From an uncultured Actinomycetes bacterium (GTDB taxonomy: Bacteria; Actinomycetota; Actinomycetes; Streptosporangiales; Streptosporangiaceae): a stretch of 64,000 nucleotides of DNA. Position numbers and translations under genes: made by a program. Under the pieces are notes generated by a model that was not told where the DNA came from, made no database searches, and was given only the letters and a program-made list of their open reading frames with translations. The stretch is taken from positions 1 through 64,000 of the forward strand of contig CAWIMG010000021.1 in the NCBI GenBank assembly GCA_963837105.1. The letters run 5' to 3'. This document shows positions 1-64,000 of the stretch, piece after piece (positions within the stretch are counted from its first letter, which is position 1; each line of letters starts with the position of its first letter).

Positions 1-73
1 CGTCCGTGCCCCTCGCGTGCCCGTCCGGTTCCCGAGGTTGGGCACAGGCCGAGTGCCGGAGGTCCCGGCCTGA

Positions 74-337
74 TCAGTCGCTGTAGTGATAGCGCGCTTT
101 GAGGATCTTCACTTCTTTATCGTCGGTCCGGTACACGAGGCGGTGTTCGTCATCGATGCGGCGAGACCAGTAGCCGGAAAGGTCGCCCTTCAAGGGCTCA
201 GGCTTGCCTATCCCAGCGAACGGGTCACGCTGGATCTCGGCTATCAGGCGAGTGATCCTGATTGCCTTCCTCCGATCCGCGCCCAGCCAGTACATGCAGT
301 CTTCCCAGCCGTCCGGGTCGAAGTGGATGCTACGCAC
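74..337 (-). CDS. yoeB: YoeB/Txe-family type II toxin (mRNA interferase)
   Basis: 87 aa; C-terminal ...[20 protein letters not shown] is typical of YoeB; its start abuts the stop of the upstream YefM antitoxin gene. Confidence 0.85.
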
Positions 338-613
338 TCACTCACCCGCCAGAGCCTGGAGTTCCTCCATAGTCTTGACGATGGTGACCTGACCAGACTT
401 GTCCCTGGCAACGGCTTCCATGAGCCGCCTTGCGTTGGCCGGAGACCGCAGCAGGTAGATGGTCTCCTGCCAGGAGTCAAAGTCCTCGGCGGACATGAGC
501 ACCGCATCTCCGCCCCTGGAATTGATTCGCACCGGCGTATGGTCGTCGTTAACCTGCTGTATCAGCGGAAACAGGCGAGATCGGGCCTCGCTGGCACTGA
601 CAGCCACTGTCAA
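338..613 (-). CDS. yefM: Phd/YefM-family type II antitoxin
   Basis: 91 aa; N-terminal SASEARSRLFPLIQQV...TPVRINSRGGDAVLMSAEDFDSWQETIYLL matches the YefM fold; lies immediately upstream of yoeB on the same strand. Confidence 0.85.
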   Translation of the reverse strand: MTVAVSASEARSRLFPLIQQVNDDHTPVRINSRGGDAVLMSAEDFDSWQETIYLLRSPANARRLMEAVARDKSGQVTIVKTMEELQALAGE

Positions 614-934
614 ACACTTCCTTCCATCTCGTACCGGTTAACGGTACCATGTCGGTACTCATCTGGCGTACCATGGCCGCACGGCCATGGACTTCCGTTA
701 GCGAATGACGCAGGTCGCGGCTGGCGGGCTGATGCGTAGACCATCCGCTTGCCACGCATGCCCGTGACGTGCCCGATCAGACGGTGGGCGACGGTGATTC
801 AGCGTTGCTCATGGCGACCCACAAACAGGCCCTGAGCTGGCCCGCAGCAGTTCCGCGGGGTGTGGTCCACAGCCTTCCAAGCTGGCCATGAGGGTTCGGG
901 CGTGTCCTAGACCTCGCCGTGTGGCAGGGGCGGG

Positions 935-1483
935 TCACGGCCGCCGCTCGATGACCTTCGCGTGCAGGAGCTTCCCGGCGAGTTCGATGCGGAGACGGGG
1001 ATCGGCAGTGGCGTCCGTGGCGTGGAGCTTGAGCTTGGAGTAGGTGAGGTTGAGCCCATCGGTGTCGATCACGATGCCCGGCGAACTGAGGATGAACAGC
1101 TTGCCGTGCACCATGTCAGTCTCGATTCGCAGGACGTTCGAGGTGATCACCGCGTGGGTGAAGTCGAGGGTGACCCGGCACTCGTGTGTGCGGAGCTCGA
1201 TGCGCGCGGGTACCGGCCAGCGCCCCTCCCGTAGATACCTGCCGCCGTGCTGCTCGATTACGAGTACGTCGCTGCCGCTGGCTGCGGGCGCGATCGGCAG
1301 GTCGGCGGTGAGCCCAGCCAGCTCGCCGAGCGTCCGGGCCGAAAGCGCGCTCTCCAGCCGGGTGTCGAGCTCCCCGGCGCTGAGCCTGCCATCACCGGCG
1401 GCGACCCGCAGCGCCTCCACGACGCGATCGCGATCCGCGTGTGATGCCCGCAGGCCGGGCTGGTCATCCGGCATGGCAGCCAC
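935..1483 (-). CDS. DUF1707 (SHOCT-like) domain protein with a LiaF-like C-terminal domain
   Basis: N-terminal RASHADRDRVVEALRVAAGDGRLSAGELDTRLESALSARTLGEL is the DUF1707 signature found in many actinobacterial proteins. Confidence 0.6.
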   Translation of the reverse strand: MAAMPDDQPGLRASHADRDRVVEALRVAAGDGRLSAGELDTRLESALSARTLGELAGLTADLPIAPAASGSDVLVIEQHGGRYLREGRWPVPARIELRTHECRVTLDFTHAVITSNVLRIETDMVHGKLFILSSPGIVIDTDGLNLTYSKLKLHATDATADPRLRIELAGKLLHAKVIERRP

Positions 1484-1708
1484 GTTAGCCCAGGGCGCAG
1501 TTCACACTTCGGGGCGGTCGTTCAGTGACAAGGGCCTGCGGGCCGGTCCGCTGGCAGCAGGGAGAACATCACGCTGTCGCGCCGGCCGCCGGGAAACGGC
1601 GTCCACGCCCGCAGCAGCACGATACGGCGGGGCCGTGCCCCCAAGATGCCCCCGAAGGCGGAGTGGCTTGCTTGGCCAGTTGGCGAGCCTGCTGGAACGC
1701 TGGTGACC

Positions 1709-2491
1709 ATGAGTGACAACGACAACCTGCCGGGCCAGGGCACCACTGCTGACCGTCCTGTGAGCAACATGGGCCGCCTGGCTCAGTACGAAGCCCGCAG
1801 CCAACAGCCGCTTGACCTGCTAGCCCTGGCCACCCTGTGGCTCGTCGTGGTCCCGCCGGGCGACTTCGGGCACGACGTGGTGTATGTCGTGCTCGCCTTC
1901 CGGGTTGCCTTGTCGGTCGTCTACGGCATCGACATCGTCATCCGCAGCAGCCTGGCCCCCCGCCATGTTCACTACGCGCTCACCCACCCACTGGCTCTGG
2001 TATCGGTCATCCTCCCGCCGGTGCGTGTGCTATTCAGCCTCCGGCTGGTCCGGTCGATGTTCCGGCGCGGGCACCTGGGCCGGTTCCTGGTGGCCGCCGC
2101 GGTACTGGTGCTCGACGGCGCGATCATCGTGTACCTGTTCGAGCGGCACGCCCATGGCTCCAACATCCACACCCTGGGTGACGCGGTGTGGTGGTCGTTT
2201 GTCACGGTCACCACCGTCGGCTACGGCGACTTTTACCCGGTTACCACCGGGGGGCGGATCACAGCGTGTTTCATCATGGGCACCGGGCTGCTCACGCTGG
2301 CAGTGGTCACCGCGCAAGTGGCGTCCAGTTTCGTTGGCCAGGGCTCCAGCCGGGGCCAGTCTGCCCGGCAGGACGAGGCGGCCCCGCCAGAGGTGACGCT
2401 GGCCGAACTCGACCAGCGGCTGGCCCGGATCGAAAGGCTGCTGACCGCGTCTCACCCAGGAGGCTCCCCCGGCGCCATCGCCGACGATTGA
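1709..2491 (+). CDS. Potassium channel protein (Ion_trans_2; TVGYGD selectivity filter)
   Basis: Pore helix plus filter WWSFVTVTTVGYGDFYPVT preceded by several TM helices. The ORF opens at 1646; the ATG at 1709 (MSDNDN) is a likely true start. Confidence 0.75.
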   Translation: MSDNDNLPGQGTTADRPVSNMGRLAQYEARSQQPLDLLALATLWLVVVPPGDFGHDVVYVVLAFRVALSVVYGIDIVIRSSLAPRHVHYALTHPLALVSVILPPVRVLFSLRLVRSMFRRGHLGRFLVAAAVLVLDGAIIVYLFERHAHGSNIHTLGDAVWWSFVTVTTVGYGDFYPVTTGGRITACFIMGTGLLTLAVVTAQVASSFVGQGSSRGQSARQDEAAPPEVTLAELDQRLARIERLLTASHPGGSPGAIADD

Positions 2492-2556
2492 CCGGTGAGC
2501 ACCAGGAAACCGGCGACCACGGGAGCACCTGGCGGGAGGGCGCCGCGGCACCGGGG

Positions 2557-2934
2557 TCAGTCCTCGCCGGAGAAACGCTCCCAGGCTGCCTGCTTCGACA
2601 CCCCGAGCGCCTGCCCGATGCGGGTCCAGCTGATGCCCCGGTCGCGCAAGATGGCCACATGGTCGTGCACGGCGGCATCGACCTGTGACACCACGGCCTG
2701 GACCTTTCCCAGGCTCGCGAGCAGTTCGTCGTCCGGCCGGTCCTGCCACGAGCCGAACTCACGCACCTGCTCCTCCGCGATGATCAGATCGCACAGGTGC
2801 ACGCACTCGTTGCAGATGTAGACGCCAGGACCGGCGACGAGCTTGGCAACGGTGTCCTGGTCCTTGCTGCAGAACGAGCAGCACACGGTCTCACGCCTGC
2901 CGGCGGCTGGCGCCGTACTCCGGGAATTCGCCAT
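2557..2934 (-). CDS. ClpX-type C4 zinc-finger protein with a C-terminal HTH-like segment
   Basis: [31 protein letters not shown] matches the ClpX N-terminal ZnF. An internal Met (MANSRST) is the likely start; the longer ORF runs to 3114. Confidence 0.55.
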
Positions 2935-2981
2935 GTCGTCAAGATATCCTTGACGATTCTCGTCGTCAAGGATGCCTTGAC

Positions 2982-4376
2982 TCACCCCACCCGGGCCAGC
3001 CGAGCCCACACCCGGCGCACCGGCCGGCTGCTGGTTCGCCACCAGGTGACCGTGCCCTCCCTGCCGCCCACGCCGGCTTCGGCCCCATGCTGCGCCGGGC
3101 TGCTGGTGATCCACCGGGCGGCGAGCAGGGCGGAGCCCAGCGTCAGCACGCCGCCGGCGATGACAGCTGCGCTGAGGCCGAGCGCCTGGGCCAGCAGCCC
3201 GGCGATCACCGCCCCGATGGCGTAGCCGAGGTCACGCCAGAACCGGTAGACCCCCAGCCCCTGCGCGCGCCACGACGGGTGGGTGTGGTCGGCGACCGCG
3301 GCGCTCAGAGCCGGCTGGGCCATCGCGGTCCCGACGCCGAGCAGCGCCGCGCTGGCCAGGCCCGCCACCAGCGGCCGGGCGAGCAGGACCAGCGCGGCAG
3401 GGAAGGCCGCGGCCTGGACGATCATCCCGGAGACGATCATCGGCCGGCGCCCGAGCGTGTCCGCCAGCCGCCCGGTGAACAACTGGCACCCACCCCACAG
3501 GATCGGGTACAGCCCCTTGACCAGGCCGATGGCGGCCAGCCCGAGTCCATGGGAGGCGAACAGCAACGGGAAAACCGCCCAGGTCAGGCCGTCGTTGAGG
3601 TTGTTGGCCAGGCCGGCCTGGCTGGCCCCACGCAACGGCCGGTTCCGCCAGCTGGCGTCCTTGACAACGGTCCAGAACGATGTCCCTCCGCCCGGCCCGG
3701 CTGGCGGAGCCGAGCCCGGCTAGGCGGCATGCAGTGCTGTTTCCGCGGCCACGTGCTCGGCGGTGTCCCTGACCACCACCACGGACAGGGCCAGCCCGGC
3801 CAGCACGTAGATCCCCCCGATCAACTCGGGCACCGGCCGCAGGCCGTAAGCCGCCGCCAGGTAGCCGGTCGCCAGCGCGGTCGCGCCCACCGCCACATAA
3901 CCGGCGGCCTCGTTCAGGCCCATGGCCAGGCCGCGGCCGCGCGGCCCCACCAGGTCCATCTTCATGTTCACGACCATGGACGAGGTCAGGCCCTGATTGA
4001 CACCCAGGCACACGTTCGCGGCGACGATCCACGCCCAGGCCGGTGCCCAGGCGAGCAGGAACGGGACGGGGAGGCCGGCGGCCCAGCCGGCCACCAGCAG
4101 CGTCTTGCGGGCATGCCGGGCGGTCAGCGGCCCGGCGGCCAGGTTGGCCAGCGCCTTGGTCACCCCGAACGCGACGATGAAGCTGAACACCGCCAGGTAG
4201 CCGGACAGGTGGAATACCCGGGTGCCGACCAGGCTGGTGGTGGCCCGCTCCAGGCCCACCATGCCGCCGACGAAGACATTCACCACCACCAGCAGCGCGA
4301 ACTGCGGCCAGTTCGCGCGCAGCCCCAGCCGCACCGGGCCTACTGGCGCCCGCCGCTGGCCGCTGCTGATCGCCAT
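2982..4376 (-). pseudogene. MFS transporter interrupted by an in-frame TAG at 3720-3722, after TM6
   Basis: ORFs 3720..4517 (TM1-6) and 2982..3635 (TM7-12) are in the same frame. The bridging translation PGSAPPAGPGGGTSFWTVVKDASWRNRPLRGASQ reads as the central MFS loop. Confidence 0.6.
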
Positions 4377-4586
4377 GGGATGCCTCCCGCGTCCGCCCTG
4401 CTGGTTCGCCAGCCATCGTGCGCGCGGGGGCTTGCAGCGAGTTTGCAGCCGGTCACACCAGCAGCCGGGCGGCCGCACACATCCGTGCCAGTGCCGTCCC
4501 AGACGGAAGCCAGCCACTGCCCGGCTGAGGCTGACCCGGGCGCAGGCAGGCCAGGGCCCAGGAGCGAAGTGATTACCGGAACTGGC

Positions 4587-6071
4587 TCATGCCAGTGCGG
4601 TATCCGCGTGAGCGCCGCTGTCGGTCTTCTCGCCTCCTGGCAGACGCCCGGCCAGGCGCGGCTCAATACGGGCGACGGCGACATAGGCGACGACCACAGC
4701 CACGATCACCAGCGGCATGACCTTCGTGGCGTCCGAGAGAAGCAGCAAGCTGGCGAGCAGGACCGAGGTCAGGGGCAGCTTCATCACCGCCGCGGTCAGC
4801 GCGCCGATGCCCATGGCCACCCCGGCCACCAGCGGCAGGCCGGGCAGATGGGACATCGCGACCCCTCCGGCCGCGCCGATGAACAGTGCCGGGAAGATGG
4901 GCCCGCCCCGGAAACTGCCCCGTGACACGCCATAGGCGAGCGTCTTGCAGACCAGCAGCAGCAGCAGCGCACCCACCGAGTAGCTGGAGGCGTGCTGGAT
5001 GAGCGGCCCGATGTCGGCCTGCCCGGAGAACAGCACGTCCGATGACGGCTTGCCGGTCGTCTGCGTGTAGATGATCGTGAGCACCGCGACGGCCACGCCG
5101 GCCAGCGGGAGCACGATCATGACCCGCTTGGCGGCGTAGCGGTGCACGGACATCGACAGCCAGAGGATCACCGGGCCGAGCAGTGCGGCGGCCAGCCCGA
5201 TCACGATCGCCCAGCCGAATTCGGCCAGGTCGGGATGGCTGAAGGGCGGCAGGCTGGGGATGGCCAGCGAGAACGTGCCCAGCCCGGTCAGGCTGTCCAG
5301 GCCGACGAAGATGAGCGCGCCCACCCCGGAGGCCAGCAGACCGGGCACCAGCACCAGGCCCATCGTGGGCCCGCCCAGCCCGGACGCCTCCATCAGCAGG
5401 AAAGCGCCGGTGATCGGCGATCCCAGCAGCGTGCTGATGGCCGCGAAGCCCCCCGCGGCAGCCAGCACCCTCACCCCTTGGGCTGGCACCGGCCGCCGCC
5501 GGGCCGCCGCCTTAGTGGCCAGCACCGCCAGGCCGCTGCCGAGGGCGATGAGCGGCATCTCGGGGCCAATCACAGTGCCAAAGGCCAGCGACGCCAGCGC
5601 CGCCAAGAGGACGCCGGGGAGCTGGACTGGGGTCGGCGGCGGATGCACGGCGAAACCGGGCGCCGGCGAAGCCCCGCCGTTACCCGGCAGGTACCGGATG
5701 GCCAGGGCAGCCAGCACCGCGCCGATCACCAGCATCGGCAGCGGCCACCACGCCGGCGCGGTACCGTAACCGAGCCCATGGGGCAGGTGGGTGAACAGCT
5801 CCTTTTGCAGGTAGCTGACCAGCGCCAGGAACCCCCAGGCGGCCGCGGAGATCGGCACACCCAGGATCGCCGCGAAGACCAGCAGCCCGACGTAGGCGCG
5901 GCTGCGCAGCAGGGTCATGGGGTCCGGAGGGCTGGCTCCGGCCGGCTGCCCCGGCCGACCCGGCGAGGCTGACGCGTCCGGGGGGGCTGGCGTACCTCCC
6001 GGCGTTGTGGCATCCGGCGAGGTCGGAGTGCTCGGCGTACCCGACCCCGGCGGATCGTTCCGCATGGCCAT
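4587..6071 (-). CDS. ClC-family chloride channel / H+-Cl- exchanger
   Basis: ~12 TM helices; GxFxP-type motif GSFRGGPIFPALFIGAAGG; ClC-like helix arrangement. Pro-rich N-terminal extension; the start is an ATG (MAMRNDPP) inside the 740-aa ORF 4587..6809. Confidence 0.7.
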   Translation of the reverse strand: MAMRNDPPGSGTPSTPTSPDATTPGGTPAPPDASASPGRPGQPAGASPPDPMTLLRSRAYVGLLVFAAILGVPISAAAWGFLALVSYLQKELFTHLPHGLGYGTAPAWWPLPMLVIGAVLAALAIRYLPGNGGASPAPGFAVHPPPTPVQLPGVLLAALASLAFGTVIGPEMPLIALGSGLAVLATKAAARRRPVPAQGVRVLAAAGGFAAISTLLGSPITGAFLLMEASGLGGPTMGLVLVPGLLASGVGALIFVGLDSLTGLGTFSLAIPSLPPFSHPDLAEFGWAIVIGLAAALLGPVILWLSMSVHRYAAKRVMIVLPLAGVAVAVLTIIYTQTTGKPSSDVLFSGQADIGPLIQHASSYSVGALLLLLVCKTLAYGVSRGSFRGGPIFPALFIGAAGGVAMSHLPGLPLVAGVAMGIGALTAAVMKLPLTSVLLASLLLLSDATKVMPLVIVAVVVAYVAVARIEPRLAGRLPGGEKTDSGAHADTALA

Positions 6072-6172
6072 CAACCCATCCTCGCGTTCTTGGGAACTGA
6101 GCGTCTCACCTGTACCGGGTGACCCCTGCTCTTGCTGGTGGCCGGCGGGGCCTGGTAGCCGCGCAGGTGACC

Positions 6173-6834
6173 CTACTTCAGGATGTTCACCGCCCGGGCG
6201 ACCACCAGGATGCCAACGACCAGCGAGACCGCCTCCTCGGCCATCATCATCAGCTTCGCCCATGGCTTGATGGCAGAGACGTCGGTCGGGCTGAACGCCA
6301 TCGCGGTGTTGAAGGACAGGTGCAGGTAGTCCACGAATGACGGGTACCAGCCCTGCCGCACGAGCTCCGGGTTCGACATCTCGGGGAACACGAACGCCGG
6401 GGAGACGCCGGATTCGTGCGCGCGGGCGGCCGCGCCGCCCCGGTCGAGGTCCCAGTACCACAGGCCGAAGGCGATCACGTTCGTCACCCAGATGACCGCA
6501 CCCGCGAGCAGCAGGGTGTTCGCGTCTGGTGGTGAAGTGCTCAGTCCGGACGATGGAAGCCACCAGCCGGATCGATGACCCCGCGTTGACGAATGTGATC
6601 ACCCCGATGAGCACCCCGGTCAGGACCCGCAGCCAGGTCCGCTGCCGGTCGATCCGGCCCGGGATCGCCGATGATGAGCACGGCCACCAGGATGACCAGC
6701 ACCACGATGAAAGCCGGCCGCGCGTCGTGCAGCCGGAGCTGAGACGGCAGGAAGACCCGAAGCCCCCCGGCGAGCAGTACCGCGACCGCCATCGGCCACC
6801 GGCGTTCACCTATCTGTTCCCGTTCGGTAGCCAT
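6173..6834 (-). pseudogene. DUF1345 membrane protein with two apparent frameshifts
   Basis: DUF1345-like sequence is spread over three minus-strand frames: N-terminus ERRWPMAVAVLLAG...LIIGDPG (ORF 6541..7281), middle GRIDRQRTWLRVLTGVLIGVITFVNAGSSIRLVASIV (frame of ORF 4587..6809), and C-terminus TNVIAFGLWYWDLDRGG...FVFPEMSNPELV...LSFNTAMAFSPTDVS (ORF 6173..6487). Shifts are near 6665 and 6490-6545. Confidence 0.55.
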
Positions 6835-6966
6835 GAGGCAAGATACCGTGGCCCTGGTCACAGGCGGCCGGCCCGCACCCGCCGCGCGGGCGGTATGGAC
6901 CAGCCCCGCACCGCCGTTGAGCAGGAAAGGCGGGTCGCGCCGGTACCGGCAGCAAGGAGGCCGATC

Positions 6967-7317
6967 ATGACCAGCGAACACCTCTCTACCAGGCCAAACG
7001 GCGGTGCCGCGCCGGTCGCCTGCGCCCTCACCCGGGACGGGCTGGCCGCACAGCGCGCCCACTGGCAGCGGCTCGCCGCTCGGGCGCTGATGGAGCGGGC
7101 CGACACCGCGGACGGCGTGCGGCTCGCCTTCCGGCCCGGACCCGGCGTCGAGGCGGAACTGCGTGCGCTGGTCGCCACCGAGCAGGAGTGCTGCCCGTGG
7201 GCGGACTGGACGGTGCAGGCAACGGCCCAGCAGGTGGTGCTCGGCGTACACGCCACCGGCACCGGGACGGACGCCCTGCACGATATGTTCACCAGCCTGC
7301 GGCTAGTGACTGCCTGA
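6967..7317 (+). CDS. Hypothetical protein (~116 aa; EQECCPW motif)
   Basis: ATG at 6967 inside ORF 6529..7317; very high GC3 in this frame; no family recognised. Confidence 0.4.
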   Translation: MTSEHLSTRPNGGAAPVACALTRDGLAAQRAHWQRLAARALMERADTADGVRLAFRPGPGVEAELRALVATEQECCPWADWTVQATAQQVVLGVHATGTGTDALHDMFTSLRLVTA

Positions 7318-7462
7318 GCTTCCGCCTGCACTCCATGCACCAGCCCCGTCGTCAGGGTGCTGATGAGAACCGCGCCGACCAGGGCCGTACCGGGTGCCCT
7401 CGCCCGGAGCCCTCCCCCGCCAGCGCTGGCGGCCAGCGCGGCCGGGCATCTAACCTAGCCCG

Positions 7463-8300
7463 GTGACGCCAGCGCGTGCGGTCAGGTTCGGGGTCTACCT
7501 GCCGGCGTTCGGGCCGTTCGGCGATCCGGCGGTGCTGGCCGACCTGGCGGTGCGGGCCGAGGCAAGCGGCTGGGACGGGGTGTTCCTGTGGGACCACCTG
7601 GTACGGGCGGACATGCCTGTCGCCGACGCCTGGACCTGCCTGGCGGCCATGGCCCAGGCCACCCGGGCGCTCCGGCTGGGGCCGATGGTGACCCCGCTGG
7701 CCCGGCGCCGTCCCTGGGTGGTCGCCCGGCAGGCGGCCACGGTCAGCGCGCTCTCCGGCGGGCGGCTCATCTTCGGCACCGGCCTCGGCTCGGACGAGTC
7801 CGGCGATTTCAGCCGGTTCGGCGAGCCGGCCGACCGGCGCGTCCGGGGGCAGCTGTACGACGAGGGGCTGGCCCTGGTCAGGGCGGTCTGGTCCGGCCAG
7901 CCATGCCGGCACGACAGCCAGCACTACCAGGTCAGCCTGGAGCAGGGCAGCCCGGCGCGCTATCCCATCCCGGTCTGGGTGGCCAGTTCCACCGGCAACC
8001 CGCGGGTGATCCGCCGGGCGGCCGGCTGCGACGGTATCTTCCCCGACACACACGGCCAGGCCCCGGCCGTGGCGGAGGTCCTCGGCTTGCGCGCCGCGCT
8101 GGCCCAGGCCGGCCTGCGGCGGCCGGCCGTTCGACATCGCGCTCGCGGGCAACGCCAGCCCTGCCTGGCAGGAGTCCTTCCAGGTCGACCTCGCCGGGCT
8201 CGCGGAGGCGGGCATGACCTGGTGGCTGGAGTCGCTGATCCACTTCGATCCGCTGGAACTGTCGCTGGCGGTCGTGGACGCCGGCCCGCCCCGCCTGTGA
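7463..8300 (+). CDS. Luciferase-like monooxygenase (LLM) class F420-dependent oxidoreductase with an apparent frameshift near 8117
   Basis: LLM-family N-terminus and core FGVYLPAFGPFGDP...FDGVFLWDHL. The C-terminus RPFDIALAGNASPAWQESFQVDLAGLAEAGMTWWLESLIHF continues in another frame to a stop near 8300. Confidence 0.7.
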
Positions 8301-8502
8301 CTGGCAGCCGCATCTCAGCGAGCGCCGGCCCCCACCAGCTCGATGAGCTTCCCCACGCCCGCGGCTACGGCGCGTCACCGAAAGCTGGCCGTTCTATCCA
8401 ATGGCGGCCAGAGTGTCAGCGGGCCGTGATAAGCACGAATAACCGGGGGTGGCCGGGAGAGTCCCGAGAAGATGGCCGGCCGGGCGAATGCGCCTGACCG
8501 CG

Positions 8503-9633
8503 ATGGAGGGAGTGCCGGTGAGCGGCGTACGGGTGCTGGTGGGCACGCGCAAGGGTGCGTTCGTGCTGACCTCGGATGGCAAGCGGCAGCAGTGGGACGT
8601 CAGCGGGCCCCACTTTCCCGGCTGGGAGATCTACCACGTCAAGGGCTCACCCGCCGACCCGGGCCGGCTGTGGGCGTCACAGTCCAGCGGCTGGTTCGGG
8701 CAGGTGATCCAGCGCTCCGACGACGGCGGCGCGACCTGGGAGCCGGTGGGCAACAAGTTCAGCTACGAGGGCACCCCGGGCACGCACCAGTGGTACGACG
8801 GCACCCCCCACCCATGGGAGTTCGCCCGGGTGTGGCACCTGGAACCGTCCCTGACTGACCCGGACACGGTCTATGCCGGGGTGGAGGATGCGGGGCTGTT
8901 CCGCTCCACCGACGGCGGCCAGCAGTGGCAGGAACTGCCCGGCCTGCGCACCCACAAGTCAGGGCCGTCCTGGCAGCCGGGCGCGGGCGGGATGTGCCTG
9001 CACACGATCATCCTGGATCCCGCCACGCCGGGCCGGATGTACGCCGCCATCTCGGCGGCCGGCGCGTTCCGCTCCGACGACGCGGGCGAGACGTGGCGGC
9101 CGGTGAACCACGGCCTGCACTCGGAAGGCATCCCCGACCCCAACGCCGAGGTCGGCCACTGCGTGCACCGGATCGCCCAGCACCCCGCCCGCCCGTCCGT
9201 GCTGTACATGCAGAAGCACTGGGATGTCATGCGCAGCGACGACGCAGGCGAGTCGTGGCATGAGATCAGCGGCAATCTGCCGACCGATTTCGGGTTCCCG
9301 ATCGACGTGCACGCCCACGACCCGCAGACCATCTACGTGGTCCCGATCACCAGCGACTCGCACCACTTCCCGCCCGAGGGAAAACTGCGCGTCTACCGCA
9401 GCCGGACCGGCGGGGACGACTGGCAGGCGCTCACCAACGGCCTGCCGCAGCAGAACTGCTATGTGAACGTGCTGCGTGACGCGATGGCCGTGGACTCGCT
9501 CGACGACTGCGGCATCTACTTCGGCACCACCGGCGGGCAGGTGTACGCGTCGGCGGACGCTGGCGACAGCTGGGCACCGATCGTCCGGGATCTCCCGGCC
9601 GTGCTGTCGGTTGAGGTCCAGACGCTGTCATGA
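8503..9633 (+). CDS. BNR/Asp-box repeat beta-propeller protein (sialidase- or Ycf48-like fold)
   Basis: Six Asp-box motifs: [50 protein letters not shown] opens at 8449; ATG at 8503 (MEGVPVSG) is the likely start. Confidence 0.7.
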
Positions 9634-9926
9634 TCCGGGTGGTGCTCCCCGCGCACCTGCGCACGCTGGCCCGGGTCGACGGCGAAGTGGAACTTCAGGT
9701 CGCGGGTGAGGTGACCCAGCGGTCGGTGCTGGATGCGCTGGAAGCCAGCTTCCCGGTGCTGCGCGGGACGATCCGCGATCAGGACAGCGGGCGGCGGCGG
9801 GCGTTCATCCGGTTCTTCGCATGCGAGCAGGACCTGTCCCATGAGCGGCCGGATGACCCGCTGCCGGTGGCGGTCGCCACCGGCGCGGAGCCCTACCTGA
9901 TCGTCGGCGCCATGGCCGGCGGCTGA
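9630..9926 (+). CDS. MoaD/ThiS-family sulfur-carrier (ubiquitin-like) protein ending in Gly-Gly
   Basis: 98 aa; C-terminus ...[10 protein letters not shown] is followed directly by the stop; 4-bp ATGA overlap with the upstream propeller gene. Confidence 0.7.
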
Positions 9927-9942
9927 CCCGCACCGGGGCGGC

Positions 9943-10512
9943 TCAGCTGCCTGTGCACTGGGGGCTGGTGTGCACCAGCCCGATGGCGACGTTCGTGATG
10001 GGCCACTGGTCCGGGGGGTTGATCGCCACTCCGGCGCCCGCCGGCAATGCGGCCGGATGGATGACCATGACCGGGTAGCCTCCCGCCTGGCGGCCGGAGA
10101 ATATCTGCTTGATCACGTCCCCGCCCACGACGAACCGCTGGCACGAGCTCGGCAGCTGGCCGGAAAACGTGACGGAGGCGGGCAGGCCGTCCGCGCGGAG
10201 TGTGCGCTGCAGCCCGGCCGGATCGCGCAACTGGCGGAGGGTGACATCAATCGTGCCGTCAGCCTGCTTCGCCACTGTCCACGCCGCCAGGGCGATGCCG
10301 CCCGCGTGGCTGGGCTGATGACCCACCGGTCCCAGAGCGGTGACCGCGGCCATGATGGCCGCCGCCGCCACGGCCAGTGCCCCGGCCAGCCCGGCCGTCT
10401 TCCGCCGGGCCCGCAGCGCGCGGCCCCGGCTTTCGATCGATCCCACGTCAGTGGCCGAGTGAACGCTGGTGAAAGACTCCCTCACCGCAATGATCAGGTC
10501 GTTGTCAGTCAT
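9943..10512 (-). CDS. Putative anti-sigma factor (single-TM membrane protein)
   Basis: Immediately downstream of the ECF sigma gene with a 3-bp gap; one TM helix LAGALAVAAAAIMAAVTAL; no zinc-binding HxxxCxxC motif. Confidence 0.5.
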   Translation of the reverse strand: MTDNDLIIAVRESFTSVHSATDVGSIESRGRALRARRKTAGLAGALAVAAAAIMAAVTALGPVGHQPSHAGGIALAAWTVAKQADGTIDVTLRQLRDPAGLQRTLRADGLPASVTFSGQLPSSCQRFVVGGDVIKQIFSGRQAGGYPVMVIHPAALPAGAGVAINPPDQWPITNVAIGLVHTSPQCTGS

Positions 10513-10515
10513 GGC

Positions 10516-11019
10516 TCAGCTCTCCTGCTGCTGGCTGGGGACAAGTTCGCCGCGCAGCGACGCAAGGGCACGGGCCAGATGTGCCTTGACCGTGCTGGGG
10601 GCGACCCCGAGCACCTCCGCGGTGCGCCCGGTGTCGAGATCGAGGAACAGCCGCAGGGCGACCACCTGCCGCTGCCGTGGCGGCAGCCGCAGCAGGGCCG
10701 CCATGATCCGCGGATCGACCGTGCTGGCCGCGGTCCCGTCCGGGGCGGGCCGGTCCGCCACCGTCTCCGGATCGGCTACCGGCACCTCCCGGCGCCGCCG
10801 CCGCCAGCGCGAGATGTTCATGTTCAGCGCGGTGCGGACCACCCATGCCGCCGGGGCCGGATGCCTGCCAACGGTGCGCCACGAGGCACAGGCCCGGGCG
10901 AAGGCCTCATCCACCAGATCCTGCGCCCGGTCCTGGCTGCCGACGGTGACCAGCACGGTGCGCAGGCAGTCATCCTTGGCCTGGTGATAGAACTCCGCGA
11001 AGTCCAATGGGCTGCCCAC
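10516..11019 (-). CDS. ECF (sigma-70 family) RNA polymerase sigma factor
   Basis: Region 2 (DLVDEAFARACASW) and region 4 HTH (GRTAEVLGVAPSTVKAHLARALASLR). Confidence 0.85.
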   Translation of the reverse strand: MGSPLDFAEFYHQAKDDCLRTVLVTVGSQDRAQDLVDEAFARACASWRTVGRHPAPAAWVVRTALNMNISRWRRRRREVPVADPETVADRPAPDGTAASTVDPRIMAALLRLPPRQRQVVALRLFLDLDTGRTAEVLGVAPSTVKAHLARALASLRGELVPSQQQES

Positions 11020-11120
11020 ACCTACTCAACGCACGACGGCCGGATCCGGACTACCGGCCGCTACGCACCGGCGGCCGGCTCACCCGGCCGTGGCTGCCCG
11101 CTCCCCTACACTGCTTCCCC

Positions 11121-11600
11121 ATGAGCACCGAGACCGAACTGCTGCTGTCCTCCCTGCACAACCAGCGCGAGCACGTGCTCGGCATCCTGGAAGGCCTGAC
11201 CGACGAGGACCTGCGGCGGGCGGTGCTGCCCTCGGGCTGGTCCTGCCTCGGGCTGGTCCGGCATCTCGCGCTCGACGTGGAGCGATTCTGGTTCCGCTCG
11301 GTGGTGGCTGGAGAGCAGGTCGAACTGGAGCCCGGCAGTGCCTGGCAGGTGGGCCCGGACGTGCCGGCGCAGGACGTGCTCAGCCTGTACCAGCGGGAGG
11401 CGGAACTGGCGGACGGCATCATCTCCGCCACCTCGCTGGACGCCGCCCCGGTGAACTGGCCCGACTTCTTCGGCAGCTGGCGGCTGGAGAACCTGCGGGC
11501 GATCATCCTGCATGTGATCACCGAGACCGCGACCCACGCGGGCCACCTCGACGCCGTGCGCGAGCTCATCGACGGCCACACGTGGCTTATCCTCACTTAG
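11121..11600 (+). CDS. DinB_2 / DUF664 family protein (mycothiol-dependent transferase-like four-helix bundle)
   Basis: MSTETELLLSSLHNQREHVLGILEGLTDEDL...H..ETATHAGHLD pattern; ATG inside ORF 11007..11600. Confidence 0.65.
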   Translation: MSTETELLLSSLHNQREHVLGILEGLTDEDLRRAVLPSGWSCLGLVRHLALDVERFWFRSVVAGEQVELEPGSAWQVGPDVPAQDVLSLYQREAELADGIISATSLDAAPVNWPDFFGSWRLENLRAIILHVITETATHAGHLDAVRELIDGHTWLILT

Positions 11601-11628
11601 CGGCCCCTCTTGGCGCCCGCGCAGCCGC

Positions 11629-12003
11629 TCACGCGGTCAGCAGCGGTATCCCATAGTCGTCGAACCGTTTGTCACGCGTCACGACCGTCAGCCCCTCCGC
11701 CAGCGCTTGGGCGATCAGCATCCGGTCAAACGGGTCCTCGTGGTGGCGGGGAAGGTGCCCCGCTGCCACTGCGTGCGCGACGCTGATGGGCAACGGCTCG
11801 AATCCGCCTGCCTCCAACTGATGCTCCAGATCATCTGGAGCGGCCAGCTTGCCCAGCGCCTTCTTGATGGAGATCTCCCAGGCACTCGCCGCCGAGACGG
11901 CGACCAGGTTAGCCGGGTCTGCGACTGCCTCCCGGGCCCGCGCCGACAGGCCCTCATCGGCTAGCCACCAGAGCAGTGCATGCGTATCCAGCAACAGCCT
12001 CAT
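11629..12003 (-). CDS. vapC: VapC PIN-domain toxin (type II TA)
   Basis: MRLLLDTHALLWW...; PIN acidic residues; 4-bp overlap with the upstream antitoxin gene. Confidence 0.85.
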   Translation of the reverse strand: MRLLLDTHALLWWLADEGLSARAREAVADPANLVAVSAASAWEISIKKALGKLAAPDDLEHQLEAGGFEPLPISVAHAVAAGHLPRHHEDPFDRMLIAQALAEGLTVVTRDKRFDDYGIPLLTA

Positions 12004-12245
12004 GGCCGCTCGCCGCGGAACGCGGCGCCAATCTCAGCTGGCAGTTCGTCGAAGTCTGCGGCGATGACGACTTTGCCACGCCAGCCTCCCGGCGTGCGGG
12101 GGCGCAAGGACGGCCCGGCCAGTGCCACCAGCCGCGCCACTGGCCGCCCGGCCCGCGCGATGATGATCTCTTCCCCGGCGGCGGCCCGGTCAAGCAGCTG
12201 CGACAAATGGGTCTTGGCCTGGTAAACGTTCACGCTCTCGGTCAT
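12000..12245 (-). CDS. vapB: VapB / Phd-type antitoxin
   Basis: 81 aa; MTESVNVYQAKTHLSQLLDRAAAGEEIIIARAGRPVARLV is a classic antitoxin N-terminus. Confidence 0.8.
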   Translation of the reverse strand: MTESVNVYQAKTHLSQLLDRAAAGEEIIIARAGRPVARLVALAGPSLRPRTPGGWRGKVVIAADFDELPAEIGAAFRGERP

Positions 12246-12295
12246 GCTCCTAGTCTATCTTATTTGGTCTAGTCTGGTCAGGTCATAATTTCACC
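12246..12295 (-). promoter_or_regulatory. Putative vapBC operator: direct TAGTCT / GGTC repeats abutting the vapB SD and start
   Basis: tagtctatcttatttggtctagtctggtcaggtca: TAGTCT twice 19 bp apart, GGTC four times. Confidence 0.4.
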
Positions 12296-12319
12296 CGTGA
12301 GCGGGCCCACCGCCCGCGC

Positions 12320-12350
12320 TTGACCCTGACGTAGCGGGAGGCGGCACAGT
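12320..12350 (+). promoter_or_regulatory. MerR-type promoter: -35 TTGACC, 19-nt spacer, -10 CACAGT, ending 6 nt before the GTG start (probably a leaderless transcript)
   Basis: A 19-bp spacer is the hallmark of MerR-regulated promoters; layout resembles ptipA. Confidence 0.5.
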
Positions 12351-12356
12351 GGTCCC

Positions 12357-13121
12357 GTGGACGGATACACGGTCGGCGAGCTGGCCCGGATGTCGCACGT
12401 GTCGGTGCGCACGCTGCACCACTACGACAGCATCGGGCTGCTGACCCCGGGCGGCCGGACCGCGGCCGGGTACCGGCTGTACTCCGACGGCGACCTCCGG
12501 CGGCTCCGGCAGATCCTGTTCTACCGGGAACTGGAGTTCGGGCTGGGCGAGATCGCCGGGATGCTGGCCGCCCCGGACGCCGGGACCGACGACCACCTGC
12601 GCCGGCAGCACCGGCTGCTGCGCCAGCGGCGGGCCCGCGCCGGGGCACTGCTCGCTGCTCTGGACAAGGAGATGGAGGCACGCAAGATGGGCATCTCGCT
12701 CACGCCCGAGGAGCAGTTCGAGATCTTCGGCACCGACAAGCTCGGCGAGTACACCGCCGAAGCCGAGCAGCGCTGGGGCGGCACCGACGCCTGGCGGGAG
12801 TCGGCGCGCAAGACGGCGGCCTACACCAAGGACGACTGGATCGCTATCAAGGCCGGGGCGGACCGCAGCATCGCCGGCTTCACGGCCGCGATGCGGGCCG
12901 GCGAGCCACCGGCCGGGACCGTCGCCATGGACCTGGCAGAGGCGCACCGGCAGCACATCTGCCGCTGGTTCTACGACTGCGGGTACCCCCAGCACCGCGG
13001 CCTGGCCGAGCTGTACACCTCCGATCCCCGGTACACGGCCACCTATGACGAGATCGAGCCCGGCTTCTCCCAGTACGTCCACGACGCGATCATGGCCAAC
13101 GCCGACCGTGCAGCTGGCTAA
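12357..13121 (+). CDS. MerR-family regulator with a TipAS antibiotic-recognition domain (TipAL/Mta-like)
   Basis: N-terminal HTH YTVGELARMSHVSVRTLHHYDSIGLL; C-terminal TipAS-like domain; GTG start. Confidence 0.85.
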   Translation: MDGYTVGELARMSHVSVRTLHHYDSIGLLTPGGRTAAGYRLYSDGDLRRLRQILFYRELEFGLGEIAGMLAAPDAGTDDHLRRQHRLLRQRRARAGALLAALDKEMEARKMGISLTPEEQFEIFGTDKLGEYTAEAEQRWGGTDAWRESARKTAAYTKDDWIAIKAGADRSIAGFTAAMRAGEPPAGTVAMDLAEAHRQHICRWFYDCGYPQHRGLAELYTSDPRYTATYDEIEPGFSQYVHDAIMANADRAAG

Positions 13122-13129
13122 GAGGCCCT

Positions 13130-13438
13130 CTAAAGATCTTCCAGCTCGTAGATCATGCTCTGCACCCCGCCGGTCGCCAGGATCGGCACGTCCGCTCCCG
13201 TCGCCTGCCCGATGGGCGATGCGAACGCGGCCCGCAGCGCGTCCATGTCGTCCCAGTCCAGCTCCGCGACGAGGTGGAACGGCTCACCGCCGCGCACCCC
13301 TGACAGCGGGCCGCGGCTGATCGAGTAACGGCGCAGGCCCGGCAGCTGCCTGGCCAGCGGAATGTGCACCTCCCGGTAGTGGCGCTCGAACTCCTCGGGG
13401 TCGGCCGGTGTGCGGTACAGCACGAGAAACCTCACCAT
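13130..13438 (-). CDS. EthD-family protein (TIGR02118-like)
   Basis: 102 aa; MVRFLVLYRTPADPEEFERHYREVHIPLA; last gene of the operon. Confidence 0.6.
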   Translation of the reverse strand: MVRFLVLYRTPADPEEFERHYREVHIPLARQLPGLRRYSISRGPLSGVRGGEPFHLVAELDWDDMDALRAAFASPIGQATGADVPILATGGVQSMIYELEDL

Positions 13439-13460
13439 GAGCGCATGGTAACCACCGGCG

Positions 13461-14456
13461 TCACACCGACCCGATCACCTGGCTGGCGTAGGCGTCCAGG
13501 GTCGCGTCCGCGTCATCGTGCATCAGGTAGACGCTGAAATTGTCGGCGCCGATCTCCCGCAGCTCTGCGAGCCGCTCCCGGTGCCGTTCCGGCGGCCCCA
13601 GCAGGCAGAACCGGTCCACGATGTCGTCCGGCACGAAGTCGGTTGACGGGTTGCCCGCCTTGCCGTGGTGAGAGTAGTCGTAACCATGCCGCGCCCGGAT
13701 GTAGTCGGTCAGCGCGCGCGGCACCACGTCCCCGGTGTTGCCGTAGCGGGCGACCAGATCCGCCACGTGGTTGCCGACCATGCCGCCGAACCAGCGGGTC
13801 TGGTCGCGCATGTGCGGGTAGTCGTCGCCGACGTAGGCGGGCGCCGCGACGCAGACCGTCAGCTCGGCCGGGTCCCGCCCGGCGGCCGCCGCCGCCGCCC
13901 GGGCAGCACCGATCGTCCACCTGGCGATGTCGGGGTCGGCGCACTGGAGAATGAACCCGTCCGCATGCTCCCCGCATACCTTGAGCGCCTTCGGCCCGTA
14001 GGCAGCCATCCACACCTCCAGCCGCCCGTCGTGCACCCACGGGATGCGGACCTTGGTGCCGTCGTAGTCCACCTCCCGGCCCTCGGCCAGATCCCTGATC
14101 ACGCCGATGGCGTGCGCCAGGGTCGCCAGCGAGGACGGAGTGCGGCCCAGCACCCGCATGGCGGAATCACCCCGGCCGATGCCGCACACCGTCCGGTTGC
14201 CGAACATGTCGTTCAGCGTCGCGAACAGCGAGGCGGTTACCGACGGCTCCCGCGACAGCGGGTTGGTCACCATCGGGCCGACCTTCACCCTGGTGGTGGC
14301 GGCCAGGATCTGCGAGTAGATGACGAACGGCTCCTGCCAGAGCACGGACGAGTCGAACGTCCAGACGTGGCTGAAACCGCCCGCGTCGGCCCGCTGGGCC
14401 AGGTCGATGACCCGCCGGGCCGGCGGGTCGGTCTGCAGCACCAAGCCGATATCCAT
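13461..14456 (-). CDS. Luciferase-like (LLM) F420-dependent oxidoreductase
   Basis: 331 aa TIM-barrel LLM family; sits between the hydantoinase gene and ethD with 9- and 22-bp gaps. Confidence 0.8.
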   Translation of the reverse strand: MDIGLVLQTDPPARRVIDLAQRADAGGFSHVWTFDSSVLWQEPFVIYSQILAATTRVKVGPMVTNPLSREPSVTASLFATLNDMFGNRTVCGIGRGDSAMRVLGRTPSSLATLAHAIGVIRDLAEGREVDYDGTKVRIPWVHDGRLEVWMAAYGPKALKVCGEHADGFILQCADPDIARWTIGAARAAAAAAGRDPAELTVCVAAPAYVGDDYPHMRDQTRWFGGMVGNHVADLVARYGNTGDVVPRALTDYIRARHGYDYSHHGKAGNPSTDFVPDDIVDRFCLLGPPERHRERLAELREIGADNFSVYLMHDDADATLDAYASQVIGSV

Positions 14457-14465
14457 GACGCCCCC

Positions 14466-15863
<1,398 letters not shown>

Positions 15864-15874
15864 GGCTCCCCCGG

Positions 15875-16717
15875 TTATGGCTGGGCCAGCGGGCCGTAGG
15901 TGTCGGGCCGCCGGTCCCGGTAGAACTGCCACAGGTGCCGGACCTCCGCCAGCATCCCCATGTCCAGGTCCCGGACCACGACCTCTTCCTCGGTGTCCGA
16001 CGCGGTGCCACCCATGATCTGCCCGCGCGGGTCGGCGAAGTAGGACGAGCCGTAGAAGTCGTTGTCGCCCAGCGGCTCCACCCCGACCCGGTTGATGGTG
16101 CCGACGAAGTACTCATTGGCGACCGCCGCGCTGGTCTGCTCCAGCCGCCACAGGTACTCCGACAGCCCCCGGCTGGTCGCCGACGGGTTGAACACGATCT
16201 TGGCACCGGCCAGGCCGAGCGCCCGCCAGCCCTCCGGGAAGTGCCGCTCGTAGCAGATGTACACACCGATCCGGCCGACCGCGGTGTCGAACACCGGGTA
16301 GCCGAGATTGCCGGGACGGAAGTAGTACTTCTCCCAGAACCCCTTCACCTGCGGGATGTGGTTCTTGCGGTGCTTGCCGAGGAACGTGCCGTCGGCGTCG
16401 ATCACCGCCGCCGTGTTGTAGTAGACGCCGTCCTGTTCCGCCTCATAGACCGGCACGATCAGCACCATGTTCAGCTCGCGGGCCAGGTCGCGCATCAGCC
16501 GGACGGTCGGGCCGTCCGGCACCGGCTCCGCCCAGTTGTACCACTGCGGCTCCTGCACCTGGCAGAAGTACGGGCCGAAGAAGAGTTCCTGCAGGCAGGT
16601 GACCCGGGCACCCTGGGCCGCGGCGTCCCGCACCGCCGCCACGGCGTTCTTCACCATCGAATCCTTGTCGCCGGTCCACTTCTGCTGGACCAGGGCGGCA
16701 CGTACGACATCGGCCAT
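15875..16717 (-). CDS. N-carbamoyl (beta-alanine / D-amino-acid) amidohydrolase, nitrilase superfamily
   Basis: CN-hydrolase fold with Glu-Lys-Cys triad region (IGVYICYERHFPE); strong SD AGAGGAG upstream of the ATG (MADVVRAALVQQ). Confidence 0.8.
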   Translation of the reverse strand: MADVVRAALVQQKWTGDKDSMVKNAVAAVRDAAAQGARVTCLQELFFGPYFCQVQEPQWYNWAEPVPDGPTVRLMRDLARELNMVLIVPVYEAEQDGVYYNTAAVIDADGTFLGKHRKNHIPQVKGFWEKYYFRPGNLGYPVFDTAVGRIGVYICYERHFPEGWRALGLAGAKIVFNPSATSRGLSEYLWRLEQTSAAVANEYFVGTINRVGVEPLGDNDFYGSSYFADPRGQIMGGTASDTEEEVVVRDLDMGMLAEVRHLWQFYRDRRPDTYGPLAQP

Positions 16718-16784
16718 GCCGGTCTCCTCTCCTGGCTGGTCAGACGCTGCTGGCCGGCCCGCCTCCCCTGGGACGCGGCCTCGC

Positions 16785-18086
16785 CTACCCATCATCTCCC
16801 TGGCCGCCACCGGCGGTCACCCCGGGCCGGTGATCTTCGGTGTCCAGTGCCAGAGCCCGGCCGCTGCCCTGCTGCCCGGCCGGCACCGTCCGGCCCTTCC
16901 ACTCCCCGCCACGGCCCGCGTAGTGACGGTGGGCGGAGTCCACCGTCATGGCCGTGTAGAGCAGGGCGATGGCGGGCAGGCAGGGCGCACGCAGCGGGGA
17001 CAGCCGGTACAGCCGGAGCACCGGGACGAAGCTCGCCGTCATCAGTGCCCATCCCACCAGGCCGGCCACCGCACAGCACCAGGCCGGCGGGCCGCCACCA
17101 GCCAGCCCGGCCACCAGGCCGCCAATGGCAGCGGCCGGGGGCAGCAGGTAGAGCCAGCACAGGCCGGCCACCGTCCCGGCCAGCAGGGCGGGCGAGTACC
17201 GCAGCTGGGTGTAGGCGCTGCGGGCGACCATCTGCCACAGTTCAGCCAGCCCGGCATAGGCCCGCCGGCTGTGCACCGCGGTGGTGAAGCCGAGCCAGCA
17301 CCGCGCCCGGCCCGGCCCGCGCTTGAGCAGCCGGGCCAGGGCCACGTCGTCGATCCGGGCGCCGGCCATGCGGGCGAATCCACCGGCCGCGGCCAGCGTC
17401 TCGCGCCGCACCAGCATGCAGCCGCCCGCGGCCGCCGCCGTGGCCGAACCCGGCTGCCCGGCCCGGCGGAACGGGTACAGCTGGGCGAAAAAGTAGACGA
17501 ACGCGGGCACGATCCACCGCTCCCAGCCGGTCTCCGCCCGCAGCATGGCCATCTGGGAGACCAGGTCCCGGTCGCCGGCCCGGGCGGAACGCACCAGGGC
17601 CGCCAGCGTGCCCGGCCCGAACGCGATGTCGGCGTCGGTGAACAGCAGGTCATCGCAATCCCCGGCGGCGGCCACCCCCTGGGCCATCGCCCACACCTTG
17701 CCTGCCCAGCCGGGTGGCAGCGGGCGGCCGGCCACCACCCGCAGCGCAGCCCGGCCCGCGGCCTGCCCGGCCAGCGCCGCCGCGGCGGCACCGGTGCCGT
17801 CACTGCTGCCGTCATCGACCAGCAGCACCGAGAACTCACCGGGGTAGTCCTGGGCCAGCAGTGTGGGCAGCGTCTCCGGCAGGATCGCTGCCTCGTCCCG
17901 GGCTGGCACCACCGCGGTCACCGACGGCCACCGATCCGGATCCGGCGCGTCAGCGGGACCGGGCAGGCGCACGTCCGTGCGCCAGAACCCGCCGTGCCCG
18001 GCCACCAGGTACACCCATGCCACCGCCGCCAGCACGCACATGCCAACCAGCACCAGCAAGGAGCCTCCCCCGATGATCCGGAACAC
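16785..18086 (-). CDS. Family 2 glycosyltransferase with C-terminal TM helices
   Basis: VTAVVPARDEAAILPETLPTLLAQDYPGEFSVLLVDDGSSDGT...LLFTDADIAF (GT-A DxD region), then multiple TM segments. Confidence 0.75.
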   Translation of the reverse strand: MFRIIGGGSLLVLVGMCVLAAVAWVYLVAGHGGFWRTDVRLPGPADAPDPDRWPSVTAVVPARDEAAILPETLPTLLAQDYPGEFSVLLVDDGSSDGTGAAAAALAGQAAGRAALRVVAGRPLPPGWAGKVWAMAQGVAAAGDCDDLLFTDADIAFGPGTLAALVRSARAGDRDLVSQMAMLRAETGWERWIVPAFVYFFAQLYPFRRAGQPGSATAAAAGGCMLVRRETLAAAGGFARMAGARIDDVALARLLKRGPGRARCWLGFTTAVHSRRAYAGLAELWQMVARSAYTQLRYSPALLAGTVAGLCWLYLLPPAAAIGGLVAGLAGGGPPAWCCAVAGLVGWALMTASFVPVLRLYRLSPLRAPCLPAIALLYTAMTVDSAHRHYAGRGGEWKGRTVPAGQQGSGRALALDTEDHRPGVTAGGGQGDDG

Positions 18087-18121
18087 TTGTACGCGCTATG
18101 CGCGGAAAAGTCTTCCGGCGG

Positions 18122-19312
18122 TCAGGACTTCCGTGGTTCCGCGCCTTCGATGGCCGGCTGGCCGGCCGGTTCGGGTGAGGCCGCACCATTGGCCGCGGCC
18201 CGTTCCGGCGCGGCGGCCCGTTCCGGTGATGACGCCAGGTTCTGCTTGACCGACTCCAGGATGGTCAGGCCCTGAGCGACCAGGCCCGCGGCCAGCTCGC
18301 TGAGTCCCTCAGCGCCGTTGAGCACGTTGACGTTGGCCCCGGCCAGGCCGCCGGCCGCTTCCTTGACGATCTGCGGGAGCTGATCGATCAGCATCCTGTC
18401 CAGTGCGACCCGGTCGTTCGACGCAGCCGCCTCGGCCTGGATCCGCATCCGTTCCGCGTCCGCCCTGGCGATGATGCGGACCCGCTCCGCCTCCGCCTCG
18501 GCCGGCTTGACCACCTCGGCGACCAGCTGTCGCTCGCGCAGCTCGGCCTGCTGCCGGGCCAGCTCGGCCTGGGCGGCGATGACCTCCAGCTGGGCCTGTG
18601 CCTGGGTGAGCGGCCCCATCTGCGCGGCCTTGGCCTGCGCCTGGTCGACCTCGGCCTTGTACTGGGCCTGCACGACCGCTGTCTGCCGGGCGTATTCGGC
18701 CTTCTTGCGCTCAGCTTCCTGCTGCGCTTCGGCGGCCTGCTGGGTGGCCTGTGCCTGGGCGATCTGCGCCTGCCGCTGGATGGCCGCGTTGTGCGGGGCG
18801 GCCATCGCGTCGATGTAGCCGGAGTTCATGTCATCAATGGACTGGATCTGCAGTGAGTCCACGGTCAGGCCGATCTTGGCCATTTCCGCCTTGGAGCCGT
18901 CCAGCACCTCCGTCGCCAGTTTCTGCCGTTCGGTGACGATCTCCTCGACCGTCATCGACCCGATGATCGAGCGCAGGTGGCCGGCGAAGATGCGGCCGGT
19001 GAGGGTGGACATCTGGTCCTGGTCGGACAGGAACCGCTGGCCCGCGTTGACGATGCTCTCGTCGTCGTTGCCGACCTTGAACGCGATGACAGACCGGACG
19101 TTCAGCGAGATGCCCTGCCGGGTCACGCAGGTCTCGGCGACCTCGGACTCACACATCGCCAGGGTGAGATAGCGGGCCTTGCGGAAGAGCGGCAAGACGA
19201 ACGCGCCATGGCCGACCACGACCCGGAACGGTGCGCCAGTGCCGCCCCGCCAGCGCCTGCCGCCGGAGATCAGCATGGCCTGGTCGGGGGCGGGGACACG
19301 GTAACCAAACAT
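18122..19312 (-). CDS. Flotillin-family SPFH/Band-7 protein
   Basis: SPFH domain followed by a long Ala/Gln/Glu-rich coiled coil (AQAQATQQAAEAQQEAERKKAEY...). Confidence 0.8.
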   Translation of the reverse strand: MFGYRVPAPDQAMLISGGRRWRGGTGAPFRVVVGHGAFVLPLFRKARYLTLAMCESEVAETCVTRQGISLNVRSVIAFKVGNDDESIVNAGQRFLSDQDQMSTLTGRIFAGHLRSIIGSMTVEEIVTERQKLATEVLDGSKAEMAKIGLTVDSLQIQSIDDMNSGYIDAMAAPHNAAIQRQAQIAQAQATQQAAEAQQEAERKKAEYARQTAVVQAQYKAEVDQAQAKAAQMGPLTQAQAQLEVIAAQAELARQQAELRERQLVAEVVKPAEAEAERVRIIARADAERMRIQAEAAASNDRVALDRMLIDQLPQIVKEAAGGLAGANVNVLNGAEGLSELAAGLVAQGLTILESVKQNLASSPERAAAPERAAANGAASPEPAGQPAIEGAEPRKS

Positions 19313-19323
19313 GGTCAGGCTCC

Positions 19324-19656
19324 TCAGACAGCCTTGTCAGGAAAGGGATCCAGCGGGTCGGTCCATTCGCTGACGTCCACCGACCGGCTGCCGCGGGACT
19401 CGATGACCAGGACGGTCGCGCCCTTCGGGATCGGGTCGATGGACCAGGCGAGATAGGCCTCGGTGCCGCCCCGGATCTTGAGCAGCACCTCACCCGGGCC
19501 GGCCTGGCCGCGGGTGGCGATCAGCAGCACGCCGATGGCCCCAATCAGGGACTGATCCCCAGGCACCGTCCGCACTCCCTCGCGCCACTGGGAAACTGGC
19601 TCACACCCTATCCCGCTGGCCGTCGTCCGCTCCTGGCCCGGCCAAACCATGATCAT
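19324..19656 (-). CDS. NfeD-like OB-fold protein; N-terminus uncertain
   Basis: C-terminal GEVLLKIRGGTEAYLAWSIDPIPKGATVLVIESRGSRSVDV is NfeD OB-fold-like; directly upstream of the flotillin gene. The N-terminus may be truncated or frameshifted. Confidence 0.45.
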   Translation of the reverse strand: MIMVWPGQERTTASGIGCEPVSQWREGVRTVPGDQSLIGAIGVLLIATRGQAGPGEVLLKIRGGTEAYLAWSIDPIPKGATVLVIESRGSRSVDVSEWTDPLDPFPDKAV

Positions 19657-19854
19657 GGAAAGACGGAATAGGCCGGCGGGCGCGGCTGTTACATCGGTCG
19701 CTGGTGTGCTTGTGTCCCCCGGGCCGCATCCACAACTGCCGTCGCGGACTACCGTCCGGCTGGAGCCGCGGTGTGCTTCTCGCCGAGGAGGCGACCACAC
19801 ACCAGCCTGACGAAGCCCCTGCGAGCCCGCTCCAGGGGCTTCGTCATGCCGGGA

Positions 19855-20837
19855 TCACTCAGGCGCGGCCGGCCAGGCGAACCCCGTCGCCGCCGTGATG
19901 TCGCCCGGCCGTGGCAGCGCCGCCTGCGCCCCGCGCCGGGTGGTCGCCGCCGCACCCGCGGCACAGGCCGCGCGCACCGCGGTGGCCGGGCCGGCCCGGC
20001 CGCCACCGCCACGGCCAGCGCCGCCACGAACGCGTCGCCGGCCCCGACGCTGTCCACGCTGGCCACTGCGAACCCGGGCACCATCACCAGCGGCCCAGCG
20101 CCGCCAACCACGGCCCCGGCGGCTCCCAGCGTGATGACCACCTGCCGGGCACCGAGCCTGGCCAGGGCCGCGACCGCGGCCGCGAGCCCGTCCCCGGTCA
20201 CCGGGCGGCCCAGCACCGCGGCCGCTTCCTGCTCGTTGACCACCAGCCAGTCCACCCCGATGGCGAGCAGATCCGCTGCCCCGTCGGGCGCGGGTGCCAG
20301 ATTCAGCACGCAGGGCAGGCCGACTGTCCGCGCCCGGTCCAGCACCGCCGCGACCAGCGCGGCCGGGATCTCCGCCGACAGCACCAGCACGTCACAGGGC
20401 GCGGCCAGGGCCGCCGCCGCCTCAGGGTCCCCGGCCATGGCGTTCGCACCGGCCGCCGCCGCGATCGCGTTCTCGCCCGAACCGTCCACGGTGATCAGGG
20501 CCAGCCCGGACGTGACCCCCGCGACCGCCCGCACCGCGGTGACGTCCACCCCCTCGGCGGCCAGCCCGGCCCGCAGCCGGGCACCGAACTCGTCCGCGCC
20601 GCAGCAGCCCACCATCCGCACCGCCGCGCCCAGCCGGGCCGCGGCCACCGCCTGGTTGGCGCCCTTGCCGCCACCGCCGACATCGGCTCCGGCCGCCGAC
20701 AGGACCGTCTCCCCGGCGCGCGGCAGATGCGGGACCAGCAGCGAGATATCGGTGTTCAGGCTGCCGACAACGGTCACCCGGGGACGCTGCCGGGTGAGGC
20801 CCAACCGCCAATCCGCCACCCGGTCATGATCAGCCAC
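19855..20837 (-). CDS. rbsK: Ribokinase (PfkB family) with an apparent C-terminal frameshift near 20000
   Basis: VTVVGSLNTDISLLVPHLPRAGETV...GGGKGANQAVAAARLG...GAGDAFVAALAVA. The true C-terminus (AAGAAATTRRGAQAALPRPGDI) is in another frame. Confidence 0.7.
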
Positions 20838-20886
20838 CGGGCCACTCCGGGCAAGGCCGTCTGCCCGTCCACCCGCTGCCGCGGAG

Positions 20887-21603
20887 TTACCGGCCGCCGC
20901 CGGGACCCGGCTGGCCGGCCGGCTGGCGGCTGTCCTGGCTGATCGACAGCTGGCCGTTCCGCATCAGGGCGATCCGCTGTGCCTGGGCGGCCACCGTGCC
21001 GTCGTGGGTCACCAGGATCAGGGTGAGCCCCTGGTCCTGCCAGAGCCGTGCCAGCAGGCCGATGATCTCGTCCCGGGTCGTCTCGTCCAGGTTCCCGGTC
21101 GGCTCGTCGGCCAGCAGCACAGCCGGTGACTTGACCAGTGCCCGGGCGATGGCCACCCGCTGCTGCTGGCCACCGGACAGCTCGTACGGCAAGTGCCCGG
21201 CCCGGTCGGCCAGGCCCACCTCCACTAGTGCCCGGGCAGCCCGTTCCCGCCGTTCGGTAGCGGCGATGTGGAACGGGACCAGCGCGGTCTCCACGTTCTC
21301 CTGGGCGTTGAGGGTCGGGATCAGGTTGAACGTCTGGAAGATGAAGCCGATCGAGCGGGCTCGCACCAGGTTGACCTGGCGTTCGGGCAGCGTGGCCAGA
21401 TTCTGGCCGCGCAGGTCCACCACGCCCGCGGTCGGCCGGTCCAGGCCGCCCAGCATCTGGAGCAGGGTGGTCTTGCCATGGCCGGTTGGGCCCTGGATGG
21501 CGAGCCACTCCCCGTCGGGGATGGTCACGTCCACGCTGTCCAGCGCGGTGACGGTGGCCCGGCCCTTCTGGTAGATCTTGGTCACACCGGACAGTTCGTA
21601 CAC
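20887..21603 (-). CDS. ABC transporter ATP-binding protein (MacB/LolD-like)
   Basis: Walker A GPTGHGKTT, signature LSGGQQQRVAIARAL, Walker B LLADEPTGNLD; GTG start preceded by AAGGAGG. Confidence 0.85.
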   Translation of the reverse strand: MYELSGVTKIYQKGRATVTALDSVDVTIPDGEWLAIQGPTGHGKTTLLQMLGGLDRPTAGVVDLRGQNLATLPERQVNLVRARSIGFIFQTFNLIPTLNAQENVETALVPFHIAATERRERAARALVEVGLADRAGHLPYELSGGQQQRVAIARALVKSPAVLLADEPTGNLDETTRDEIIGLLARLWQDQGLTLILVTHDGTVAAQAQRIALMRNGQLSISQDSRQPAGQPGPGGGR

Positions 21604-21613
21604 CGTTCCTCCT

Positions 21614-23074
21614 TTATTCCGCCCGGGCCATGGCGTCGGCGGGCCGGAGCCGGGCGGCCTGCCAGCCGCCGAGCGACCCGGCCAGCAGGCCGCCGGCGAG
21701 GGCCAGCAGCACGGCGAGCAGGATCGCGCCGACCGTGACCGTCGCGCTGAGATGAACCGTGACCGCGCTTGCCGTGTCGCCGAACAGGCGGCGGAACCCC
21801 GATCCCGGGCTGCCCCCGAAGCCACCCGGAGGCCCCCCGGTGACGACCTGGGCGCCGCCCGGCGTGGCCGAGCCGGTGGCCGGGCCCAAGGAGGCGGTCA
21901 GCGGCCGGGACAGCGAAGACACCAGGTTGGCGCCAGCGAAGCCGAGCCCGATTCCCACCAGTCCGCCAGCGATGCCAATGACCAGCGACTCGCCCATGAC
22001 CTGGCCAGTGATCCGCCTGCTGCGCCAGCCGAGGGCCTTAAGGGTGCCGAACTCCCGCACCCGGCGGCTCACCGCGGCGATGCTCAGCAGGCTGGCCAGC
22101 AGGAACGCGGCGGCAAGCACCGCGATGGCCAGCCACTTGCCGAGGTTGCGGGCCAGGCTGGCCGCGCTGGCCAGCGACCCGGTCACCTCGCTGGCCAGGC
22201 TGCTGGCGGTGGTCACGGTAGCCCCGGGGACCACGGCATGGATCTGCTGGGACACACTGCCGATGTCGGACGCGCTGCTGGCTGCTACGTACACCGTGTT
22301 GACCTGGTTCTTCATCCCGGCCAGGGCCTGCGCGCGGCCGAGCGGGATGTACACGTCGGCCGGGTCGCCGCCCTGCGGCTGGCTGACGATCCCGATCACC
22401 TTGAAGCTGTTGCCCGCGACGTCGATGGCGGAGCCGGTGCCGAGCTTGTGCTGGGTGGCGTAGCCGGAGTCGAGCACGGCCACGTTCGCGGTCGCGTCGG
22501 CGGTCGTGAAGGTCCGGCCGGAGACCAGCTTGCCGGAGCTGAGCGGGCCAACCTCGCCCGCGGACAGCTGGGTGCCGTCCACCGTGAGCGTGCTGACATG
22601 GAAGTTGGTCGGCCCGCCGAAACCGCCGCCAAACCCGCCGCCAGCCGGGGCCGACGGGATGGTGCCGGACACCGAGAGGTCGGTCAGCACCAGCGCGCCC
22701 CCCGCAGCGGCGACACCGTGCAGCCGGGAGATCGAGGTGACCGACGTCGAGCTGAGCGGCCCCAGCGTGCGGTTGATCAGCGTGCTCCGGCTGAACGAGG
22801 TTCCCGCCTTGGGCCGCTGACCGGAGTTGAGCGCCCGCCGCCCGACCCGGAACCCGAACGGGCCACCGGAGTTCACCGCGGGGGCCTTGGTGACCGTGAT
22901 GTCGGTGCCGACCCCGTACAGCGAGTGCAGCACCGTGTCCTGCGCCTGGGCGACCCCGGCGGAGGCGGACATGACGGTGATGACCAGCCCGATCCCGACC
23001 GCGATCCCGAGCGCGATGAACACCGCCTGCCGGATCCGCCGCCGCAGCTCGCGCCGCAGGTAGGTGAAGAACAT
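21614..23074 (-). CDS. ABC transporter permease, FtsX/MacB family
   Basis: 486 aa; N-terminal TM, large periplasmic domain, C-terminal FtsX 4-TM domain. Confidence 0.85.
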   Translation of the reverse strand: MFFTYLRRELRRRIRQAVFIALGIAVGIGLVITVMSASAGVAQAQDTVLHSLYGVGTDITVTKAPAVNSGGPFGFRVGRRALNSGQRPKAGTSFSRSTLINRTLGPLSSTSVTSISRLHGVAAAGGALVLTDLSVSGTIPSAPAGGGFGGGFGGPTNFHVSTLTVDGTQLSAGEVGPLSSGKLVSGRTFTTADATANVAVLDSGYATQHKLGTGSAIDVAGNSFKVIGIVSQPQGGDPADVYIPLGRAQALAGMKNQVNTVYVAASSASDIGSVSQQIHAVVPGATVTTASSLASEVTGSLASAASLARNLGKWLAIAVLAAAFLLASLLSIAAVSRRVREFGTLKALGWRSRRITGQVMGESLVIGIAGGLVGIGLGFAGANLVSSLSRPLTASLGPATGSATPGGAQVVTGGPPGGFGGSPGSGFRRLFGDTASAVTVHLSATVTVGAILLAVLLALAGGLLAGSLGGWQAARLRPADAMARAE

Positions 23075-23240
23075 GGGTTTTCCCTCCGTCCAGCCCCGTG
23101 TCGGTCGAAATCCTGGCGGCGCGGTCTGGAGGGACCCTGAACCGTTCCTGCGAAGTCACTGATCTTTTTCCCGGTCGGCACAGCCCGGGACCGCGTAGCC
23201 GGCGCCACGCCGGGACGGCGTCAGCGGCACACCGGAACGG

Positions 23241-24682
23241 CTACCGGCGGGTGTGGAGGACGAGCCAGATACCGGTGACATCCCAGCGGCGGACCGGGTG
23301 GAAGCCGGGCCCGGCCAGTACCGGCACGTTGCCCCGGCCGGCGCCGGTTTCCACGCCCCGCAGGCGGGTGACGGTGGCCAGCCGGGTCCGCACCACCGCG
23401 GTGGGCGCGCCGGTGGCGGGCAGGTGCCCGGCGCTGATCGCGGTCTGGCCCAGCGCGATGTCACCCAGGCCCCGGTAGCGGGCCGGGTGGGCCGCCTGGA
23501 ACTCCCGGTCATTTGCGCCCGGCGAAGATCACCACGTCACCGGGCCGGGCATGCCGGGCCCGGCAGGTGGCTGAGCTGCCGGAGGTTCTCGCTGTGCCCG
23601 GCACCGCGCGGGCATGCTGCAGGCCCGGCAGCCCGGCCAGCACAATGAGGATCAGCCCCACCACGCCCAGCCAGCGGCCCAGCGCCGCCAGCGCGGTCCC
23701 CGCCAGCAGCACCGCCGCCGCGATGCAGAACACCACATACCGGAAGACAGCAGGACGGGTGCAGCAGCGAGCCCGCCAGCAGCAGCACGGCGGGCAGCAG
23801 CAGCCACGGCACGGCCAGCGCCAGCAGCGGCGCCGGCCACCCGGCCCGCAGCCGGGCACGGCCACGCGCCGCACCGGCCACCACCACACACACGACGATC
23901 ACACCGGCCACCAGGGCCGGCCGGACCCCACCGGCCAGGCCGGTGACCTCCTTCAGGCTGACCGGCTTGACCCAGACCTCCTCATGACGCTGCGCCCAGG
24001 CCAGCACCACCACCGGACTGACCACCACACACGCCGCCACCACCGCCGCCAGCCAGCCCCACAGCAGCTTCCGCGCCTCCCCGGCCGGGCCCGGCCCGCC
24101 CGGGCCATCCACCCGGCCCGCCCGCCGCAGGCTCAGCAGCAGCAGCGGCAGGTGCGCCGGGATCAGCAGCAGGCCGAAGACATTGGCCAGCCCCAGCCCA
24201 GCCAGCGCCGCCCCGTACCCGGCCAGCCAGCGCCCCCGGCGGCCCGGCCCGGCGGCCAGCGCCCGCACCAGCAGGTAACCGGCCACCGCCGCCAGCGCAG
24301 CCACCAGGGCATACGGACGGGCCACCTGGCCGTACCGGCTGACCGACGGCAGCGCCACGAACACCAGCCCGGCGGCCGCCCCCGGCGGCACCAGCCACCG
24401 CCCAATCACAGTCATGAACGCAGCCGCCATCGCCACCGCGGACAGGAACCGCAGCGCCATCTCACCACCGCCGGACACCCGCACCCAGAACCACATCAGC
24501 AGGCAGCAGGCGCCATGCACCGCGTCCTGATAGCCCAGCATCCGCAACATCTGCGGCAGCGACCGGTGCACCGCGGCCAGGATGGCACCCCCGTCCCGCC
24601 AGAACGACAGCCACTGGACCTGGCAGAGCACCACCGCCAGAATGACCACAGCTGGCATGACCAGCAGCCAGCCCGAGCGCAC
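23241..24682 (-). pseudogene. GT39 / PMT_2-like membrane glycosyltransferase with about two apparent frameshifts (~23509, ~23750)
   Basis: Polytopic N-terminal domain spread over ORFs 23537..24682 and 23509..23889, plus an unlisted high-GC3 frame running to a stop near 23241. Confidence 0.45.
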
Positions 24683-24894
24683 CCGCCCCGGCGGTGCGCC
24701 GCTGCCCGGACACCGTGCCGTCCGGCCCGTGAACCGTCACCGGGCTGCCAGCACAAGCGGTCACAAGCTGTCCTCACGGCCGCAGCGGACAGCAGCCTGA
24801 AACCCCGGGCCAGCGCACACGCGGATCATGCCGGATTGCCACTTCACGTGCCCAGACCCGGCCAGCGGCAGCCGGTTCGCGGCACCACCGCCGG

Positions 24895-25899
24895 TCAGTT
24901 ACTCCGCATGGCACGCAACGACTCGCGCAGCGAGCCCATGGTGGCCAGCACCGCCGACGGCTCATATCCGCAGTGCGCCATGCAGTTGGCGCAGCGCGGA
25001 TCCTTGCCCCGGCCGTAGGCGTCCCAGTCGGTGGTCTCGATCAGCTCCTGGTAGCTGGCGGCGTAGCCGTCGGACATCAGGTAGCAGGGCCGCTGCCAGC
25101 CGAGCAGCGAGTAGGAGGGGATTCCCCAGGCGGTGCAGCCGAAGTCGGCCTTTCCTTCCAGGAAGTCCAGGAACAGCGGCGAGTGATTGAGCCGCCAGCG
25201 GCCGCGGTTGCCGTTCGCGAACGCCTTCCGGAACAGTTCCGTGGTCTCGCCCACCCCCAGGAAGTGCTCCTGGTCGGGTGCCCGTTCGTAGGCGTATGCC
25301 GGGGAGATCATCATCTGGTCTACCGACAGGTCGTCGTTGAGGTAGTCGAGCACGTCGATGACCGTCTGCGGGGTGTCGGTGTTGAAGAAGGTGGTGTTGG
25401 TGGTGACCCGGAAGCCGCGCCGCTTGCACTCGGAGATCGCCGCCACCGCCTGGTCGAACACGCCCTCTTTGCACACCGACTCGTCGTGCCGCTCACGCAG
25501 CCCGTCGATGTGCACCGCCCAGGCAAAGTAGCGCGACGGCGTGAACTTGTCGATCTTCTTCGGGATCAGCAGCGCGTTGGTGCACAGGAAGACGTACTTC
25601 TTGCGCTTGACCAGCTCGCTGACCAGCAGGTCGATCTGGGGGTGCATGAGCGGCTCGCCGCCGGCGATGGACACCATCGGCGCGCCGCACTCCTCGATCG
25701 CGGCCAGCGCCTGTGCCACCGGCATCCGCTGCTTGAGCACGTCGTGCGGCTGCTGGATCTTGCCGCAGCCCGCGCACTTGAGATTGCACGCGAACAGTGG
25801 CTCCAGTTCGACCAGCAGCGGGAACTTGTCCCTCCTGGCGATCTTCTGGCGCATCAGATACGCCCCGATCCGCAGGCTCTGGCGCAGCGGCATGGTCAT
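24895..25899 (-). CDS. hpnH: Adenosyl-hopene transferase HpnH (radical SAM)
   Basis: CNLKCAGCG radical-SAM cluster motif; ~334 aa; within the hopanoid cluster. Confidence 0.85.
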
Positions 25900-27419
25900 G
25901 ACGACCTGACCTCCTTGGGCAGGCTGAAACGGATGGATTCGGTGGCGGTGACGCGCTCGCTCACCTCGACCGGTCCGAGACCGGCGAGCGCGGCCACAAT
26001 GTGCCCAACGACTGCGGGCGGTGCCGACGCGCCCGCGCTGATGCCGACCGTGCCGGCCCCGGCCAGCCAGCCCAGTTCGATGTCGTCCGGCCCGTCGATC
26101 AGGTAGGCCGGGACCCCGGCCCGCTCCGCGGTCTCCACCAGCCGCAGCGAGTTGGAGGAGTTGCCGGAGCCGGCCACCAGCACCAGATCGGCCTCGGCGG
26201 CTACGGCCTGGACGGCCCGCTGCCGGTTGGTGGTGGCGTAGCAGATGTCGTCGCTGCCCGGCGCCCGCGCCTGCGGGAAGCGTTCCCGCAGCGCCCCGGC
26301 CATCTCCCCGGCTTCGTCCACCGACAGCGTGGTCTGCATGAGATAGGCGACCTTGCCCGGGTCGGCGGGCCGCAGCCGGGCGACGTCCGCAACCGACTGC
26401 ACCAGGACCGTCGACTCCGGCGCCTCGCCCAGCGTGCCGTCGACCTCCTCGTGCCCGGCGTGCCCGATCAGCGCGACCAGGTAACCGTCGGCGGCGAACC
26501 GGCGGGCCTCGGCGTGCACCTTGGCCACCAGCGGGCAGGTGGCGTCGATCGTGTCGAGCCCGCGCCGGTCGGCCTCGGCCCGGACGGCGGGCGAGACCCC
26601 ATGCGCGGAGAACACCACCCGCGCTCCATCGGGCACCTGCCCAAGTTCGTCCACGAAGATCGCGCCGCGCTGCTCCAGGCCGGCCACGACGTGCGTGTTG
26701 TGCACGATCTGCTTGCGCACGTAGACCGGCGGCCCGTACCTGTCCAGCGTCTTCTCAACGATCTCGATGGCCCGTTCCACCCCGGCGCAGAACGACCGCG
26801 GCCCAGCCAGCAGCACCCGCCGCGGCCCGGCGGCCGCGGCCCACCGGGTCAGCGCCGGACCAGCTGCCCGCAGCGACTTCAGCGCCCGCCAGCCCCCGGC
26901 CAGCCCGCCCGGCAGCAACGGCCGCTCCGGCGTATCGGACACCGCCCGCACCACCGCCAGCGGCCGCCCCACCGCCCCGGCGGCCAGCCACGCGGATTCC
27001 AGATCGACCGCCACCGCCCCGGCGCTCGCCGCCCGGGCTTTGTCCCGCCCGCCCCGCAGCCGGTCCACGCTCACCACCGGCCCGGCCGCAACCGCCAGCC
27101 CGGCCCTGCGCAACTCCCCCGCCAGCAACGTCGAAGACGGGCACACCGTAGTGGTCATCCCATCGGCGACCTCAGTCGCCACCACCACGTCGCCAGGCCT
27201 GAGATCCGGGGCCAGCCCCCCGCCAGTCCCCGCCACCGCCAGCGCCCCAAACGCCTCTCCGGCGAGTCTCTCCGCATACCGTTTAGCCCGCTCCGGCCCA
27301 TACCCGGAAACCCGGACCTCGCCCCCAGCACCAACTCCGGCCCGGACCGCCACCGCCTCCGGCAGCAGCGGCGCACACGCCACCAGCCGTCGCGCGGATC
27401 CCGGCCCCGGCACCCTCAT
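25896..27419 (-). CDS. ispH: Fusion of an HpnG-like nucleosidase (PNP/UDP family) domain with IspH/LytB
   Basis: N-terminal ~200 aa is nucleoside-phosphorylase-like ([10 protein letters not shown]...). The C-terminus carries IspH motifs [25 protein letters not shown]. Confidence 0.75.
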
Positions 27420-29423
27420 GCCCCACCGCCCAGATACCGCCCGAGCGCACTCACCGGGAAGACCAGCCGATAGAGGTGATAGTTCAGATAGAAATCGCGC
27501 GGGAACCCCGTGCCCGTGAACTGCGGCTCATCCCATGTCCCATCGGGACGCTGATGCTCGCACAGCCACCGAATGCCCGCTTCGACCGCTGGGCTGGCGA
27601 GCCGGGCGTCCGGTGCCCCCGGTCGGGGCGTTATGCCCGGACCGGGGGTGCCGTGCGCACGGCCCAGGCCTTCGCCATCAGCCAGCAAGGCGAGCAGCGC
27701 CCAAGCGGTCTGGGACGCGGTCGACTCGCCCTGACCGGCCAGGGAAGGGTCATCGTAAGAACGCAGATCCTCGCCCCAGCCGCCATCCGGGTTCTGGTGG
27801 GATTCCAGCCAGGCGACAGCACGCCTGATAGCTGGTTTCTCCGGCTTCACTCCCGCCGCGATCAGGGCGGGGACGACAGCGCCGGTGCCGTAGACGTAGT
27901 TGGCGCCCCAGCGGCCGAACCAGGATCCGTCCGGCTCCTGGGCCTTCAGCAGCCAGACCACGCCGCGCCGGACGGCCCTGCTGCCGGCCTGACCTTCGGC
28001 GGCGAGGGCTTCGACGACATGAGCGGTGACGTCGGCAGAGGGCGGATCTATCACGGCGCCGAAGTCGCAGAAGGGGAGCTTGGTGGGCAGTTGCGAGGTG
28101 TTGTCGGCGTCGAAGGCAGCCCAGCCGCCGTCCCTGGACTGCATGCCGGTGATCCAGCGGAGGCCGCGATCGACGGCCCCTGCCCGGGCGTGGGTGCCTG
28201 GGCCGGTTACCCGGCGGAGGGCGAGGACGACTTCGGCGGTGTCGTCGATGTCGGGATAGGTGTCGTTGTCGAACTCGAACGCCCAGCCGCCAGGGGCCAG
28301 GCCGGGACGGCGGACCTGCCAGTCGCCGGGGCCGGTGATCTCCTCGGCCAGGATCCAGTGGGCGGCCCGGGCCAGGTCCGGGTCATCCGATGGCAGGCCG
28401 GCGTCGGCCAGGGCGATCATCGCCAGCACGGTGTCCCAGACCGGCGACTGGCACGCCTCCAGCCGGCGGACTGGCCCGTCCGGGGTCTGCTGCGTGATGG
28501 TGAAGCGATCCAGGCCGGCCAGACCGCGCCTGATCACCGGATGGTCGAGGCCGTAGCCGAGCAGGTGCAGCGCGATCAGTGAGTACACCCAGGGTGGCTG
28601 GATGCCGCCCCAGCAGCCGTCCTGCTCCTGGCGGGCGATGATCCACTTGGCGCAGCGGCGCAGCGCGGCCCGGCGGATCGCCTGTGCCGGGGCCAACCGG
28701 GGCCGGAGCCGTTCGTAGCGGTGCAGGGCCCGGTCCGCGCTGGCGAAGGCCGCCGTCCAGGCGGAGTCGTCCCGGGCGCGGGGAGCGTGCGGTGGCGGGT
28801 CGGTGGGCTGGGCGGCGGCCGGGGTCAGCTCGTCCAGGGTGAACGGGAGCGGGCGGACGGGCCGGAGGGAGCCGACGATGGTCAGCGGGACGATGGTCTG
28901 CCGGGCCCAGCAGGCCCAGTCGTAGACGTTGAGCGGGAACCAGGCGGGCAGGTAGATCAGCTCTGGCGGCATGACGGGCAGGTCGTCCCAGGGCCACAGG
29001 CCGAACAGGGCCAGCCAGAATCCGGGTGAAGACGCGGGTGGCCGGGTACCCGCCGCCGGCCCGGATCCAGGCAGCGGCCCGCGCCATGTGCTGAGTGGCC
29101 GGGTCGTGGCCGGCCAGCCGGAGCGCGACGTAGGCCTCGACCGTGGTGGACAGGTCACCGGGGCCACCGTAGAAGTTGGCCCAGGTGCCGTCCGGGCGCT
29201 GCTGGGACATGATCCACCGGGCAGCCGCCGCGGTCTGCTCCGGCGTGCGGACTCGCAGGAATTCCCGCAGCAGCAGGTCCTCGGCATCCATGGTGACGTT
29301 GGTCGCCAGCTCGCCCTGCCACCAGCCCTGCTCATGCTGGCGGCCGAGCAGGTGGTCACGGGCGCGGGCCAGCGCCCGCGCTGGGGTGACGCCTGCCGTC
29401 ACCGCCGCCGGCGTGCTCACCAT
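27416..29423 (-). CDS. shc: Squalene-hopene cyclase with an apparent frameshift near 29025
   Basis: QW and DGGWGE motifs ([45 protein letters not shown]). The N-terminal ~130 aa (MVSTPAAV...[32 protein letters not shown]) lies in the frame of ORF 28383..30971. Confidence 0.8.
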
Positions 29424-30458
29424 TGCCGCGCCGTGATGAACTCGGCGATGCCGGTGAACTCGGCCTGGATGCCCGTGGGCACACCGGTCCTGGCCAGGCA
29501 GGTGTGTGCGGCCGCAAGCTGCCGGGCCGCCTCCTCCTCGGTCCACGACTTGCCGCCGGCCGCCGCCACCAGGTCGGCGGCGTGGACCAGGTCGTCCTCG
29601 GTCAGCGCGTCCTGGCGGGCGAGCAGGACGGCAAGCTCGGCTGACTCCGGCGCGCCCGCGCACAGGGCGGCCACCACCGGCAGCGACTTCTTCCTGGCCC
29701 GCAGGTCGGACCGGACCGGCTTGCCGGTCACCTCCGGGCTGCCCCAGAATCCCGAGCAGGTCATCGGTGAGCTGGAAGGCCAGGCCGGCGTGGGCGCCGA
29801 ACGCGGCCAGCCCCATCGCCAGCTGGGGCGGGGCCCCGACGTGGATGGCACCGATGCTGCACGCGCAGGCCATCAGCGCCGCTGTCTTGTCGCCGGCCAT
29901 GGCCAGGCATTCGGCCAGCGAGACGTCGTCGCGCTGCTCGAAGGCCAGATCCGCACCCTGGCCGGCGATCAGCCGCTGCACCGCTACCGACAGCGCCCGG
30001 GCCGCCCACACCCCCTGCGGTGCGGTGTCCTCCAGCAGGATGTCCTGCGCCAGCGCGAGCATGGCGTCGCCGGCCAGGATGGCCGCTCCCACGCCATACA
30101 CCGTCCACGCGGTCGGCCGGTGCCGCCGCTCGGTGTCGCCGTCCATGATGTCGTCGTGCAGGAGGGAGAAGTTGTGCACCAGTTCCACGGCCACCGCGGC
30201 AGGCACCCCGCGCTCCGGTGCGGCATCGGCGGCCCGGGCCGACAGCAGGGTGAGGGCCGGCCGCAGTGCCTTGCCCGCAGGCTTGGCCGCGGAACCGGCC
30301 GGGTCCGAGGTCGCCCCCCGCTCCGTCCCGTCCGCCAGGCCCAGGTGGTAGGCCGCCACCCGGCGCACGTCGGGGGTGAGCCTGGCCACAGCCGTGGCCA
30401 GGGCCGGGCCGACCAGGTCACGGGCGGTCTGGACGCCGGCCGGCATGACGGCCGTCAT
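29417..30458 (-). CDS. Polyprenyl diphosphate synthase (FPP/GGPP synthase; hopD-like) with an apparent frameshift near 29750
   Basis: First DDxxD (LLHDDIMDGD) and second (FQLTDDLLGI) are in one frame; the C-terminus GKPVRSDLRARKKSLPVVAAL is in ORF 29417..29851. Confidence 0.75.
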
Positions 30459-30464
30459 GCCGGC
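30439..30464. repeat. Perfect 26-bp palindrome GCCGGCATGACGGCCGTCATGCCGGC spanning the hpnE stop / polyprenyl-synthase start overlap
   Basis: Direct base-pair check: every position i pairs with 30503-i. Confidence 0.8.
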
Positions 30465-31915
30465 ACCCCCGCGCGGGCGATCGCGGGCATGCCACCTGCC
30501 ATCGCGCGATCCCGGCGCAAGGCCCGTACCGCGTTCAGTCCGCTCCGCACGGCTCCCTCCATCGTGTCCGGCCAGCCGGTGTCGGTCCACGCACCGGCCA
30601 GCACCAGCCCCGGCACGGCGGTGACGGCCGGTGGCCGCAGCCGCTCGCATCCAGGCACCTGGCGCAGCGTGGCCCGCCGCTCCCTGGTGACGAAAAAGTC
30701 GGTGACCCGTGCGTCCCGCGCGGCAGGCAGCAGTTCCGCCAGGGCAGGCAGGAACTCCGCCCGCAGCGCCGACGCCGGGACGTCCACATAGCTGTCCGCC
30801 GCGGACAGCGAGATCGCGAGGTACTGGCCGGCCCGCAGCCCGGACGGGCCGGTTCGGTCGAAGACCCACTGCACCGGCGAGCCGACCGCGGCCAGGAACG
30901 GCAGCCGGGTCACCCGCCGGTCGTAGATCACATGCACGTTGACGATCGGCGAGGTGGCCAGTTCGCGCCACTGGGCCGGCCCGGGCTGGCCCCGGCCGGC
31001 CTGGCGCCGATCCCCGTCCGCGTCAGCGGGCATAAGCCGGGCCGCCACCTCCGGCGGCACCGCGAGCACCACGCCATCGGCCTCGATGACCCCCTGGCCG
31101 TTCCCGCCCCGGCGCTCGGCCAGCCGGACCCGGAACCGGGCCGCTGCCCCGTCCGCCCGGGCCGGCGGCAGCACGGACACCTCCGCCGCCTTGGCGGCCA
31201 GCCGCACCTGTGCGCCCAGCCGGCCGAGCAGGGTGGCCGCGGCCCGGCCGTGCAGGTCACCCAGCGGGATCGTGGGCACCCCAATGTCGGCCGCGTCCCG
31301 CGCGCCCAGCAGCGCCGTCTTCACCACGGTCGCGGCCAGCGCCAGGTTGGCGTCATCTCCGGGCACGTTCAGCGACGACACCGTGAACAGGTCCCACAGC
31401 ATCCGGCGGGTGCGCTCGTCCTGGCCGTGAGCGGCCAGCCAGTCGCCCAGCCGGGCCGCGTCCAGGTCGGCGCGGTCCGGGTTCAGCGCCGCCATGGCCA
31501 GTGCGGCCCGGGCCACCCGCAGGCGTTGCGGATAAGAAAGGAGCCGGTAGCCAGCGAGAGCCGCGCCCAGGTGCAGCGGGCCGGGCAGCCCGGTGCGGCG
31601 CAGCCGGGCCCGGCCACCGGGGCTGGCCACGGTGATGTCGAACCGGTCCTGCAGGCTGACCGACCCGGCCATGCCGAGCCGGGCGAGCAGTCCGCGGTAG
31701 GCCGTGCAGCAGCGCAGGAACACATGCTGGCCGTTGTCGACGGTCAGGCCATCGCGGCTGAACGAGCAGGTGGCGCCGCCGAGCCGGGGCCGGGCCTCCA
31801 GCAGGGTGACGCTGGCCCCGGCCTCGCTGAGCGCGATCGCGGCGGACAGGCCCGCCAGCCCGCCGCCGATTACTGCCACCCGGCGCCCGGCCAGCGCCGC
31901 CGGCCGCCCGGTCAC
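30455..31915 (-). CDS. hpnE: Hydroxysqualene dehydroxylase HpnE (FAD-dependent amine-oxidase family)
   Basis: N-terminal Rossmann VAVIGGGLAGLSAAIALSEAG; position after hpnD. Confidence 0.8.
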   Translation of the reverse strand: MTGRPAALAGRRVAVIGGGLAGLSAAIALSEAGASVTLLEARPRLGGATCSFSRDGLTVDNGQHVFLRCCTAYRGLLARLGMAGSVSLQDRFDITVASPGGRARLRRTGLPGPLHLGAALAGYRLLSYPQRLRVARAALAMAALNPDRADLDAARLGDWLAAHGQDERTRRMLWDLFTVSSLNVPGDDANLALAATVVKTALLGARDAADIGVPTIPLGDLHGRAAATLLGRLGAQVRLAAKAAEVSVLPPARADGAAARFRVRLAERRGGNGQGVIEADGVVLAVPPEVAARLMPADADGDRRQAGRGQPGPAQWRELATSPIVNVHVIYDRRVTRLPFLAAVGSPVQWVFDRTGPSGLRAGQYLAISLSAADSYVDVPASALRAEFLPALAELLPAARDARVTDFFVTRERRATLRQVPGCERLRPPAVTAVPGLVLAGAWTDTGWPDTMEGAVRSGLNAVRALRRDRAMAGGMPAIARAGVPA

Positions 31916-32820
31916 CGGGCCGCTCCCGCCGGGGCGGTCCGGGGTATCCGGGGACGCAGCGCGGTGCCCAGCGACCGGGCCGCCACCATCGCCTTCTCAC
32001 CGGTGGACAGGGAGACCCGGCGCTCCAGGACCGCCTGCGGGCTGGCGGCGATCCGCTTCAGCAGCCGGAAGTAGATGCCGGCCATGGCACCGGCGGAGGC
32101 CGCGCTGCGCCAGTCGAGCAGCGGCATCAGCGCCAGCCCCCGGGCGTACCAGGTGGTGGCCCGATCGGCCTCGAACTCCACCAGTTCCGCCAGCTTGCCG
32201 CGGTCAGCCGGTCCGTCGGCCAGCGAGCAGCCGAACCGCTCGAAGTCCTCGGCCGGCAGATAGACGCGCCCGTCCTGGTAGTCCTCGCGGATGTCCCGCA
32301 GGATGTTGGTGAGCTGGAGGGCAACCCCCAGCGCGTCCGCGAGCGGGGCGGCGGTGGCGACGTCGGAGGTGCCGAACACGCCCAGCGACAGCCGGCCGAT
32401 CGAGCCAGCCACGCACCGGCAGTAGTGCAGCAGATCCTCGAAGGTGCGGTAGGTAGCCCCGCGCACGTCCGCCTCGCAGCCGTCGATGAGCTCGCCGAAT
32501 GCGGCCAGCGGGATGTCGAACCGGCCCGCCGCGTCGGCCAGGGCCACCAGCACCAGATCCTGGCCGGCGCCGTTGTCACTGGCTGGCGGCCCGCCGTCCC
32601 GCAGCGCGGCCAGGCTCGCCCGCGCCTGTGCCAGGGCGGCCAGCTTGTCCGGCCGGGGCAGGTCGCCGTCGCCGATGTCATCGACCCGGCGGGCGAAGGC
32701 GTACACCGTGGCCAGCGCCTGCCGCTTGGCCGGGGGAAGCAGCCGGATGCCGTAGGAGAAGTTTCGCGCCTGCGACCAGGTGATCTGCTCACAGTGCCGG
32801 TAGGCGGCAGCGACGTTCAT
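31912..32820 (-). CDS. hpnD: Presqualene diphosphate synthase HpnD (squalene/phytoene synthase family)
   Basis: YAFARRVDDIGDGD (DxxxD) motif; ORF opens at 32955; the internal ATG (MNVAAAYRHC) is the likely start. Confidence 0.8.
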   Translation of the reverse strand: MNVAAAYRHCEQITWSQARNFSYGIRLLPPAKRQALATVYAFARRVDDIGDGDLPRPDKLAALAQARASLAALRDGGPPASDNGAGQDLVLVALADAAGRFDIPLAAFGELIDGCEADVRGATYRTFEDLLHYCRCVAGSIGRLSLGVFGTSDVATAAPLADALGVALQLTNILRDIREDYQDGRVYLPAEDFERFGCSLADGPADRGKLAELVEFEADRATTWYARGLALMPLLDWRSAASAGAMAGIYFRLLKRIAASPQAVLERRVSLSTGEKAMVAARSLGTALRPRIPRTAPAGAAR

Positions 32821-32824
32821 GGCC

Positions 32825-33841
32825 TCACCGCCCGCCCGCGTAGGCCCGCAGGAATTCGCCGGCCACCCGCGCCCGGCCGGGCCGCGGGGTGGCCGGGAGC
32901 GGGTCGTGACCGCTGGCGGTGATGGCCGCCAGTGCCGCCCGGCCGCCAGCCACATAGCCGGCCACCGCTACCCGGGCCGCCCCGCGCAGCGTGCGGACGA
33001 TCGGCGCCCCGGCGTCCAGCAGTTCGCGCGCGCGGCATACCTGGAACGCGATCAGGGCACGGACATCTGGCCCGGCCCGCGGTGCGGCCAGGTCCGCCTC
33101 GGTGACCCCGAACCGGTTCAGGTCCGCCAGTGGCAGGTAGATCCGGCCGGCCCGCAGGTCCTCGGCCACATCCTGGCAATGCTCGGCCAGCTGGAGCGCG
33201 GTGCACACCCGGTCCGACAGCGCCTCGCGCGCGGGCGTGGCTGCCCCGAAGATGTGCAGCACGATCCGGCCGACCGGGTTGGCCGACAGGCGGCAGTAGC
33301 CGAGCAGGTCAGCGAAGTCCGGATAGCGGGTCACCACCTGGTCCTGCCGGTTCGCCTCGATCAGGTCCAGGAAGGGCTGCGCGGGGATGGCACAGCTGAC
33401 GACGGTCCCGGCCAGCGCCCGGACCACCGGCAGCCGCGGCCCGGCGTCGTCGAGCGCCATCCTGCCCGTGTCACCGCCAGGCGCGGCCGCGTCCCCGATC
33501 CCGGCCGCATCCCCAGGCACGGCCGCGTCCCCCGCGCCGGGCAGCACCGGACCGCCCGCCCAGCGAACCTTGCGATAGAGCCGCTGGATGTCCGCCTCCA
33601 GTTCGTCCAGCAACGCGAGCCGCTGCCCGGGAGCCGCCTCGTCGCCCATGTCATCGACGGTCCGGGCGAATCCGTAGACCGCCGCCAGGTGCCCCCGGTA
33701 CCGGCGCGGCAGTACCCGGAGGGCGACCGGGAAGTTCTCCGCCCCGGCCTGGGCGGCGGCCGCGACGCCGATGGCGACGGCCGCCGCGCTGACCTCCCCG
33801 GCGGCGCGGTATTCACCAGTTCGCGTCGTCTCGGGGGTCAC
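32825..33841 (-). CDS. hpnC: Hydroxysqualene synthase HpnC (squalene/phytoene synthase family)
   Basis: YGFARTVDDMGDE motif; GTG start preceded by AGGGGAG; first gene of the operon. Confidence 0.8.
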   Translation of the reverse strand: MTPETTRTGEYRAAGEVSAAAVAIGVAAAAQAGAENFPVALRVLPRRYRGHLAAVYGFARTVDDMGDEAAPGQRLALLDELEADIQRLYRKVRWAGGPVLPGAGDAAVPGDAAGIGDAAAPGGDTGRMALDDAGPRLPVVRALAGTVVSCAIPAQPFLDLIEANRQDQVVTRYPDFADLLGYCRLSANPVGRIVLHIFGAATPAREALSDRVCTALQLAEHCQDVAEDLRAGRIYLPLADLNRFGVTEADLAAPRAGPDVRALIAFQVCRARELLDAGAPIVRTLRGAARVAVAGYVAGGRAALAAITASGHDPLPATPRPGRARVAGEFLRAYAGGR

Positions 33842-33881
33842 TCCCCTATCCCTTCATAGTTGGCGCACAAATGCAAATAAT

Positions 33882-33909
33882 GACATCGGCGTCACCTGAC
33901 ACCGATGTC
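33882..33909 (-). promoter_or_regulatory. 28-bp near-perfect inverted repeat GACATCGGCGTC-acct-GACACCGATGTC, 40-70 nt upstream of the hpnC start
   Basis: Arms match 11/12; lies in an AT-richer ~570-bp leader/intergenic region (33842-34414). Confidence 0.45.
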
Positions 33910-34414
33910 GTAGAACAGCCTGGCGGGGGCTGGCCGCCGGCGCTGGGATAGCATTTATGCCTAGCCGCCACTGAGCCGCACGGCCGACCGTTAATAGCCG
34001 GCTTTGAGCGCGGGTGTTGGGGCCTTGGGCATGCTGACGCAGACCCGCCGCCGGTCGCTACCTTGCTGTCCGTGCCGCCGGGTATGGCACGTCATCGCAG
34101 TTCACGGGCACGGCACCGGCCCACGACACCGGCTACGCCCCGGATCCGCGCTCCGCGGTCCAGCGGGCCCGCCGGGCGACCGGTCGCGCCAGAATAGGCG
34201 CCTGGCAGGCGGTTCCATGCCACTTGCCGGTGGCACGCCGTGTTACCGGCAGCTTTCCCCGGAGTTCATTTGCCCGGGCACCGGCTGCGCAGCGCCGTTC
34301 GGCATCGGCGTGGCCCGCCGCTGGCCGCTTTCACTGACATGTGTGTCAGATAAAATGCGGATACGTTTGGGCAATTAACTGACGCTTATGTCATATTTCG
34401 GTGTGCATGAGCAC

Positions 34415-35554
34415 TCAGCCGCGCCAGATGAGGGCCAGCGCGCAGTCGTCGCCGCCACCGCCGGCCTGCATGACCCGCACCAGATCCGCGGCACCCGCCC
34501 GGAACCCGGAGGTGACCAGCCGGTCCGCCTCGCCCAGCAGCCGGTCGGTGCCATAGTCGATGTCCCGGCCGCGCGCCTCGACCAGGCCATCGGTGTACAG
34601 CATCAGCGCGTCACCCGGCCGGAGGGTGCCGCGCTCGGGAACCAGCCGCAGATCGGCGACCACTCCCAGCACGATGCCCCGGGCCTGAGTGAGCCGCCAG
34701 GTGCCGCTGCTGGCGTCGAAGTGCGCCGCCGGCGGATGCCCGGCCGAGGTCACCACGTACTCACCAGTGGCCAGATCCAGAGCCAGGTGGACGGCCGTGA
34801 CAAAGCCCTCAGGCAAGCCGCCCCGGCGCAGGTAGGCATTGCAGGCGGCCAGGAACTCCTCCTGCGGGACCGAGCCGAGCAACCCGCCGAACGCCCCGGA
34901 GAGCAGCAGCGCACGGGTGCCGGCGTCAACCCCCTTGCCTGCCACATCCACCAGTGCGACCTCCAGCGTCTTGCCATCACTGGCGGAGACCAGGAAGTCA
35001 CCCCCGAACGATGAGCCACCCGCGGGCCGGAGCACCGATACCGATCCCCAGCCATCGGGCAGTCCCGGCAGCATGCCCTGCGCCCGGATCCGGTCCCGCA
35101 ACTCGACCAGCATCTGATTGCCGCGCAGACCCTGCATGCCGAGCTTCTTCCTGGTGCGCGCGAGCGCGTCCGCCAGCAGGGCGGTGACCACGATGGTCGC
35201 GACCAGCGCCGGGCCCGCCCGGCCGGCCACCACGTCGTAGGCCAGGCCGACCGCGATCACGCCAAACAGGATGCGCAGCGCCCGCGGCCACAGCAGCAGC
35301 CCGCCGGCCAGCACCGGCAGGATCAGCAGGCCGGGCGAGAACCACGACGCCGACCCGTGCACGGCCGCCACGCTGATGGCGACGGTGGCCAGCGCCAGGG
35401 CCAGCGCCAGCCGCCGGTTCCGCGTGATCAGCTGCTGCCGCACGAAGCCGCTCAGCCTGCTCGCGGCACGGCGGGCAGCGAGCACCGAACGGGACCAGCC
35501 AGGCACAACCATGATGGCCGCACTGTATCGGCCCACCAGGGGTTGGGGAACCAC
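34415..35554 (-). CDS. PP2C-family serine phosphatase (SpoIIE/RsbU-like) with an N-terminal membrane domain
   Basis: N-terminal TM helices; C-terminal PP2C motifs GGDFLVSASDG...DVAGKGV...YTDGLVEARG. Confidence 0.75.
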   Translation of the reverse strand: MVPQPLVGRYSAAIMVVPGWSRSVLAARRAASRLSGFVRQQLITRNRRLALALALATVAISVAAVHGSASWFSPGLLILPVLAGGLLLWPRALRILFGVIAVGLAYDVVAGRAGPALVATIVVTALLADALARTRKKLGMQGLRGNQMLVELRDRIRAQGMLPGLPDGWGSVSVLRPAGGSSFGGDFLVSASDGKTLEVALVDVAGKGVDAGTRALLLSGAFGGLLGSVPQEEFLAACNAYLRRGGLPEGFVTAVHLALDLATGEYVVTSAGHPPAAHFDASSGTWRLTQARGIVLGVVADLRLVPERGTLRPGDALMLYTDGLVEARGRDIDYGTDRLLGEADRLVTSGFRAGAADLVRVMQAGGGGDDCALALIWRG

Positions 35555-35622
35555 ACGCGCCGCGGCCAGGCAGGCGGTAACTGATTGGCCCCGCAGGACC
35601 CAGCCGGGGTATCAAGGGCGGC

Positions 35623-36975
35623 ATGGGTATCCCGTATCCGCTCCGCCTGATCACCGAGGACGAACTCCCCGGCCTGCACACCGTGCATGAGCATGCCTTC
35701 CAGGACGGCCCGCTGTCCGACGCTTCCCGCACCCGCATCCACGCCCGGATCGAGCTGGACCGGACGCTGGCCGCCTTCGACGGCCCGGTGATGGTCGGCG
35801 TGACCAGCGCGTACAGCTTCCAGATGCGGATCCCCGGTGCGCTGGCCGCCGTCGCCGGGGTGACCATGGTCGGCGTCCTGCCCACCCACCGCCGGCGCGG
35901 CATCCTGTCCGCGCTGATGCGCCAGCAGCTGGCCGACATCCATGCCCGCGGCGAAGCCACGGCCGCCCTGTTCGCGTCCGAAGCGGGCATCTACGGACGT
36001 TACGGCTACGGCCGTGCCTCCTGGCACACCAGCTACGAAGTGCACGGCGGCGAAGGGGCGCTGGCCCCGGGCGCCCCTGCCGACAGCGCGCTGCGGCTGC
36101 GGATCGCCGAGCCCACGGCGGCCCGCGCGGAACTGGCCAAGGTCTACCAGGCGGTGCTGGACGAGCGGCCCGGCCTGTACGCCCGCAACGACGCCTGGTG
36201 GGACCGGCTGCTGGCGGACGAGCCCGAGGACCGGGCCGGCGCCAGCCCGCTGCGCTGTGTCATCGCCGAGGATCCGGCCGGGCCACGCGGATACGCCTTG
36301 TTCTCCGGCATGTCGAACTGGGATGGGGCTACCTTCCTGCCCAACTCATCGGTCTCGATCCGCGAGGTCATGACCGCCGACCCGGCCGCCGCCGCGGCCA
36401 TCTGGGCTGACCTGCTGAGCCGGGATCTGACCACCGAGTTCCGCACCCAGCTGCGGCCGGTGGACGACCCGGTGCTGTACCTGCTGGCCGATCCGCGCCG
36501 GCTCCGCCCCACCATCGCCGACGGGCTGTGGGTGCGCCTGGTCGATGTCCCCGCCGCGCTCGGCCAGCGCCGTTACGCCTGCCCGGTGGATGCCGTTATC
36601 GAGGTGACCGATGACCTCTGCGGCTGGAACCAGGGCCGGTGGCGGCTCACCGCGGGCGGCGCGGGCGGGCCCGCCCGCGCCGGGCACGCGGGCGGCCAGC
36701 CACCCGGTTTCGCCGCCAGCTGCGAGCCGGCTACCGGCGCGGCCGACATAGCGCTGCCGGTCAGTGCCCTCGGCGCCGCCTACCTCGGCGGGACCAGGCT
36801 CGGCGCCCTGGCCGCCGCCGGGCAGGCCACCGAACTGCGGCCGGGCGCACTGGCGGCGCTGTCGGCCGCCATGTCCTCGGATCCCGCACCCTGGTGCCCG
36901 CAGAATCTTCTGATCCACCCGGTGAGCATGGTGGGGCGGTGCCGGGTGAGCACCGGTGGGCCCGGCGCTGGATGA
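35623..36975 (+). CDS. Eis-like GNAT N-acetyltransferase (GNAT plus sterol-carrier-like C-terminal domain)
   Basis: VLPTHRRRGILSALMRQQL...; overall collinear with M. tuberculosis Eis; C-terminal PAPWCP motif. Confidence 0.75.
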   Translation: MGIPYPLRLITEDELPGLHTVHEHAFQDGPLSDASRTRIHARIELDRTLAAFDGPVMVGVTSAYSFQMRIPGALAAVAGVTMVGVLPTHRRRGILSALMRQQLADIHARGEATAALFASEAGIYGRYGYGRASWHTSYEVHGGEGALAPGAPADSALRLRIAEPTAARAELAKVYQAVLDERPGLYARNDAWWDRLLADEPEDRAGASPLRCVIAEDPAGPRGYALFSGMSNWDGATFLPNSSVSIREVMTADPAAAAAIWADLLSRDLTTEFRTQLRPVDDPVLYLLADPRRLRPTIADGLWVRLVDVPAALGQRRYACPVDAVIEVTDDLCGWNQGRWRLTAGGAGGPARAGHAGGQPPGFAASCEPATGAADIALPVSALGAAYLGGTRLGALAAAGQATELRPGALAALSAAMSSDPAPWCPQNLLIHPVSMVGRCRVSTGGPGAG

Positions 36976-37015
36976 GCACGGGGCCCGCTTCGTGCGAGAC
37001 TGACGGCGGAGGCTC

Positions 37016-37466
37016 CATGCCCGGGATGAAGCTGACGCCGGTCACCGCGATGCGGGTGCGCGATGTGTCCCGGCCGCAGCCGCACCACGAGGCCGCGGCC
37101 GAGGCCGAGGTGGCGACCTGGCCGACGGCATCCCCGCCGCCCACTCCGGCTGCCCCACCGGGGCGCCGCGGCGGCGCCACGCCGCGGCCGGCCAAGCCAC
37201 CGCGGGCCGGCGCGCCGGCCCGCGGTGGACGGCCCACACCAGCTACCCACGCGCCGGCCAGTTCCGGGCCTGCCAGCTCTGCCCCGGCCAGTTCCGGGCC
37301 GGCCAGTTCCGGGCCGGCCAGCCCGCCAGCTGCGCCCCGGCCGGCGGCGGGAGAGCCGGCTGCCCCGCCACCGGGCCGCGGGGCCGAGCCAGGGAGCCGC
37401 GGATCCGAGCCTGGGGGGCGGCCCGCCCGCCGCCAGCGCATCCGCCGGCGGCGGTCCCGCGGTTAG
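37016..37466 (+). CDS. Hypothetical Pro/Ala-rich basic protein containing a (P-A-S-S-G)n repeat
   Basis: ATG 5 nt after GGAGG; very high GC3; low-complexity; low confidence. Confidence 0.3.
37256..37330. repeat. About five tandem copies of a 15-bp unit GGCCAGTTCCGGGCC (encodes PASSG on the plus strand)
   Basis: Read directly from the sequence. Confidence 0.7.
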
Positions 37467-37933
37467 TCAGGCCGGGGTGGCAGGTCCCCGGATACCTCAT
37501 AGCTGGCGATCATGGCCAGCCGCCGCACGTGCCGCGCCTCGCCGGAGAACTCCGTCGCCAGGAACACCTGGGTGAAGGCGATCGCGTCCGCGACTGGGTG
37601 CATCCTGGCGCCCAGGCTGAGCACATTGGCGTCGTTGTGCAGCCGGGCCAGCCGGGCCGTCTCCTCGCTCCACACCAGCGCGGCACGGATCCCGGGGATC
37701 TTGTTGGCGGCCATCTGCTCCCCGTTGCCGGATCCGCCGATCACGATGCCGAGGCTGCCAGGATCGGCCGCCACCGCGGCCGCGGCCGCCATGACATAAG
37801 GCGGATAGTCGTCCTCGGCGTGGTAGGACGACGGGCCGCAGTCGGTGACCTGGTGCCCGGCTGAGGCCAGCACGTTGACGAGGACGGACTTCAGCTCGAA
37901 GCCGGCGTGATCTGATCCGAGGTAGACGCGCAC
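37463..37933 (-). CDS. rpiB: Ribose-5-phosphate isomerase B
   Basis: VRVYLGSDHAGFELK...VIGGSGNGEQMAANK...; likely GTG start inside ORF 37463..37963. Confidence 0.85.
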   Translation of the reverse strand: MRVYLGSDHAGFELKSVLVNVLASAGHQVTDCGPSSYHAEDDYPPYVMAAAAAVAADPGSLGIVIGGSGNGEQMAANKIPGIRAALVWSEETARLARLHNDANVLSLGARMHPVADAIAFTQVFLATEFSGEARHVRRLAMIASYEVSGDLPPRPD

Positions 37934-37999
37934 AGCCGCAAGTCTGTCAGATGGGCTGATCACCCGTTCGCGCTCGGCCAGCGGCCAGCCACTGCCGCC

Positions 38000-38656
38000 T
38001 CAGTCGAAGATCGGGTCCCGGGTCCGGCTGCGCTTCAGCTCGAAGAAGCCGTCGGTGCCGGTGACCAGCAGGACGCCGTCCCAGAGCCGCCCGGCCGCCT
38101 CGCCGCGTGGGATGGGCGACACCACCGGCCCGAAGATCGACGCGTCATTCACCGAGATCACCGGGGTGCCAACACCCTCGCCGACCCGGTCCATGCCCGC
38201 ATGGTGGGACGCCCGCACCGCTTCGTCGTACCCGGTGCTGTCCATCGCCTCCGCGAGCGTGGCCGGCAGGCCCACCTCGGCCAGCGCGGCCTCGATGGTG
38301 GCCCGGTTCCGGTCGGCCTTGTCGTGGTGGAACCTGGTGCCGATGGCCGTGTAGAGCGGGCCGAGGATGTCCGGCCCACACTGCTGCTCCGCCGCCATGC
38401 AGACCCGGACCGGTCCCCAGGCGGTGGCGAGGAACTGCCGGTACCGCTCGGACAGGTCCTCCTTGCCCTCGTTCAGCACCGCCAGGCTCATCACATGCCA
38501 GCGTGGCTGGACCGGCCGGACCGTGGTCACCTCGTGCAGCCAGCGCGAGGTGATCCAGGCCCACGGGCACAGCGGGTCAAACCAGAAATCCACACTGGTC
38601 GGCTCCTGCTCGGGCACATCTCCTCCTTCGGCGGATCGGGCAGGGGCAATGAGCAC
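38000..38656 (-). CDS. DsbA-like thioredoxin-fold oxidoreductase, homolog of M. tuberculosis Rv2466c; active site CPWA
   Basis: Collinear with Rv2466c over the whole length (FWFDPLCPW.WITSRW, HVMSLA.LNE, AWGPVRV, HHAGMD, GTP.I.VN, PRGEEAG.LWD, FFELKR.RT); sits between rpiB and pepN as in M. tuberculosis. Confidence 0.8.
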   Translation of the reverse strand: MLIAPARSAEGGDVPEQEPTSVDFWFDPLCPWAWITSRWLHEVTTVRPVQPRWHVMSLAVLNEGKEDLSERYRQFLATAWGPVRVCMAAEQQCGPDILGPLYTAIGTRFHHDKADRNRATIEAALAEVGLPATLAEAMDSTGYDEAVRASHHAGMDRVGEGVGTPVISVNDASIFGPVVSPIPRGEAAGRLWDGVLLVTGTDGFFELKRSRTRDPIFD

Positions 38657-38736
38657 ACCCCACAGCCATCCCGGGGGACCGCGGCTCCGCCGCGGCCCCC
38701 CACGCCTGCAACCGGGCCACCGGCAGTGGCATTCCG

Positions 38737-41337
38737 GTGGGCATGACAGGATTTCGGGACGGCCCCCTCGGGGTAACCCCGCGCCGGATCAGAGAGGACA
38801 CGAGCGACGTGACGAACAACCTCACCCGCGACGAGGCTCACGACCGCGCTCAGTTGCTGCAGGTCACGTCCTACCAGGTGGAACTGGACGTCACCGGCGG
38901 CGAACAGGCCTTCTCCTCGGTGAGCACGGTGCGCTTCCGCTGCGCCCGGCCAGGCGTGGCCAGCTTCATCGATCTGACCGCCCCGGAAGTCACCGAGATC
39001 ATGCTGAACGGCCAGCGGCTGCCGCTGGCCGTCTTCGACGGCGACCGGATCACGCTGGCCGGCCTGGCCGCCGAGAACGAACTGCGGGTGGCGGCGCAGT
39101 GCGCCTATTCCCGCAGCGGTGAGGGCCTGCACCGGTTCACCGACCCGGCGGACGGCTGCATCTACCTGTACACCGACCTGGAGACGTTCGACGCCCACCG
39201 GGTCTACGCCTGCTTCGACCAGCCCGACCTCAAGGCCAGTTTCGAGTTCACCCTCCGCACGCCGGATGGCTGGCTGGCGGTTTCCAACATGGCGCCGGAT
39301 GTGCCTGGGGAGCCCGCTGGGGACGGCGCCGTCCGCTGGCATTTCCCGCCCTCGCCGGTCATGTCCACCTACATCACCGCCGCCGCGGCCGGGCCCTACC
39401 ATGTGGTCCGCACCGAGCACGACGGCATCCCGCTCGGCATCTACTGCCGCCAGTCGCTCGCCCGCTACCTGGATCCGGATGAGATCTTCGAGGTGACCCG
39501 GCAGGGGTTCGACTACTTCCACCAGCAGTTCGGGGTCCGGTACGGCTTCGGGAAGTACGACCAGCTGTTCGTGCCCGAGTTCAAGGCGGGCGCGATGGAG
39601 AACGCGGGCGCCGTGACGTTCCTGGAGGACTACATCTTCCGGTCCCGGGTCACCGACTTCGCCCGGGAGGTCCGGGCCGAGACCATCCTGCACGAGATGG
39701 CGCACATGTGGTTCGGCGATCTGGTCACCATGCGCTGGTGGGACGACCTGTGGCTGAACGAGTCGTTCGCCACCTGGGCCGCCGCGCTCGCGCAGGCCGA
39801 GGCCACCCGCTGGTCCCACGCCTGGACCACGTTCGCGCAGCTGCACAAGGCCTGGGCGTACCGGCAGGACCAGCTGCCCTCCACCCATCCGATCGCGGCC
39901 GACATCCCCGACATCGCGGCGGTCGAGGTCAACTTCGACGGCATCACCTACGCCAAGGGCGCGGCTGTGCTCAAGCAACTGGTCGCCTACGTGGGCCTCG
40001 ACCACTTCCTGGCCGGCCTGCGTGAGTACTTCGGCCAGCACGCCTGGTCCAACGCCACGCTGGCCGACCTGCTCACGCCGGTGGCCGCCAGCTCCGGCCG
40101 GGACCTGGCAGACTGGTCCAAGCAGTGGCTGGAGACCGCCGGGGTGAACACGCTCCGGCCCGAGTACACACTCGACGGCCAGGGCGCCTTCACGGAGTTC
40201 GCGGTCCGGCAGGAGGCGCCGGCGTCACACCCGGTGCTGCGCGACCACCGGATCGCGATCGGCCTGTACGACCGGACCCCGGCCGGGCTGGTGCGGCGGC
40301 TGCGGCTGGAAACCGACATCGGCGGTGAGCGGACCGTCATCGGCGACCTGGCCGGCCAGCCACGGCCGGACCTGGTGCTGGTGAACGACGACGACCTCAG
40401 TTACGCCAAGATCCGGCTCGACGAGCATTCGCTCGGCACGCTGATGACCAGCATCGGCAGCTTCACCGACTCGCTGCCCGCCGCGCTGTGCTGGGCGGCG
40501 GCCTGGGACATGTGCCGGGACGCCGAGCTTGCCGCCCGCGACTACCTGCGGCTGGTCCTGACCGGGGTGAGCTCGGTGACCGACGTCTCGGTCGCGCAGA
40601 CGCTGCTCCGGCAGGCCAGTGCTGCGCTGCGCCGCTACACCGACCCGGCCTGGCGGCCGGCCGGGCTGGCACAGGCCGCCGACGGGCTGCGCGGGCTGCT
40701 GGCCGGGGCCTCACCCGGCTCGGACTTCCAGCTCGCCTACGCCCAGGCACTGGCCGGGCTCGCTACCGCCCCCGGCGACCTGGCACTGCTGGCCGGGCTG
40801 CTGGACGGCACCCGCCCGATCGAGGGGCTGGCCGTCGACACCGAACTCCGCTGGCGGCTGCTCAGGCGGCTGGTCAGCCGCGGCGCGGCCGGCCCCAGCG
40901 AGATCGAGGCCGAACTGCGCCGCGACCCCACCGACGCGGGCGAGCGCCGCGCGGCCGCCTGCCGGGCGGCCATCCCGGACGCCGCCGCAAAGGAGGCGGC
41001 CTGGCAGCGGGTCATCAGCGGCACCCTGCCCAACGCCGTGTTCCGGGCCGAACTCGACGGTTTCACCGACTACGACCAGCCCGCGCTGATGGCACCCTAC
41101 CAGCAGCGGTACTTCGACGTGGTCGGCGGCATCTGGCAGGACTGGGGCTCGGACATGGCCCAGTGGTTCGCCGCCAACGCCTACCCGGTGACCGACACGC
41201 CCGCGGTGATCGAGGCGACCGACCACCTGATCGAGCGGGCCAGCCCGCCACCGCCACTGCGCCGCCTGCTCATCGAGGGCCGGGACGGGGTGGAACGGGC
41301 GCTGCGCTGCCAGGCGCGCGACCGCCAGGCGGGCTGA
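38737..41337 (+). CDS. pepN: Aminopeptidase N (M1 family)
   Basis: GAMEN, HEMAHMWFGDLVTMRWWDDLWLNESFA (HExxH...E); ~860 aa; an alternative GTG start at 38809 (VTNNLTRDEA) fits homologs better. Confidence 0.9.
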   Translation: MGMTGFRDGPLGVTPRRIREDTSDVTNNLTRDEAHDRAQLLQVTSYQVELDVTGGEQAFSSVSTVRFRCARPGVASFIDLTAPEVTEIMLNGQRLPLAVFDGDRITLAGLAAENELRVAAQCAYSRSGEGLHRFTDPADGCIYLYTDLETFDAHRVYACFDQPDLKASFEFTLRTPDGWLAVSNMAPDVPGEPAGDGAVRWHFPPSPVMSTYITAAAAGPYHVVRTEHDGIPLGIYCRQSLARYLDPDEIFEVTRQGFDYFHQQFGVRYGFGKYDQLFVPEFKAGAMENAGAVTFLEDYIFRSRVTDFAREVRAETILHEMAHMWFGDLVTMRWWDDLWLNESFATWAAALAQAEATRWSHAWTTFAQLHKAWAYRQDQLPSTHPIAADIPDIAAVEVNFDGITYAKGAAVLKQLVAYVGLDHFLAGLREYFGQHAWSNATLADLLTPVAASSGRDLADWSKQWLETAGVNTLRPEYTLDGQGAFTEFAVRQEAPASHPVLRDHRIAIGLYDRTPAGLVRRLRLETDIGGERTVIGDLAGQPRPDLVLVNDDDLSYAKIRLDEHSLGTLMTSIGSFTDSLPAALCWAAAWDMCRDAELAARDYLRLVLTGVSSVTDVSVAQTLLRQASAALRRYTDPAWRPAGLAQAADGLRGLLAGASPGSDFQLAYAQALAGLATAPGDLALLAGLLDGTRPIEGLAVDTELRWRLLRRLVSRGAAGPSEIEAELRRDPTDAGERRAAACRAAIPDAAAKEAAWQRVISGTLPNAVFRAELDGFTDYDQPALMAPYQQRYFDVVGGIWQDWGSDMAQWFAANAYPVTDTPAVIEATDHLIERASPPPPLRRLLIEGRDGVERALRCQARDRQAG

Positions 41338-43174
41338 CCGCGGCCGCGACGGCCCGCACCCCCGGGTGCGTGGCCAGGTCTTCCAGCAGTACCGGCCGCC
41401 CCTCGCCGTCGGCCAGCGGCACCCGCCAGTTCGGGTACTCGGTAGTGGTCCCGGGCATGTTCTGCGGGCGGCGCTCGCCCACGGCGTCGGCCAGCGACAC
41501 CCCGATCAGCACCGCCGGGGTGCGGGCCAGATAGGCGTAGAGCGCGGCGGTGAAGGCGGCCGGATCCAGCGGCACTGCTGGCGCCACCAGCCGCTGCTGG
41601 GCCAGCGCGGCCCGCCAGTCGTCGAGTGCGGCGGCGGCAGCAGCCCGTTCGGCGGCCAGGTCCTGGGTGAGCAGCCCGAGCCGGGCCCGCAGGGTGACCT
41701 GCTCACCGGCCAGGAACGCGGCGACCGGGGGGACATCGTGGGTGCCCACCGTGGCCAGGCAGAGACGGCGCCACCGGCCGGGCGGCAGCGGCCGGCCATC
41801 CCGGTCCCGCTCGAACCAGAGCATCGCGGTCCCGAGCACGCCCCGGGCGGCCAGGTAGTCGCGGATCCAGTCCTCGACCGTGCCCAGATCTTCGCCGATG
41901 GCCAGTGCCCCGGCCCGGGCCGCTTCGCCCGCCAGCACGCCGGTCATCGCCTCGTGCGGGTACCGGACGTAGGTGCCCTGGTCCGGGGTCATCCCGGCGG
42001 GTACCCACCACAGCCGGAACAGCCCGAGCGCGTGATCGGCCCGCAGCCCGCCCGCATGCTGGAAGGCGGCCCGGATCAGCCCGGCCAGCGGCTGGTACCC
42101 GGCCGCCGCCAGCCGGGCCGGGTGCCAGGGCGGCTGCCCCCAGTCCTGGCCCCGCTGGTTGAACTCATCCGGCGGCGCACCCACGCTCATCGCCGGGACC
42201 AGCACCCCGGCGTTGGCCCACGCGTCCGCGCCGCCCGGGTGCGCACCCACCGCCAGGTCGGCAACCACCCCGATGCGCATGCCTGCCGCCCGTGCCGCCG
42301 TCTGCGCCGCCGCCCGCTGGCCGTCCGCCAGCCACTGCAGCCAGGCGTGGAACCGCTCCCGGCCGCGGAACCGCCGCTGACTAGCTTGCGGCGGCTGGGG
42401 GCCGGACCGGGCCGCGGCCGGCCAGATGCGCCAGTCCGGCCCGTGCGACTCGGCCAGCGCACACCAGGCCGCCCAGGCCGCGAGTGGCTCCCCGCCGGCG
42501 ACCAGGAACTTCTCGAAGGCGGCCCGCCGCCCGTCGGCCAGTGGGCGGGCGTAGATGAGTTCCAGCGCGCTGAGCTTGGCCCGCCAGACCGCATCCCGGT
42601 CGATCAGCGCGCCGCTGGCGCTGGCCATGCGCAGCGGGGCGGCCAGTTCCTCGATCCGCTGGCGGTCCGGTGCAGGCAGCAGGGCGTATTCGGGGATGTC
42701 CTCGATCCGCAGGTACAGCGGGCTGGTGAAGCGGCGGCTCATCGGCAGGTAGGGGGACGGACTCACCGGCACGGCCGGCTCGGCGGCGTGCAGCGGGTTG
42801 ATGAGCACGAAGTCGGCGCCCAGTTCCCAGGCGCTCCACCGGGCCAGGTCGGCCAGGTCGTGCAGGTCACCGTGGCCCCAGCTGTGGCGGGAGCGCAGCG
42901 AGTACAGCTGGAGCGTGAACCCCCAGCAGCGGCCCGGTGGAGCCGGCGCGGCCTGGGCCGGGCCGGTCGCGAACGGGCCGGCCCGGGCTGCGGGCGGCGG
43001 GCCAGGTGAGGGCGACGGGCCGGCCGGGGGCGCCTCGCCCGGTGCCGCGGCCAGCGCGGCGAGCACGGCCTGCAGGGTCTGGCTGGCCACCTCGACCCGG
43101 CGGCCACGCCAGTCCCGGTAGGACGTCGCTACCCCCTGCGCCTGCGCCGCGCGCCGCAGCCGGTCCCCGCTCAC
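41270..43174 (-). CDS. malQ: 4-alpha-glucanotransferase (amylomaltase, GH77)
   Basis: WGFTLQLYSLRS...WGHGDL...; GH77 catalytic-region motifs; its 3-prime end overlaps the pepN 3-prime end by ~68 bp (convergent). Confidence 0.85.
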   Translation of the reverse strand: MSGDRLRRAAQAQGVATSYRDWRGRRVEVASQTLQAVLAALAAAPGEAPPAGPSPSPGPPPAARAGPFATGPAQAAPAPPGRCWGFTLQLYSLRSRHSWGHGDLHDLADLARWSAWELGADFVLINPLHAAEPAVPVSPSPYLPMSRRFTSPLYLRIEDIPEYALLPAPDRQRIEELAAPLRMASASGALIDRDAVWRAKLSALELIYARPLADGRRAAFEKFLVAGGEPLAAWAAWCALAESHGPDWRIWPAAARSGPQPPQASQRRFRGRERFHAWLQWLADGQRAAAQTAARAAGMRIGVVADLAVGAHPGGADAWANAGVLVPAMSVGAPPDEFNQRGQDWGQPPWHPARLAAAGYQPLAGLIRAAFQHAGGLRADHALGLFRLWWVPAGMTPDQGTYVRYPHEAMTGVLAGEAARAGALAIGEDLGTVEDWIRDYLAARGVLGTAMLWFERDRDGRPLPPGRWRRLCLATVGTHDVPPVAAFLAGEQVTLRARLGLLTQDLAAERAAAAAALDDWRAALAQQRLVAPAVPLDPAAFTAALYAYLARTPAVLIGVSLADAVGERRPQNMPGTTTEYPNWRVPLADGEGRPVLLEDLATHPGVRAVAAAVSPPGGRAPGSAAPVPPRPGPR

Positions 43175-43225
43175 CTGGCCATGATCCCGCCCGGCCGGGT
43201 CATCCGCGGCTGGTCCCCGCCACGG

Positions 43226-43750
43226 TCAGCGCAGGCCGGGCGCCAGGGCGCGGCCAAGCCAGAGCCCGGCGCACGCCTGAATCACCGCCACCAGCAGCGT
43301 CACCACGATCGCCACCGGCGCGTGCGGCGGCAGCCCGGCCAGCGCCGCGATCTCCCTCGCCACTGCTCCCTCCGGCAGCCGGTGCAGGACCAGCCACCAT
43401 AGCGCCGCGCCCCAGCCGGCGGCGGCGAGCAGGATGACCGCGGGCAGGCTGACCCGCAGCCGCCAGCGCCCGGCACGGGCGGCGATCCCGGCCGCCAGCC
43501 CGGCCAGGAAGGGCATGAACCACAGGCCCAGCAGCGCCGCCACAGCGACCACCAGCACGGCGGCCAGCCAGGCCAGCAGCCACAGCCACAGCGATCCCCG
43601 GTGGCGGCTGGTCCAGGTGGGGTAGTGCGGGGCTGGCGGCTGCACCGGGGCGGCCGGCGGCGCCCCCAGCCGGCCGAGCCGGTAGGACCCCCGCTTCCCG
43701 AGCCTTCTCAGCTCAGCCATGCCCGGCCACCCCCGCCCGCGCGCAGTCAC
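43226..43750 (-). CDS. Hypothetical small membrane protein (~4 TM)
   Basis: Hydrophobic helices; between the acylase gene and malQ. Confidence 0.4.
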   Translation of the reverse strand: MTARGRGWPGMAELRRLGKRGSYRLGRLGAPPAAPVQPPAPHYPTWTSRHRGSLWLWLLAWLAAVLVVAVAALLGLWFMPFLAGLAAGIAARAGRWRLRVSLPAVILLAAAGWGAALWWLVLHRLPEGAVAREIAALAGLPPHAPVAIVVTLLVAVIQACAGLWLGRALAPGLR

Positions 43751-43786
43751 GCTGCCCGGCGGCCCGCCCCCGCGGCACCAGCGCCG

Positions 43787-46492
43787 TCATGGCCGAAGGC
43801 TCCACACGATGGGGCCGGCCAGGAGCCCGCCGGCCGGGGGCATCGGCAGGTAGCGGCCGTCCCACCAGTCCGCCATCTGGTTGGAGTACCAGGGCGAGGC
43901 CGGATTCTCGCTCTGCCCGCCCGGGTAGACGCCCTGCCCGGTGGCGGCCCCGGCATGGGTCCATGCCACGATCATCCGCCAGCTCGGTCCCTGGTGGGAG
44001 ACCAGGCCGCCATCGGCGGCGTTGACCGTCCAGGCGTCGCTGCCCGACGAGCGCGGGCCATAGCCGAGCGCGGCCACCTGGGTGATCGACGGGAACTGGC
44101 GGCTGTGGATCCGGCCCCACTGCCAGCCCGAGGGTGTCCCGCCCAGCACCGCGGCCAGGTGTGCCACCGCGGTGGCGAACGCTGCCCGCATCACCACCGG
44201 GGCGGTCCGGTGCGGGCCGCCGGGTGGGGTGAATGCGCTGTTGGCCGGATCGCTCGTGGTCCAGTAGGCGAGCATCTGGTCCAGGCTGAACTGACCCTGC
44301 GGGGAGATCGAGAGCCCCGGCCGGTCCTTGCCCACCGGTACCTTGGCGGCCCGCCACCAGGGCTGGAACACCGCATCGAGGTAGTCGGTCCAGAACGTCC
44401 ACCACACCGCCGCCGCGGCCGACGTGCGGGCCATGTCATCGTGCCAGCTGGCCAGCAGGCCAGCGGCGGCCCGCTGCCTGGCCGTCAACTGCTGGCCGTG
44501 CAGGGCGGCCAGCAGCGCGGGCACGATCTGGCCGGCCAGCACATCGGCCCGGCTGAGCTGGACCGCGGCGAAGTCGGCCGGGTGCAGCCCGGACCGGCCC
44601 CGCAGCGAGGCATAGATCTCACTCACCCGGTAACCGGGGTCGAAGAAGTTCGCGCTGGTCCCGATGTAGTACGGGTAGCTGGGCCCGACCGGGCGCTGGT
44701 TGGCGGTCGCCACCAGGTGGCCCGGCGGGTTGTAGACCTGCGGGACAGCCCGGTACGGGATGACCCCCGCGATGTCGTCGGCCCCGGTGCCTGGCAGCGG
44801 TAGCCACGGGTCGCCATGCCGGACCAGTGGGTAATAGCCGGCCGATATCGCGCCGATGTTGCCGTGGTCGTCGGCATAGACGAAGTTCTGCGAGGGCGCC
44901 CGCCACCCCGCAAGCGCGGCCCGGAACTGTGCGAAGTTGTGCGCCTTGGACACGCCGAGCATCACCGCGATGTCGGGTGATGCGATGTTTCCCATCCAGT
45001 CCACCGCGGTGGTCTGGCCGGCCTGGGTCATGACCGGGCCGTGCACGGTGATGTCCACCGTCAGCGGGACCACTGAGGCGCCCCGGACATCGATGGTGTA
45101 GTGGACCTGCCGCATCCGCCGCCACGCGCCCCGCCAGAAGTACTGGCCAGGATGGCTCTTGCTGGTCTGCTCGGTGTAGAACAGCGTGGCCTGGTTCTGC
45201 GTGTCCGTGAGCGACCAGGCGATGTGGGCGTTGTGCCCGATCAGCACGCCCGGCAGGCCAGGGACGCTGACCCCGGTCACCGACAGGCCAGGCGCCGACA
45301 GCGCGACCTGGTACCAGATCGGCGGGACGGTCTGGGGCAGGTGCGGGTCCCCGGCGAGCATCGACACCCCGCCGGCGACCAGCGGGCCATTCGCGGCCCA
45401 GGCGTTGCTGTCGGGGCCTTGGTGAATGGAGGTTGCCGGGGTCTGGGCGAGGATCGACGCGGCGGCTGTTGCCTCCGCGCGGGAAATCCCGCTGTGCGCG
45501 GCCGGGGCCGCGGCCTCCGCGGGCTGGCTCAGGACCGCGGTGATGACGTCCGTAGTGCCCGAGACGCCTGCCGCCGACCTGACCGGCCGCAACGCTACGC
45601 CCGCTCCCGGCCCCGGCACCGGCCCCGTAGACGCCAGAGCTACGCCCGCTCCCGGCCCCGGCTCCTTGAGCATGTGAGGCACGGCGGTCAGGGTTGCCTG
45701 CGGGGCTATGGGGGCGATGCCTTGGTAGTGGTAGGGGCCGGGGTCGTAGGAGGCGTGCTGGCTGGGGGCGAGGACCGGGAACCAGGCCATGGTGCGCGCG
45801 GGGCCGAGGGTGCGTTCGAGCAGCGCGTAGTCGAGCGGGGTGCTGGTGTAGTCGAGCTGCTGGGTCAGCACTCCTTGCAGGACGAGGCTGTCGACCGGGG
45901 TCCACGGGCCCGGGTAGACGCCGGCCAGGGCAAAAATGGAGGGCCAGGTGTGAGTGCGGCGGGCGACCGCCAGGAAGTCGTTCACGCCACGGGAGTAGGC
46001 GATGAGAGCCTGGCCGGCCGGGCTGCCCGGCGGAGTGGCGGCCCACTCGGCCTGGGCGGTGCGGAACAGGCCCAGCCGCAGCTCGAACTTGTCGGACGCG
46101 AGGCCGTCCGGGCCAGCCAGCTGGGCGATCCGGCCCTCACCGAGGCGGCGCTCCAGGTCCATCTCGGTCAGCCGGAACCTGGCATGCAGATAGCCGAGTG
46201 CCAGGAACGCATCGCTGGTGCTGGCGGCCCGGATGGAAGCGACCCCGTGGCTGGTGAAGGTGACCGAGACCGGGTGGGCCAGCCCGGGCAGGCTGAGCGT
46301 CTGGGACGTGACCGGCTGCCCTCCGGCGGCCAACGCCCAGGCGCCGTGGCCGGGCACCAGCGCCTGGCCGAGCGCGGGCACCGGGCCGTAGCCGAACGCC
46401 ATCAGCGCCAGCACGGCCGCCGACACACACAGCGCGGCCACCAGGTTGATGATGCGCCCGGCGGTCATGCCCGAGCGGCGCTCACGGATCAT
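43787..46492 (-). CDS. Penicillin acylase / AHL-acylase family Ntn-hydrolase (S45)
   Basis: Signal peptide; conserved beta-subunit N-terminal region ...GANSNAWAANG...; 901 aa. Confidence 0.8.
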   Translation of the reverse strand: MIRERRSGMTAGRIINLVAALCVSAAVLALMAFGYGPVPALGQALVPGHGAWALAAGGQPVTSQTLSLPGLAHPVSVTFTSHGVASIRAASTSDAFLALGYLHARFRLTEMDLERRLGEGRIAQLAGPDGLASDKFELRLGLFRTAQAEWAATPPGSPAGQALIAYSRGVNDFLAVARRTHTWPSIFALAGVYPGPWTPVDSLVLQGVLTQQLDYTSTPLDYALLERTLGPARTMAWFPVLAPSQHASYDPGPYHYQGIAPIAPQATLTAVPHMLKEPGPGAGVALASTGPVPGPGAGVALRPVRSAAGVSGTTDVITAVLSQPAEAAAPAAHSGISRAEATAAASILAQTPATSIHQGPDSNAWAANGPLVAGGVSMLAGDPHLPQTVPPIWYQVALSAPGLSVTGVSVPGLPGVLIGHNAHIAWSLTDTQNQATLFYTEQTSKSHPGQYFWRGAWRRMRQVHYTIDVRGASVVPLTVDITVHGPVMTQAGQTTAVDWMGNIASPDIAVMLGVSKAHNFAQFRAALAGWRAPSQNFVYADDHGNIGAISAGYYPLVRHGDPWLPLPGTGADDIAGVIPYRAVPQVYNPPGHLVATANQRPVGPSYPYYIGTSANFFDPGYRVSEIYASLRGRSGLHPADFAAVQLSRADVLAGQIVPALLAALHGQQLTARQRAAAGLLASWHDDMARTSAAAAVWWTFWTDYLDAVFQPWWRAAKVPVGKDRPGLSISPQGQFSLDQMLAYWTTSDPANSAFTPPGGPHRTAPVVMRAAFATAVAHLAAVLGGTPSGWQWGRIHSRQFPSITQVAALGYGPRSSGSDAWTVNAADGGLVSHQGPSWRMIVAWTHAGAATGQGVYPGGQSENPASPWYSNQMADWWDGRYLPMPPAGGLLAGPIVWSLRP
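45594..45662. repeat. 24-bp direct repeat GCTACGCCCGCTCCCGGCCCCGGC, two copies 45 bp apart, inside the acylase spacer-peptide region
   Basis: Duplicates the peptide PGPGAGVA in frame. Confidence 0.7.
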
Positions 46493-46502
46493 CGGGTGAG
46501 TC

Positions 46503-47951
46503 CTACCACAGCGACGGGTGCCGGTCGTGCCACGGCCGGGCGGCCTCCAGCTGCGCAGACAGGGAGATGAGGGTGCCCTCGTCCGCCATCCGCCCAGCCA
46601 GCATGACCCCGATCGGCAACCCCTCAGCGGTCCAGTGCAGCGGCAGGCTCACCGCGGGCTGGCCGGTCAGGTTGTACAGCGCGGTGAACGGAGTGAACCG
46701 CTTCTGCCGCTCGAAGTTCTCCGGCGGGTCCACTTCCTCGAAATAGCCGACCGGGACCGGGGGCTGGGCCAGGGTAGGCGTGAGTACCGCGTGCAAACCG
46801 TTAAGGATCCGCCAGCCCTGGCGGACCGCGAACTGCAGGTAGGCCTGGGCGAAGATGAGGTCGTGCGCGGTGAGCGCGTCGCCGCGCTCGCGCAGGTAGC
46901 GGGTGAGCGGCCGGAGCCGGTCCAGCCGGGCCGGGTCGACCGGCACCAGCGTCGCCATCGCGCACCAGAGCGTCTCGAAGTGCGGCACCACGTCCGGGCC
47001 GAACGGCGGGTCGATGTCGGTCACCTCGTGGCCGAGGCTGGCCAGCAGCGTGCTGGCCTCCTCATAGGCGGCCAGGCAGGCCGGATCCACCGCGCCGTCG
47101 CCAACCGGGTGCCACCGGGTCCGGCCGATCCGCAGCCGGCCCGGATCGCGCCGGGCGTAGTCCAGGTAGCTCTGGCCGGCCGGCAGCGGCGCCGGCGTGT
47201 ACATGTCACCGGGCGCCTGGCCGGCCATCACGTCCAGCAGCAGTGCCGCGTCGGCCACGGTGCGCGCCAGCGGGCCGTCCACGCCCAGCCCGGCCAGATC
47301 CGGCACCAGCGGGGCGGAGGAGATCCGGCCCCGGGCCGGCTTGATGCCGAACAGCCCGCACACGCTGGCCGGGATCCGGATGGATCCGCCGCCATCGCTG
47401 CCCTGGGCGGCCGGGGCCAGCCCGGCGGCGACCGCGGCCGCCGCGCCGCCGCTGGACCCGCCGGCCGACCGGGACAGATCCCAGGGGGTGCGGGCGGGCG
47501 GCCCGATGCCGGTCTCGGTGTAGCAAGGCAGGCCGAACTCCGGGGTGGCGGTCTTGCCGGTGATCACCGCGCCCGCGGCGCGCAACTGGGCGGTCACGAA
47601 GTCGTCTTCGGCCGGCACATTGTCCTCGAACGCCAGCGAGCCCAGCGTCTGCCGCACCCCGGCGACCATGTTCAGATCCTTGACCGGGATCGGCACGCCG
47701 GTGAGCGGCGGCAGCTCGGCGGGATCGCTCGCCTGCGCGAGCGCCTTCTCGGCTGCCCGTGCCTGCTCGCGGGCCAGGTCCGCGGTGACCGTGAAGAATG
47801 CCCCCACCTTGTGGTTCAGCCGCTCGATGCGGTCCAGGTAGTGGCTGGTGATCTCGGTCGGCGACAGTTCGCGCTGGCGGATGGCGGCGGTGAGTTCCAG
47901 CACGGTCAGGTCATGGATCCCGGTCACGCTACGGACCGTACCCTGCCCCAT
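46503..47951 (-). CDS. Amidase (amidase-signature family)
   Basis: GGSSGGAAAAVAAGLAPAAQGSDGGGSIRIPA motif; internal ATG (MGQGTV) is the likely start; ORF opens at 48092. Confidence 0.8.
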   Translation of the reverse strand: MGQGTVRSVTGIHDLTVLELTAAIRQRELSPTEITSHYLDRIERLNHKVGAFFTVTADLAREQARAAEKALAQASDPAELPPLTGVPIPVKDLNMVAGVRQTLGSLAFEDNVPAEDDFVTAQLRAAGAVITGKTATPEFGLPCYTETGIGPPARTPWDLSRSAGGSSGGAAAAVAAGLAPAAQGSDGGGSIRIPASVCGLFGIKPARGRISSAPLVPDLAGLGVDGPLARTVADAALLLDVMAGQAPGDMYTPAPLPAGQSYLDYARRDPGRLRIGRTRWHPVGDGAVDPACLAAYEEASTLLASLGHEVTDIDPPFGPDVVPHFETLWCAMATLVPVDPARLDRLRPLTRYLRERGDALTAHDLIFAQAYLQFAVRQGWRILNGLHAVLTPTLAQPPVPVGYFEEVDPPENFERQKRFTPFTALYNLTGQPAVSLPLHWTAEGLPIGVMLAGRMADEGTLISLSAQLEAARPWHDRHPSLW

Positions 47952-48107
47952 GTCGTGGTTGTGGCCATCACGTCGCAAGAACGACGTGGCTGCGGCAACC
48001 ATGACGTAGCAGGCCGGGGCGGGGCGGGCACCGGAGGCCTGGAGAGTGCCGCTGGGGGGCGCGCCGCGCCGGTAGGCTGAGGGCTTCAGCACCGGGAGGA
48101 AACGATC

Positions 48108-49987
48108 ATGCCGCCGCTACGATCCCGCACCGTCACGCACGGGCGGAACATGGCCGGGGCGCGCGCGCTGCTGCGTGCCACCGGGGTCGCCCGCGAGGAT
48201 CTGGGCAAGCCGATCGTCGCCGTCGCCAACAGCTTCACCGAGTTCGTGCCCGGCCACGTGCACCTGCGCGAGGTCGCCGAGGTGGTCGCCGAGGCGGTGT
48301 ACGCGGCCGGCGCGGTGCCCAGGGAGTTCAACACCATCGCGGTGGACGACGGGATCGCGATGGGGCACGGCGGCATGCTCTACTCCCTGCCCAGCCGGGA
48401 GCTGATCGCCGATTCGGTCGAGTACATGGTGAACGCGCACTGCGCGGACGCGCTGGTGTGCATCTCCAACTGCGACAAGATCACCCCCGGGATGCTGATG
48501 GCGGCGCTGCGGCTGAACATCCCGACCGTGTTCGTGTCCGGCGGGCCGATGGAAGCCGGCGTCCCGCCCGGGCCGGCGAGACCACCGGGGCCCCGGTCAA
48601 GATCGACCTGATCGACTCGATGATCGCGTCCGCCGACCCGTCGGTGTCCGACGAGCGGCTCGCCGAACTGGAGGAGGCCGCCTGCCCGACCTGCGGCTCC
48701 TGCTCGGGCATGTTCACCGCCAACTCGATGAACTGCCTGACCGAGGCGATCGGCCTGGCGCTGCCGGGCAACGGCACCACGCTGGCCACCCACACCGCCC
48801 GCCGGGACCTGTTCGTCACCGCCGGCCAGCTGGTGGTCGAGCTGGCCAGGCGGTACTACGAGCAGGACGACGAGTCGGTGCTGCCGCGGGCGATCGCCAC
48901 CCTGGACGCGTTCGAGAACGCGATGGCGCTGGACATCGCCATGGGCGGGTCCACCAACACGATCCTGCACCTGCTGGCCGCCGCGCATGAGGCACGGGTC
49001 GGTTTCGGCCTGAAGGAGATCGACGAGCTGTCCCGCCGGGTGCCGTGCCTGTGCAAGGTCGCGCCCAGCAGCAGCTATCACGTGGAGGACGTGCACCGGG
49101 CCGGTGGCATCCCGGCCATCCTCGGTGAGCTGGACCGGGCCGGGCTGCTCAACACCGATGTCCACACCGTGCACAGCCCCTCCCTGCGGGCCTTCCTGGA
49201 CAGCTGGGACATCCGCGCGGCCACGGCATCCGAGCAGGCCCGCGAACTGTTCCAGGCCGCGCCCGGCGGGGTCAGGACGATCAAGCCATATTCGCAGAAC
49301 GCCCGGTGGGCCGCCCTCGACGAGGACCGGGCCGCGGGCTGTATCCGGGACCGCCAGCACGCCTACAGCACCGATGGCGGGCTGGCCGTCCTGTACGGGA
49401 ACCTCGCCCCGGAAGGGGCGATCATCAAGACCGCCGGGGTGCCGGAGGAACTGTGGCGCTTCGCCGGGCCGGCCCGGGTGTTCGAGAGCCAGGAAGACGC
49501 GGTGGCCGGCATCCTGAACGGCGCGGTGACCGCCGGTGACGTGGTGGTCATCCGGTACGAGGGGCCCAGGGGCGGGCCGGGCATGCAGGAGATGCTCTAC
49601 CCGACCAGCTTCCTCAAGGGCAAGGGCCTGGGCCGGGCCTGCGCGCTGATCACCGACGGCCGGTTCTCCGGCGGCACGGCCGGGCTGTCGGTCTGCCACC
49701 TGGCGCCAGAAGCGGCCGCCGGCGGGACGATCGCGCTGATCGCCGACGGCGACCGGATCGAGATCGACATTCCCCGGCGGGATCTGGTCCTGGCGGTGCC
49801 GGACGGCGAACTCGCCGCCCGCCGCGACCGGCTGGCGGCCTCGGGTGGCTTCCGGCCGGCCAGCCGCAACCGGCCGGTAAGCCAGGCCCTGCAGGTGTAC
49901 GCCGCGCTCGCCACCTCGGCCTCAGGCGGCGCGGTGCGCGACCTCAGCGCGCTGAACCCGCCAGGCGGCCCCTCCGCCGGCCGCTAG
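48108..49987 (+). CDS. ilvD: Dihydroxy-acid dehydratase with an apparent frameshift near 48565
   Basis: N-terminal 150 aa (...[30 protein letters not shown]) in ORF 48108..48611; the remainder ([19 protein letters not shown]...) in ORF 48458..49987. Confidence 0.85.
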
Positions 49988-50859
49988 TGGCCACGGCACG
50001 GCAGTGGCTGGGCGGCGCCCGGCCACGAACGCTGCCCGCGGCCATCGTGCCGGTCCTGGTCGGCTCCGGGGTGGCGGCCGGCTACCGGCTGTTCTCACCG
50101 TGGCGGGCCGCGCTGGCGCTGGTGGTGGCGCTGGCCCTGCAGATCGGGGTCAACTACGCCAACGACTACAGCGACGGGGTACGCGGCACTGACGAGGCCC
50201 GGGTCGGCCCGGTCCGGCTGGTCGCGGCCGGGCTGGCCACCCCGCAGCGGGTCCGCGCCGCCGCGCTCACCTGCTTCGCCGTCGCCTGCGGTGCCGGTTT
50301 CGTGCTGGCGGCGGTCACCTCCTGGTGGCTGCTGCTGATCGGGGCCGCGGCGGTGGCCGCTGCCTGGACCTACACCGGCGGCCGCCACCCGTACGGCTAC
50401 CACGGCCTGGGCGAGGTGGCCGTGTTCGCGTTCTTCGGGGTCGCCGCGGTGGTCGGCACGGCGTATGTGCAGATGGGCCGGGTGGCCTGGCTGGCGGTGG
50501 CGGCCAGTGTCCCGGTCGGGCTGCTCGCCTGCGCCCTGCTGGTGATCAACAACCTGCGCGACATCCCATCCGATACCGCGGCAGGCAAGCGCACGCTCGC
50601 GGTACTGCTCGGCGACCAGCGGACCCGGCTGCTGTACACCTGCTGCGCGCTGATCCCGTTCGCCATGCTGGCGGTGGTGGCGCTGGTCCGGCCGTTCAGC
50701 CTGCTCGCGCTGATCACGCTGCCACTGGCGGTGGCGCCGGTGCGGACCGTGCGGGCCGGCGCGCAGGGCCCGGTCCTGGTCGGCGCGCTAGGGCAAACCG
50801 GCCGACTGCAGCTTGCGTTCGGCGTGCTGCTCACCATCGGCCTCGCGGTCACGGTCTGA
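49987..50859 (+). CDS. menA: 1,4-dihydroxy-2-naphthoate polyprenyltransferase (UbiA family)
   Basis: NDYSDGVRG... UbiA Asp-rich motif; 8-9 TM helices. Confidence 0.8.
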   Translation: MATARQWLGGARPRTLPAAIVPVLVGSGVAAGYRLFSPWRAALALVVALALQIGVNYANDYSDGVRGTDEARVGPVRLVAAGLATPQRVRAAALTCFAVACGAGFVLAAVTSWWLLLIGAAAVAAAWTYTGGRHPYGYHGLGEVAVFAFFGVAAVVGTAYVQMGRVAWLAVAASVPVGLLACALLVINNLRDIPSDTAAGKRTLAVLLGDQRTRLLYTCCALIPFAMLAVVALVRPFSLLALITLPLAVAPVRTVRAGAQGPVLVGALGQTGRLQLAFGVLLTIGLAVTV

Positions 50860-50882
50860 CCGGACGGGGCGCCCTGCGCCGG

Positions 50883-52058
50883 CTAACTGCGGGGGCCGAA
50901 CTGCTCCGCCTGCCGCTGGACCGCCGCGACCTCCTGCTCCACCTGTGCGAGCTCTTCGTGCGTGCGGGCCGCCTGCTCCGCGACCGCCTCCTCCGCCCTG
51001 CCGAGGTCAGGCTCCCCGCCCGCAGCCTGATCCCCGTTCGCGGCCGGGCCAGGCTCCGCTCCCCGGGCATCGGTGAGGGCTGCGGAATCGGCGTCGGGGA
51101 GGGCCGCGGGGGTGGCGGCCATCTGGCCGGGCAGGCCGGGCCCAGTGGGCGTGGCCTGCGGCGTGCCTGGCTGGCCCGCGCTGTCACCGGCGAACGCGCC
51201 GCTCAGCGTCTTCAGCGCCGATGTCACCTCGCTCGGGATCACCCAGAACGTGTTGCCTTCCGACTGCGCGATCTGGGGCAGCGTCTGCAGGTACTGGTAG
51301 GCGAGGACCTTGGCATCCGCGTTGTTGAGATGCACGGCCTGGAACACCGTGCCGATCGCCTGCGCCTGGCCCTCGGCACGCAGGATCTGGCTCTGCCTGT
51401 CACCCTCGGCGCGCAGGATGCTGCTCTGCTTCTCGCCCTCCGCGGTCAGGATCTTGGACTGGCGCACCCCTTCGGCGGTGAGGATCGCCGCGCGCTTCTC
51501 CCGCTCGGCGCGCATCTGCTTCTCCATCGCGTCCACGACGCTCTTGGGCGGCTCGATCGCCTTGATCTCCACCCTGCTCACCCGGATGCCCCACTTGCCG
51601 GAGGCCTCATCGAGCACCCCGCGCAGCATGTTGTTGATCCGGTCCCGCGAAGTCAGGGTCTGCTCCAGGTCCATGGAGCCGATCACGCTGCGCAGCATGG
51701 TGGCGGTGAGCTGCTCGATCGCCTGGATGTAGTTGACGATCTCGTAGTCGGCAGCCCGGGGGTCGGTGACCTGAAAGAACAGCACCGTGTCGATGAGCAC
51801 GACCAGGTTGTCCTCGGTGATGACCGGCTGGCTCTTGAAGGCCACCACCTGCTCACGGAGGTCGATCAGCGGCTTGACCCGGTCCACGAACGGGATGATG
51901 AAGTTCATCCCCGGCTGCAGGGTCTTGCGGTACCGGCCGAAGCGCTCGATGTTGCGCGCCCGCGCCTGCGGGACGATGCGCACCGTCTTGACCACGAACA
52001 TGACCATCAAGATGACCACGATGACCGCGACGACGGCCGCGACTATTGCTGTTTCCAT
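50883..52058 (-). CDS. SPFH/Band-7 (stomatin/HflC-like) protein
   Basis: N-terminal TM plus SPFH domain; C-terminal low-complexity tail. Confidence 0.8.
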   Translation of the reverse strand: METAIVAAVVAVIVVILMVMFVVKTVRIVPQARARNIERFGRYRKTLQPGMNFIIPFVDRVKPLIDLREQVVAFKSQPVITEDNLVVLIDTVLFFQVTDPRAADYEIVNYIQAIEQLTATMLRSVIGSMDLEQTLTSRDRINNMLRGVLDEASGKWGIRVSRVEIKAIEPPKSVVDAMEKQMRAEREKRAAILTAEGVRQSKILTAEGEKQSSILRAEGDRQSQILRAEGQAQAIGTVFQAVHLNNADAKVLAYQYLQTLPQIAQSEGNTFWVIPSEVTSALKTLSGAFAGDSAGQPGTPQATPTGPGLPGQMAATPAALPDADSAALTDARGAEPGPAANGDQAAGGEPDLGRAEEAVAEQAARTHEELAQVEQEVAAVQRQAEQFGPRS

Positions 52059-52060
52059 GA

Positions 52061-52498
52061 CTACTCCCTGGGATGGACAAGCGCGGTGGCGCCCTCGATC
52101 GCAAGGACGTCAACCTTGGAGCCCTCGGAGATGACCGAGGACTCGTCGTAGGAGCGTGCCGACCAGATCTCGCCGCCGATGCGGACCCGCCCATGAAGCG
52201 GCGTGACTTCCTCGGTCACGATGGCGGACCGCCCGACCAGGGCGGACGTCCCGCTCTTCAGCAGCGGCGGCTGCCGGATGTGCCGCACCGCTAGCGGCCG
52301 CACGATGCCGAGACCTGCCCCGGCCGCGACAACGAAGGTGATGAGCTGAAAGGGAAGGCCCAGGCCCACCGCGCCGACGATGGCCGCTGCCGCCGCCGCG
52401 ACGGCCAGCAGGCCGAAGGCCAGCGTTGTCGTCAGGACCTCGGCAACGCCCAGCACCGCGGCCAGGATCAGCCAGACAATCCACCACTCCATGGTCAC
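52061..52498 (-). CDS. NfeD-family membrane protein (OB-fold)
   Basis: TM helices plus OB-fold (TPLHGRVRIGGEIWSARS); 3-bp gap to the SPFH gene, the classic operon arrangement. Confidence 0.8.
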   Translation of the reverse strand: MTMEWWIVWLILAAVLGVAEVLTTTLAFGLLAVAAAAAAIVGAVGLGLPFQLITFVVAAGAGLGIVRPLAVRHIRQPPLLKSGTSALVGRSAIVTEEVTPLHGRVRIGGEIWSARSYDESSVISEGSKVDVLAIEGATALVHPRE

Positions 52499-52750
52499 CC
52501 CCGGAGCGGGTGCCCGAGCAGCCAGTCCACCCGTGCGCGGACGCGCGGCTCTCCCGCGTCCCTGTACTGACAGTAACCCCCCGGTGCCGCGCCCACACCA
52601 TTGACCATTGCTGACGGCGCGGAGCCGCTATCCGTTCACCTACCGCTCTGCGGCGGCGGCCGGGCGCCGCGGCCACCGCTCCCGGTCCGTTTCCGGGCCT
52701 GGTATTCACAGCCGGCCGCGTGCGGGGCACCATGGTGCCACATGCCTGAT

Positions 52751-52782
52751 GGCCCACACCAGACTGAGGGCCCACACCAGAC
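52751..52782. repeat. Direct repeat GGCCCACACCAGAC, two copies with an 18-bp period, 35-65 bp upstream of the acyl-CoA synthetase start
   Basis: Read directly; an inverted repeat TACTG-A-CAGTA also sits at 52565-52575 in the same divergent intergenic region. Confidence 0.5.
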
Positions 52783-52814
52783 GGGCCTGACGGGCCAAGC
52801 CAGAGGGGACTGAC

Positions 52815-54473
52815 ATGACCGGCGTCACGGAGCCGTCCTACAGTCACGGAGCGTCCGCAGTGCCGCTGCTGGGCGAGACGATCGGCGCCAACCTGCGCCG
52901 GGTCGCCGCCAGCTACCCGGATAACGAAGCGGTGGTGGACGTCCCCACCGGGCGCCGGTGGAGCTACGGCCAGCTGGATGCCGACACCGACACGCTGGCC
53001 CGCGGCCTGATCTCGGCTGGCCTGGCGGCCGGTGACCGGGTCGGCATCTGGGCGCCCAACTGCGCGGAATGGATACTGCTCCAGTACGCGACGGCCAAGG
53101 CCGGGATCGTGCTGGTGAACATCAACCCGGCCTACCGCAGCCACGAACTGGCGTACGCACTGAGGCAGTCCGGGGTGCGGCTGCTGGTGTCCGCCGAGTC
53201 GTTCAAGACCAGCGACTACCGGGCGATGGTGACCGAGGTGCGGGGCGGGCTCGACCGGCTGGAAAAGGTGGTCTACCTCGGGTCACCGGACTGGCAGGCA
53301 CTGGCCGCCGGGCCGGCCCCGGCCGCGGGCGAGCCGGACCCGCTGGCCGCCCGCGAGGCGGCCCTGTCCTTCGACGACCCGATCAACATCCAGTACACCA
53401 GCGGGACCACCGGCTTCCCCAAGGGTGCCACCCTGTCCCACCACAACATCCTCAACAACGGTTTCTTCATCGGCGAGGGCTGCCGCTACACCGCGCAGGA
53501 CCGGGTCTGCATCCCGGTGCCGTTCTACCACTGCTTCGGCATGGTGCTGGGAAACCTGGCCTGCACCACGCACGGGGCCTGCATCGTCATCCCCTCCCCC
53601 GGCTTCGAGCCGGCCGCCGCCCTGGCCGCGGTCCAGGCCGAGCGCTGCACCTCGCTGTACGGGGTGCCGACCATGTTCATCGCGGAGCTGGCACTGCCCG
53701 GTTTCGCCGACTACGACCTTTCCACCTTGCGGACCGGGATCATGGCCGGGTCGCCATGCCCGGTGGAGGTGATGAAACGCGTGGTCAGCGAGATGCACAT
53801 GACCGAGGTGACCATCTGCTACGGGATGACCGAGACCTCCCCGGTGTCCACCCAGACCACCGCGGACGACGACATGGACCGGCGGGTCTCCACCGTCGGC
53901 CGGGTGCACCCGCACGTCGAGGTGAAGATCGTCGACCCGGAAACCGGCCTGGTGCTTCCCCGCGGCACGGCCGGTGAACTGTGCACCCGCGGTTACTCGG
54001 TCATGCTCGGCTACTGGGACGACGCGGCGCAGACCCGGTCGGCGATCGACGCGGCCCGCTGGATGCATACCGGTGACCTGGCGGTGATGGACGCCGAGGG
54101 CTATCTGAACATCGCCGGCCGGATCAAGGACATGGTCATCCGGGGCGGCGAGAACGTCTACCCGCGCGAGGTGGAGGAGTTCCTGTACGCGCACCCGGCG
54201 ATCGAGGACGTCCAGGTGATCGGGGTTCCCGACAGCCGCTACGGGGAGGAACTGTGCGCCTGGGTCAAGCTGCGCCCGGGCGCCACGCTCAGCCCGGACG
54301 AGCTGCGGGAATTCTGCTCCGGCCAGATCGCCCACTTCAAGATCCCGCGGTACCTGCGGATCACCGACGAGTTCCCGATGACGGTGACCGGGAAGGTGCA
54401 GAAGTTCAAGATGCGGGAGGTCTCGATCGCCGAACTCGACCTGGCCGAGGCGGGCCGCACCCGCACCGCCTGA
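52815..54473 (+). CDS. AMP-dependent acyl-CoA synthetase/ligase
   Basis: [12 protein letters not shown] (AMP-binding motif I); 552 aa. Confidence 0.85.
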
Positions 54474-54526
54474 CCCAGCCACCGGCACAGCCTGGCCCGG
54501 CCGCCCGCGCCGGTCAGCCGGGCCGC

Positions 54527-54748
54527 TCAGACGGTGGACGGGTCCGGGCTAGCCGCCAGGCTGGCGAGCAGGGTCTGAGTGGCGGCACTGATGGCGTCCA
54601 CCGCACGGTTGAATGCTTCTTCGTTGGCCGGATTCGGAAGACGGAAGCCCCCCACCGTCCGCACAAACTGGAGCGCGGCCGCTCGTACGTCCTCATCGGT
54701 TACCCCAACGGCATACGGTGCGCGCAGAGTCTTGATGTTGCGGCACAT
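54527..54748 (-). CDS. DUF2277-family small protein
   Basis: MCRNIKTL...AALQFVR.V.G conserved actinobacterial family. Confidence 0.55.
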   Translation of the reverse strand: MCRNIKTLRAPYAVGVTDEDVRAAALQFVRTVGGFRLPNPANEEAFNRAVDAISAATQTLLASLAASPDPSTV

Positions 54749-54797
54749 GGGATGACGTTACGCCTGCCTAGCGGGCAAGGGTGAGCGGTGGCGCAAA

Positions 54798-55181
54798 TCA
54801 GCCGGACGGGGCGATCCGCACCCCGAGCGGCAGGAGTGAGATCGGAATGATCTTGAAGTTGGCGAGGCCGAGCGGGATGCCGATCACGGTCAGGCACAGC
54901 AGCACCCCGGTCACCAGATGGCCGATGGCCAGCCACCAGCCGAACAGCACAATCCAGAGGACATTGCCGATCAGCGAGCCCACGCCGGATTCCCGGCGCG
55001 GGGTGATGGTCCGGCCGAACGGCCACAGCACGTAGTTCGCGATCCGGAACGCGGCGATGCCGAACGGGATCGTGATCACCAGGAAGAACAGCAGGAAGCA
55101 GAGCAGGCCCGCCACGGCGTAGGCAATCGCCATCCACAGGCCGCAGAGCACCAGCCAGATCAGGTTCAGGATCATCCGCAC
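54798..55181 (-). CDS. YccF/DUF307 inner-membrane protein
   Basis: Duplicated YccF repeat: WLVLCGLWMAIAYAV... and WIVLFGWWLAIGHLV... Confidence 0.7.
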   Translation of the reverse strand: MRMILNLIWLVLCGLWMAIAYAVAGLLCFLLFFLVITIPFGIAAFRIANYVLWPFGRTITPRRESGVGSLIGNVLWIVLFGWWLAIGHLVTGVLLCLTVIGIPLGLANFKIIPISLLPLGVRIAPSG

Positions 55182-55191
55182 GGAATCGCCC

Positions 55192-55830
55192 CTAGTCGCG
55201 GTGGCCGGTGAAGGCGAGGGTCAGGCCGAGGCCGATCATCGCCAGCCCGCCGAGGCCGCCGACCAGGGCCAGCCGCTGCGGGGAGCGGGCGAACCAGGCA
55301 CGAACCCCGCTGGCCGCCAGGCCCCAGGCACTGTCACAGATCAGCCCGATGGGCAGTGACACCAGGCTGAGCAGCAGCAACTGGACCGGCACGTGCCCGG
55401 CCGCCTGGTTGGCGAACTGTGGCAGCACCGCCGCGAACAGGATGTAGGCCTTCGGGTTGGTGACGCCGACCAGGAACCCCTCGCTGGCCGCGCGGCGGTC
55501 ACCGCGTGGCGCCACTGCCACCTCCAGTGCCACGCCGAGGGAGTGCCGGTGCCGGATCGCCTGAATGCCGAGCCAGGCCAGGTAGGCCGCACCCAGCAGC
55601 TTGATGACGGTGAACGCCGCGGCTGACTGCTGCACGAGCGCACCCACACCCAGCGCGACGCTGATCGCGACCACCTGCACGCCGAGAACGTTGCCCACGA
55701 CCGAGGCCAGTGCCGTCCGGCGGCCATGCGCCAGCGCCCGCCCGACCACGAACAGCACGCTCGGCCCAGGGATGGCGATCACGATCAGGCAGGTGAGGGT
55801 GAACCCGAGGAACTGGCCTGCCGATATCAT
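55192..55830 (-). CDS. LysE/RhtB-family amino-acid efflux protein
   Basis: 212 aa, six TM helices; N-terminal FLGFTLTCLIVIAIPGPSVLFVVGRALAHGRR is LysE-type. Confidence 0.8.
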   Translation of the reverse strand: MISAGQFLGFTLTCLIVIAIPGPSVLFVVGRALAHGRRTALASVVGNVLGVQVVAISVALGVGALVQQSAAAFTVIKLLGAAYLAWLGIQAIRHRHSLGVALEVAVAPRGDRRAASEGFLVGVTNPKAYILFAAVLPQFANQAAGHVPVQLLLLSLVSLPIGLICDSAWGLAASGVRAWFARSPQRLALVGGLGGLAMIGLGLTLAFTGHRD

Positions 55831-55983
55831 CGGGCCACCCTACCCGCCAGGGCCGGTCGTGCCCACCACGGCGGCGAGGCCCAACTGTGGCCTGGCCGCG
55901 GCCGCCGGGCGACAACCGGAGCGCTCTGACCGACGTCATAAGTGTCAGTTGGCTCATGGAGCCACCCAGCACGAGGGACCCCG

Positions 55984-56604
55984 ATGACTGCATTCGCACG
56001 CACCGCCCGGCACCTGACCGTGGCCGCCAGTCTCAGCTTCGCCGCGGCACTGGCCGCTGGCTGCGGCTCCAGCCCGAGCCCCGCCCCCACCCATACGGTC
56101 ACCATCACCCCGCACGCCTCGGCCAGTTCGCCCAGCGCGGCGCCCGCGAGCAGCACGGCGGCACCGTCCTCCCAGGCGTGCGCGACCAGTTCGCTCGGGG
56201 TCAAGCTCGGCCTGAGCCAGGGCGCGGCCGGCAGTGTCTACCAGGCGATCGATTTCACCAACACCTCGAGCGTGACCTGCACGCTCTACGGCTACCCAGG
56301 GGTCTCGGCCGGGAACGGGCAGCCGTTCACCCAGGTGGGCCTGGCGGCCTCGGAGACGCCGACCCCGCCGCGGAAATTGGTGACCCTGGCCCCCGGCGGG
56401 GTGGCCAACGCGCTGCTGCGGGTGGTGGACGCGGGCAATTACCCGCCGAACAAGTGCGCCATGGTGCCGACGAAATCGCTGCGGATCTTCCCGCCGAACC
56501 AGACCGTTCCGGTCTACCTGCACTACAGCACCCAGATGTGCGGCAAGCCGGTGCAGACCATGTCGGTCAGTGTGGTCCAGCCGGGCAGCGGCGGCAACGC
56601 CTGA
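55984..56604 (+). CDS. DUF4232 lipoprotein
   Basis: Lipobox LAAGC; DUF4232 pattern C..S.L...G..G....I.FTNTS...CTLYGYPGV. Confidence 0.65.
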   Translation: MTAFARTARHLTVAASLSFAAALAAGCGSSPSPAPTHTVTITPHASASSPSAAPASSTAAPSSQACATSSLGVKLGLSQGAAGSVYQAIDFTNTSSVTCTLYGYPGVSAGNGQPFTQVGLAASETPTPPRKLVTLAPGGVANALLRVVDAGNYPPNKCAMVPTKSLRIFPPNQTVPVYLHYSTQMCGKPVQTMSVSVVQPGSGGNA

Positions 56605-56628
56605 CTGACCCTCACGAGCTTGGCCCAG

Positions 56629-58969
56629 TCAGTTCCCGCGGATGGCTGAGGCGAACGTGACCACGTAGTCCTCTTGGGTGATGGTCTCCAGCGCGCGGGG
56701 GCCGCGTGCGGTCCGGACTGCCGCGATGGCTGCTTCCGCCGGCATCCCGCCAGCGACGAGGAAGCATGCGGCGATCGTTCCGCTGCGGCCGAGCCCGCCC
56801 ATGCAGGTCACTACCACTGCCTCGCCTCGCTCCGTTCCCTGGCGGCACCACCGCACGAGATCGATGGCGTCGGCGACATCGGGGGTGCCCTGGTCGGGGA
56901 CGGGGAGACGGCGGTAGGTGAGGCCGGCGGCCAGGGCGCGGGGGCCGAGGTCGGGGACGCCCACCCAGCCGAGCTCGGAGTCGGTCAGCAGGCTCAGGAG
57001 CCGGGTGACCCCCTCGGCCCGGAGCTGGGCCAGATCGGCGCCCAGGTCGCGGCCCCGGTCGCGGCGGCCGGGGCACAGGGTGATGCCGAGCCTGCCCGCG
57101 CCGGTCAGGCCCGGTTCAATCCAGCCCACCCGCAGGGCGAGTCCGGCTTCGACGGTGCGGGTGATCTGCTCGGCGAGCGAGCAGGCGGCCGCCAGCGCCG
57201 ACTGCTTCTGGAGCGGGGACGCTTCGGGGAAGCTGAGCGTGTGGGCTGCGTAACGCAGCAGCGCCACCTGGAGCTGCAGCGGGTGCCGGTCTTCCCGGCA
57301 TAGCCGGCCGCCGATCCGGCGCACCACCTGGAGCACCTCCCACGCCCGGAGGAACTGGGGGGAGCGCAGCTCGCCCGGGCGGTCGGGGAGTTCGGCCTGG
57401 AGGTCGGCGACCGATCTGAGGGCGCGGGTGATGGCGAGGGCCTCTCGTAGCTGGGGGGCATTCTCGATGGGCGTCAGCAGGTAGAGCAGGTCGTTCTCGA
57501 ACTTGGCCAGATCTTTCAGCACGTGCCCGGGGGCGGCGTGGAAAAAGTCGATGACCCAGACGTTGTGGTGGGAGTCGATCAGGATGTTGGCAGCGTTGAG
57601 GTCGCCGTGGACGTAGGCCACGTAGTGGTAATCGTGCGCTGGCAGCCGGTGGTGGGCCAGGAAGTCCTCGTAGAACTCGCAGACGTTGGGCAGCGATGTC
57701 CCCCCCGGGGAAGTCGAGCCTCTTCTGGCCCGAGCCAGCCGTGACGGCGGTGACAGCGCTGCGGACGGCCGGCCCAAGCCGGGGAGAGAACTGATAGTGC
57801 TCGAACAGGGGCATCCGCTCGTAGCGGGCCGCCGCGTACAGCGGGCCGAGGACGTCCTCGAACACGTTCCGGACCACGGAAATGATGCGGCGCGTTGCCG
57901 TATCGGCGGCGAACAGCGCCTGCAGCGTCCGGACCTGGCCGTGGCCCATATCGGCGTAGGCGTACTTGAGCCCGGCCCGCTCGCCCAGGTCGGCGAAGCC
58001 GCGGACCCGGGGGGCGTTGTTACCGAGCACGTCCTCGATGTGCTCGAAGGCGGCCCGCTCCTGGGCGATGGCCCGGTTCGGGCCCAGCTTCACCACGGCT
58101 GGCGCCTGGCGGTGCCCCAGCGCGTCCTGACTCGTCGCCCGCCACACCAGCGCCCCTGAGTAGCCACCGGAAATCGGCTCCAGATCCACCTGGGTGCTGT
58201 CCCGGAACAGGTGGGCGACGATGGCGCGATCTGCGGGGCTGAGGGCTACATCGACATTGGCGCCTCCGATCCGGGGCTCGAAACCGGGCGGGTGATGGGG
58301 AAGGGCCAGCTCTGCCCCGGGCCGGAGCCAGTCGGCGAACTCAGCCGGGGAGTCGAAGCAGCGTACGCCGAGGAGCTTCCCGAGCTGGGCCAGGGCGTTG
58401 AAGTGCTGAGCGCGTGAGGCACTTGCGGTCAGGGCGCTGCAGGTCGCCAGCTCATCGATGCCGAGCCTGGTCTTCAGGTCGTAAAGCAGGAAGCTCACCT
58501 TGGCCTCGGTCCACACCCCGACAACGCCCACGCGCAACGGCTCATCGCCATGGGCGTGCCGGATCCGCGCGAGTTGCCGGGCCAGATTCGTCCCCTCAAA
58601 GTCGTTCAGTGTCAGCGAGTCGACGATCCGCTCGTTGGTGGCGGCCATGGCCCGCTCATCCATGCCCAGCACGAGCTGAGCCCCGGCGGAGCCCTTGAGG
58701 CAATGTGGCCCGAATCGCTCCAGATGCTCGCGCTGGGCGGGGTCGCCGGGGTCGTGCCAGTCCCGGATGTGGATGAGGTCGATCGCATCTGGGGCCAGGC
58801 CGCGGGCCCAGTCGATCAGCTGCGCCAGCGGCCCCGCCGACGGCTCAGGCCCAAGCAGGCGGGCCGCTTCGCTATAGCCAACATGCAGCAGGTTCGGCAG
58901 GGGATCGTGCGGGCCGATGGGATCGACAAAGTCGCGCTGAAGGCACTGCGCGATCAGGACCGTGGCCAT
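56629..58969 (-). CDS. Multidomain fusion: Cys-less nicotinamidase/isochorismatase-like domain, APH/CotS-like kinase, CDKN3/dual-specificity phosphatase; apparent frameshift near 57700
   Basis: N-terminus aligns with PncA (VLIAQCLQRDF, IRDWHDPGD...GPHC, VGVVGVWTEAKV). The middle carries a kinase N-lobe (LEPISGGYSGALVWR...AVVKLGPN) and a catalytic loop HGDLNAANILID...VIDF. The C-terminus has the PTP CX5R loop VVVTCMGGLGRSGT. It spans ORFs 57116..59002 and 56629..57777. Confidence 0.55.
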
Positions 58970-59083
58970 GGTCAGGGCACCAGGCAGAAACCACAAGGCC
59001 ACGGGAACTGGCCTAGCGCGGACACCGGCCGGATATTATCACCTCGTTCCGTGGCCGGTTTGGGTGGCGAGTAGGACTGGAAC

Positions 59084-62000
59084 ATGGGGGAGCCGCAGCA
59101 GGCAGGTGCCGCCGCCGCGCCGGGCGAGCAGGCCCCGGCGGGCCGGGCGGGTGTGATTCTGACGCCGGATCAGCGGGTGCGGGTGTTTGTTTCCTCGACG
59201 CTGGGGGAGCTGGCCGAAGAGCGGGCGGCGGCGAGGCGGGCGATCACCCGGCTGCATCTGGTGCCGGTGTGGTATGAGTCCGGGGCGCGCCCGCACCCGC
59301 CGCGGTCGATGTACCGGGCTTATCTGGCGCAGAGCCAGGTGTTTGTGGGCATCTACTGGCAGCGGTACGGGTGGGTGGCGCCGGGGATGGGCATCTCCGG
59401 GCTGGAGGATGAGTACCGGCTGGCGGCGGGCATGCCGATGCTGCTGTACCTCAAGCGGCCTGCCCCCGACCTGGAGCCGCGGCTGGCGGCGTTCCTGGAC
59501 AGCATCCGCGCGGCCGGGACGGTGTCGTACCGGACATTTGCCACGCCACGGGAGCTGGAGCGGCTGCTGGCCGATGACCTGGCCATCTTGTTGAGTGAGA
59601 GTTTTGCGGGCGCGGCGGCCGGCGCCGGGGTGCCGCGTGCGTCGGCAGGTGGGATGAGTGAGCCGGCGGAGCCGGACCTGCCGGCTGGGACGGTGACGTT
59701 CCTGCTGACCGACATTGAGGGGTCGACCCGGCTGTGGGAGACCGTGCCCGACGCGATGGAAGCAGCGCTGGAGGCGCACAACCGGCTGCTCACCAGCGTG
59801 ATCGAGGACCATGGCGGGGTGGTGGTCACCTCGCGGGGGGAGGGGGACAGTTTCTTCGCCGTCTTCCCCAGCGCGGTCGCGGCGGTGGAGGCGGCCGGTG
59901 CGTGCCAGCTGGCGCTCACCTCCGAGCCGTGGCCGGAGGGGGCGGTGCTGCGGGTGCGGATGGGGCTGCACACCGGCGAAGCGCGCTCACCAGGCAGTGA
60001 TCACGTTGACCACGGGCCGGTCAACCGGTGCGCCCGGGTGAAGGCGGCCGGGCACGGCGGGCAGGTGCTGGTCACCAAGACCACCTGCGACCTGGTGGAA
60101 GGCCGATTGGGCGGCGGCCTGGACCTCAAACGCCTCGGCGAGTTCCGGCTCCGCGACCTGGCCCAGCCCGAACTCATCTACCAGCTCACCCACCCCCACC
60201 TCCCCACCGACTTCCCCCCACTCAAGACCATCCATTCCGGCAACATCCCGCTGCGGGCCACCTCGTTCGTGGGACGTGCGGACGAGCTGCACGCGGTCGC
60301 CCAAGCGCTGGCACAGTCGCGGCTGGTGACGCTGACCGGCGTGGGCGGCGTGGGCAAGACCCGGCTATCGATCGAGGTCGCGGGCCGGGCGGTGGGCGAG
60401 TACCCCGATGGCTGCTGGTTCTGCGATCTGGCGCCGGCACGTGACGAGGACACGGTGCTGCGGATTATCGCGGCGTCGCTGGGTGCGGCCCTGCGCCCGG
60501 GCCTGTCCATCGCGGCGAGCATCACCGAGCACTGCCAGGCGCGTCAGATGCTGGTGGTTCTCGACAACTGTGAGCAGGTGCTCGACCCCGCTGCGCAGAT
60601 CGCGGGCGCCGTGCTCCGGGAATGCCCCGGGGTCCGCATTCTGGCGACGAGCCGTCAGGCTCTCGACATCGATGGCGAGCAGGTCTTCGCGGTCGGGACT
60701 CTGTCGGTCCCTCAGCCCGTCACTACGGCCGAGCGCATCGCGATGAGCGATGCGGTGCGCCTGTTTGCCGACCGTGCCGCCGCTGCCCGGCGGGGGTTCC
60801 AGCTCGATGAAGGTAGTGCGCAGGCCGCGGCCGAGATCACCCGGCGGCTGGACGGCATCCCGCTGGCGATAGAGCTGGCGGCGGCACGCGCGGCCGTGTT
60901 GCCGGTTCCCAGGATCGCTGCTCTCCTGGACGAGCGGTTCCAGCTGCTTACCGGTGGCCGGCGGAGCGCGCCGGAGCGTCATCAGACCCTGCGCGCCACG
61001 ATCGACTGGTCGTACAGTCTGCTGACCGGCGATGAACAGCGGGTGTTTGACTGCCTCGCCGTGTTCACGGGCTCATTCGACCTCGACGCCGTAGCGGCCG
61101 TCACCGGGGCAGCCCCCGGGGCATGGGTCGTTATCGACACGCTGGCGGCTCTGGTGTCGAAGTCTATGGTCGTACCCGACCAGAGCCACGGGGCCGAGGC
61201 GCGGTACCGGCTGCTGGAGACGCTGCGCCAGTATGCGCTCGAGAGGTTGCGGCAGCGTGGCGAACTGGACCTGGTGCAGCGCCGCCACGCGCAACACTTC
61301 GCGGCGTTTGCCCAGCAAGCTGGCACCGCGCTGCTCGGGCCCGACGAATTGGCATGGCGGCCGAGGTTGTCTGCCGAGCAGGACAATCTCCGCGCGGCCG
61401 TGCAGTGGGCCCTCGGCTCGGACTCACCTGATGACGGCGAGTCCGCCCTGGTTATCGCGGCCTCACTGGCAGCCTATGCCAGCTTCGATACGACTGGGGG
61501 ACTCGCCAGCCTGGTGGTGCAAGCCGTCGAGCGGGCGCGCGCCTCGTCACTGGCACAGCGGGTCTTGATTCTCGGAGCCGCGGCTTTTCATGCTTTCCAG
61601 GTCCGCGGCGACGTTCAGCTTTCTGAGCAGCTGGCGCGTGACGCTCTGCGTGATGGGGTCACCCCTGAGACCCCGGGCACGCAGGCATATGCCGCCTTGA
61701 TCCTGAGTCAGATCTTTACCGGCCGGCTGCCGGAAGCACAGGCAAACCTGCGCGAAGCGCTGCAGGCAACCGCGCAGGCTGGGGTAGACGATCGCCCACG
61801 TGCATGGATGCTGCAAACCTCGGCGGCAGTACGCGCCATCATGGGGGACATAGAAGATGCGCGGGAGAGCGCTGATGGCGCTGTTGCCCTAGCGCGCAGG
61901 ATTGGCAGTCCGTCCGAGCTGGCCGCGGCCCTGTGGACGGCGAGCCTGACCAGGGTTCGCGACGAGCCGGACGAGGCACTCGCGTTCGCGGACGAGTCAA

Positions 62001-62458
62001 TCGCGCTCACCCGGGCGGGCGCGAGCGGCTCGGTGCTGGGGCACCTGCTCCCGATCCGCGCTCAGCTGGGGGCAGCGAACGGCGACGCTGCCGGTGCCGT
62101 GCGCGACCTCCGCGAAGCCCTCACCTACACCCTGGACACGGGCGACAAGGTGATGCTGATGGTGGCGTTCGACCGCGGCATCAGCGTCTTCCACTTCCTG
62201 GGCCTTGCCGAACCAGCGGCCGTCCTGGCCGGAGTGGTGCTCCGTGGGCCACTTGCCGCGCTGAGCATCCTGCCGCAGGCGGAACGGCGCGACCGTGCAG
62301 TCCTTCTTGATCATGTAAGGGAACTCATCGGTGGCGACACCTACGAGCGCGACCTGACGCAGGGTGCGGCCCTGAGCGATGACGAAGTGGTGGCATACGC
62401 CCTTGAGCAGCTCGACATCGCGGAGAGCAGGAACCCGGCACCCGCTCCCGGCACCTGA
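59084..62458 (+). CDS. DUF4062 / class III adenylyl-guanylyl cyclase / NB-ARC (STAND) ATPase / TPR-repeat protein
   Basis: DUF4062 (RVFVSSTLGELAEER...YWQRYGW...GISGLEDEYRLA), cyclase CHD (VTFLLTDIEGSTRLWE...GEGDSFFAVF...RMGLHTGEA), P-loop GVGGVGKTRL, then a helical/TPR region; intact 1124-aa ORF. Confidence 0.8.
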   Translation: MGEPQQAGAAAAPGEQAPAGRAGVILTPDQRVRVFVSSTLGELAEERAAARRAITRLHLVPVWYESGARPHPPRSMYRAYLAQSQVFVGIYWQRYGWVAPGMGISGLEDEYRLAAGMPMLLYLKRPAPDLEPRLAAFLDSIRAAGTVSYRTFATPRELERLLADDLAILLSESFAGAAAGAGVPRASAGGMSEPAEPDLPAGTVTFLLTDIEGSTRLWETVPDAMEAALEAHNRLLTSVIEDHGGVVVTSRGEGDSFFAVFPSAVAAVEAAGACQLALTSEPWPEGAVLRVRMGLHTGEARSPGSDHVDHGPVNRCARVKAAGHGGQVLVTKTTCDLVEGRLGGGLDLKRLGEFRLRDLAQPELIYQLTHPHLPTDFPPLKTIHSGNIPLRATSFVGRADELHAVAQALAQSRLVTLTGVGGVGKTRLSIEVAGRAVGEYPDGCWFCDLAPARDEDTVLRIIAASLGAALRPGLSIAASITEHCQARQMLVVLDNCEQVLDPAAQIAGAVLRECPGVRILATSRQALDIDGEQVFAVGTLSVPQPVTTAERIAMSDAVRLFADRAAAARRGFQLDEGSAQAAAEITRRLDGIPLAIELAAARAAVLPVPRIAALLDERFQLLTGGRRSAPERHQTLRATIDWSYSLLTGDEQRVFDCLAVFTGSFDLDAVAAVTGAAPGAWVVIDTLAALVSKSMVVPDQSHGAEARYRLLETLRQYALERLRQRGELDLVQRRHAQHFAAFAQQAGTALLGPDELAWRPRLSAEQDNLRAAVQWALGSDSPDDGESALVIAASLAAYASFDTTGGLASLVVQAVERARASSLAQRVLILGAAAFHAFQVRGDVQLSEQLARDALRDGVTPETPGTQAYAALILSQIFTGRLPEAQANLREALQATAQAGVDDRPRAWMLQTSAAVRAIMGDIEDARESADGAVALARRIGSPSELAAALWTASLTRVRDEPDEALAFADESIALTRAGASGSVLGHLLPIRAQLGAANGDAAGAVRDLREALTYTLDTGDKVMLMVAFDRGISVFHFLGLAEPAAVLAGVVLRGPLAALSILPQAERRDRAVLLDHVRELIGGDTYERDLTQGAALSDDEVVAYALEQLDIAESRNPAPAPGT

Positions 62459-62527
62459 TCCGCAGAACGGCTGACGCCCTCGACCCTGGCAAAGTGGCCG
62501 GCTCAGGTGAAGCCGAGCCGATCGGCG

Positions 62528-63793
62528 TCACACCGCCTCGACGTGAGCCTGCAAGCCGGAGGCCGTTTGGCTTAGGGCTGCCGACACCGCCGCCACCACG
62601 TCGGCACCGGTGGGCGGGTGGAGGCCAGCGGCGAAGGCGGCCAGTTCGTCGAGGCGCTCAGCGAAGCGGAGCCAGGCCGAGCGGCGGTGCGGGAGCAGGA
62701 AGCTGGCCCGGTAGGGGAGCTGGAAGTTGGCTCCCGCCGTGACACCAGGGCGGTCGGGTCCCACTGGCAGGCGGGCGAGCAGGAGGCCGAGCGGCTTGAT
62801 GGCCCGGAACATCAGGCCGACGGCGGTATGGGCCAGGACCTGGCGCTGGGCGGGCGTCTCATGACCGAAAGCGAAGTAGCGCGCGATCATCTGCAGAATA
62901 AGCTCATACACCGCGTTGAACAGGTCGGAACACCCACCGGCGGCGGGGTCGGTGATGTAGACCTCCGGTTCGATCCCCTCCACCGCCCTCATCGCGGCGG
63001 CGACGACCGGGTAGGCGGGCTCGAAGCCCGGATCCTGCTTGCGCATCGCCCGGTAGTCATCGAGCACCGCGAGGAAGCGGCCGTAATGGGCATTTGCCCG
63101 GTCCCCCCTCGCCCCTTCCCCCTGCTCGACGATGCGCTCGATGGCCCGGTTGGTGCCATCCAGGTCGGTGATGGGGTGAAGGTCAGGCCAGCCGAAGGTC
63201 GTCTCGTCAGCCTGCTGGAACGCCGGGCCGATGAACAACCGGTCCGCGCCGAGCTTGTCCGCCAGGTGGCCGAAACCCCGCTCAATGGAGCGGTACAGGT
63301 GACCCACCGTGGCGAAATCCTGGCCCCGCGGAATGATCTCCTCTGGCCTCATCGGCTGGAGCGGCAGCCCGGCGGGCTGGAAGCCCGCCGCATCGGCGCC
63401 CTTCACCCCTTCCGGCCGCTCCAGGTACACAAAGTGCTCCAGCGCCGCCTCGCTGAACGGGAGCAGCCGCACCTGCACCCCGGGCGGGTAGCCCCTCGCC
63501 TGGTGCGGCATGTGGGGCCGGCTCACGTAGGGTGCGGACCCGACCGCGGTGAGCAGGTTCTGGACCACGGCCCAATGCAGCATCTCCTCGCGGGCGATGG
63601 TGAGGATCATTTTGCGCCAGCGCTCGACGGCCGCCACCTGATCCTGCCGGAGGCCGGGACCCGCAGTGCTCTTGAGACTGAACGCGGCGTAGAGGTACTC
63701 GCACATCAGGCCATGCTCAAGCTCAGCAGCCTGGGACAGAAGATACGTCAGCTCCTTGCGGTCCTCCACCACGATGGCCGGCTCGCTCACCAT
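62528..63793 (-). CDS. Ferritin-like (PF12902 / VioB N-terminal type) domain protein
   Basis: AELEHGLMCEYLYAAFSL...EEMLHWAVVQNLL, a di-metal four-helix-bundle signature; 421 aa. Confidence 0.65.
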   Translation of the reverse strand: MVSEPAIVVEDRKELTYLLSQAAELEHGLMCEYLYAAFSLKSTAGPGLRQDQVAAVERWRKMILTIAREEMLHWAVVQNLLTAVGSAPYVSRPHMPHQARGYPPGVQVRLLPFSEAALEHFVYLERPEGVKGADAAGFQPAGLPLQPMRPEEIIPRGQDFATVGHLYRSIERGFGHLADKLGADRLFIGPAFQQADETTFGWPDLHPITDLDGTNRAIERIVEQGEGARGDRANAHYGRFLAVLDDYRAMRKQDPGFEPAYPVVAAAMRAVEGIEPEVYITDPAAGGCSDLFNAVYELILQMIARYFAFGHETPAQRQVLAHTAVGLMFRAIKPLGLLLARLPVGPDRPGVTAGANFQLPYRASFLLPHRRSAWLRFAERLDELAAFAAGLHPPTGADVVAAVSAALSQTASGLQAHVEAV

Positions 63794-63870
63794 GGGAGAA
63801 ACGTATCGTCAGCGATGACCGCCCTCAACGGCGGGCAGACGGGCCACGGCAGGCATAACGGGCGCAGATG

Positions 63871-64000
63871 TCACCCGGGAAGATCTGGCTGGACGGGTTT
63901 CCCGGCGGCCAGGCTGAAGGCCTCGTCCGAGCTGAGTGCCATGCCCCCGGCGTGGGCTTGCTCGAATTGCTCCTGGCTCAGGTGGGCGCGCACCTGATCG
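63871..64000 (-). CDS. 3-prime end of a partial gene (C-terminus of an AfsR/TPR-type regulator-like protein); the rest lies beyond the window
   Basis: Minus-strand frame ends ...AHLSQEQFEQAHAGGMALSSDEAFSLAAGKPVQPDLPG*; the tail resembles the C-terminus of the 1124-aa protein. Confidence 0.3.
   Translation of the reverse strand, partial: DQVRAHLSQEQFEQAHAGGMALSSDEAFSLAAGKPVQPDLPG

Follow-up and report, generated by a model that had tools for sequence, protein, structure and literature searches.

Positions 24895-33841 of the window (the whole 64-kb stretch of DNA that was analysed) carry on the minus strand hpnC, hpnD, hpnE, a polyprenyl-diphosphate synthase gene, shc, an HpnG-like nucleosidase/IspH fusion gene and hpnH. 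Taken as a whole, the locus is probably a standard hopanoid operon in which the fusion is a widespread arrangement, the frameshifts in two of the genes are assembly errors and expression is under operator control of the TetR type. To our knowledge, the on/off switching of hopanoid production in actinomycetes is poorly understood, and a conserved operator motif combined with a candidate TetR regulator offers a directly testable handle on it.

Operon layout and the fused nucleosidase/IspH gene

Pfam and NCBIfam assigned the seven minus-strand genes to HpnC, HpnD, HpnE, polyprenyl synthase, squalene-hopene cyclase, PNP_UDP_1 plus LYTB, and HpnH; HpnC, HpnD, HpnE, SHC (after repair, see below), IspH and HpnH all exceeded the curated NCBIfam cut-offs. 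The squalene synthase gene hpnC (32825..33841; Pfam SQS_PSY; TIGR03464, 297.5 bits against a cut-off of 250.45) begins with a GTG codon whose GTGAC context is kept among relatives. It is followed by hpnD, encoding presqualene diphosphate synthase (31912..32820; TIGR03465, 282.7 bits against 278.6), hpnE, encoding hydroxysqualene dehydroxylase (30455..31915; TIGR03467, 389.4 bits against 283.05), the polyprenyl (farnesyl-type) diphosphate synthase gene (29417..30458; Pfam polyprenyl_synt), shc, encoding squalene-hopene cyclase (27416..29423; TIGR01507, 759.7 bits against 431.1 for the repaired protein), the fusion gene, and hpnH, encoding a radical SAM adenosyl-hopene transferase (24895..25899; TIGR03470, 524.7 bits against 225). 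From hpnD onwards the genes overlap by GTGA (hpnD/hpnE), ATGA, ATGGTGA, ATGA and ATGA (fusion gene/hpnH). The overlaps of 4-7 bp that the initial annotation had described throughout are thus present at five junctions and absent between hpnC and hpnD, where hpnD starts 4 nt past the hpnC stop. The family assignments, the overlaps and the matching gene order seen in dozens of relatives support its proposal of seven genes, in this order, in what appears to be a single translationally coupled operon. The locus is an ordinary actinobacterial hopanoid gene cluster, standard for a Streptosporangiaceae-like actinomycete. No hpnO, hpnI, hpnJ, hpnK, hpnP or hpnR was found among the larger open reading frames scanned in the window, in agreement with the initial annotation. 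A gene unmentioned there, hpnB (hopene-associated glycosyltransferase; 16788..18095, minus strand; TIGR03469, 473.9 bits against a cut-off of 379), lies beyond 24895-34414, 7 kb downstream of the operon, and is also present in L081, a comparison contig 89-91% identical to the window.

In the proposed pathway, the operon's own prenyl synthase would supply farnesyl diphosphate, which HpnC, HpnD and HpnE would convert to squalene. SHC would cyclise squalene to hopene, HpnH would join adenosine to hopene, and the N-terminal domain of the fusion protein, by its predicted activity, would remove adenine to yield ribosylhopane. The C-terminal IspH domain may boost precursor supply by providing, within the operon, a copy of the enzyme that completes the MEP pathway.

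The N-terminal part of the fusion (amino acids 1-195; 26835..27419, minus strand) matched Pfam PNP_UDP_1 (E 1e-9). Its best NCBIfam match was TIGR03468 (HpnG), over profile positions 18-160 of 212, but at 71.2 bits it was under the cut-off of 187.1. When aligned to MTA/SAH nucleosidase structures, the domain was seen to keep the motifs GGL..PGDVVV, AVDLES and VRAVSD, and it is about 40% identical to a stand-alone Streptomyces gene in the same position between shc and hpnH. Whether this domain is of the HpnG type had been left as a point to check; judged by its best NCBIfam match, the positional equivalence in Streptomyces and the kept nucleosidase motifs, it is HpnG-like, although the TIGR03468 score lies below the cut-off. 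The C-terminal part (25896..26834, minus strand) is an IspH (HMBPP reductase) domain (TIGR00216, 290.5 bits against a cut-off of 187.85) that aligned over its full length with E. coli IspH structures (E = 8e-94), with the Cys-containing motifs FCAGV, ATCPLV and ICYATTNRQ conserved in the alignment. The fusion had been described as unusual, a view that its distribution contradicts: at least 120 protein clusters (72-91% identity) contain both domains, and 26 of 80 related loci, which span several actinobacterial families, carry the fusion in frame with no intervening stop. In Streptomyces and Embleya, by contrast, the hpnG-like gene stands alone and ispH is missing. The arrangement is old and widespread, not peculiar to this genome, and may have arisen when neighbouring hpnG and ispH genes became fused through a linker just a few residues long. 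Widespread as the HpnG-IspH fusion is, database annotation names only IspH.

Frame breaks in shc and the prenyl synthase gene

The operon had been called complete, which the sequence as given contradicts: in both shc and the polyprenyl synthase gene, a 1-nt insertion that turns GATCTG into GATTCTG and is absent in all relatives shifts the coding sequence into a second frame. In shc, the extra T lies at 29019/29020 in GGATTCTGG, a site that reads ATCTGG in all relatives, and SQHop_cyclase_N is matched over profile positions 2-119 in one frame and 118-290 in another. In the polyprenyl synthase gene, the extra T lies at 29748/29749, again in GGATTCTGG; one frame matches Pfam polyprenyl_synt up to profile position 195 of 251, the next frame encodes the remainder, and the repaired protein has 347 amino acids and is 91% identical to its L081 homologue.

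Consensus errors in an indel-prone assembly are the most likely source of both frameshifts, because at least five further genes in the 64-kb window are also split, the housekeeping gene ilvD among them. Compared to L081, 1-nt indels were found in shc, the prenyl synthase gene, the end of a GNAT gene, a PMT_2 gene and pfkB; ilvD and a TCAD9 gene are also split, at G/C homopolymer runs. An alternative explanation, which we consider unlikely, is that the frameshifts are real, that the strain has recently lost SHC and the operon's prenyl synthase, and that the operon is a young pseudogene cluster. Both genes are indeed out of frame in the sequence as given, and three T insertions share one GATCTG context, all on one strand, which random error does not account for and which could reflect a specific mutational process. 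Against a real loss stand the other split genes, several of them at homopolymer runs, and the state of the two genes themselves, which apart from the one extra base have stayed open at 87-93% protein identity to their L081 homologues. Similar scattered frame breaks are also carried by the related long-read MAG loci L002 and L007. Frameshifts introduced by long-read assembly can make an intact lipid pathway seem broken.

Palindromic sites upstream of hpnC

Between hpnC and the upstream gene lies a region of 573 nt (33842..34414, minus strand) with no GC3 coding signal. The upstream gene encodes a SpoIIE/PP2C-type phosphatase (34415..35554, minus strand; Pfam SpoIIE, E 6.6e-29); it is syntenic in L001, L005, L007, L009, L010, L012, L058 and L081 and is a conserved positional neighbour in this lineage. 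The region had been characterised as an AT-richer non-coding stretch of about 570 bp, and its length, its non-coding nature and its overall composition (64.7% G+C versus 73.5% for the operon) bear this out; AT-richness is limited to both ends (57% and 46% G+C), the central 360 nt having 72%. A long intergenic region upstream of hpnC is retained in relatives (370-1087 nt).

The reported 28-bp inverted repeat (33882-33909) was confirmed, with 13+2+13 nt, a single mismatch and a folding energy of -21.8 kcal/mol as RNA, and consists of two abutting 14-bp palindromes of the form TGAC-N6-GTCA. We refer to these proximal operator-like sites as O1 (33897..33910; CGACATCGGTGTCA on the minus strand; -69 from the GTG) and O2 (33881..33894; TGACGCCGATGTCA; -53), the latter an exact match to TGAC-N6-GTCA. 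The two are separated by a 2-nt spacer, lie 16 nt apart centre to centre and share the consensus TGACRY-NN-RYGTCA. Across 16 relatives the O1 half-sites GAC and TCA are invariant around a variable centre, O2 is invariant in register, and the tandem arrangement and the GTCATTRTTTGCAT after it are invariant as well. The sites form part of a conserved promoter-proximal block (33842..33916, minus strand; TTCTACGAC..GTCAGGTGAC..GTCATTATTTGCAT..GATAGGGGA-GTG), and 18 of 19 clade members have GTCATTRTTTG upstream of hpnC. A second pair of palindromes lies about 450 nt upstream of the proximal pair, both exact matches: TGACACACATGTCA (34335..34348; -507), retained in L001, L081, L002 and L003, and TGACATAAGCGTCA (34380..34393; -552), 22 nt past the PP2C stop codon, where AATATGACA is conserved in five relatives. 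The palindrome CTGACA-N4-TGTCAG of the initial annotation exists, at 34334-34349 and not at about 34266-34281. Three of the four exact TGAC-N6-GTCA matches of the window fall within the 573-nt region. In the clade, 38 exact matches were found in 12.7 kb upstream of hpnC versus 12 in 372 kb elsewhere (93-fold enrichment), and none was found in the 44 kb of hpnC upstream sequence from other taxa.

Because a scan of the hpnC strand gave no convincing sigma-70-type -35/-10 pair, we placed the promoter by conservation alone; it probably lies no more than about 75 nt from the hpnC start, where the two abutting palindromes would overlap it, and the distal pair could assist by DNA looping. A TetR-family gene is divergent from hpnC in five GTDB loci, in all five orthologues looked up and in 37 of 80 metagenome loci, and all divergent TetR loci examined in detail carry the same tandem sites. 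Neither the 64-kb window nor the sequence up to 10 kb from hpnC in L001 and L081 contains a TetR gene. The likely binder would be this conserved regulator, presumably encoded elsewhere in the genome. Since TetR homologues located away from hpnC had no TGAC-N6-GTCA site upstream, the link between TetR and the motif is drawn from their association in sister lineages. Operator control by a TetR-type repressor is the best reading of the region, in preference to a structured leader, with repression and the identity of the binder in this genome both presumptive. Going further, it is possible, and we suggest it only tentatively, that TGAC-N6-GTCA and the hpnC-associated TetR form a dedicated hopanoid switch in Streptosporangiaceae-/Trebonia-like actinomycetes, with cooperative looping between the proximal and distal site pairs and a regulator that senses an isoprenoid or hopanoid intermediate. 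If true, hopanoid production in Actinomycetota would gain its first defined cis/trans control circuit.

The palindromes could instead be operators for another regulator, such as a MarR-type or other dimeric helix-turn-helix protein, possibly an activator. The hpnC neighbourhood of this lineage lacks a TetR gene, TetR homologues encoded in other genomic contexts are not preceded by such a site, and, with the promoter undefined, more than one mode of action would fit. We nevertheless regard a different regulator as rather unlikely, as each hpnC-adjacent TetR orthologue that was checked sits over the same tandem sites, and a divergently encoded TetR gene with an operator of paired palindromes is the classic arrangement of this family. 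The remaining alternative is a structured 5-prime leader, in which transcripts would begin close to the distal palindromes and the 28-nt hairpin, with AUUAUUUGCAUUUG after it, would act as an attenuator or terminator before hpnC. The hairpin is strong in the window (z-score -6), a terminator scan detected it with its T-rich tail, and folding of the entire leader is somewhat more stable than that of shuffled sequences (z -2.0 in the window, -3.6 in L001). However, the stem is not conserved in relatives: L081 and L001, the two closest, lack the hairpin (energy z-scores 0.14 and 0.25), the palindrome centres vary without compensatory change, and about half of the relatives do not form the four central base pairs. 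Covariation was likewise absent, with 79.2% of cells pairing (78.2% after shuffling) and the observed covariation score reached by 155 of 500 shuffles, and the covariance search suggested by the initial annotation gave no Rfam match at E values up to 1 on either strand of 23000-36000. The central 450 nt are conserved only among near relatives, with many indels compared to L081, and lone unpaired copies of the 14-mer at the distal positions fit protein sites rather than a stem. A leader of this kind thus appears very improbable; with no Rfam match, no covariation and the hairpin lost in the closest relatives, a structured 5-prime UTR is unsupported. Of the initial proposal of an operator or a structured 5-prime UTR, the operator is favoured by the conserved half-sites, and conservation of the inverted repeat extends to these half-sites and not to the hairpin.

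Comparison with known systems

In Streptomyces loci (compare S. coelicolor SCO6759-6771) and proteobacterial hpn clusters, as here, hpnC, hpnD, hpnE, a polyprenyl synthase gene, shc, an hpnG-like gene and hpnH follow in one direction. The comparison with Streptomyces proposed in the initial annotation confirmed this order for the loci compared and revealed differences: the hpnG-like gene is stand-alone in Streptomyces and fused to ispH here, no ispH lies between shc and hpnH in the Streptomyces loci, and their regions upstream of hpnC lack the operator motif that is present here. The S. coelicolor hopanoid cluster contains ispG, dxs and an aminotransferase gene instead. Compared to HpnG (hopanoid-associated phosphorylase, TIGR03468), the N-terminal domain likewise sits between shc and hpnH, but differs in its score below the family cut-off and in its fusion to IspH. 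The C-terminal 310 residues align with E. coli IspH (LytB; 3ke8, 3f7t, 4h4c), keeping the motifs of the three cluster-binding cysteines as well as HxGHxE and SSNS; unlike E. coli IspH, the protein has a 195-residue N-terminal nucleosidase-like domain and lies in a hopanoid operon.

The regulatory region resembles divergent TetR systems in that sister lineages encode TetR across the same intergenic region. It differs from them in having no adjacent TetR gene here and in an additional site pair about 450 nt further upstream; protein binding and a ligand are putative. QacR is a TetR-family repressor with a paired-dimer operator, the 28-bp IR1, and like such paired-dimer operators, the region upstream of hpnC presents two palindromic 14-mers, 16 nt apart, over a likely promoter.

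Organization of the hopanoid locus

ORF listing and family scans identified seven genes on the minus strand of the reported interval (window G+C content, 71.6%): hpnC (32825-33841), hpnD (31912-32820), hpnE (30455-31915), a polyprenyl-diphosphate synthase gene (29417-30458), shc (27416-29423), a fusion gene whose 507-residue product has PNP_UDP_1 and LYTB domains in that order (25896-27419), and hpnH (24895-25899). The curated NCBIfam cut-offs were surpassed by HpnC, HpnD, HpnE, IspH and HpnH, and the locus is a standard hopanoid operon. Translational coupling, which the initial annotation had proposed for the whole unit, held at five of the six junctions, where the genes overlap (in order GTGA, ATGA, ATGGTGA, ATGA and ATGA), but not between hpnC and hpnD, where the junction TGAGGCCATG leaves a 4-nt gap. 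No terminator-like site was found 3′ of hpnH. As noted earlier, hpnO, hpnI, hpnJ, hpnK, hpnP and hpnR were absent from among the larger ORFs of the window. In the related hpnC-containing locus L008, a class-III aminotransferase gene (18961-20334), HpnO-like by position, lies 3′ of hpnH; none occupies that place in the window.

The gene directly 3′ of hpnH (23244-24764, minus strand) encodes a PMT_2 glycosyltransferase (GT-C, mannosyltransferase-like), lies in at least three frames in the window, and has counterparts at the same position in L081 (12655-14196), one of the two closest relatives of the window, and in L082 (5678-7231); it may be part of the hopanoid locus. About 7 kb downstream of hpnH, hpnB (16788-18095, minus strand; above the NCBIfam cut-off) is adjoined by a flotillin-like Band_7 gene (16788-19336 for the pair, minus strand), and the same pair occurs in L081. 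Such proximity of hopanoid and flotillin genes may be tied to membrane microdomains. A SigE-family ECF sigma factor gene (9946-11025, minus strand) is followed by a 190-residue ORF without family match, possibly its anti-sigma factor.

Frame breaks in shc and the prenyl synthase gene

The operon had been described as complete, which does not apply to the given sequence: shc and the polyprenyl synthase gene are each broken by one extra base. In the Pfam scan, the SQHop_cyclase_N profile was divided between two frames (positions 2-119 and 118-290), and the polyprenyl_synt match ended at profile position 195 of 251. Three-frame reading placed the two breaks at ...RVFTRI|WLALFG... and ...DDLLGI|WGSPEV..., each caused by one extra base and both within the identical 9-mer GGATTCTGG, which occurs nowhere else in the window. 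Removal of one T restored a 668-residue cyclase (759.7 bits on TIGR01507) in one gene and a 347-residue prenyl synthase in the other; but for that one base, the two reading frames are open, with products 87-93% identical to the L081 proteins. A third insertion on the same strand, GATCTG to GATTCTG, was found at 36904, close to where the neighbouring GNAT gene ends. Each of the three GATTCTG sites on the minus strand of the window (29019-29020, 29748-29749 and 36904) differs by a single inserted T from the GATCTG of every relative.

Programmed frameshifting at GGATTCTGG was ruled out, as ATCTGG stands at both break sites, in frame, in all relatives examined. We consider it quite probable that the breaks in the two genes are assembly errors. 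The L081 contig is 89-91% identical over 21 kb with all genes intact, and comparison with it revealed frame-breaking indels of the window also in pfkB and in the PMT_2 gene. The housekeeping gene ilvD (dihydroxy-acid dehydratase; 48081-49987, plus strand) lies in two frames, split amid short G/C runs near 48560-48600, which is strong evidence of indel errors in the assembly. Overall, at least seven genes are broken in the 64 kb, and comparable scattered frame breaks affect the hopanoid genes of the related long-read MAG loci L002 (shc in three frames) and L007 (IspH in four frames). A systematic error affecting all GATC or GGATCTGG sites was ruled out, because 439 GATC and 13 GGATCTGG sites are intact in the window, and the other ATTCTGG occurrences (60638 and 34195) either keep the frame or are conserved; the T insertions suggest an error or mutation that depends on sequence context and strand. 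The broken genes also include one with TCAD9 and DSP-phosphatase domains (56632-59035, minus strand), whose break coincides with the window's sole G7 run (~57700). It adjoins the gene of a 1127-residue protein that combines DUF4062, cyclase, NB-ARC and TPR domains (59075-62455, plus strand), and together the two look like a conflict/defence-system island.

A repeated palindrome upstream of hpnC and its candidate regulator

The region between the PP2C phosphatase gene and hpnC (33842-34414, minus strand) comprises 573 nt without coding signal in the GC3 frame plot, consistent with the non-coding stretch of ~570 bp described before; it is AT-richer at its two ends, but not in its centre. A hidden small gene was ruled out by the flat frame plot and chance-like ORFs, and a decayed TetR gene in the central part by a sensitive tblastn search that returned noise only. 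The inverted repeat reported at 33882-33909 is real and represents one instance of a repeated TGAC-N6-GTCA unit, with exact copies at 33881-33894, 34335-34348 and 34380-34393 and a further copy at 33897-33910 that has one mismatch (CGAC). The second reported palindrome also exists, but it had been placed at ~34270 and is actually the copy at 34335-34348. Outside the upstream region, the 64-kb window contains one exact match, within a gene. Across 19 related genomes, the 700-nt stretches preceding hpnC contain 38 exact motifs (2.99 per kb) and the remaining 372 kb contain 12; in the 63 other loci, among them all Streptomyces, none was found upstream of hpnC. Matches downstream of hpnH in L008 were dismissed as lying within coding sequence. 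The consensus is TGACRY-NN-RYGTCA. In the proximal pair the arrangement is constant, with cGAC-N6-GTCA and TGAC-N6-GTCA separated by two bases and followed by TTRTTTGCAT; the pair lies 53-69 nt 5′ of a conserved GTG in the closest relatives (L001, L081, L002 and L003). Neither the number nor the distance of the distal copies is fixed (-100 to -650).

The initial annotation had left open whether the leader is an operator or a structured 5′ UTR. An Rfam search of 23000-36000 gave no match at E values up to 1. In an alignment of 16 sequences, 79.2% of the cells of the 12-pair hairpin could pair, compared to 78.2% in shuffles; the covariation score was matched by 155 of 500 shuffles, i.e. there was no excess, and the central four pairs were unpaired in roughly half of the sequences. 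When each sequence was folded, the stem was strong in the window, L002 and L058 (approximately -22 kcal/mol), while stability was ordinary in L081 and L001 (z-scores of 0.14 and 0.25). The half-sites are invariant among relatives, but the hairpin stem is lost in the two closest ones. The central 450 nt share sequence blocks with the nearest relative L001 only and differ from L081 by many indels. The combination of constant half-sites, unconstrained centres and solitary copies is characteristic of sites for a dimeric DNA-binding protein and not of an RNA structure; on these sequence comparisons, the structured-RNA reading was rejected and the operator reading retained.

Conservation of the sites implies a persisting binding protein. 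In L004, L008, L015, L018 and L025, hpnC and a TetR-family gene diverge from an intergenic region with the tandem sites. The encoded TetR is highly conserved (2721 proteins at E ≤ 1e-20); five of five orthologues looked up adjoin hpnC divergently, with tandem sites in all four of those loci with DNA available. A metagenome scan found hpnC divergently upstream in 37 of 80 TetR loci, each with tandem sites; in about half of the remaining 43, the upstream DNA available for the hpnC search was shorter than 1 kb. The divergent pairs (the five loci above, L083-L087 and 37 of L088-L167) stem from Streptosporangiaceae-like genomes and metagenome contigs. TetR homologues away from hpnC sit in housekeeping contexts, and no autoregulatory operator was found upstream of them. 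In the window, L001 and L081, the upstream neighbour is the PP2C phosphatase gene and no TetR gene lies near hpnC within reach; nor does any regulator gene adjoin the operon in the window, its neighbours encoding PP2C phosphatase, Eis-like GNAT, RpiB, an Rv2466c-like protein, PepN and MalQ. We infer that the sites of this genome, too, are those of a TetR protein. No convincing sigma-70 promoter pair was found on the hpnC strand, and the spacing in the conserved block does not fit sigma-B-type, ECF-type or leaderless promoters; the invariant TGTCATTRT could be a putative extended -10. Literature searches on the motif and on actinomycete hopanoid regulators returned nothing relevant, and the conserved putative operator with a candidate TetR regulator of hopanoid synthesis in this clade appears modestly new.

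The nucleosidase-IspH fusion

The fusion had been considered unusual, a view that its distribution contradicts. In a protein search, homologues fell into at least 120 clusters (72-91% identity, all of ~500 residues), nearly all with both Pfam domains and named, where named at all, as IspH alone. Among 80 hpnC-containing loci of species-representative genomes, 26 carry nucleosidase and IspH contiguously in one frame without a stop, in taxa including Streptosporangiaceae, Trebonia, Prauserella, Micromonosporaceae, Actinopolymorpha, Pseudonocardiaceae, Thermoleophilaceae, Solirubrobacterales and Gaiella. The cultured relative Prauserella shujinwangii also carries this fusion. Because so many clusters and several actinobacterial families carry the fused form, it is old and common, and the normal form in much of the phylum. 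Literature searches found no description of it. The exact HpnH and fusion proteins of the window had no record in public collections, and the best GTDB relative shares 77% identity in HpnC. In L032 (labelled Actinomadura viridilutea; 10145-11059), IspH is represented behind the nucleosidase-like part by its last third only; this may be a decayed fusion.

HpnG was the best NCBIfam match of the N-terminal domain, supporting the proposed HpnG type, but at 71 bits the score stayed below the cut-off of 187. Direct reading of the sequence showed few residues between the last nucleosidase helix and the first IspH strand. Both domains look functional: the GGL..PGDVVV, AVDLES and VRAVSD motifs of the N-terminal domain align with those of MTA/SAH nucleosidases, and the C-terminal part matches E. 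coli IspH from end to end and retains the cysteine motifs. In contrast to the fused gene of the window, Streptomyces and Embleya lack ispH at that position and carry the hpnG-like gene on its own; along its full length, the N-terminal domain is ~40% identical to the Streptomyces protein.

What the first reader, a model, noticed from the sequence alone, without database searches (positions are those of the whole stretch)
56629..63793. Divergent pair: pseudo-nicotinamidase / kinase / phosphatase fusion facing a DUF4062 / cyclase / STAND NTPase / TPR protein, with a ferritin-like neighbour
Two very unusual multidomain proteins are divergently transcribed from a ~110-bp intergenic region (58970-59083) that carries GGCCACGG ... 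CCGTGGCC inverted repeats. One (~780 aa) combines a PncA-like domain, an aminoglycoside-phosphotransferase-like kinase and a CDKN3/DSP-type protein phosphatase. The other (1124 aa) has an N-terminal DUF4062 module, a class-III nucleotidyl cyclase and an NB-ARC/TPR STAND core. A nucleotide cyclase and a STAND NTPase, next to a domain that could sense a nicotinamide- or NAD-derived ligand and an opposing kinase/phosphatase pair, suggest a nucleotide- or NAD-centred signalling or conflict (defence-like) module. I know of no characterised system with this architecture. A standalone ferritin-like (VioB-N-type) protein and a second AfsR/TPR-like gene flank it.
Basis: partly seen in the sequence, partly recalled or inferred. 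Interest (0 to 1): 0.75.

Follow-up and report, generated by a model that had tools for sequence, protein, structure and literature searches.

The report
NAD-cleaving sensor genes with partner enzyme
A soil actinomycete carries NLR-like sensor proteins tipped with an NAD-cleaving domain, and beside them a widespread but unstudied three-domain enzyme (altered nicotinamidase, kinase, phosphatase) that in this bacterial group nearly always sits next to an NAD-cleaving gene, which suggests it senses or processes the products of NAD breakdown.

Summary
One correction: the ~780-aa minus-strand gene (A) is not an intact ORF here. A C4G7 run (57700-57710) shifts the frame, and removing one G restores a 779-aa protein 98% identical to an intact homologue.

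A has three parts:
- a PncA-derived domain that keeps the metal ligands but has a rewired catalytic triad;
- an APH-like kinase (Pfam TCAD9) that looks active;
- a KAP/CDKN3-like Cys phosphatase that looks active.

B has four parts:
- DUF4062, shown in 2026 preprints to be the TIR-like NADase "NIR", with its catalytic Glu intact;
- a class III cyclase;
- a STAND NTPase;
- TPR repeats.

B is therefore an NLR/Avs-like sensor, not an AfsR regulator. A second paralogue begins at the window's end, just past the ferritin-like gene.

In 26 of 31 actinobacterial-type loci, A lies next to a TIR-like NADase gene: 18 DUF4062-STAND in all four orientations, and 8 CAP12/PycTIR-like. In other phyla it has no constant neighbour. 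The link is not reciprocal, and one relative has deleted A but kept B.

Best reading: a variable NAD-centred conflict islet in which A is a dispensable accessory that handles NAD-derived small molecules. The mechanism is inferred, not shown.

The parts
57707..58969 (-). Gene A, 5' part (codons 1-421). It holds the PncA-derived domain (aa 1-~215, about 58325-58969) and the N-lobe/first half of the TCAD9/APH-like kinase.
   Evidence: ORF and GC3 frame. Pfam Isochorismatase 49-196 and TCAD9. PhPncA Zn ligands D52/H54/H71 align with A D70/H72/H89; catalytic D10->C9, K94->N112, C133->K157. C9, D70, H72, H82, H89, C90, K157 and the kinase residues K294 and E304 are invariant in 35 homologues from many phyla.
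57700..57710 (-). C4G7 homopolymer at which gene A changes frame (one G too many).
   Evidence: Sequence. Deleting one G gives a 779-aa protein 98% identical to intact P0001. L081 has G6. dN/dS downstream of the shift is 0.27, so there is no decay. Frameshifts at varied positions of A occur mostly in 'MFD' MAG loci.
56629..57706 (-). Gene A, 3' part. It holds the kinase catalytic half (HGDLNxxN, IDF; to about aa 600) and the KAP/CDKN3-like Cys phosphatase (aa ~612-779, about 56632-57135), plus the stop codon.
   Evidence: Pfam TCAD9 421-578, Tc-R-P/PTP-SAK/CDKN3 627-747. PDB hits to KAP, SsoPTP and DUSP23. H454, D456, N461, D474, D692 and R728 are invariant and C722 is >=90% conserved.
58970..59083 (.). 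114-bp divergent intergenic region. It contains an AT-rich block (GGTGATAATAT on the minus strand, 59033-59043) and the GGCCACGG/CCGTGGCC repeats.
   Evidence: Sequence. Repeats. The AT-rich block and neighbouring bases are shared with L004, but the 8-mers are not. No sigma-70 consensus hit, and one terminator-like hairpin at 58996-59014 on the minus strand. No Rfam match.
59084..62458 (+). Gene B (1124 aa, identical to P0121). Domains: DUF4062/NIR TIR-like NADase (aa 33-114, 59180-59425); class III nucleotidyl cyclase (aa 202-358, 59687-60157); NB-ARC-type STAND NTPase with P-loop GVGGVGKT (aa ~395-644, 60266-61015); helical/TPR sensor (aa ~700-1124).
   Evidence: Pfam and NCBIfam. 100% match to P0121. 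E108 is invariant in 123/124 homologues and aligns with the mutated catalytic position of the KpSwz DUF4062 PDB chain 10wc. Cyclase residues D210, D255, N314 and R318 are conserved.
62528..63793 (-). Ferritin-like protein (PF12902, 421 aa, identical to P0256), co-directional with and 77 nt downstream of the P0173 paralogue.
   Evidence: Pfam E 3e-42 and a partial VioB match. Highly conserved family (82-94% identity in >120 clusters). Recurs next to A (L008, L014, L019, L001) and next to DUF4062-cyclase-STAND genes (L081, L082, L083, L087).
63871..64000 (-). 3' end (last 42 codons plus stop) of a second DUF4062-cyclase-STAND-TPR paralogue (P0173, 1085 aa). The gene runs off the window.
   Evidence: tblastn 100% identity for residues 1044-1085. 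Translation ends ...QPDLPG*. P0173 is on the same 113,609-bp public contig as B.

Best explanation
The region is a small, variable NAD-centred conflict (defence-type) islet. It sits between conserved core genes: DUF4232/LysE/YccF on one side and, by synteny with relatives, dapB/pepM16/pnp on the other.

B and its neighbour paralogue P0173 are NLR/Avs-like STAND sensors.
- A fast-diverging NB-ARC/TPR half would recognise a trigger (inferred).
- NTP-dependent oligomerisation would bring the N-terminal effector halves together (inferred from the STAND family).
[quoted passage not shown] This activity is shown for the family in 2026 preprints; here only the catalytic Glu is shown to be intact.
- The inserted class III cyclase would make a cyclic nucleotide. 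Its catalytic residues are intact; product and target are unknown.

Gene A is an accessory, not an essential partner. Its nicotinamidase-derived domain keeps the metal site that holds the pyridine ring but has a rewired triad (Cys9/Asn112/Lys157 in place of Asp/Lys/Cys). It most likely binds, and perhaps transforms, nicotinamide or a nicotinamide nucleotide. It is fused to an active-looking small-molecule-type kinase and an active-looking Cys phosphatase, which would add and remove a phosphate on a common substrate.

A is linked to two different NADase protein families, so its substrate or signal is more likely a shared NAD-derived small molecule (nicotinamide, ADP-ribose, a ribosyl phosphate) than a specific partner protein. 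Its role would be to buffer, terminate, or make irreversible the consequences of NADase firing. The direction is unknown.

The ferritin-like protein is a third recurrent accessory of unknown chemistry.
For: Shown here:
- B's domain order and scores.
- E108 is invariant in 123/124 homologues. It aligns with position 84 of the KpSwz DUF4062 PDB chain. That position is Ala in the deposited sequence, which fits the E97A, residues-15-to-C construct described in 10.64898/2026.05.01.722283.
- The cyclase keeps both metal Asp residues plus the Asn/Arg pair.
- B and P0173 are 80-100% identical over the first ~400 aa but only 25-46% identical in the NB-ARC/TPR half. The A-adjacent position carries a different sensor half in the close relative L081.
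- A's three domains are confirmed by Pfam, PDB sequence search and fold search. Putative catalytic and metal residues are invariant across phyla.
- In 26 of 31 loci with A >=60% identical, a TIR-like NADase gene lies within ~1.3 kb. Eighteen are DUF4062-STAND, found codirectional, divergent and convergent, some with a 4-nt gap. Eight are CAP12/PycTIR-like TIR. Four of the five exceptions have a cut flank.
- The two partner types interleave on the A tree.
- Fusions of the A core exist with ADP-ribosylglycohydrolase (P0502), HD (P0440) and a rubrerythrin-type ferritin-like domain (P0389).
- A's phosphatase domain is 39% identical to part of an ADP-ribosylglycohydrolase-family protein that lies beside WYL, HEPN and PD-(D/E)XK genes.
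- Presence/absence and inversion polymorphism occurs at one syntenic site.

From the literature:
- DUF4062 is an NADase and an effector of Avs/NLR-like defence proteins (10.64898/2026.09.04.749371).
- Accessory phosphatases that are dispensable for defence occur in NIR and related systems: Vesta VstB and Metis MisB.
- Rhodanese-phosphatase-superfamily domains are predicted to remove ribose-linked phosphates of ADPr derivatives (PMC9503650).
Against: - No experiment of any kind bears on these genes.
- The link is one-sided. Three of three B-like paralogues looked up have no A within 8 kb.
- B's 90% orthologue keeps its place while A is reduced to 48-nt and 101-nt relics. A is therefore not needed to tolerate B.
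- A is widespread with no NADase neighbour in 49 loci from other phyla. Its core function is therefore independent of these genes.
- The window's left flank is housekeeping, and few known defence genes occur near the related loci.
- A has no PADLOC match and is absent from phage, plasmid and viral-contig collections.
- A, the TIR neighbours and the ferritin-like protein are highly conserved rather than fast-evolving.
- A is frame-shifted in this very sequence.
- The substrate-specifying Lys of the cyclase is not evident.
Confidence: 0.5

Rival explanations
1. B (and P0173) work alone as single-gene NADase-STAND sensors. A is an unrelated NAD/nicotinamide-homeostasis or small-molecule signalling enzyme. 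Its adjacency reflects co-residence in a rearrangement-prone islet, or loose selection for co-inheritance, rather than a shared mechanism.
For: - PsAvs2-type NIR-STAND proteins defend as single genes.
- B-like paralogues commonly lack A.
- A is deleted in L086 while B is kept.
- A is conserved at 38-58% identity, with the same architecture and no constant neighbour, in Planctomycetota, Leptospira, Sericytochromatia, Bacteroidota and proteobacteria.
- A is absent from PADLOC.
Against: - Linkage survives four different gene orders and a swap between two NADase families across A sequences 62-86% identical to the window's. Chance or mere inertia explains this poorly.
- A's own domains and fusions point to nicotinamide/ADP-ribose chemistry.
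- 4-nt gaps between A and the STAND gene in L005, L018 and L025 suggest co-transcription.
Confidence: 0.25
2. The module is a housekeeping signalling device rather than an immune one. B would be a STAND-type adenylate cyclase regulator, like the mycobacterial cyclase-ATPase-TPR proteins, that reports stress or developmental cues through cAMP. DUF4062 would act as a regulatory or NAD-sensing domain, and A as a kinase/phosphatase in the same pathway.
For: - The cyclase/NB-ARC/TPR part resembles actinobacterial cyclase-STAND proteins. Several close relatives (P0130-P0140) show no DUF4062 hit.
- The best PDB matches of the cyclase are bona fide adenylate cyclases: GRESAG4 and Ma1120.
- The flanks are housekeeping.
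- Many paralogues per genome, and two-component or GAF genes nearby in L083 and L084.
Against: - The DUF4062 catalytic Glu is invariant.
- The family is experimentally an NAD+-depleting effector enriched near defence genes.
- The effector half is conserved while the sensor half diverges between paralogues, and presence/absence varies between close strains. Both are typical of immune receptors.
- Most A-linked STANDs have no cyclase at all.
- B has no DNA-binding output domain. The AfsR match covers only the NTPase, at 37.7 bits against a cut-off of 1430.
Confidence: 0.15
3. In this genome A is a real, recently inactivated pseudogene and the arrangement is a decaying remnant with no current joint function.
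For: - The frameshift at the G7 run.
- A has been deleted in a relative.
Against: - Apart from the single extra G, the gene is 98% identical to an intact homologue.
- dN/dS is 0.24 overall and 0.27 downstream of the shift.
- Homopolymer frameshifts at scattered positions in A are seen mostly in one family of MAG assemblies, which is the pattern of sequencing error.
Confidence: 0.07

Closest known systems
NIR (DUF4062)-effector Avs/NLR-like anti-phage proteins, e.g. PsAvs2 (bioRxiv 10.64898/2026.09.04.749371)
   Same: - N-terminal DUF4062 with a conserved catalytic Glu, a central STAND NTPase and C-terminal repeats.
- Predicted NAD+ hydrolysis to ADPR plus nicotinamide on activation.
   Different: - B has a class III cyclase inserted between the NADase and the NTPase.
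- Its NTPase is NB-ARC/AfsR-like with TPRs, not an Avs2 terminase sensor.
- It comes from an uncultured actinomycete.
- It sits beside a tri-domain enzyme and a ferritin-like gene that the NIR papers I could read do not mention.
Swarozyc (KpSwz) and Evangelion DUF4062 systems (bioRxiv 10.64898/2026.05.01.722283; 10.64898/2026.06.25.731849)
   Same: - The same NADase domain.
- B aligns to the solved KpSwz DUF4062 chain, with E108 at the catalytic position.
   Different: - Those are small DUF4062 proteins with other auxiliary regions, activated by a phage portal or replication proteins.
- They have no STAND, no cyclase and no A-like partner.
Vesta (NIR protein plus alkaline phosphatase VstB) and Metis (MisA plus HAD phosphatase MisB)
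   Same: An NADase-type effector gene tightly linked to an accessory phosphatase that is dispensable for defence. For Metis the phosphatase is thought to clear basal activator. This is a working analogy for A as a dispensable small-molecule-handling accessory.
   Different: - A is a far larger three-domain protein: PncA-like, kinase and Cys phosphatase of the rhodanese-phosphatase superfamily.
- It is unrelated in sequence to VstB and MisB.
- Its role is untested.
Pycsar / CBASS TIR effectors (PycTIR, Cap12; PF10137)
   Same: - The alternative A partner in eight loci matches these models strongly (PADLOC CBASS TIR effector E 8.5e-36, PycTIR 2.3e-26).
- B carries a nucleotide cyclase, as Pycsar does.
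   Different: - No PycC-type cyclase gene lies next to those TIR genes in the loci examined.
- B's cyclase matches PycC only at E 0.005.
- The window has no cNMP-receptor effector.
TCAD9 kinase domain of vWA-MoxR-VMAP ternary conflict systems (Kaur et al. 2020, PMC7159879)
   Same: A's kinase is a strong TCAD9 match (197 bits). That paper notes rare active APH-like kinases among effectors and expects them to phosphorylate small molecules.
   Different: - No vWA, MoxR or VMAP gene is near A in the window.
- Only 4 of 86 nearest neighbours in distant loci are MoxR-type ATPases.
Nicotinamidase PncA (isochorismatase superfamily)
   Same: - The fold (Foldseek TMt 0.62-0.69 to S. mutans and S. pneumoniae enzymes).
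- The DWH...H(C) metal-ligand motif.
   Different: - The catalytic triad Asp/Lys/Cys is replaced by Cys9/Asn112/Lys157.
- The Pfam score is below the gathering threshold (23.6 against 27).
- It is a PncA-derived domain, not a canonical nicotinamidase.
ADP-ribosylglycohydrolase plus rhodanese-phosphatase systems predicted to process ADPr (Iyer et al. 2022, PMC9503650)
   Same: - A KAP-like Cys phosphatase domain related to A's is embedded in an ARG-family protein next to WYL, HEPN and PD-(D/E)XK genes.
- One A-family protein is itself fused to ARG (P0502).
   Different: - Different overall architecture.
- No ARG in the window.
- The predicted ADPr-phosphate substrate is untested in either case.
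AfsR/SARP regulators and mycobacterial cyclase-ATPase-TPR-LuxR proteins
   Same: An NB-ARC-like NTPase plus TPR, and in the latter a class III cyclase.
   Different: B has no SARP/BTAD or LuxR DNA-binding domain. The AfsR model covers only the NTPase region, at 37.7 bits against a cut-off of 1430.

Membership tests
NIR/DUF4062-effector NLR-like (Avs-like) defence proteins | N-terminal DUF4062 domain | tested here: met
   PF13271 66.7 bits (cut-off 24.7), residues 33-114, full-length model match.
NIR/DUF4062-effector NLR-like (Avs-like) defence proteins | Conserved catalytic glutamate | tested here: met
   E108 is invariant in 123/124 homologues. It aligns with position 84 of KpSwz PDB chain 10wc, an Ala there. 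That fits the published E97A, residues-15-to-C construct. The numbering offset is my inference.
NIR/DUF4062-effector NLR-like (Avs-like) defence proteins | Central STAND NTPase and C-terminal repeat sensor | tested here: met
   P-loop GVGGVGKT. NB-ARC 23.1 bits (just under its cut-off of 23.5), AAA_16/22, HTH_77 in precomputed hits, TPR_12 26.2 bits (below its cut-off of 30.1).
NIR/DUF4062-effector NLR-like (Avs-like) defence proteins | NAD+ depletion and phage defence on activation | not testable with these tools
   Needs expression, a phage or trigger challenge, and NAD+ measurement.
NIR/DUF4062-effector NLR-like (Avs-like) defence proteins | Defence-island context | tested here: inconclusive
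   The left flank is housekeeping, and few known defence genes lie near related loci. However, the site shows presence/absence and inversion polymorphism between close relatives.
Class III nucleotidyl cyclase | Catalytic domain with two metal-binding Asp and the transition-state Asn/Arg | tested here: met
   PF00211 33.1 bits (cut-off 21.9). D210, D255, N314 and R318 are present and conserved in the family. Aligns to GRESAG4 and Ma1120 cyclases.
Class III nucleotidyl cyclase | Substrate-specifying Lys/Asp pair (adenylate) or Glu/Cys (guanylate) | tested here: inconclusive
   The Lys position falls in a 2-residue insertion (TSRGEGD). The nucleotide specificity cannot be read.
Nicotinamidase (PncA) | Isochorismatase-like fold with the Asp/His/His metal site | tested here: met
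   Foldseek hits to nicotinamidases. D70/H72/H89 align with PhPncA D52/H54/H71 and are invariant.
Nicotinamidase (PncA) | Catalytic triad Asp-Lys-Cys | tested here: not met
   D10->C9, K94->N112, C133->K157. The Pfam score is below the gathering threshold. A is therefore not filed as a nicotinamidase.
TCAD9 / APH-like kinase | Kinase fold with the ATP-binding Lys/Glu, HxDxxxxN catalytic loop and metal-binding Asp | tested here: met
   PF19974 197 bits (cut-off 40). K294, E304, H454, D456, N461 and D474 are invariant.
TCAD9 / APH-like kinase | Association with a vWA-MoxR-VMAP ternary system | tested here: not met
   None of the called genes at 43.8-56.6 kb or within the finding is a vWA, MoxR or VMAP gene. 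MoxR-type ATPase appears in only 4 of 86 nearest neighbours elsewhere.
KAP/CDKN3-like dual-specificity (rhodanese-phosphatase superfamily) phosphatase | C(X)5R P-loop and general-acid Asp | tested here: met
   C722-MGGLG-R728 and D692. Tc-R-P, PTP-SAK and CDKN3 are above cut-off. KAP TMt 0.86.
AfsR/SARP regulators | N-terminal SARP/BTAD DNA-binding domain | tested here: not met
   No such domain in Pfam. The NCBIfam AfsR match is 37.7 bits against 1430 and covers the NTPase region only.
Pycsar | PycC cyclase plus a cNMP-activated effector encoded together | tested here: not met
   PycC match only at E 0.005. No cNMP-receptor effector was found among the called genes at 43.8-64 kb of the window. 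The PycTIR-like genes occur in other loci that lack B-type cyclases.

The most novel reading that the evidence does not exclude
The tri-domain protein would be a new class of accessory to NADase-based immunity. A nicotinamidase-derived, metal-dependent module reads, or consumes, the nicotinamide released when a TIR-like NADase fires. It then toggles a fused kinase/phosphatase pair acting on an ADP-ribose- or ribosyl-phosphate-type metabolite. The outcome could be to reset the cell after a false alarm, or to deny phages the substrates of their NAD+-reconstitution pathways. In addition, the two convergent sensor genes may exchange sensor halves by inversion between their near-identical effector-encoding 5' halves.
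Probability: 0.3. Interest if true: 0.8.

Novelty: new variant of a known kind. Interest (0 to 1): 0.62.

Why it matters
NAD+ depletion by TIR, SIR2 and now DUF4062/NIR domains is a central theme of bacterial, plant and animal immunity. How cells sense, limit or lock in the products of NAD+ cleavage is still largely open.

This locus points to a widespread three-domain enzyme family for which I found no published description. About 240 representatives at 50% clustering score E <= 1e-30, from many phyla. Its sequence says 'nicotinamide-binding plus kinase plus phosphatase'. In actinomycetes it has stayed next to two different NADase families through repeated rearrangement.

That gives a concrete, testable candidate for a product-sensing or product-processing layer of NADase immunity. 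It also documents a common soil-actinomycete NIR-cyclase-STAND architecture that combines NAD+ cleavage with cyclic-nucleotide synthesis in one receptor.

Tried and rejected
1. The inverted repeats as an operator. They cluster locally but sit at chance level window-wide and are not conserved in other divergent loci. Rejected.
2. A riboswitch or other RNA in the spacer or UTRs. No Rfam match at E <= 1 across 56000-64000, and no tRNA at 40000-64000.
3. B as an AfsR-like regulator. It has no DNA-binding domain. Rejected.
4. A conserved partner of A outside actinomycetes. Pfam scans of 86 nearest neighbours, plus my own DUF4062 and TIR HMMs, found none.
5. A as a phage- or plasmid-borne gene. Only isolated phosphatase-domain hits turned up, and there were none in viral contigs.
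6. Structure of the ferritin-like protein. The AF2 model has pLDDT 47.6 and is too poor for a fold search. PDB sequence search found nothing, and literature on PF12902 was uninformative.
7. Homology between the rubrerythrin-like tail of P0389 and the PF12902 protein. hhalign found none, so that fusion supports only a loose 'ferritin-like' link.
8. Fetching the source contig beyond the window. P0121, P0173 and P0256 are not on record in the gene-position index.
9. The paper that named Tc-R-P and PTP-SAK. From memory this is Burroughs & Aravind 2023, NAR Genom Bioinform, but it is not held. I therefore cannot exclude that it already describes this fusion.
10. An apparent 1.1-kb insertion in A of L001. 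This was an artefact of the reported match span. The gene is intact, with a duplicated C-terminal fragment downstream.

Full report
**What is in the sequence**

The window is high-GC DNA (about 70%). Close relatives of these genes come mostly from uncultured soil Actinomycetota MAGs, several labelled Streptosporangiaceae.

B is an uninterrupted 1124-aa ORF on the plus strand at 59084-62458.

The ORF list shows a 628-aa ORF (57116-59002) overlapping a 382-aa ORF (56629-57777) in another frame. Third-position GC shows the coding frame switching near 57680. The switch falls at a C4G7 run (57700-57710).

Deleting one G gives a continuous 779-aa protein starting at ATG 58969. That protein is 98% identical, end to end, to an intact metagenomic protein, P0001. 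The near-identical contig L081 has G6 at this site. dN/dS between the repaired gene and L081 is 0.24, and 0.27 downstream of the shift.

Frameshifts at scattered positions of this gene occur in eight related loci. Seven of these are MAGs of one assembly series, 'MFD'. I therefore read the extra G as a probable assembly error. A very recent mutation cannot be excluded without reads.

**Gene A**

Pfam gives these matches:

| Model | Bits | Cut-off |
|---|---|---|
| TCAD9, an APH-like kinase | 197 | 40 |
| Tc-R-P | 45.9 | 27 |
| PTP-SAK | 43.6 | 27 |
| CDKN3 | 38.9 | 20.7 |
| Isochorismatase | 23.6 | 27 (not reached) |

An AlphaFold model of P0001 (mean pLDDT 77) matches three folds in the PDB: kinase-associated phosphatase KAP (TMt 0.86), streptococcal nicotinamidases (TMt 0.62-0.69) and APH(3') kinases (about 0.5).

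Sequence alignment to *Pyrococcus* PncA places A's D70, H72 and H89 on the Zn ligands D52, H54 and H71. The catalytic triad is replaced: Asp10 by Cys9, Lys94 by Asn112, Cys133 by Lys157.

I aligned 35 homologues from Actinomycetota, Planctomycetota, Leptospira, Sericytochromatia, Bacteroidota, Chloroflexota and proteobacteria (38-86% identity). The following residues are invariant, except C722 at >=90%:
- N-terminal domain: C9, D70, H72, H82, H89, C90, K157.
- Kinase: K294, E304, H454, D456, N461, D474.
- Phosphatase: D692, C722, R728.

The N-terminal domain is therefore not a canonical nicotinamidase. It is also not a decayed one. It keeps the site that holds the pyridine nitrogen in PncA (established knowledge of PncA) and has a new, strictly conserved set of polar residues. 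The kinase and the phosphatase both look catalytically competent.

**Gene B and its paralogue**

B has four parts:
- DUF4062 (66.7 bits);
- a class III cyclase (33.1 bits);
- an NB-ARC-type NTPase with an intact P-loop;
- TPR-like repeats.

The AfsR model matches only the NTPase part, at 37.7 bits against a cut-off of 1430, and there is no DNA-binding domain. B is therefore not an AfsR-type regulator.

Three 2026 preprints show that DUF4062 is a TIR-like NADase, renamed NIR. [quoted passage not shown] It serves as the effector of Avs and other NLR-like anti-phage proteins, and of Swarozyc, Evangelion, Vulcan and Vesta.

B's E108 (ISGLEDEY) is invariant in 123 of 124 relatives. It aligns with position 84 of the solved KpSwz DUF4062 chain. 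That position is Ala in the deposit, which fits the E97A, residues-15-to-C construct the authors describe. The numbering offset is my inference.

The cyclase keeps both metal-binding Asp residues and the Asn/Arg pair. It aligns best with genuine adenylate cyclases. Its substrate-specifying Lys cannot be placed.

B is identical to a public protein, P0121, on a 113.6-kb contig. The same contig encodes P0173, a second DUF4062-cyclase-STAND protein. The last 42 codons of P0173 lie at 63874-63999 on the minus strand, just past the ferritin-like gene.

B and P0173 are 80-100% identical over the first ~400 residues (NADase plus cyclase). They are only 25-46% identical over the NTPase/TPR half. A homogenised effector with a diversified sensor is the pattern expected of immune receptors.

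**Is the A-B pairing more than chance?**

I fetched 80 genomic loci encoding A homologues and clustered all neighbouring ORFs.

The only recurrent large neighbour is a DUF4062-STAND-TPR gene, present in 18 loci. Pfam confirmed it in L002, L005 and L011, and my own DUF4062 HMM confirmed it more widely. It occurs in every possible arrangement:
- downstream and codirectional, with 4-nt or overlapping junctions (L005, L016, L018, L025);
- upstream and codirectional (L003, L013, L021, L027);
- divergent, as in the window (L004, L008, L022);
- convergent (L002, L020, L049, L068).

Only L003 and L008 share B's cyclase.

In eight further loci the neighbour is instead a ~315-aa protein with a CAP12/Pycsar-type TIR domain (PF10137, E 3e-23). 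It matches PADLOC's CBASS TIR effector, PycTIR and PDC-S35 models.

Together, 26 of the 31 loci whose A is at least 60% identical to the window's have a TIR-like NADase gene beside A. Four of the five exceptions have a truncated flank. On a tree of A proteins the two partner types interleave. The partner has therefore been exchanged while the linkage was kept.

In the 49 loci from other phyla there is no DUF4062 or TIR neighbour and no constant partner. The few recurring neighbours are MoxR ATPases (4), nSTAND3 (2) and one ADP-ribosylglycohydrolase.

The link is not reciprocal:
- Three B-like paralogues on long contigs have no A within 8 kb. Two of them have the ferritin-like gene.
- L086 carries B's 90% orthologue in the same syntenic site (UbiA, Band7, acyl-CoA synthetase, YccF, LysE, DUF4232 | B | DapB, M16 peptidase). 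There A is reduced to a 48-nt and a 101-nt relic, and the ferritin-like gene and second paralogue are absent.
- L087 shares the window's arrangement on the DapB side.
- L081 has A intact but carries a P0173-type sensor half next to it, with the ferritin segment inverted.

The locus is thus a small variable islet between core genes. A is dispensable for keeping B.

**Further pointers to A's chemistry**

A full scan of 1.84 billion representative proteins finds about 240 family representatives at E <= 1e-30. The recurring core is the PncA-like domain plus the kinase (~600 aa). The phosphatase is an optional third domain.

Larger members carry extra domains:
- an N-terminal ADP-ribosylglycohydrolase (P0502);
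- an HD domain (P0440);
- a C-terminal rubrerythrin-type ferritin-like domain (P0389).

A's phosphatase domain is 39% identical to part of an ADP-ribosylglycohydrolase-family protein on a *Fuscovulum* plasmid. That protein is flanked by WYL, HEPN and PD-(D/E)XK genes. Iyer et al. predicted this type of system to process ADP-ribose derivatives, with rhodanese-phosphatase domains removing ribose-linked phosphates (PMC9503650).

A has no PADLOC match. It is absent from the phage, plasmid and viral-contig collections.

**How it most likely works**

Shown here:
- the domain identities;
- the intact catalytic motifs;
- the conserved, rearrangement-proof linkage of A to two NADase families in one bacterial group;
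- the presence/absence polymorphism.

Taken from the literature: DUF4062 is an NADase and an NLR-type defence effector.

Inferred:
- B and P0173 sense a trigger through their divergent TPR halves and oligomerise.
- Once assembled they cleave NAD+ and also make a cyclic nucleotide.
- A binds or transforms nicotinamide, or a nicotinamide nucleotide, at its metal site. It adds and removes a phosphate on an NAD-derived small molecule. This buffers, ends, or locks in the NADase response.

I favour a small-molecule target over phosphorylation of a partner protein for three reasons. The partners are two unrelated protein architectures that share only their chemistry. APH-fold kinases are typically small-molecule kinases. 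The family's own fusions are to ADP-ribose-handling domains.

The analogy with the dispensable accessory phosphatases of Vesta and Metis fits the finding that A can be lost.

I give this reading a probability of about 0.5. The main rival (0.25) is that A is an independent NAD-homeostasis enzyme with no direct mechanistic tie to B.

**Novelty**

B is a new architectural variant (NIR plus cyclase plus NB-ARC/TPR) of a kind described in 2026. The variant is abundant in soil actinomycete metagenomes: all 120 clusters listed for B are about 770 to 1600 aa long, and most carry this architecture at about 1100 aa.

I found no description of the A family or of its attachment to NADase genes in the literature I could search. 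The paper that introduced the Pfam names Tc-R-P and PTP-SAK could not be read, so prior description cannot be excluded.

I rate the finding a new variant of a known kind, with moderate-to-high interest. The interest comes mainly from the testable idea that A is a product-sensing or product-processing accessory of NADase immunity.

Noticed in passing
window 59084-60250 and 62438-64000; L081:1-4793; L087:6667-13605: The two convergent STAND paralogues (B and P0173) share near-identical 5' halves of ~1.2 kb in inverted orientation. Relative to the window and L087, contig L081 has the ferritin-like gene plus the P0173-type sensor half inverted, so that the sensor half is joined to the A-adjacent 5' half. 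This looks like an inversion by recombination between the inverted effector-encoding halves, which swaps sensor halves between two expression sites.
   Followed up: partly
L086:6870-7100 (syntenic with window 56629-59026): In a relative that keeps B's 90% orthologue and the same flanking genes, A is deleted. Two relics remain, matching window 56629-56676 and 56971-57071. The ferritin-like gene and the second paralogue are absent, and B is followed by an 84-aa ORF and dapB.
   Followed up: yes
L016, L022, L025, L036, L040, L068 (A gene): A is broken by frameshifts at different positions in these loci, all from MAGs of the 'MFD' assembly series. A in L020 (a MAG of the SMAG series) is also disrupted, by loss of residues ~621-683. 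This pattern suggests homopolymer sequencing errors rather than repeated pseudogenisation, and it bears on the G7 frameshift in the window.
   Followed up: partly
L017:10001-11833; proteins P0107, P0109, P0113, P0114, P0117, P0118, P0120, P0378 and others: A natural two-domain form of A (PncA-like plus kinase, ~600-620 aa, no phosphatase) is common. In L017 it sits next to the CAP12-type TIR gene and an HTH-NB-ARC-TPR gene.
   Followed up: partly
proteins P0502, P0440, P0389: Members of the A family are fused to ADP-ribosylglycohydrolase (P0502), an HD domain (P0440), or a C-terminal rubrerythrin-type ferritin-like domain (P0389).
   Followed up: partly
L006, L010, L012, L014, L015, L017, L026, L040 (about 315-aa gene next to A): The CAP12/PycTIR-like TIR proteins next to A are very highly conserved. 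They score 600-680 bits against an HMM built from these same proteins, so the scores overstate conservation somewhat. They have a ~180-aa C-terminal region with no Pfam match. An alpha/beta-hydrolase gene accompanies them in most loci of this group (six loci in the ORF clustering).
   Followed up: no
window 59033-59043 and 58996-59014: An AT-rich block (GGTGATAATAT on the minus strand) stands out in otherwise 70% GC DNA and is shared with L004. It could be the -10 element of one or both divergent promoters. A terminator-like hairpin with a U-rich tail lies in A's putative 5' leader, but its stem is not conserved in L004.
   Followed up: partly
L082:8001-19309: Two DUF4062-cyclase-STAND paralogues lie within 10 kb, with a ferritin-like gene directly upstream of the second. 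A Mu-type transposase/IstB gene and a recombinase-domain gene lie between and beside them. This suggests these receptors multiply and move with mobile elements.
   Followed up: no
L036:5891-6697 and 12463-12951: DUF4062-encoding sequences lie on both sides of A in this complete Acidimicrobiaceae chromosome. The downstream copy is a short fragment 146 nt after A.
   Followed up: no
window 43787-56604: The left flank consists of ordinary metabolic and membrane genes: penicillin amidase, amidase, dihydroxy-acid dehydratase, UbiA, Band 7, acyl-CoA synthetase, YccF, LysE and DUF4232. It is collinear with L086.
   Followed up: yes

Follow-up and report, generated by a model that had tools for sequence, protein, structure and literature searches.

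Is a nicotinamidase-like domain that has a lysine in place of its nucleophilic cysteine a sensor, an enzyme of a new kind or a mere scaffold? The question arises at a locus of an uncultured Streptosporangiaceae bacterium (assembly GCA_963837105.1, contig CAWIMG010000021.1), in a stretch of 64,000 nucleotides that is called the window here. An earlier note on this DNA had placed the domain at 58480 to 58969 and had suggested that it is a non-catalytic, ligand-binding sensor. The domain does lie there on the minus strand, but that span covers only its residues 1-163. As listed below, the whole domain is longer and is the first of three in one protein.

56629 to 58969, minus strand: three-domain gene of about 779 aa (nicotinamidase-like domain, TCAD9 kinase and DSP phosphatase), from ORFs and Pfam
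58325 to 58969, minus strand: nicotinamidase-derived domain with a rewired active site, residues 1-215, from Pfam, profile alignments and an AlphaFold model
57169 to 58204, minus strand: TCAD9 (PF19974), an APH-like kinase domain with the frameshift inside; Pfam 94.8 and 112 bits (cut-off 40)
57700 to 57706, minus strand: run of seven G residues, the source of the +1 frameshift, from alignment with relatives
56632 to 57135, minus strand: dual-specificity (DSP/PTP-type) phosphatase domain; Tc-R-P 47.6, PTP-SAK 45.3 and CDKN3 40.5 bits
59084 to 62458, plus strand: divergent neighbour of 1124 aa with DUF4062/NIR, nucleotide cyclase, STAND NTPase and TPR repeats, from Pfam
about 59180 to 59425, plus strand: DUF4062/NIR domain, a predicted NADase; Pfam 66.7 bits (cut-off 24.7)

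In the window, the three-domain gene is made up of two ORFs (57116 to 58969 and 56629 to 57777) that are split by the +1 frameshift. The first one contains the previously flagged span and starts with an ATG at 58969; since orthologues open with MATVLITQCLQ or MTTVLITQ, this ATG was chosen and not the GTG upstream at 59002. It has an apparent length of 617 aa and runs out into Pro/Arg-rich nonsense, and the protein resumes in the other frame in the second ORF. The Pfam match to TCAD9 is divided as well, with profile positions 4-173 in one ORF and 268-428 in the other. All of the 20 aligned related loci have one base fewer at the G run, and deletion of one G gives a 779-aa protein that is collinear with the intact orthologues of about 780 aa. 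The frameshifted gene in the window is either a homopolymer mis-assembly or a recent pseudogene. Similar truncations were seen in several related long-read MAG loci. Long N-terminal extensions at some loci were rejected as open-frame junk of high-GC DNA, the true starts being just before VLITQCLQ.

The N-terminal domain has an isochorismatase-like alpha/beta fold. Its score for PF00857 is 24.1 bits, just under the gathering cut-off of 27. With a profile built from 43 family members, the solved nicotinamidases of the PDB are found at E values of 1e-6 to 1e-7, and the AlphaFold model of the domain is confident (pLDDT 94). Apart from the low Pfam score, it differs from PncA in an insertion of about 30 residues after strand 1 and in never standing alone, being fused to a kinase. 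In nicotinamidases, the free ring nitrogen of the substrate is at the metal, directly or via a metal-bound water, and the ring is held between two aromatic residues (PMC3025910). Both parts of this pocket are matched in the domain. The metal ligands, which the earlier note had recognised by eye, were recovered by HMMER and hhalign, in which RDWHD and PHC pair with Asp49, His51 and His71 of PncA. The two ring-stacking residues Phe13 and Trp68 have their aligned counterparts in Phe14 and Phe86, positions at which almost every relative has Phe or Tyr. A fourth metal ligand is probably His82, which does not vary in 60 loci and, in the wider family, is either His or Glu. The codons concerned, with those of two replaced catalytic residues, are as follows.

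58943 to 58945, minus strand: Cys9, at the position of the catalytic Asp8 of PncA, from global hhalign
58703 to 58762, minus strand: metal-ligand segment, from alignment to PncA, with Phe86 inside
58760 to 58762, minus strand: Asp70, metal ligand by alignment
58754 to 58756, minus strand: His72, metal ligand by alignment
58724 to 58726, minus strand: His82, likely fourth metal ligand
58703 to 58705, minus strand: His89, metal ligand by alignment
58499 to 58501, minus strand: Lys157 in the motif GVWTEAKV, at the position of the nucleophilic Cys138 of PncA, from HMMER and hhalign

What has become of the catalytic residues? GVWTEAKV aligns with the G(V/I)xTDxCV of real nicotinamidases in both HMMER and hhalign, and the Cys-to-Lys replacement that had been read in VWTEAKV is confirmed by these profile alignments. 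The Asp of QRDF had been taken for the catalytic one, and this was a misassignment: in the global profile alignment, it is Asp13 and pairs with the non-catalytic Asp12 of PncA, and the catalytic Asp8 falls on Cys9, the strand-1 motif being C-L-Q-x-D-F where nicotinamidases have D-x-Q-x-D-F. A MAFFT alignment that put Asp8 on Gln8 by means of a one-residue gap at the N-terminus was overruled by the global profile alignment. The catalytic Lys96 falls on either Asp117 or Ser118, as the alignment methods differ, and the family has a Lys at neither. The small oxyanion-hole residue Ala134, which in PncA follows a cis-peptide, is replaced by an invariant Trp153, and His137 by Ala156. For PncA itself, it is known that C138A and K96Q abolish activity and that A134V nearly does so (PMC3025910). 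The Cys-less isochorismatases EntB and PhzD present the opposite case; they keep the catalytic Asp (Asp38 in PhzD) and the Lys without a metal site, whereas the present domain has lost the Asp and the Lys and has kept the metal site. Thus, on the residue mapping (Cys9, Asp117/Ser118, Lys157), the Asp-Lys-Cys triad is replaced altogether, while the metal site and the ring cage remain. It is well supported by these alignments that the domain is not a canonical Cys amidase. Judged by residues, it is clearly derived from nicotinamidases, yet it does not qualify as one in four features (nucleophile, catalytic Asp, catalytic Lys and oxyanion hole). In this sense the earlier idea of a non-catalytic sensor was half right: its rejection of a canonical amidase is well supported, and the sensor role is plausible.

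An HMMER search of 1.84 billion representative sequences gave 557 clusters at E <= 1e-3, of which 142 reach E <= 1e-30. The family is spread over Actinomycetota, Myxococcota and Planctomycetota, and no viral homologues were found in IMG/VR. Could the lysine be a local artefact, that is, a sequencing error or the private mutation of a decaying gene? The frameshift at the G run would fit such an origin, as it marks either an error-prone assembly or a pseudogene. Nevertheless, the chance of this is negligible. Of about 200 relatives with sequence at this site, 182 have Lys at position 157 and none has Cys, which also answers the earlier concern that orthologues might retain the cysteine. W153, T154, A156 and K157 are invariant in 43 aligned homologues with identity down to 43%. 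The whole GVWTEAKV motif, together with C9, D70, H72, H82, H89, Phe14 and Phe86, does not vary among 60 full-length proteins that were taken from genome loci of several phyla, an invariance to be read with the caveat that these loci were picked with motifs from this very domain. A sequencing error is ruled out by the family-wide invariance, and the alignments indicate that Cys-to-Lys is a trait of the family.

The remaining two domains look like enzymes. TCAD9 has Lys294 (the beta-3 Lys in VVK), a catalytic loop HGDLNAAN and an IDF motif, and VVK, HGDLNxxN and IDF are conserved across orthologues. The kinase is of a small-molecule type (APH-like) and, as far as its motifs tell, apparently active. 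The scores of the phosphatase domain all exceed their cut-offs; it has a CX5R loop (CMGGLGRSG), which is kept in most orthologues, and it is assigned to the DSP/PTP type. In nearly all members the nicotinamidase-like domain precedes TCAD9 in the same polypeptide, and in most the DSP phosphatase comes next. There are variants without the phosphatase, and others add an HD, a Ser/Thr kinase, a carbohydrate-binding module (CBM) or a CH domain. These full-length architectures were taken from genome loci and from the representative library; a word-indexed protein search gave fragments of 394 aa or less. None of the models of PADLOC-DB v2.0.0 gave a significant hit to the three-domain protein.

The reading that I put forward, tentatively and at a little below an even chance, is that the domain is a metal-dependent module that binds nicotinamide or nicotinate and controls the kinase/phosphatase pair. 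These are NAD+ breakdown products whose unsubstituted ring nitrogen can reach the metal, and the occupancy of the pocket would set the balance of kinase versus phosphatase activity. This reading is supported by the retained metal ligands and ring cage and by the fusion of the domain in front of a kinase that seems active and, in most members, of a phosphatase too. AceK and PFK-2/FBPase-2 are ligand-controlled bifunctional kinase/phosphatases, in which one polypeptide combines two opposing phosphoryl transfers with an element that binds a small molecule. They are an analogy to the three-domain protein only, homology being absent. What the data show are the fold, the replaced residues with their conservation, the fusion and the neighbouring genes; I infer the ligand, the coupling and the immune role discussed below, and the strength of the proposal is limited because the residues that replaced the triad are not neutral.

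Position 9 is Cys in 181 relatives, Ser in 10 and another residue in nine. Such a distribution is characteristic of a nucleophile and not of a ligand contact, and it counts against the binding reading. All ten Ser9 sequences retain Lys157 and the metal ligands. Sequences without Lys157 mostly lack Cys9 and the metal ligands as well, and a small degenerate subset has lost all of these together. Where Lys96 used to be, there is now a small residue (118 is Ser or Ala), and hardly any variation occurs at Glu/Asp155 and Asp123. Hence the domain might be a rewired hydrolase, in which Cys9 or Ser9 is a relocated nucleophile, Lys157 fills the space of the old Lys96, and an acid (Glu155 or Asp123, for instance) or the metal completes the site; its activity would be that of an amidase, with nicotinamide or a similar compound as substrate, or some new chemistry. 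The nicotinamidase-like domain is better conserved than the other two, with a mean pairwise identity of 64% (theirs are 55% and 51%) and 27% of near-invariant columns (against 13%). This would fit such an enzyme no less than a sensor, although the comparison is biased since the sequences were selected by this domain. I regard a rewired hydrolase as possible but less likely than the binding module. The oxyanion-hole position is an invariant bulky Trp, and even a Val at Ala134 of PncA nearly abolishes activity. The degenerate subfamily, which lacks the residues in question, is still fused to TCAD9; therefore, the domain has a role that needs no catalysis. Moreover, to my knowledge, there is no precedent for a permuted Cys/Lys triad in the isochorismatase-like superfamily. 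As a separate observation, the near invariance of the replacements (Cys/Ser9 and Lys157) is at odds with a simple dead-enzyme picture, Ser9 resembling a relocated nucleophile that is paired with a Lys.

What then might a nicotinamide-binding module be for? The gene is separated from its divergent neighbour by 114 bp, and the other flanking genes in the window are housekeeping-like. The neighbour also matches NB-ARC/AAA and TPR models, and it can be classed as a DUF4062/NIR-STAND (Avs-like) protein with a predicted NADase. DUF4062, renamed NIR or Swarozyc, was identified as a TIR-like NADase that yields ADP-ribose and nicotinamide, and phage NARP1 reuses both products to defeat the defence (bioRxiv 10.64898/2026.05.01.722283 and 10.64898/2026.09.04.749371). 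Glu108 and Glu110 are invariant in 17 homologous DUF4062 neighbours. The comparison took in 34 loci of the Actinomycetota-type clade, all with at least 70% identity. A DUF4062-STAND-TPR gene adjoins the three-domain gene in 16 of them and a 305-aa CAP12/Pycsar-type TIR gene in 11, so that a predicted NADase gene of either type is adjacent in 27 of the 34. In three more the STAND/TPR gene is cut by a contig end or a frameshift, one locus has neither type, and the remainder are too short to judge. The NADase neighbour is usually less than 700 bp away, in all four relative orientations. The TIR neighbours of the sister loci match CBASS/Pycsar TIR effector models of PADLOC-DB v2.0.0. Outside Actinomycetota, no recurrent neighbour, NADase included, was found in 46 loci of Myxococcota, Planctomycetota and other phyla, and a Pfam scan of 72 flanking ORFs there gave no recurrent neighbour but only a handful of MoxR-type AAA genes.

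For the binding module, nicotinamide is the obvious candidate ligand because the gene adjoins enzymes that release it. In Actinomycetota, the three-domain protein would work beside the adjacent NADase immune gene (DUF4062/NIR-STAND-TPR or CAP12-type TIR) and would report on the cleavage of NAD+ or react to it. Since no recurrent NADase neighbour was present in the 46 loci of other phyla, the NAD+ link may be specific to the clade or a coincidence of defence islands. The same neighbourhood would also make sense of a rewired hydrolase, which could remove nicotinamide so that phages are unable to rebuild NAD+; NARP1 requires nicotinamide and ADP-ribose, and it impairs DUF4062-based defence.

Alternatively, the domain may be a structural pseudoenzyme that serves the kinase as a scaffold or for dimerisation and has no small-molecule ligand, and the adjacency to NADase genes may reflect an insertion hotspot for defence genes. 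There is partial synteny among the actinobacterial loci, in which ferritin-like and alpha/beta-hydrolase genes recur, and such an origin would also agree with the lack of NADase neighbours in other phyla and with the existence of degenerate family members. However, every adjacent defence-type gene bears an NADase domain, in two unrelated architectures and not as a mixture of systems. Moreover, a pure scaffold hardly explains four metal ligands and two ring-stacking aromatic residues that are invariant across phyla. I consider the scaffold and the hotspot improbable.

Is such a protein already known? Kaur et al. (2020, PMC7159879) described 'ternary' conflict systems with TCAD9, and the present family resembles them in a kinase well above the cut-off, in a similar phyletic spread (Actinomycetota, Myxococcota and Planctomycetota) and in a few myxobacterial loci with MoxR-type AAA genes nearby. 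It differs in that most loci are without the MoxR-vWA core. Only 'a few' active APH-like kinases are mentioned in that study, and its main text and one supplementary file contain no mention of an isochorismatase/nicotinamidase-like domain. The main texts of the Iyer 2022 survey of NAD+/ADP-ribose, from the same group, and of two DUF4062 preprints likewise do not connect such a domain with TCAD9 or NADase systems, and a free-text literature search gave no paper tying a nicotinamidase-like domain to NADase defence. TCAD9 itself is a named Pfam family that stems from the work of Kaur et al. VstB of Vesta, an alkaline phosphatase, and MisB of Metis, a HAD phosphatase, are similar in that the gene of an enzyme is tightly linked to that of an NADase effector. 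The DUF4062 preprints report that the accessory phosphatases of DUF4062/NIR systems are dispensable for defence or guard against self-toxicity. The folds and the architecture are unrelated, however; the putative partner here combines a nicotinamidase-like domain, a kinase and a DSP phosphatase.

These results bear on annotation first. The database labels 'nicotinamidase-related amidase', 'isochorismatase family' and 'cysteine hydrolase family' are misleading for these proteins, because from their aligned residues they should be unable to work as Cys amidases. A bolder possibility, of which I am doubtful, is that the family is an unrecognised partner of NADase immunity. Its task would be to sense the nicotinamide that DUF4062/NIR or TIR effectors set free from NAD+, or to destroy it, and the kinase and phosphatase would feed back on the system or modify its products against NAD+ reconstitution by phages; the metal site with a permuted Cys/Lys pair would then be a first in the superfamily. 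The products so modified might be nicotinamide and ADP-ribose. NAD+ depletion is a major theme of bacterial immunity, and DUF4062 was recognised as an NADase only in 2026. The family is a clean case of the repurposing of an enzyme pocket in which the metal- and ring-binding parts were kept. As a conserved neighbour that has a nicotinamide-type pocket together with a kinase/phosphatase pair, it provides a testable handle on how the products of NAD+ cleavage are sensed or managed, and it may have a bearing on how hosts answer the reconstitution of NAD+ by phages.

Family members carry the database names 'nicotinamidase-related amidase', 'isochorismatase family protein', and 'cysteine hydrolase family protein', but despite these amidase or hydrolase names, the catalytic cysteine is present in none of the members so annotated. 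I found a degenerate subfamily of the domain (P0181, P0192, P0193, P0221, P0230, and P0239-P0241) in which the metal ligands, Cys9, and Lys157 have all been lost together. Both of the degenerate members scanned (P0181 and P0192) retain the fusion with the TCAD9 kinase domain, and some proteins of this subfamily are long (800-1270 aa) with unannotated regions. Three other family proteins, P0113, P0163, and P0184, look eukaryotic or bear domains typical of eukaryotes; one of them is a EukProt transcriptome entry, a second contains a calponin-homology domain, and the third contains an AMPK glycogen-binding module.

In the window, the three-domain gene is split by a +1 frameshift at the following site:

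57700..57706, minus strand: G7 run

At this site, all 20 aligned relatives lack one of the bases found here. The frameshift at the G7 run means either that the homopolymer was misassembled or that the gene is a real pseudogene. Truncated ORFs were likewise seen in related loci from long-read MAGs (L005, L007, L014, and L018).

A few myxobacterial or proteobacterial loci (L032, L046, L067, L068, L072, and L080) contain, 3-5 kb upstream, a MoxR-type AAA+ gene together with conserved genes that carry no annotation; these surroundings recall the 'ternary' systems from which the name TCAD9 comes. The genes flanking the window's three-domain gene, and the TIR gene of a related locus, L022, are as follows:

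55942..56604, plus strand: DUF4232 protein gene, immediately downstream of the three-domain gene and on the opposite strand
59084..62458, plus strand: STAND protein gene (NADase neighbour), with DUF4062/NIR NADase and adenylate/guanylate cyclase domains, then NB-ARC and TPR
62528..63793, minus strand: Ferritin-like (PF12902) gene, near the three-domain gene
L022:10459-11376, minus strand: gene of a TIR protein of about 305 aa, with an N-terminal CAP12/Pycsar-type TIR domain

The DUF4232 protein, whose N-terminus looks lipoprotein-like by eye, appears to be unconnected with the nicotinamidase-like domain finding. In the STAND protein, a single chain carries both the NADase and the cyclase, each a potential effector or signalling domain; this long, cyclase-containing form was found in only about three related loci (the window, L001, and L024). 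In L022 and ten sister loci (L002, L005, L012, L015, L016, L018-L021, and L064), the TIR protein takes the place of the STAND protein. Its C-terminal region of about 160 aa has no Pfam match in these loci and could be a ligand-sensing domain. The Ferritin-like gene is again found near the three-domain gene in L008, L012, L013, L019, and L024. Since it recurs with either type of NADase neighbour, it is suggested that these loci share a common chromosomal neighbourhood within which the NADase gene has been exchanged.
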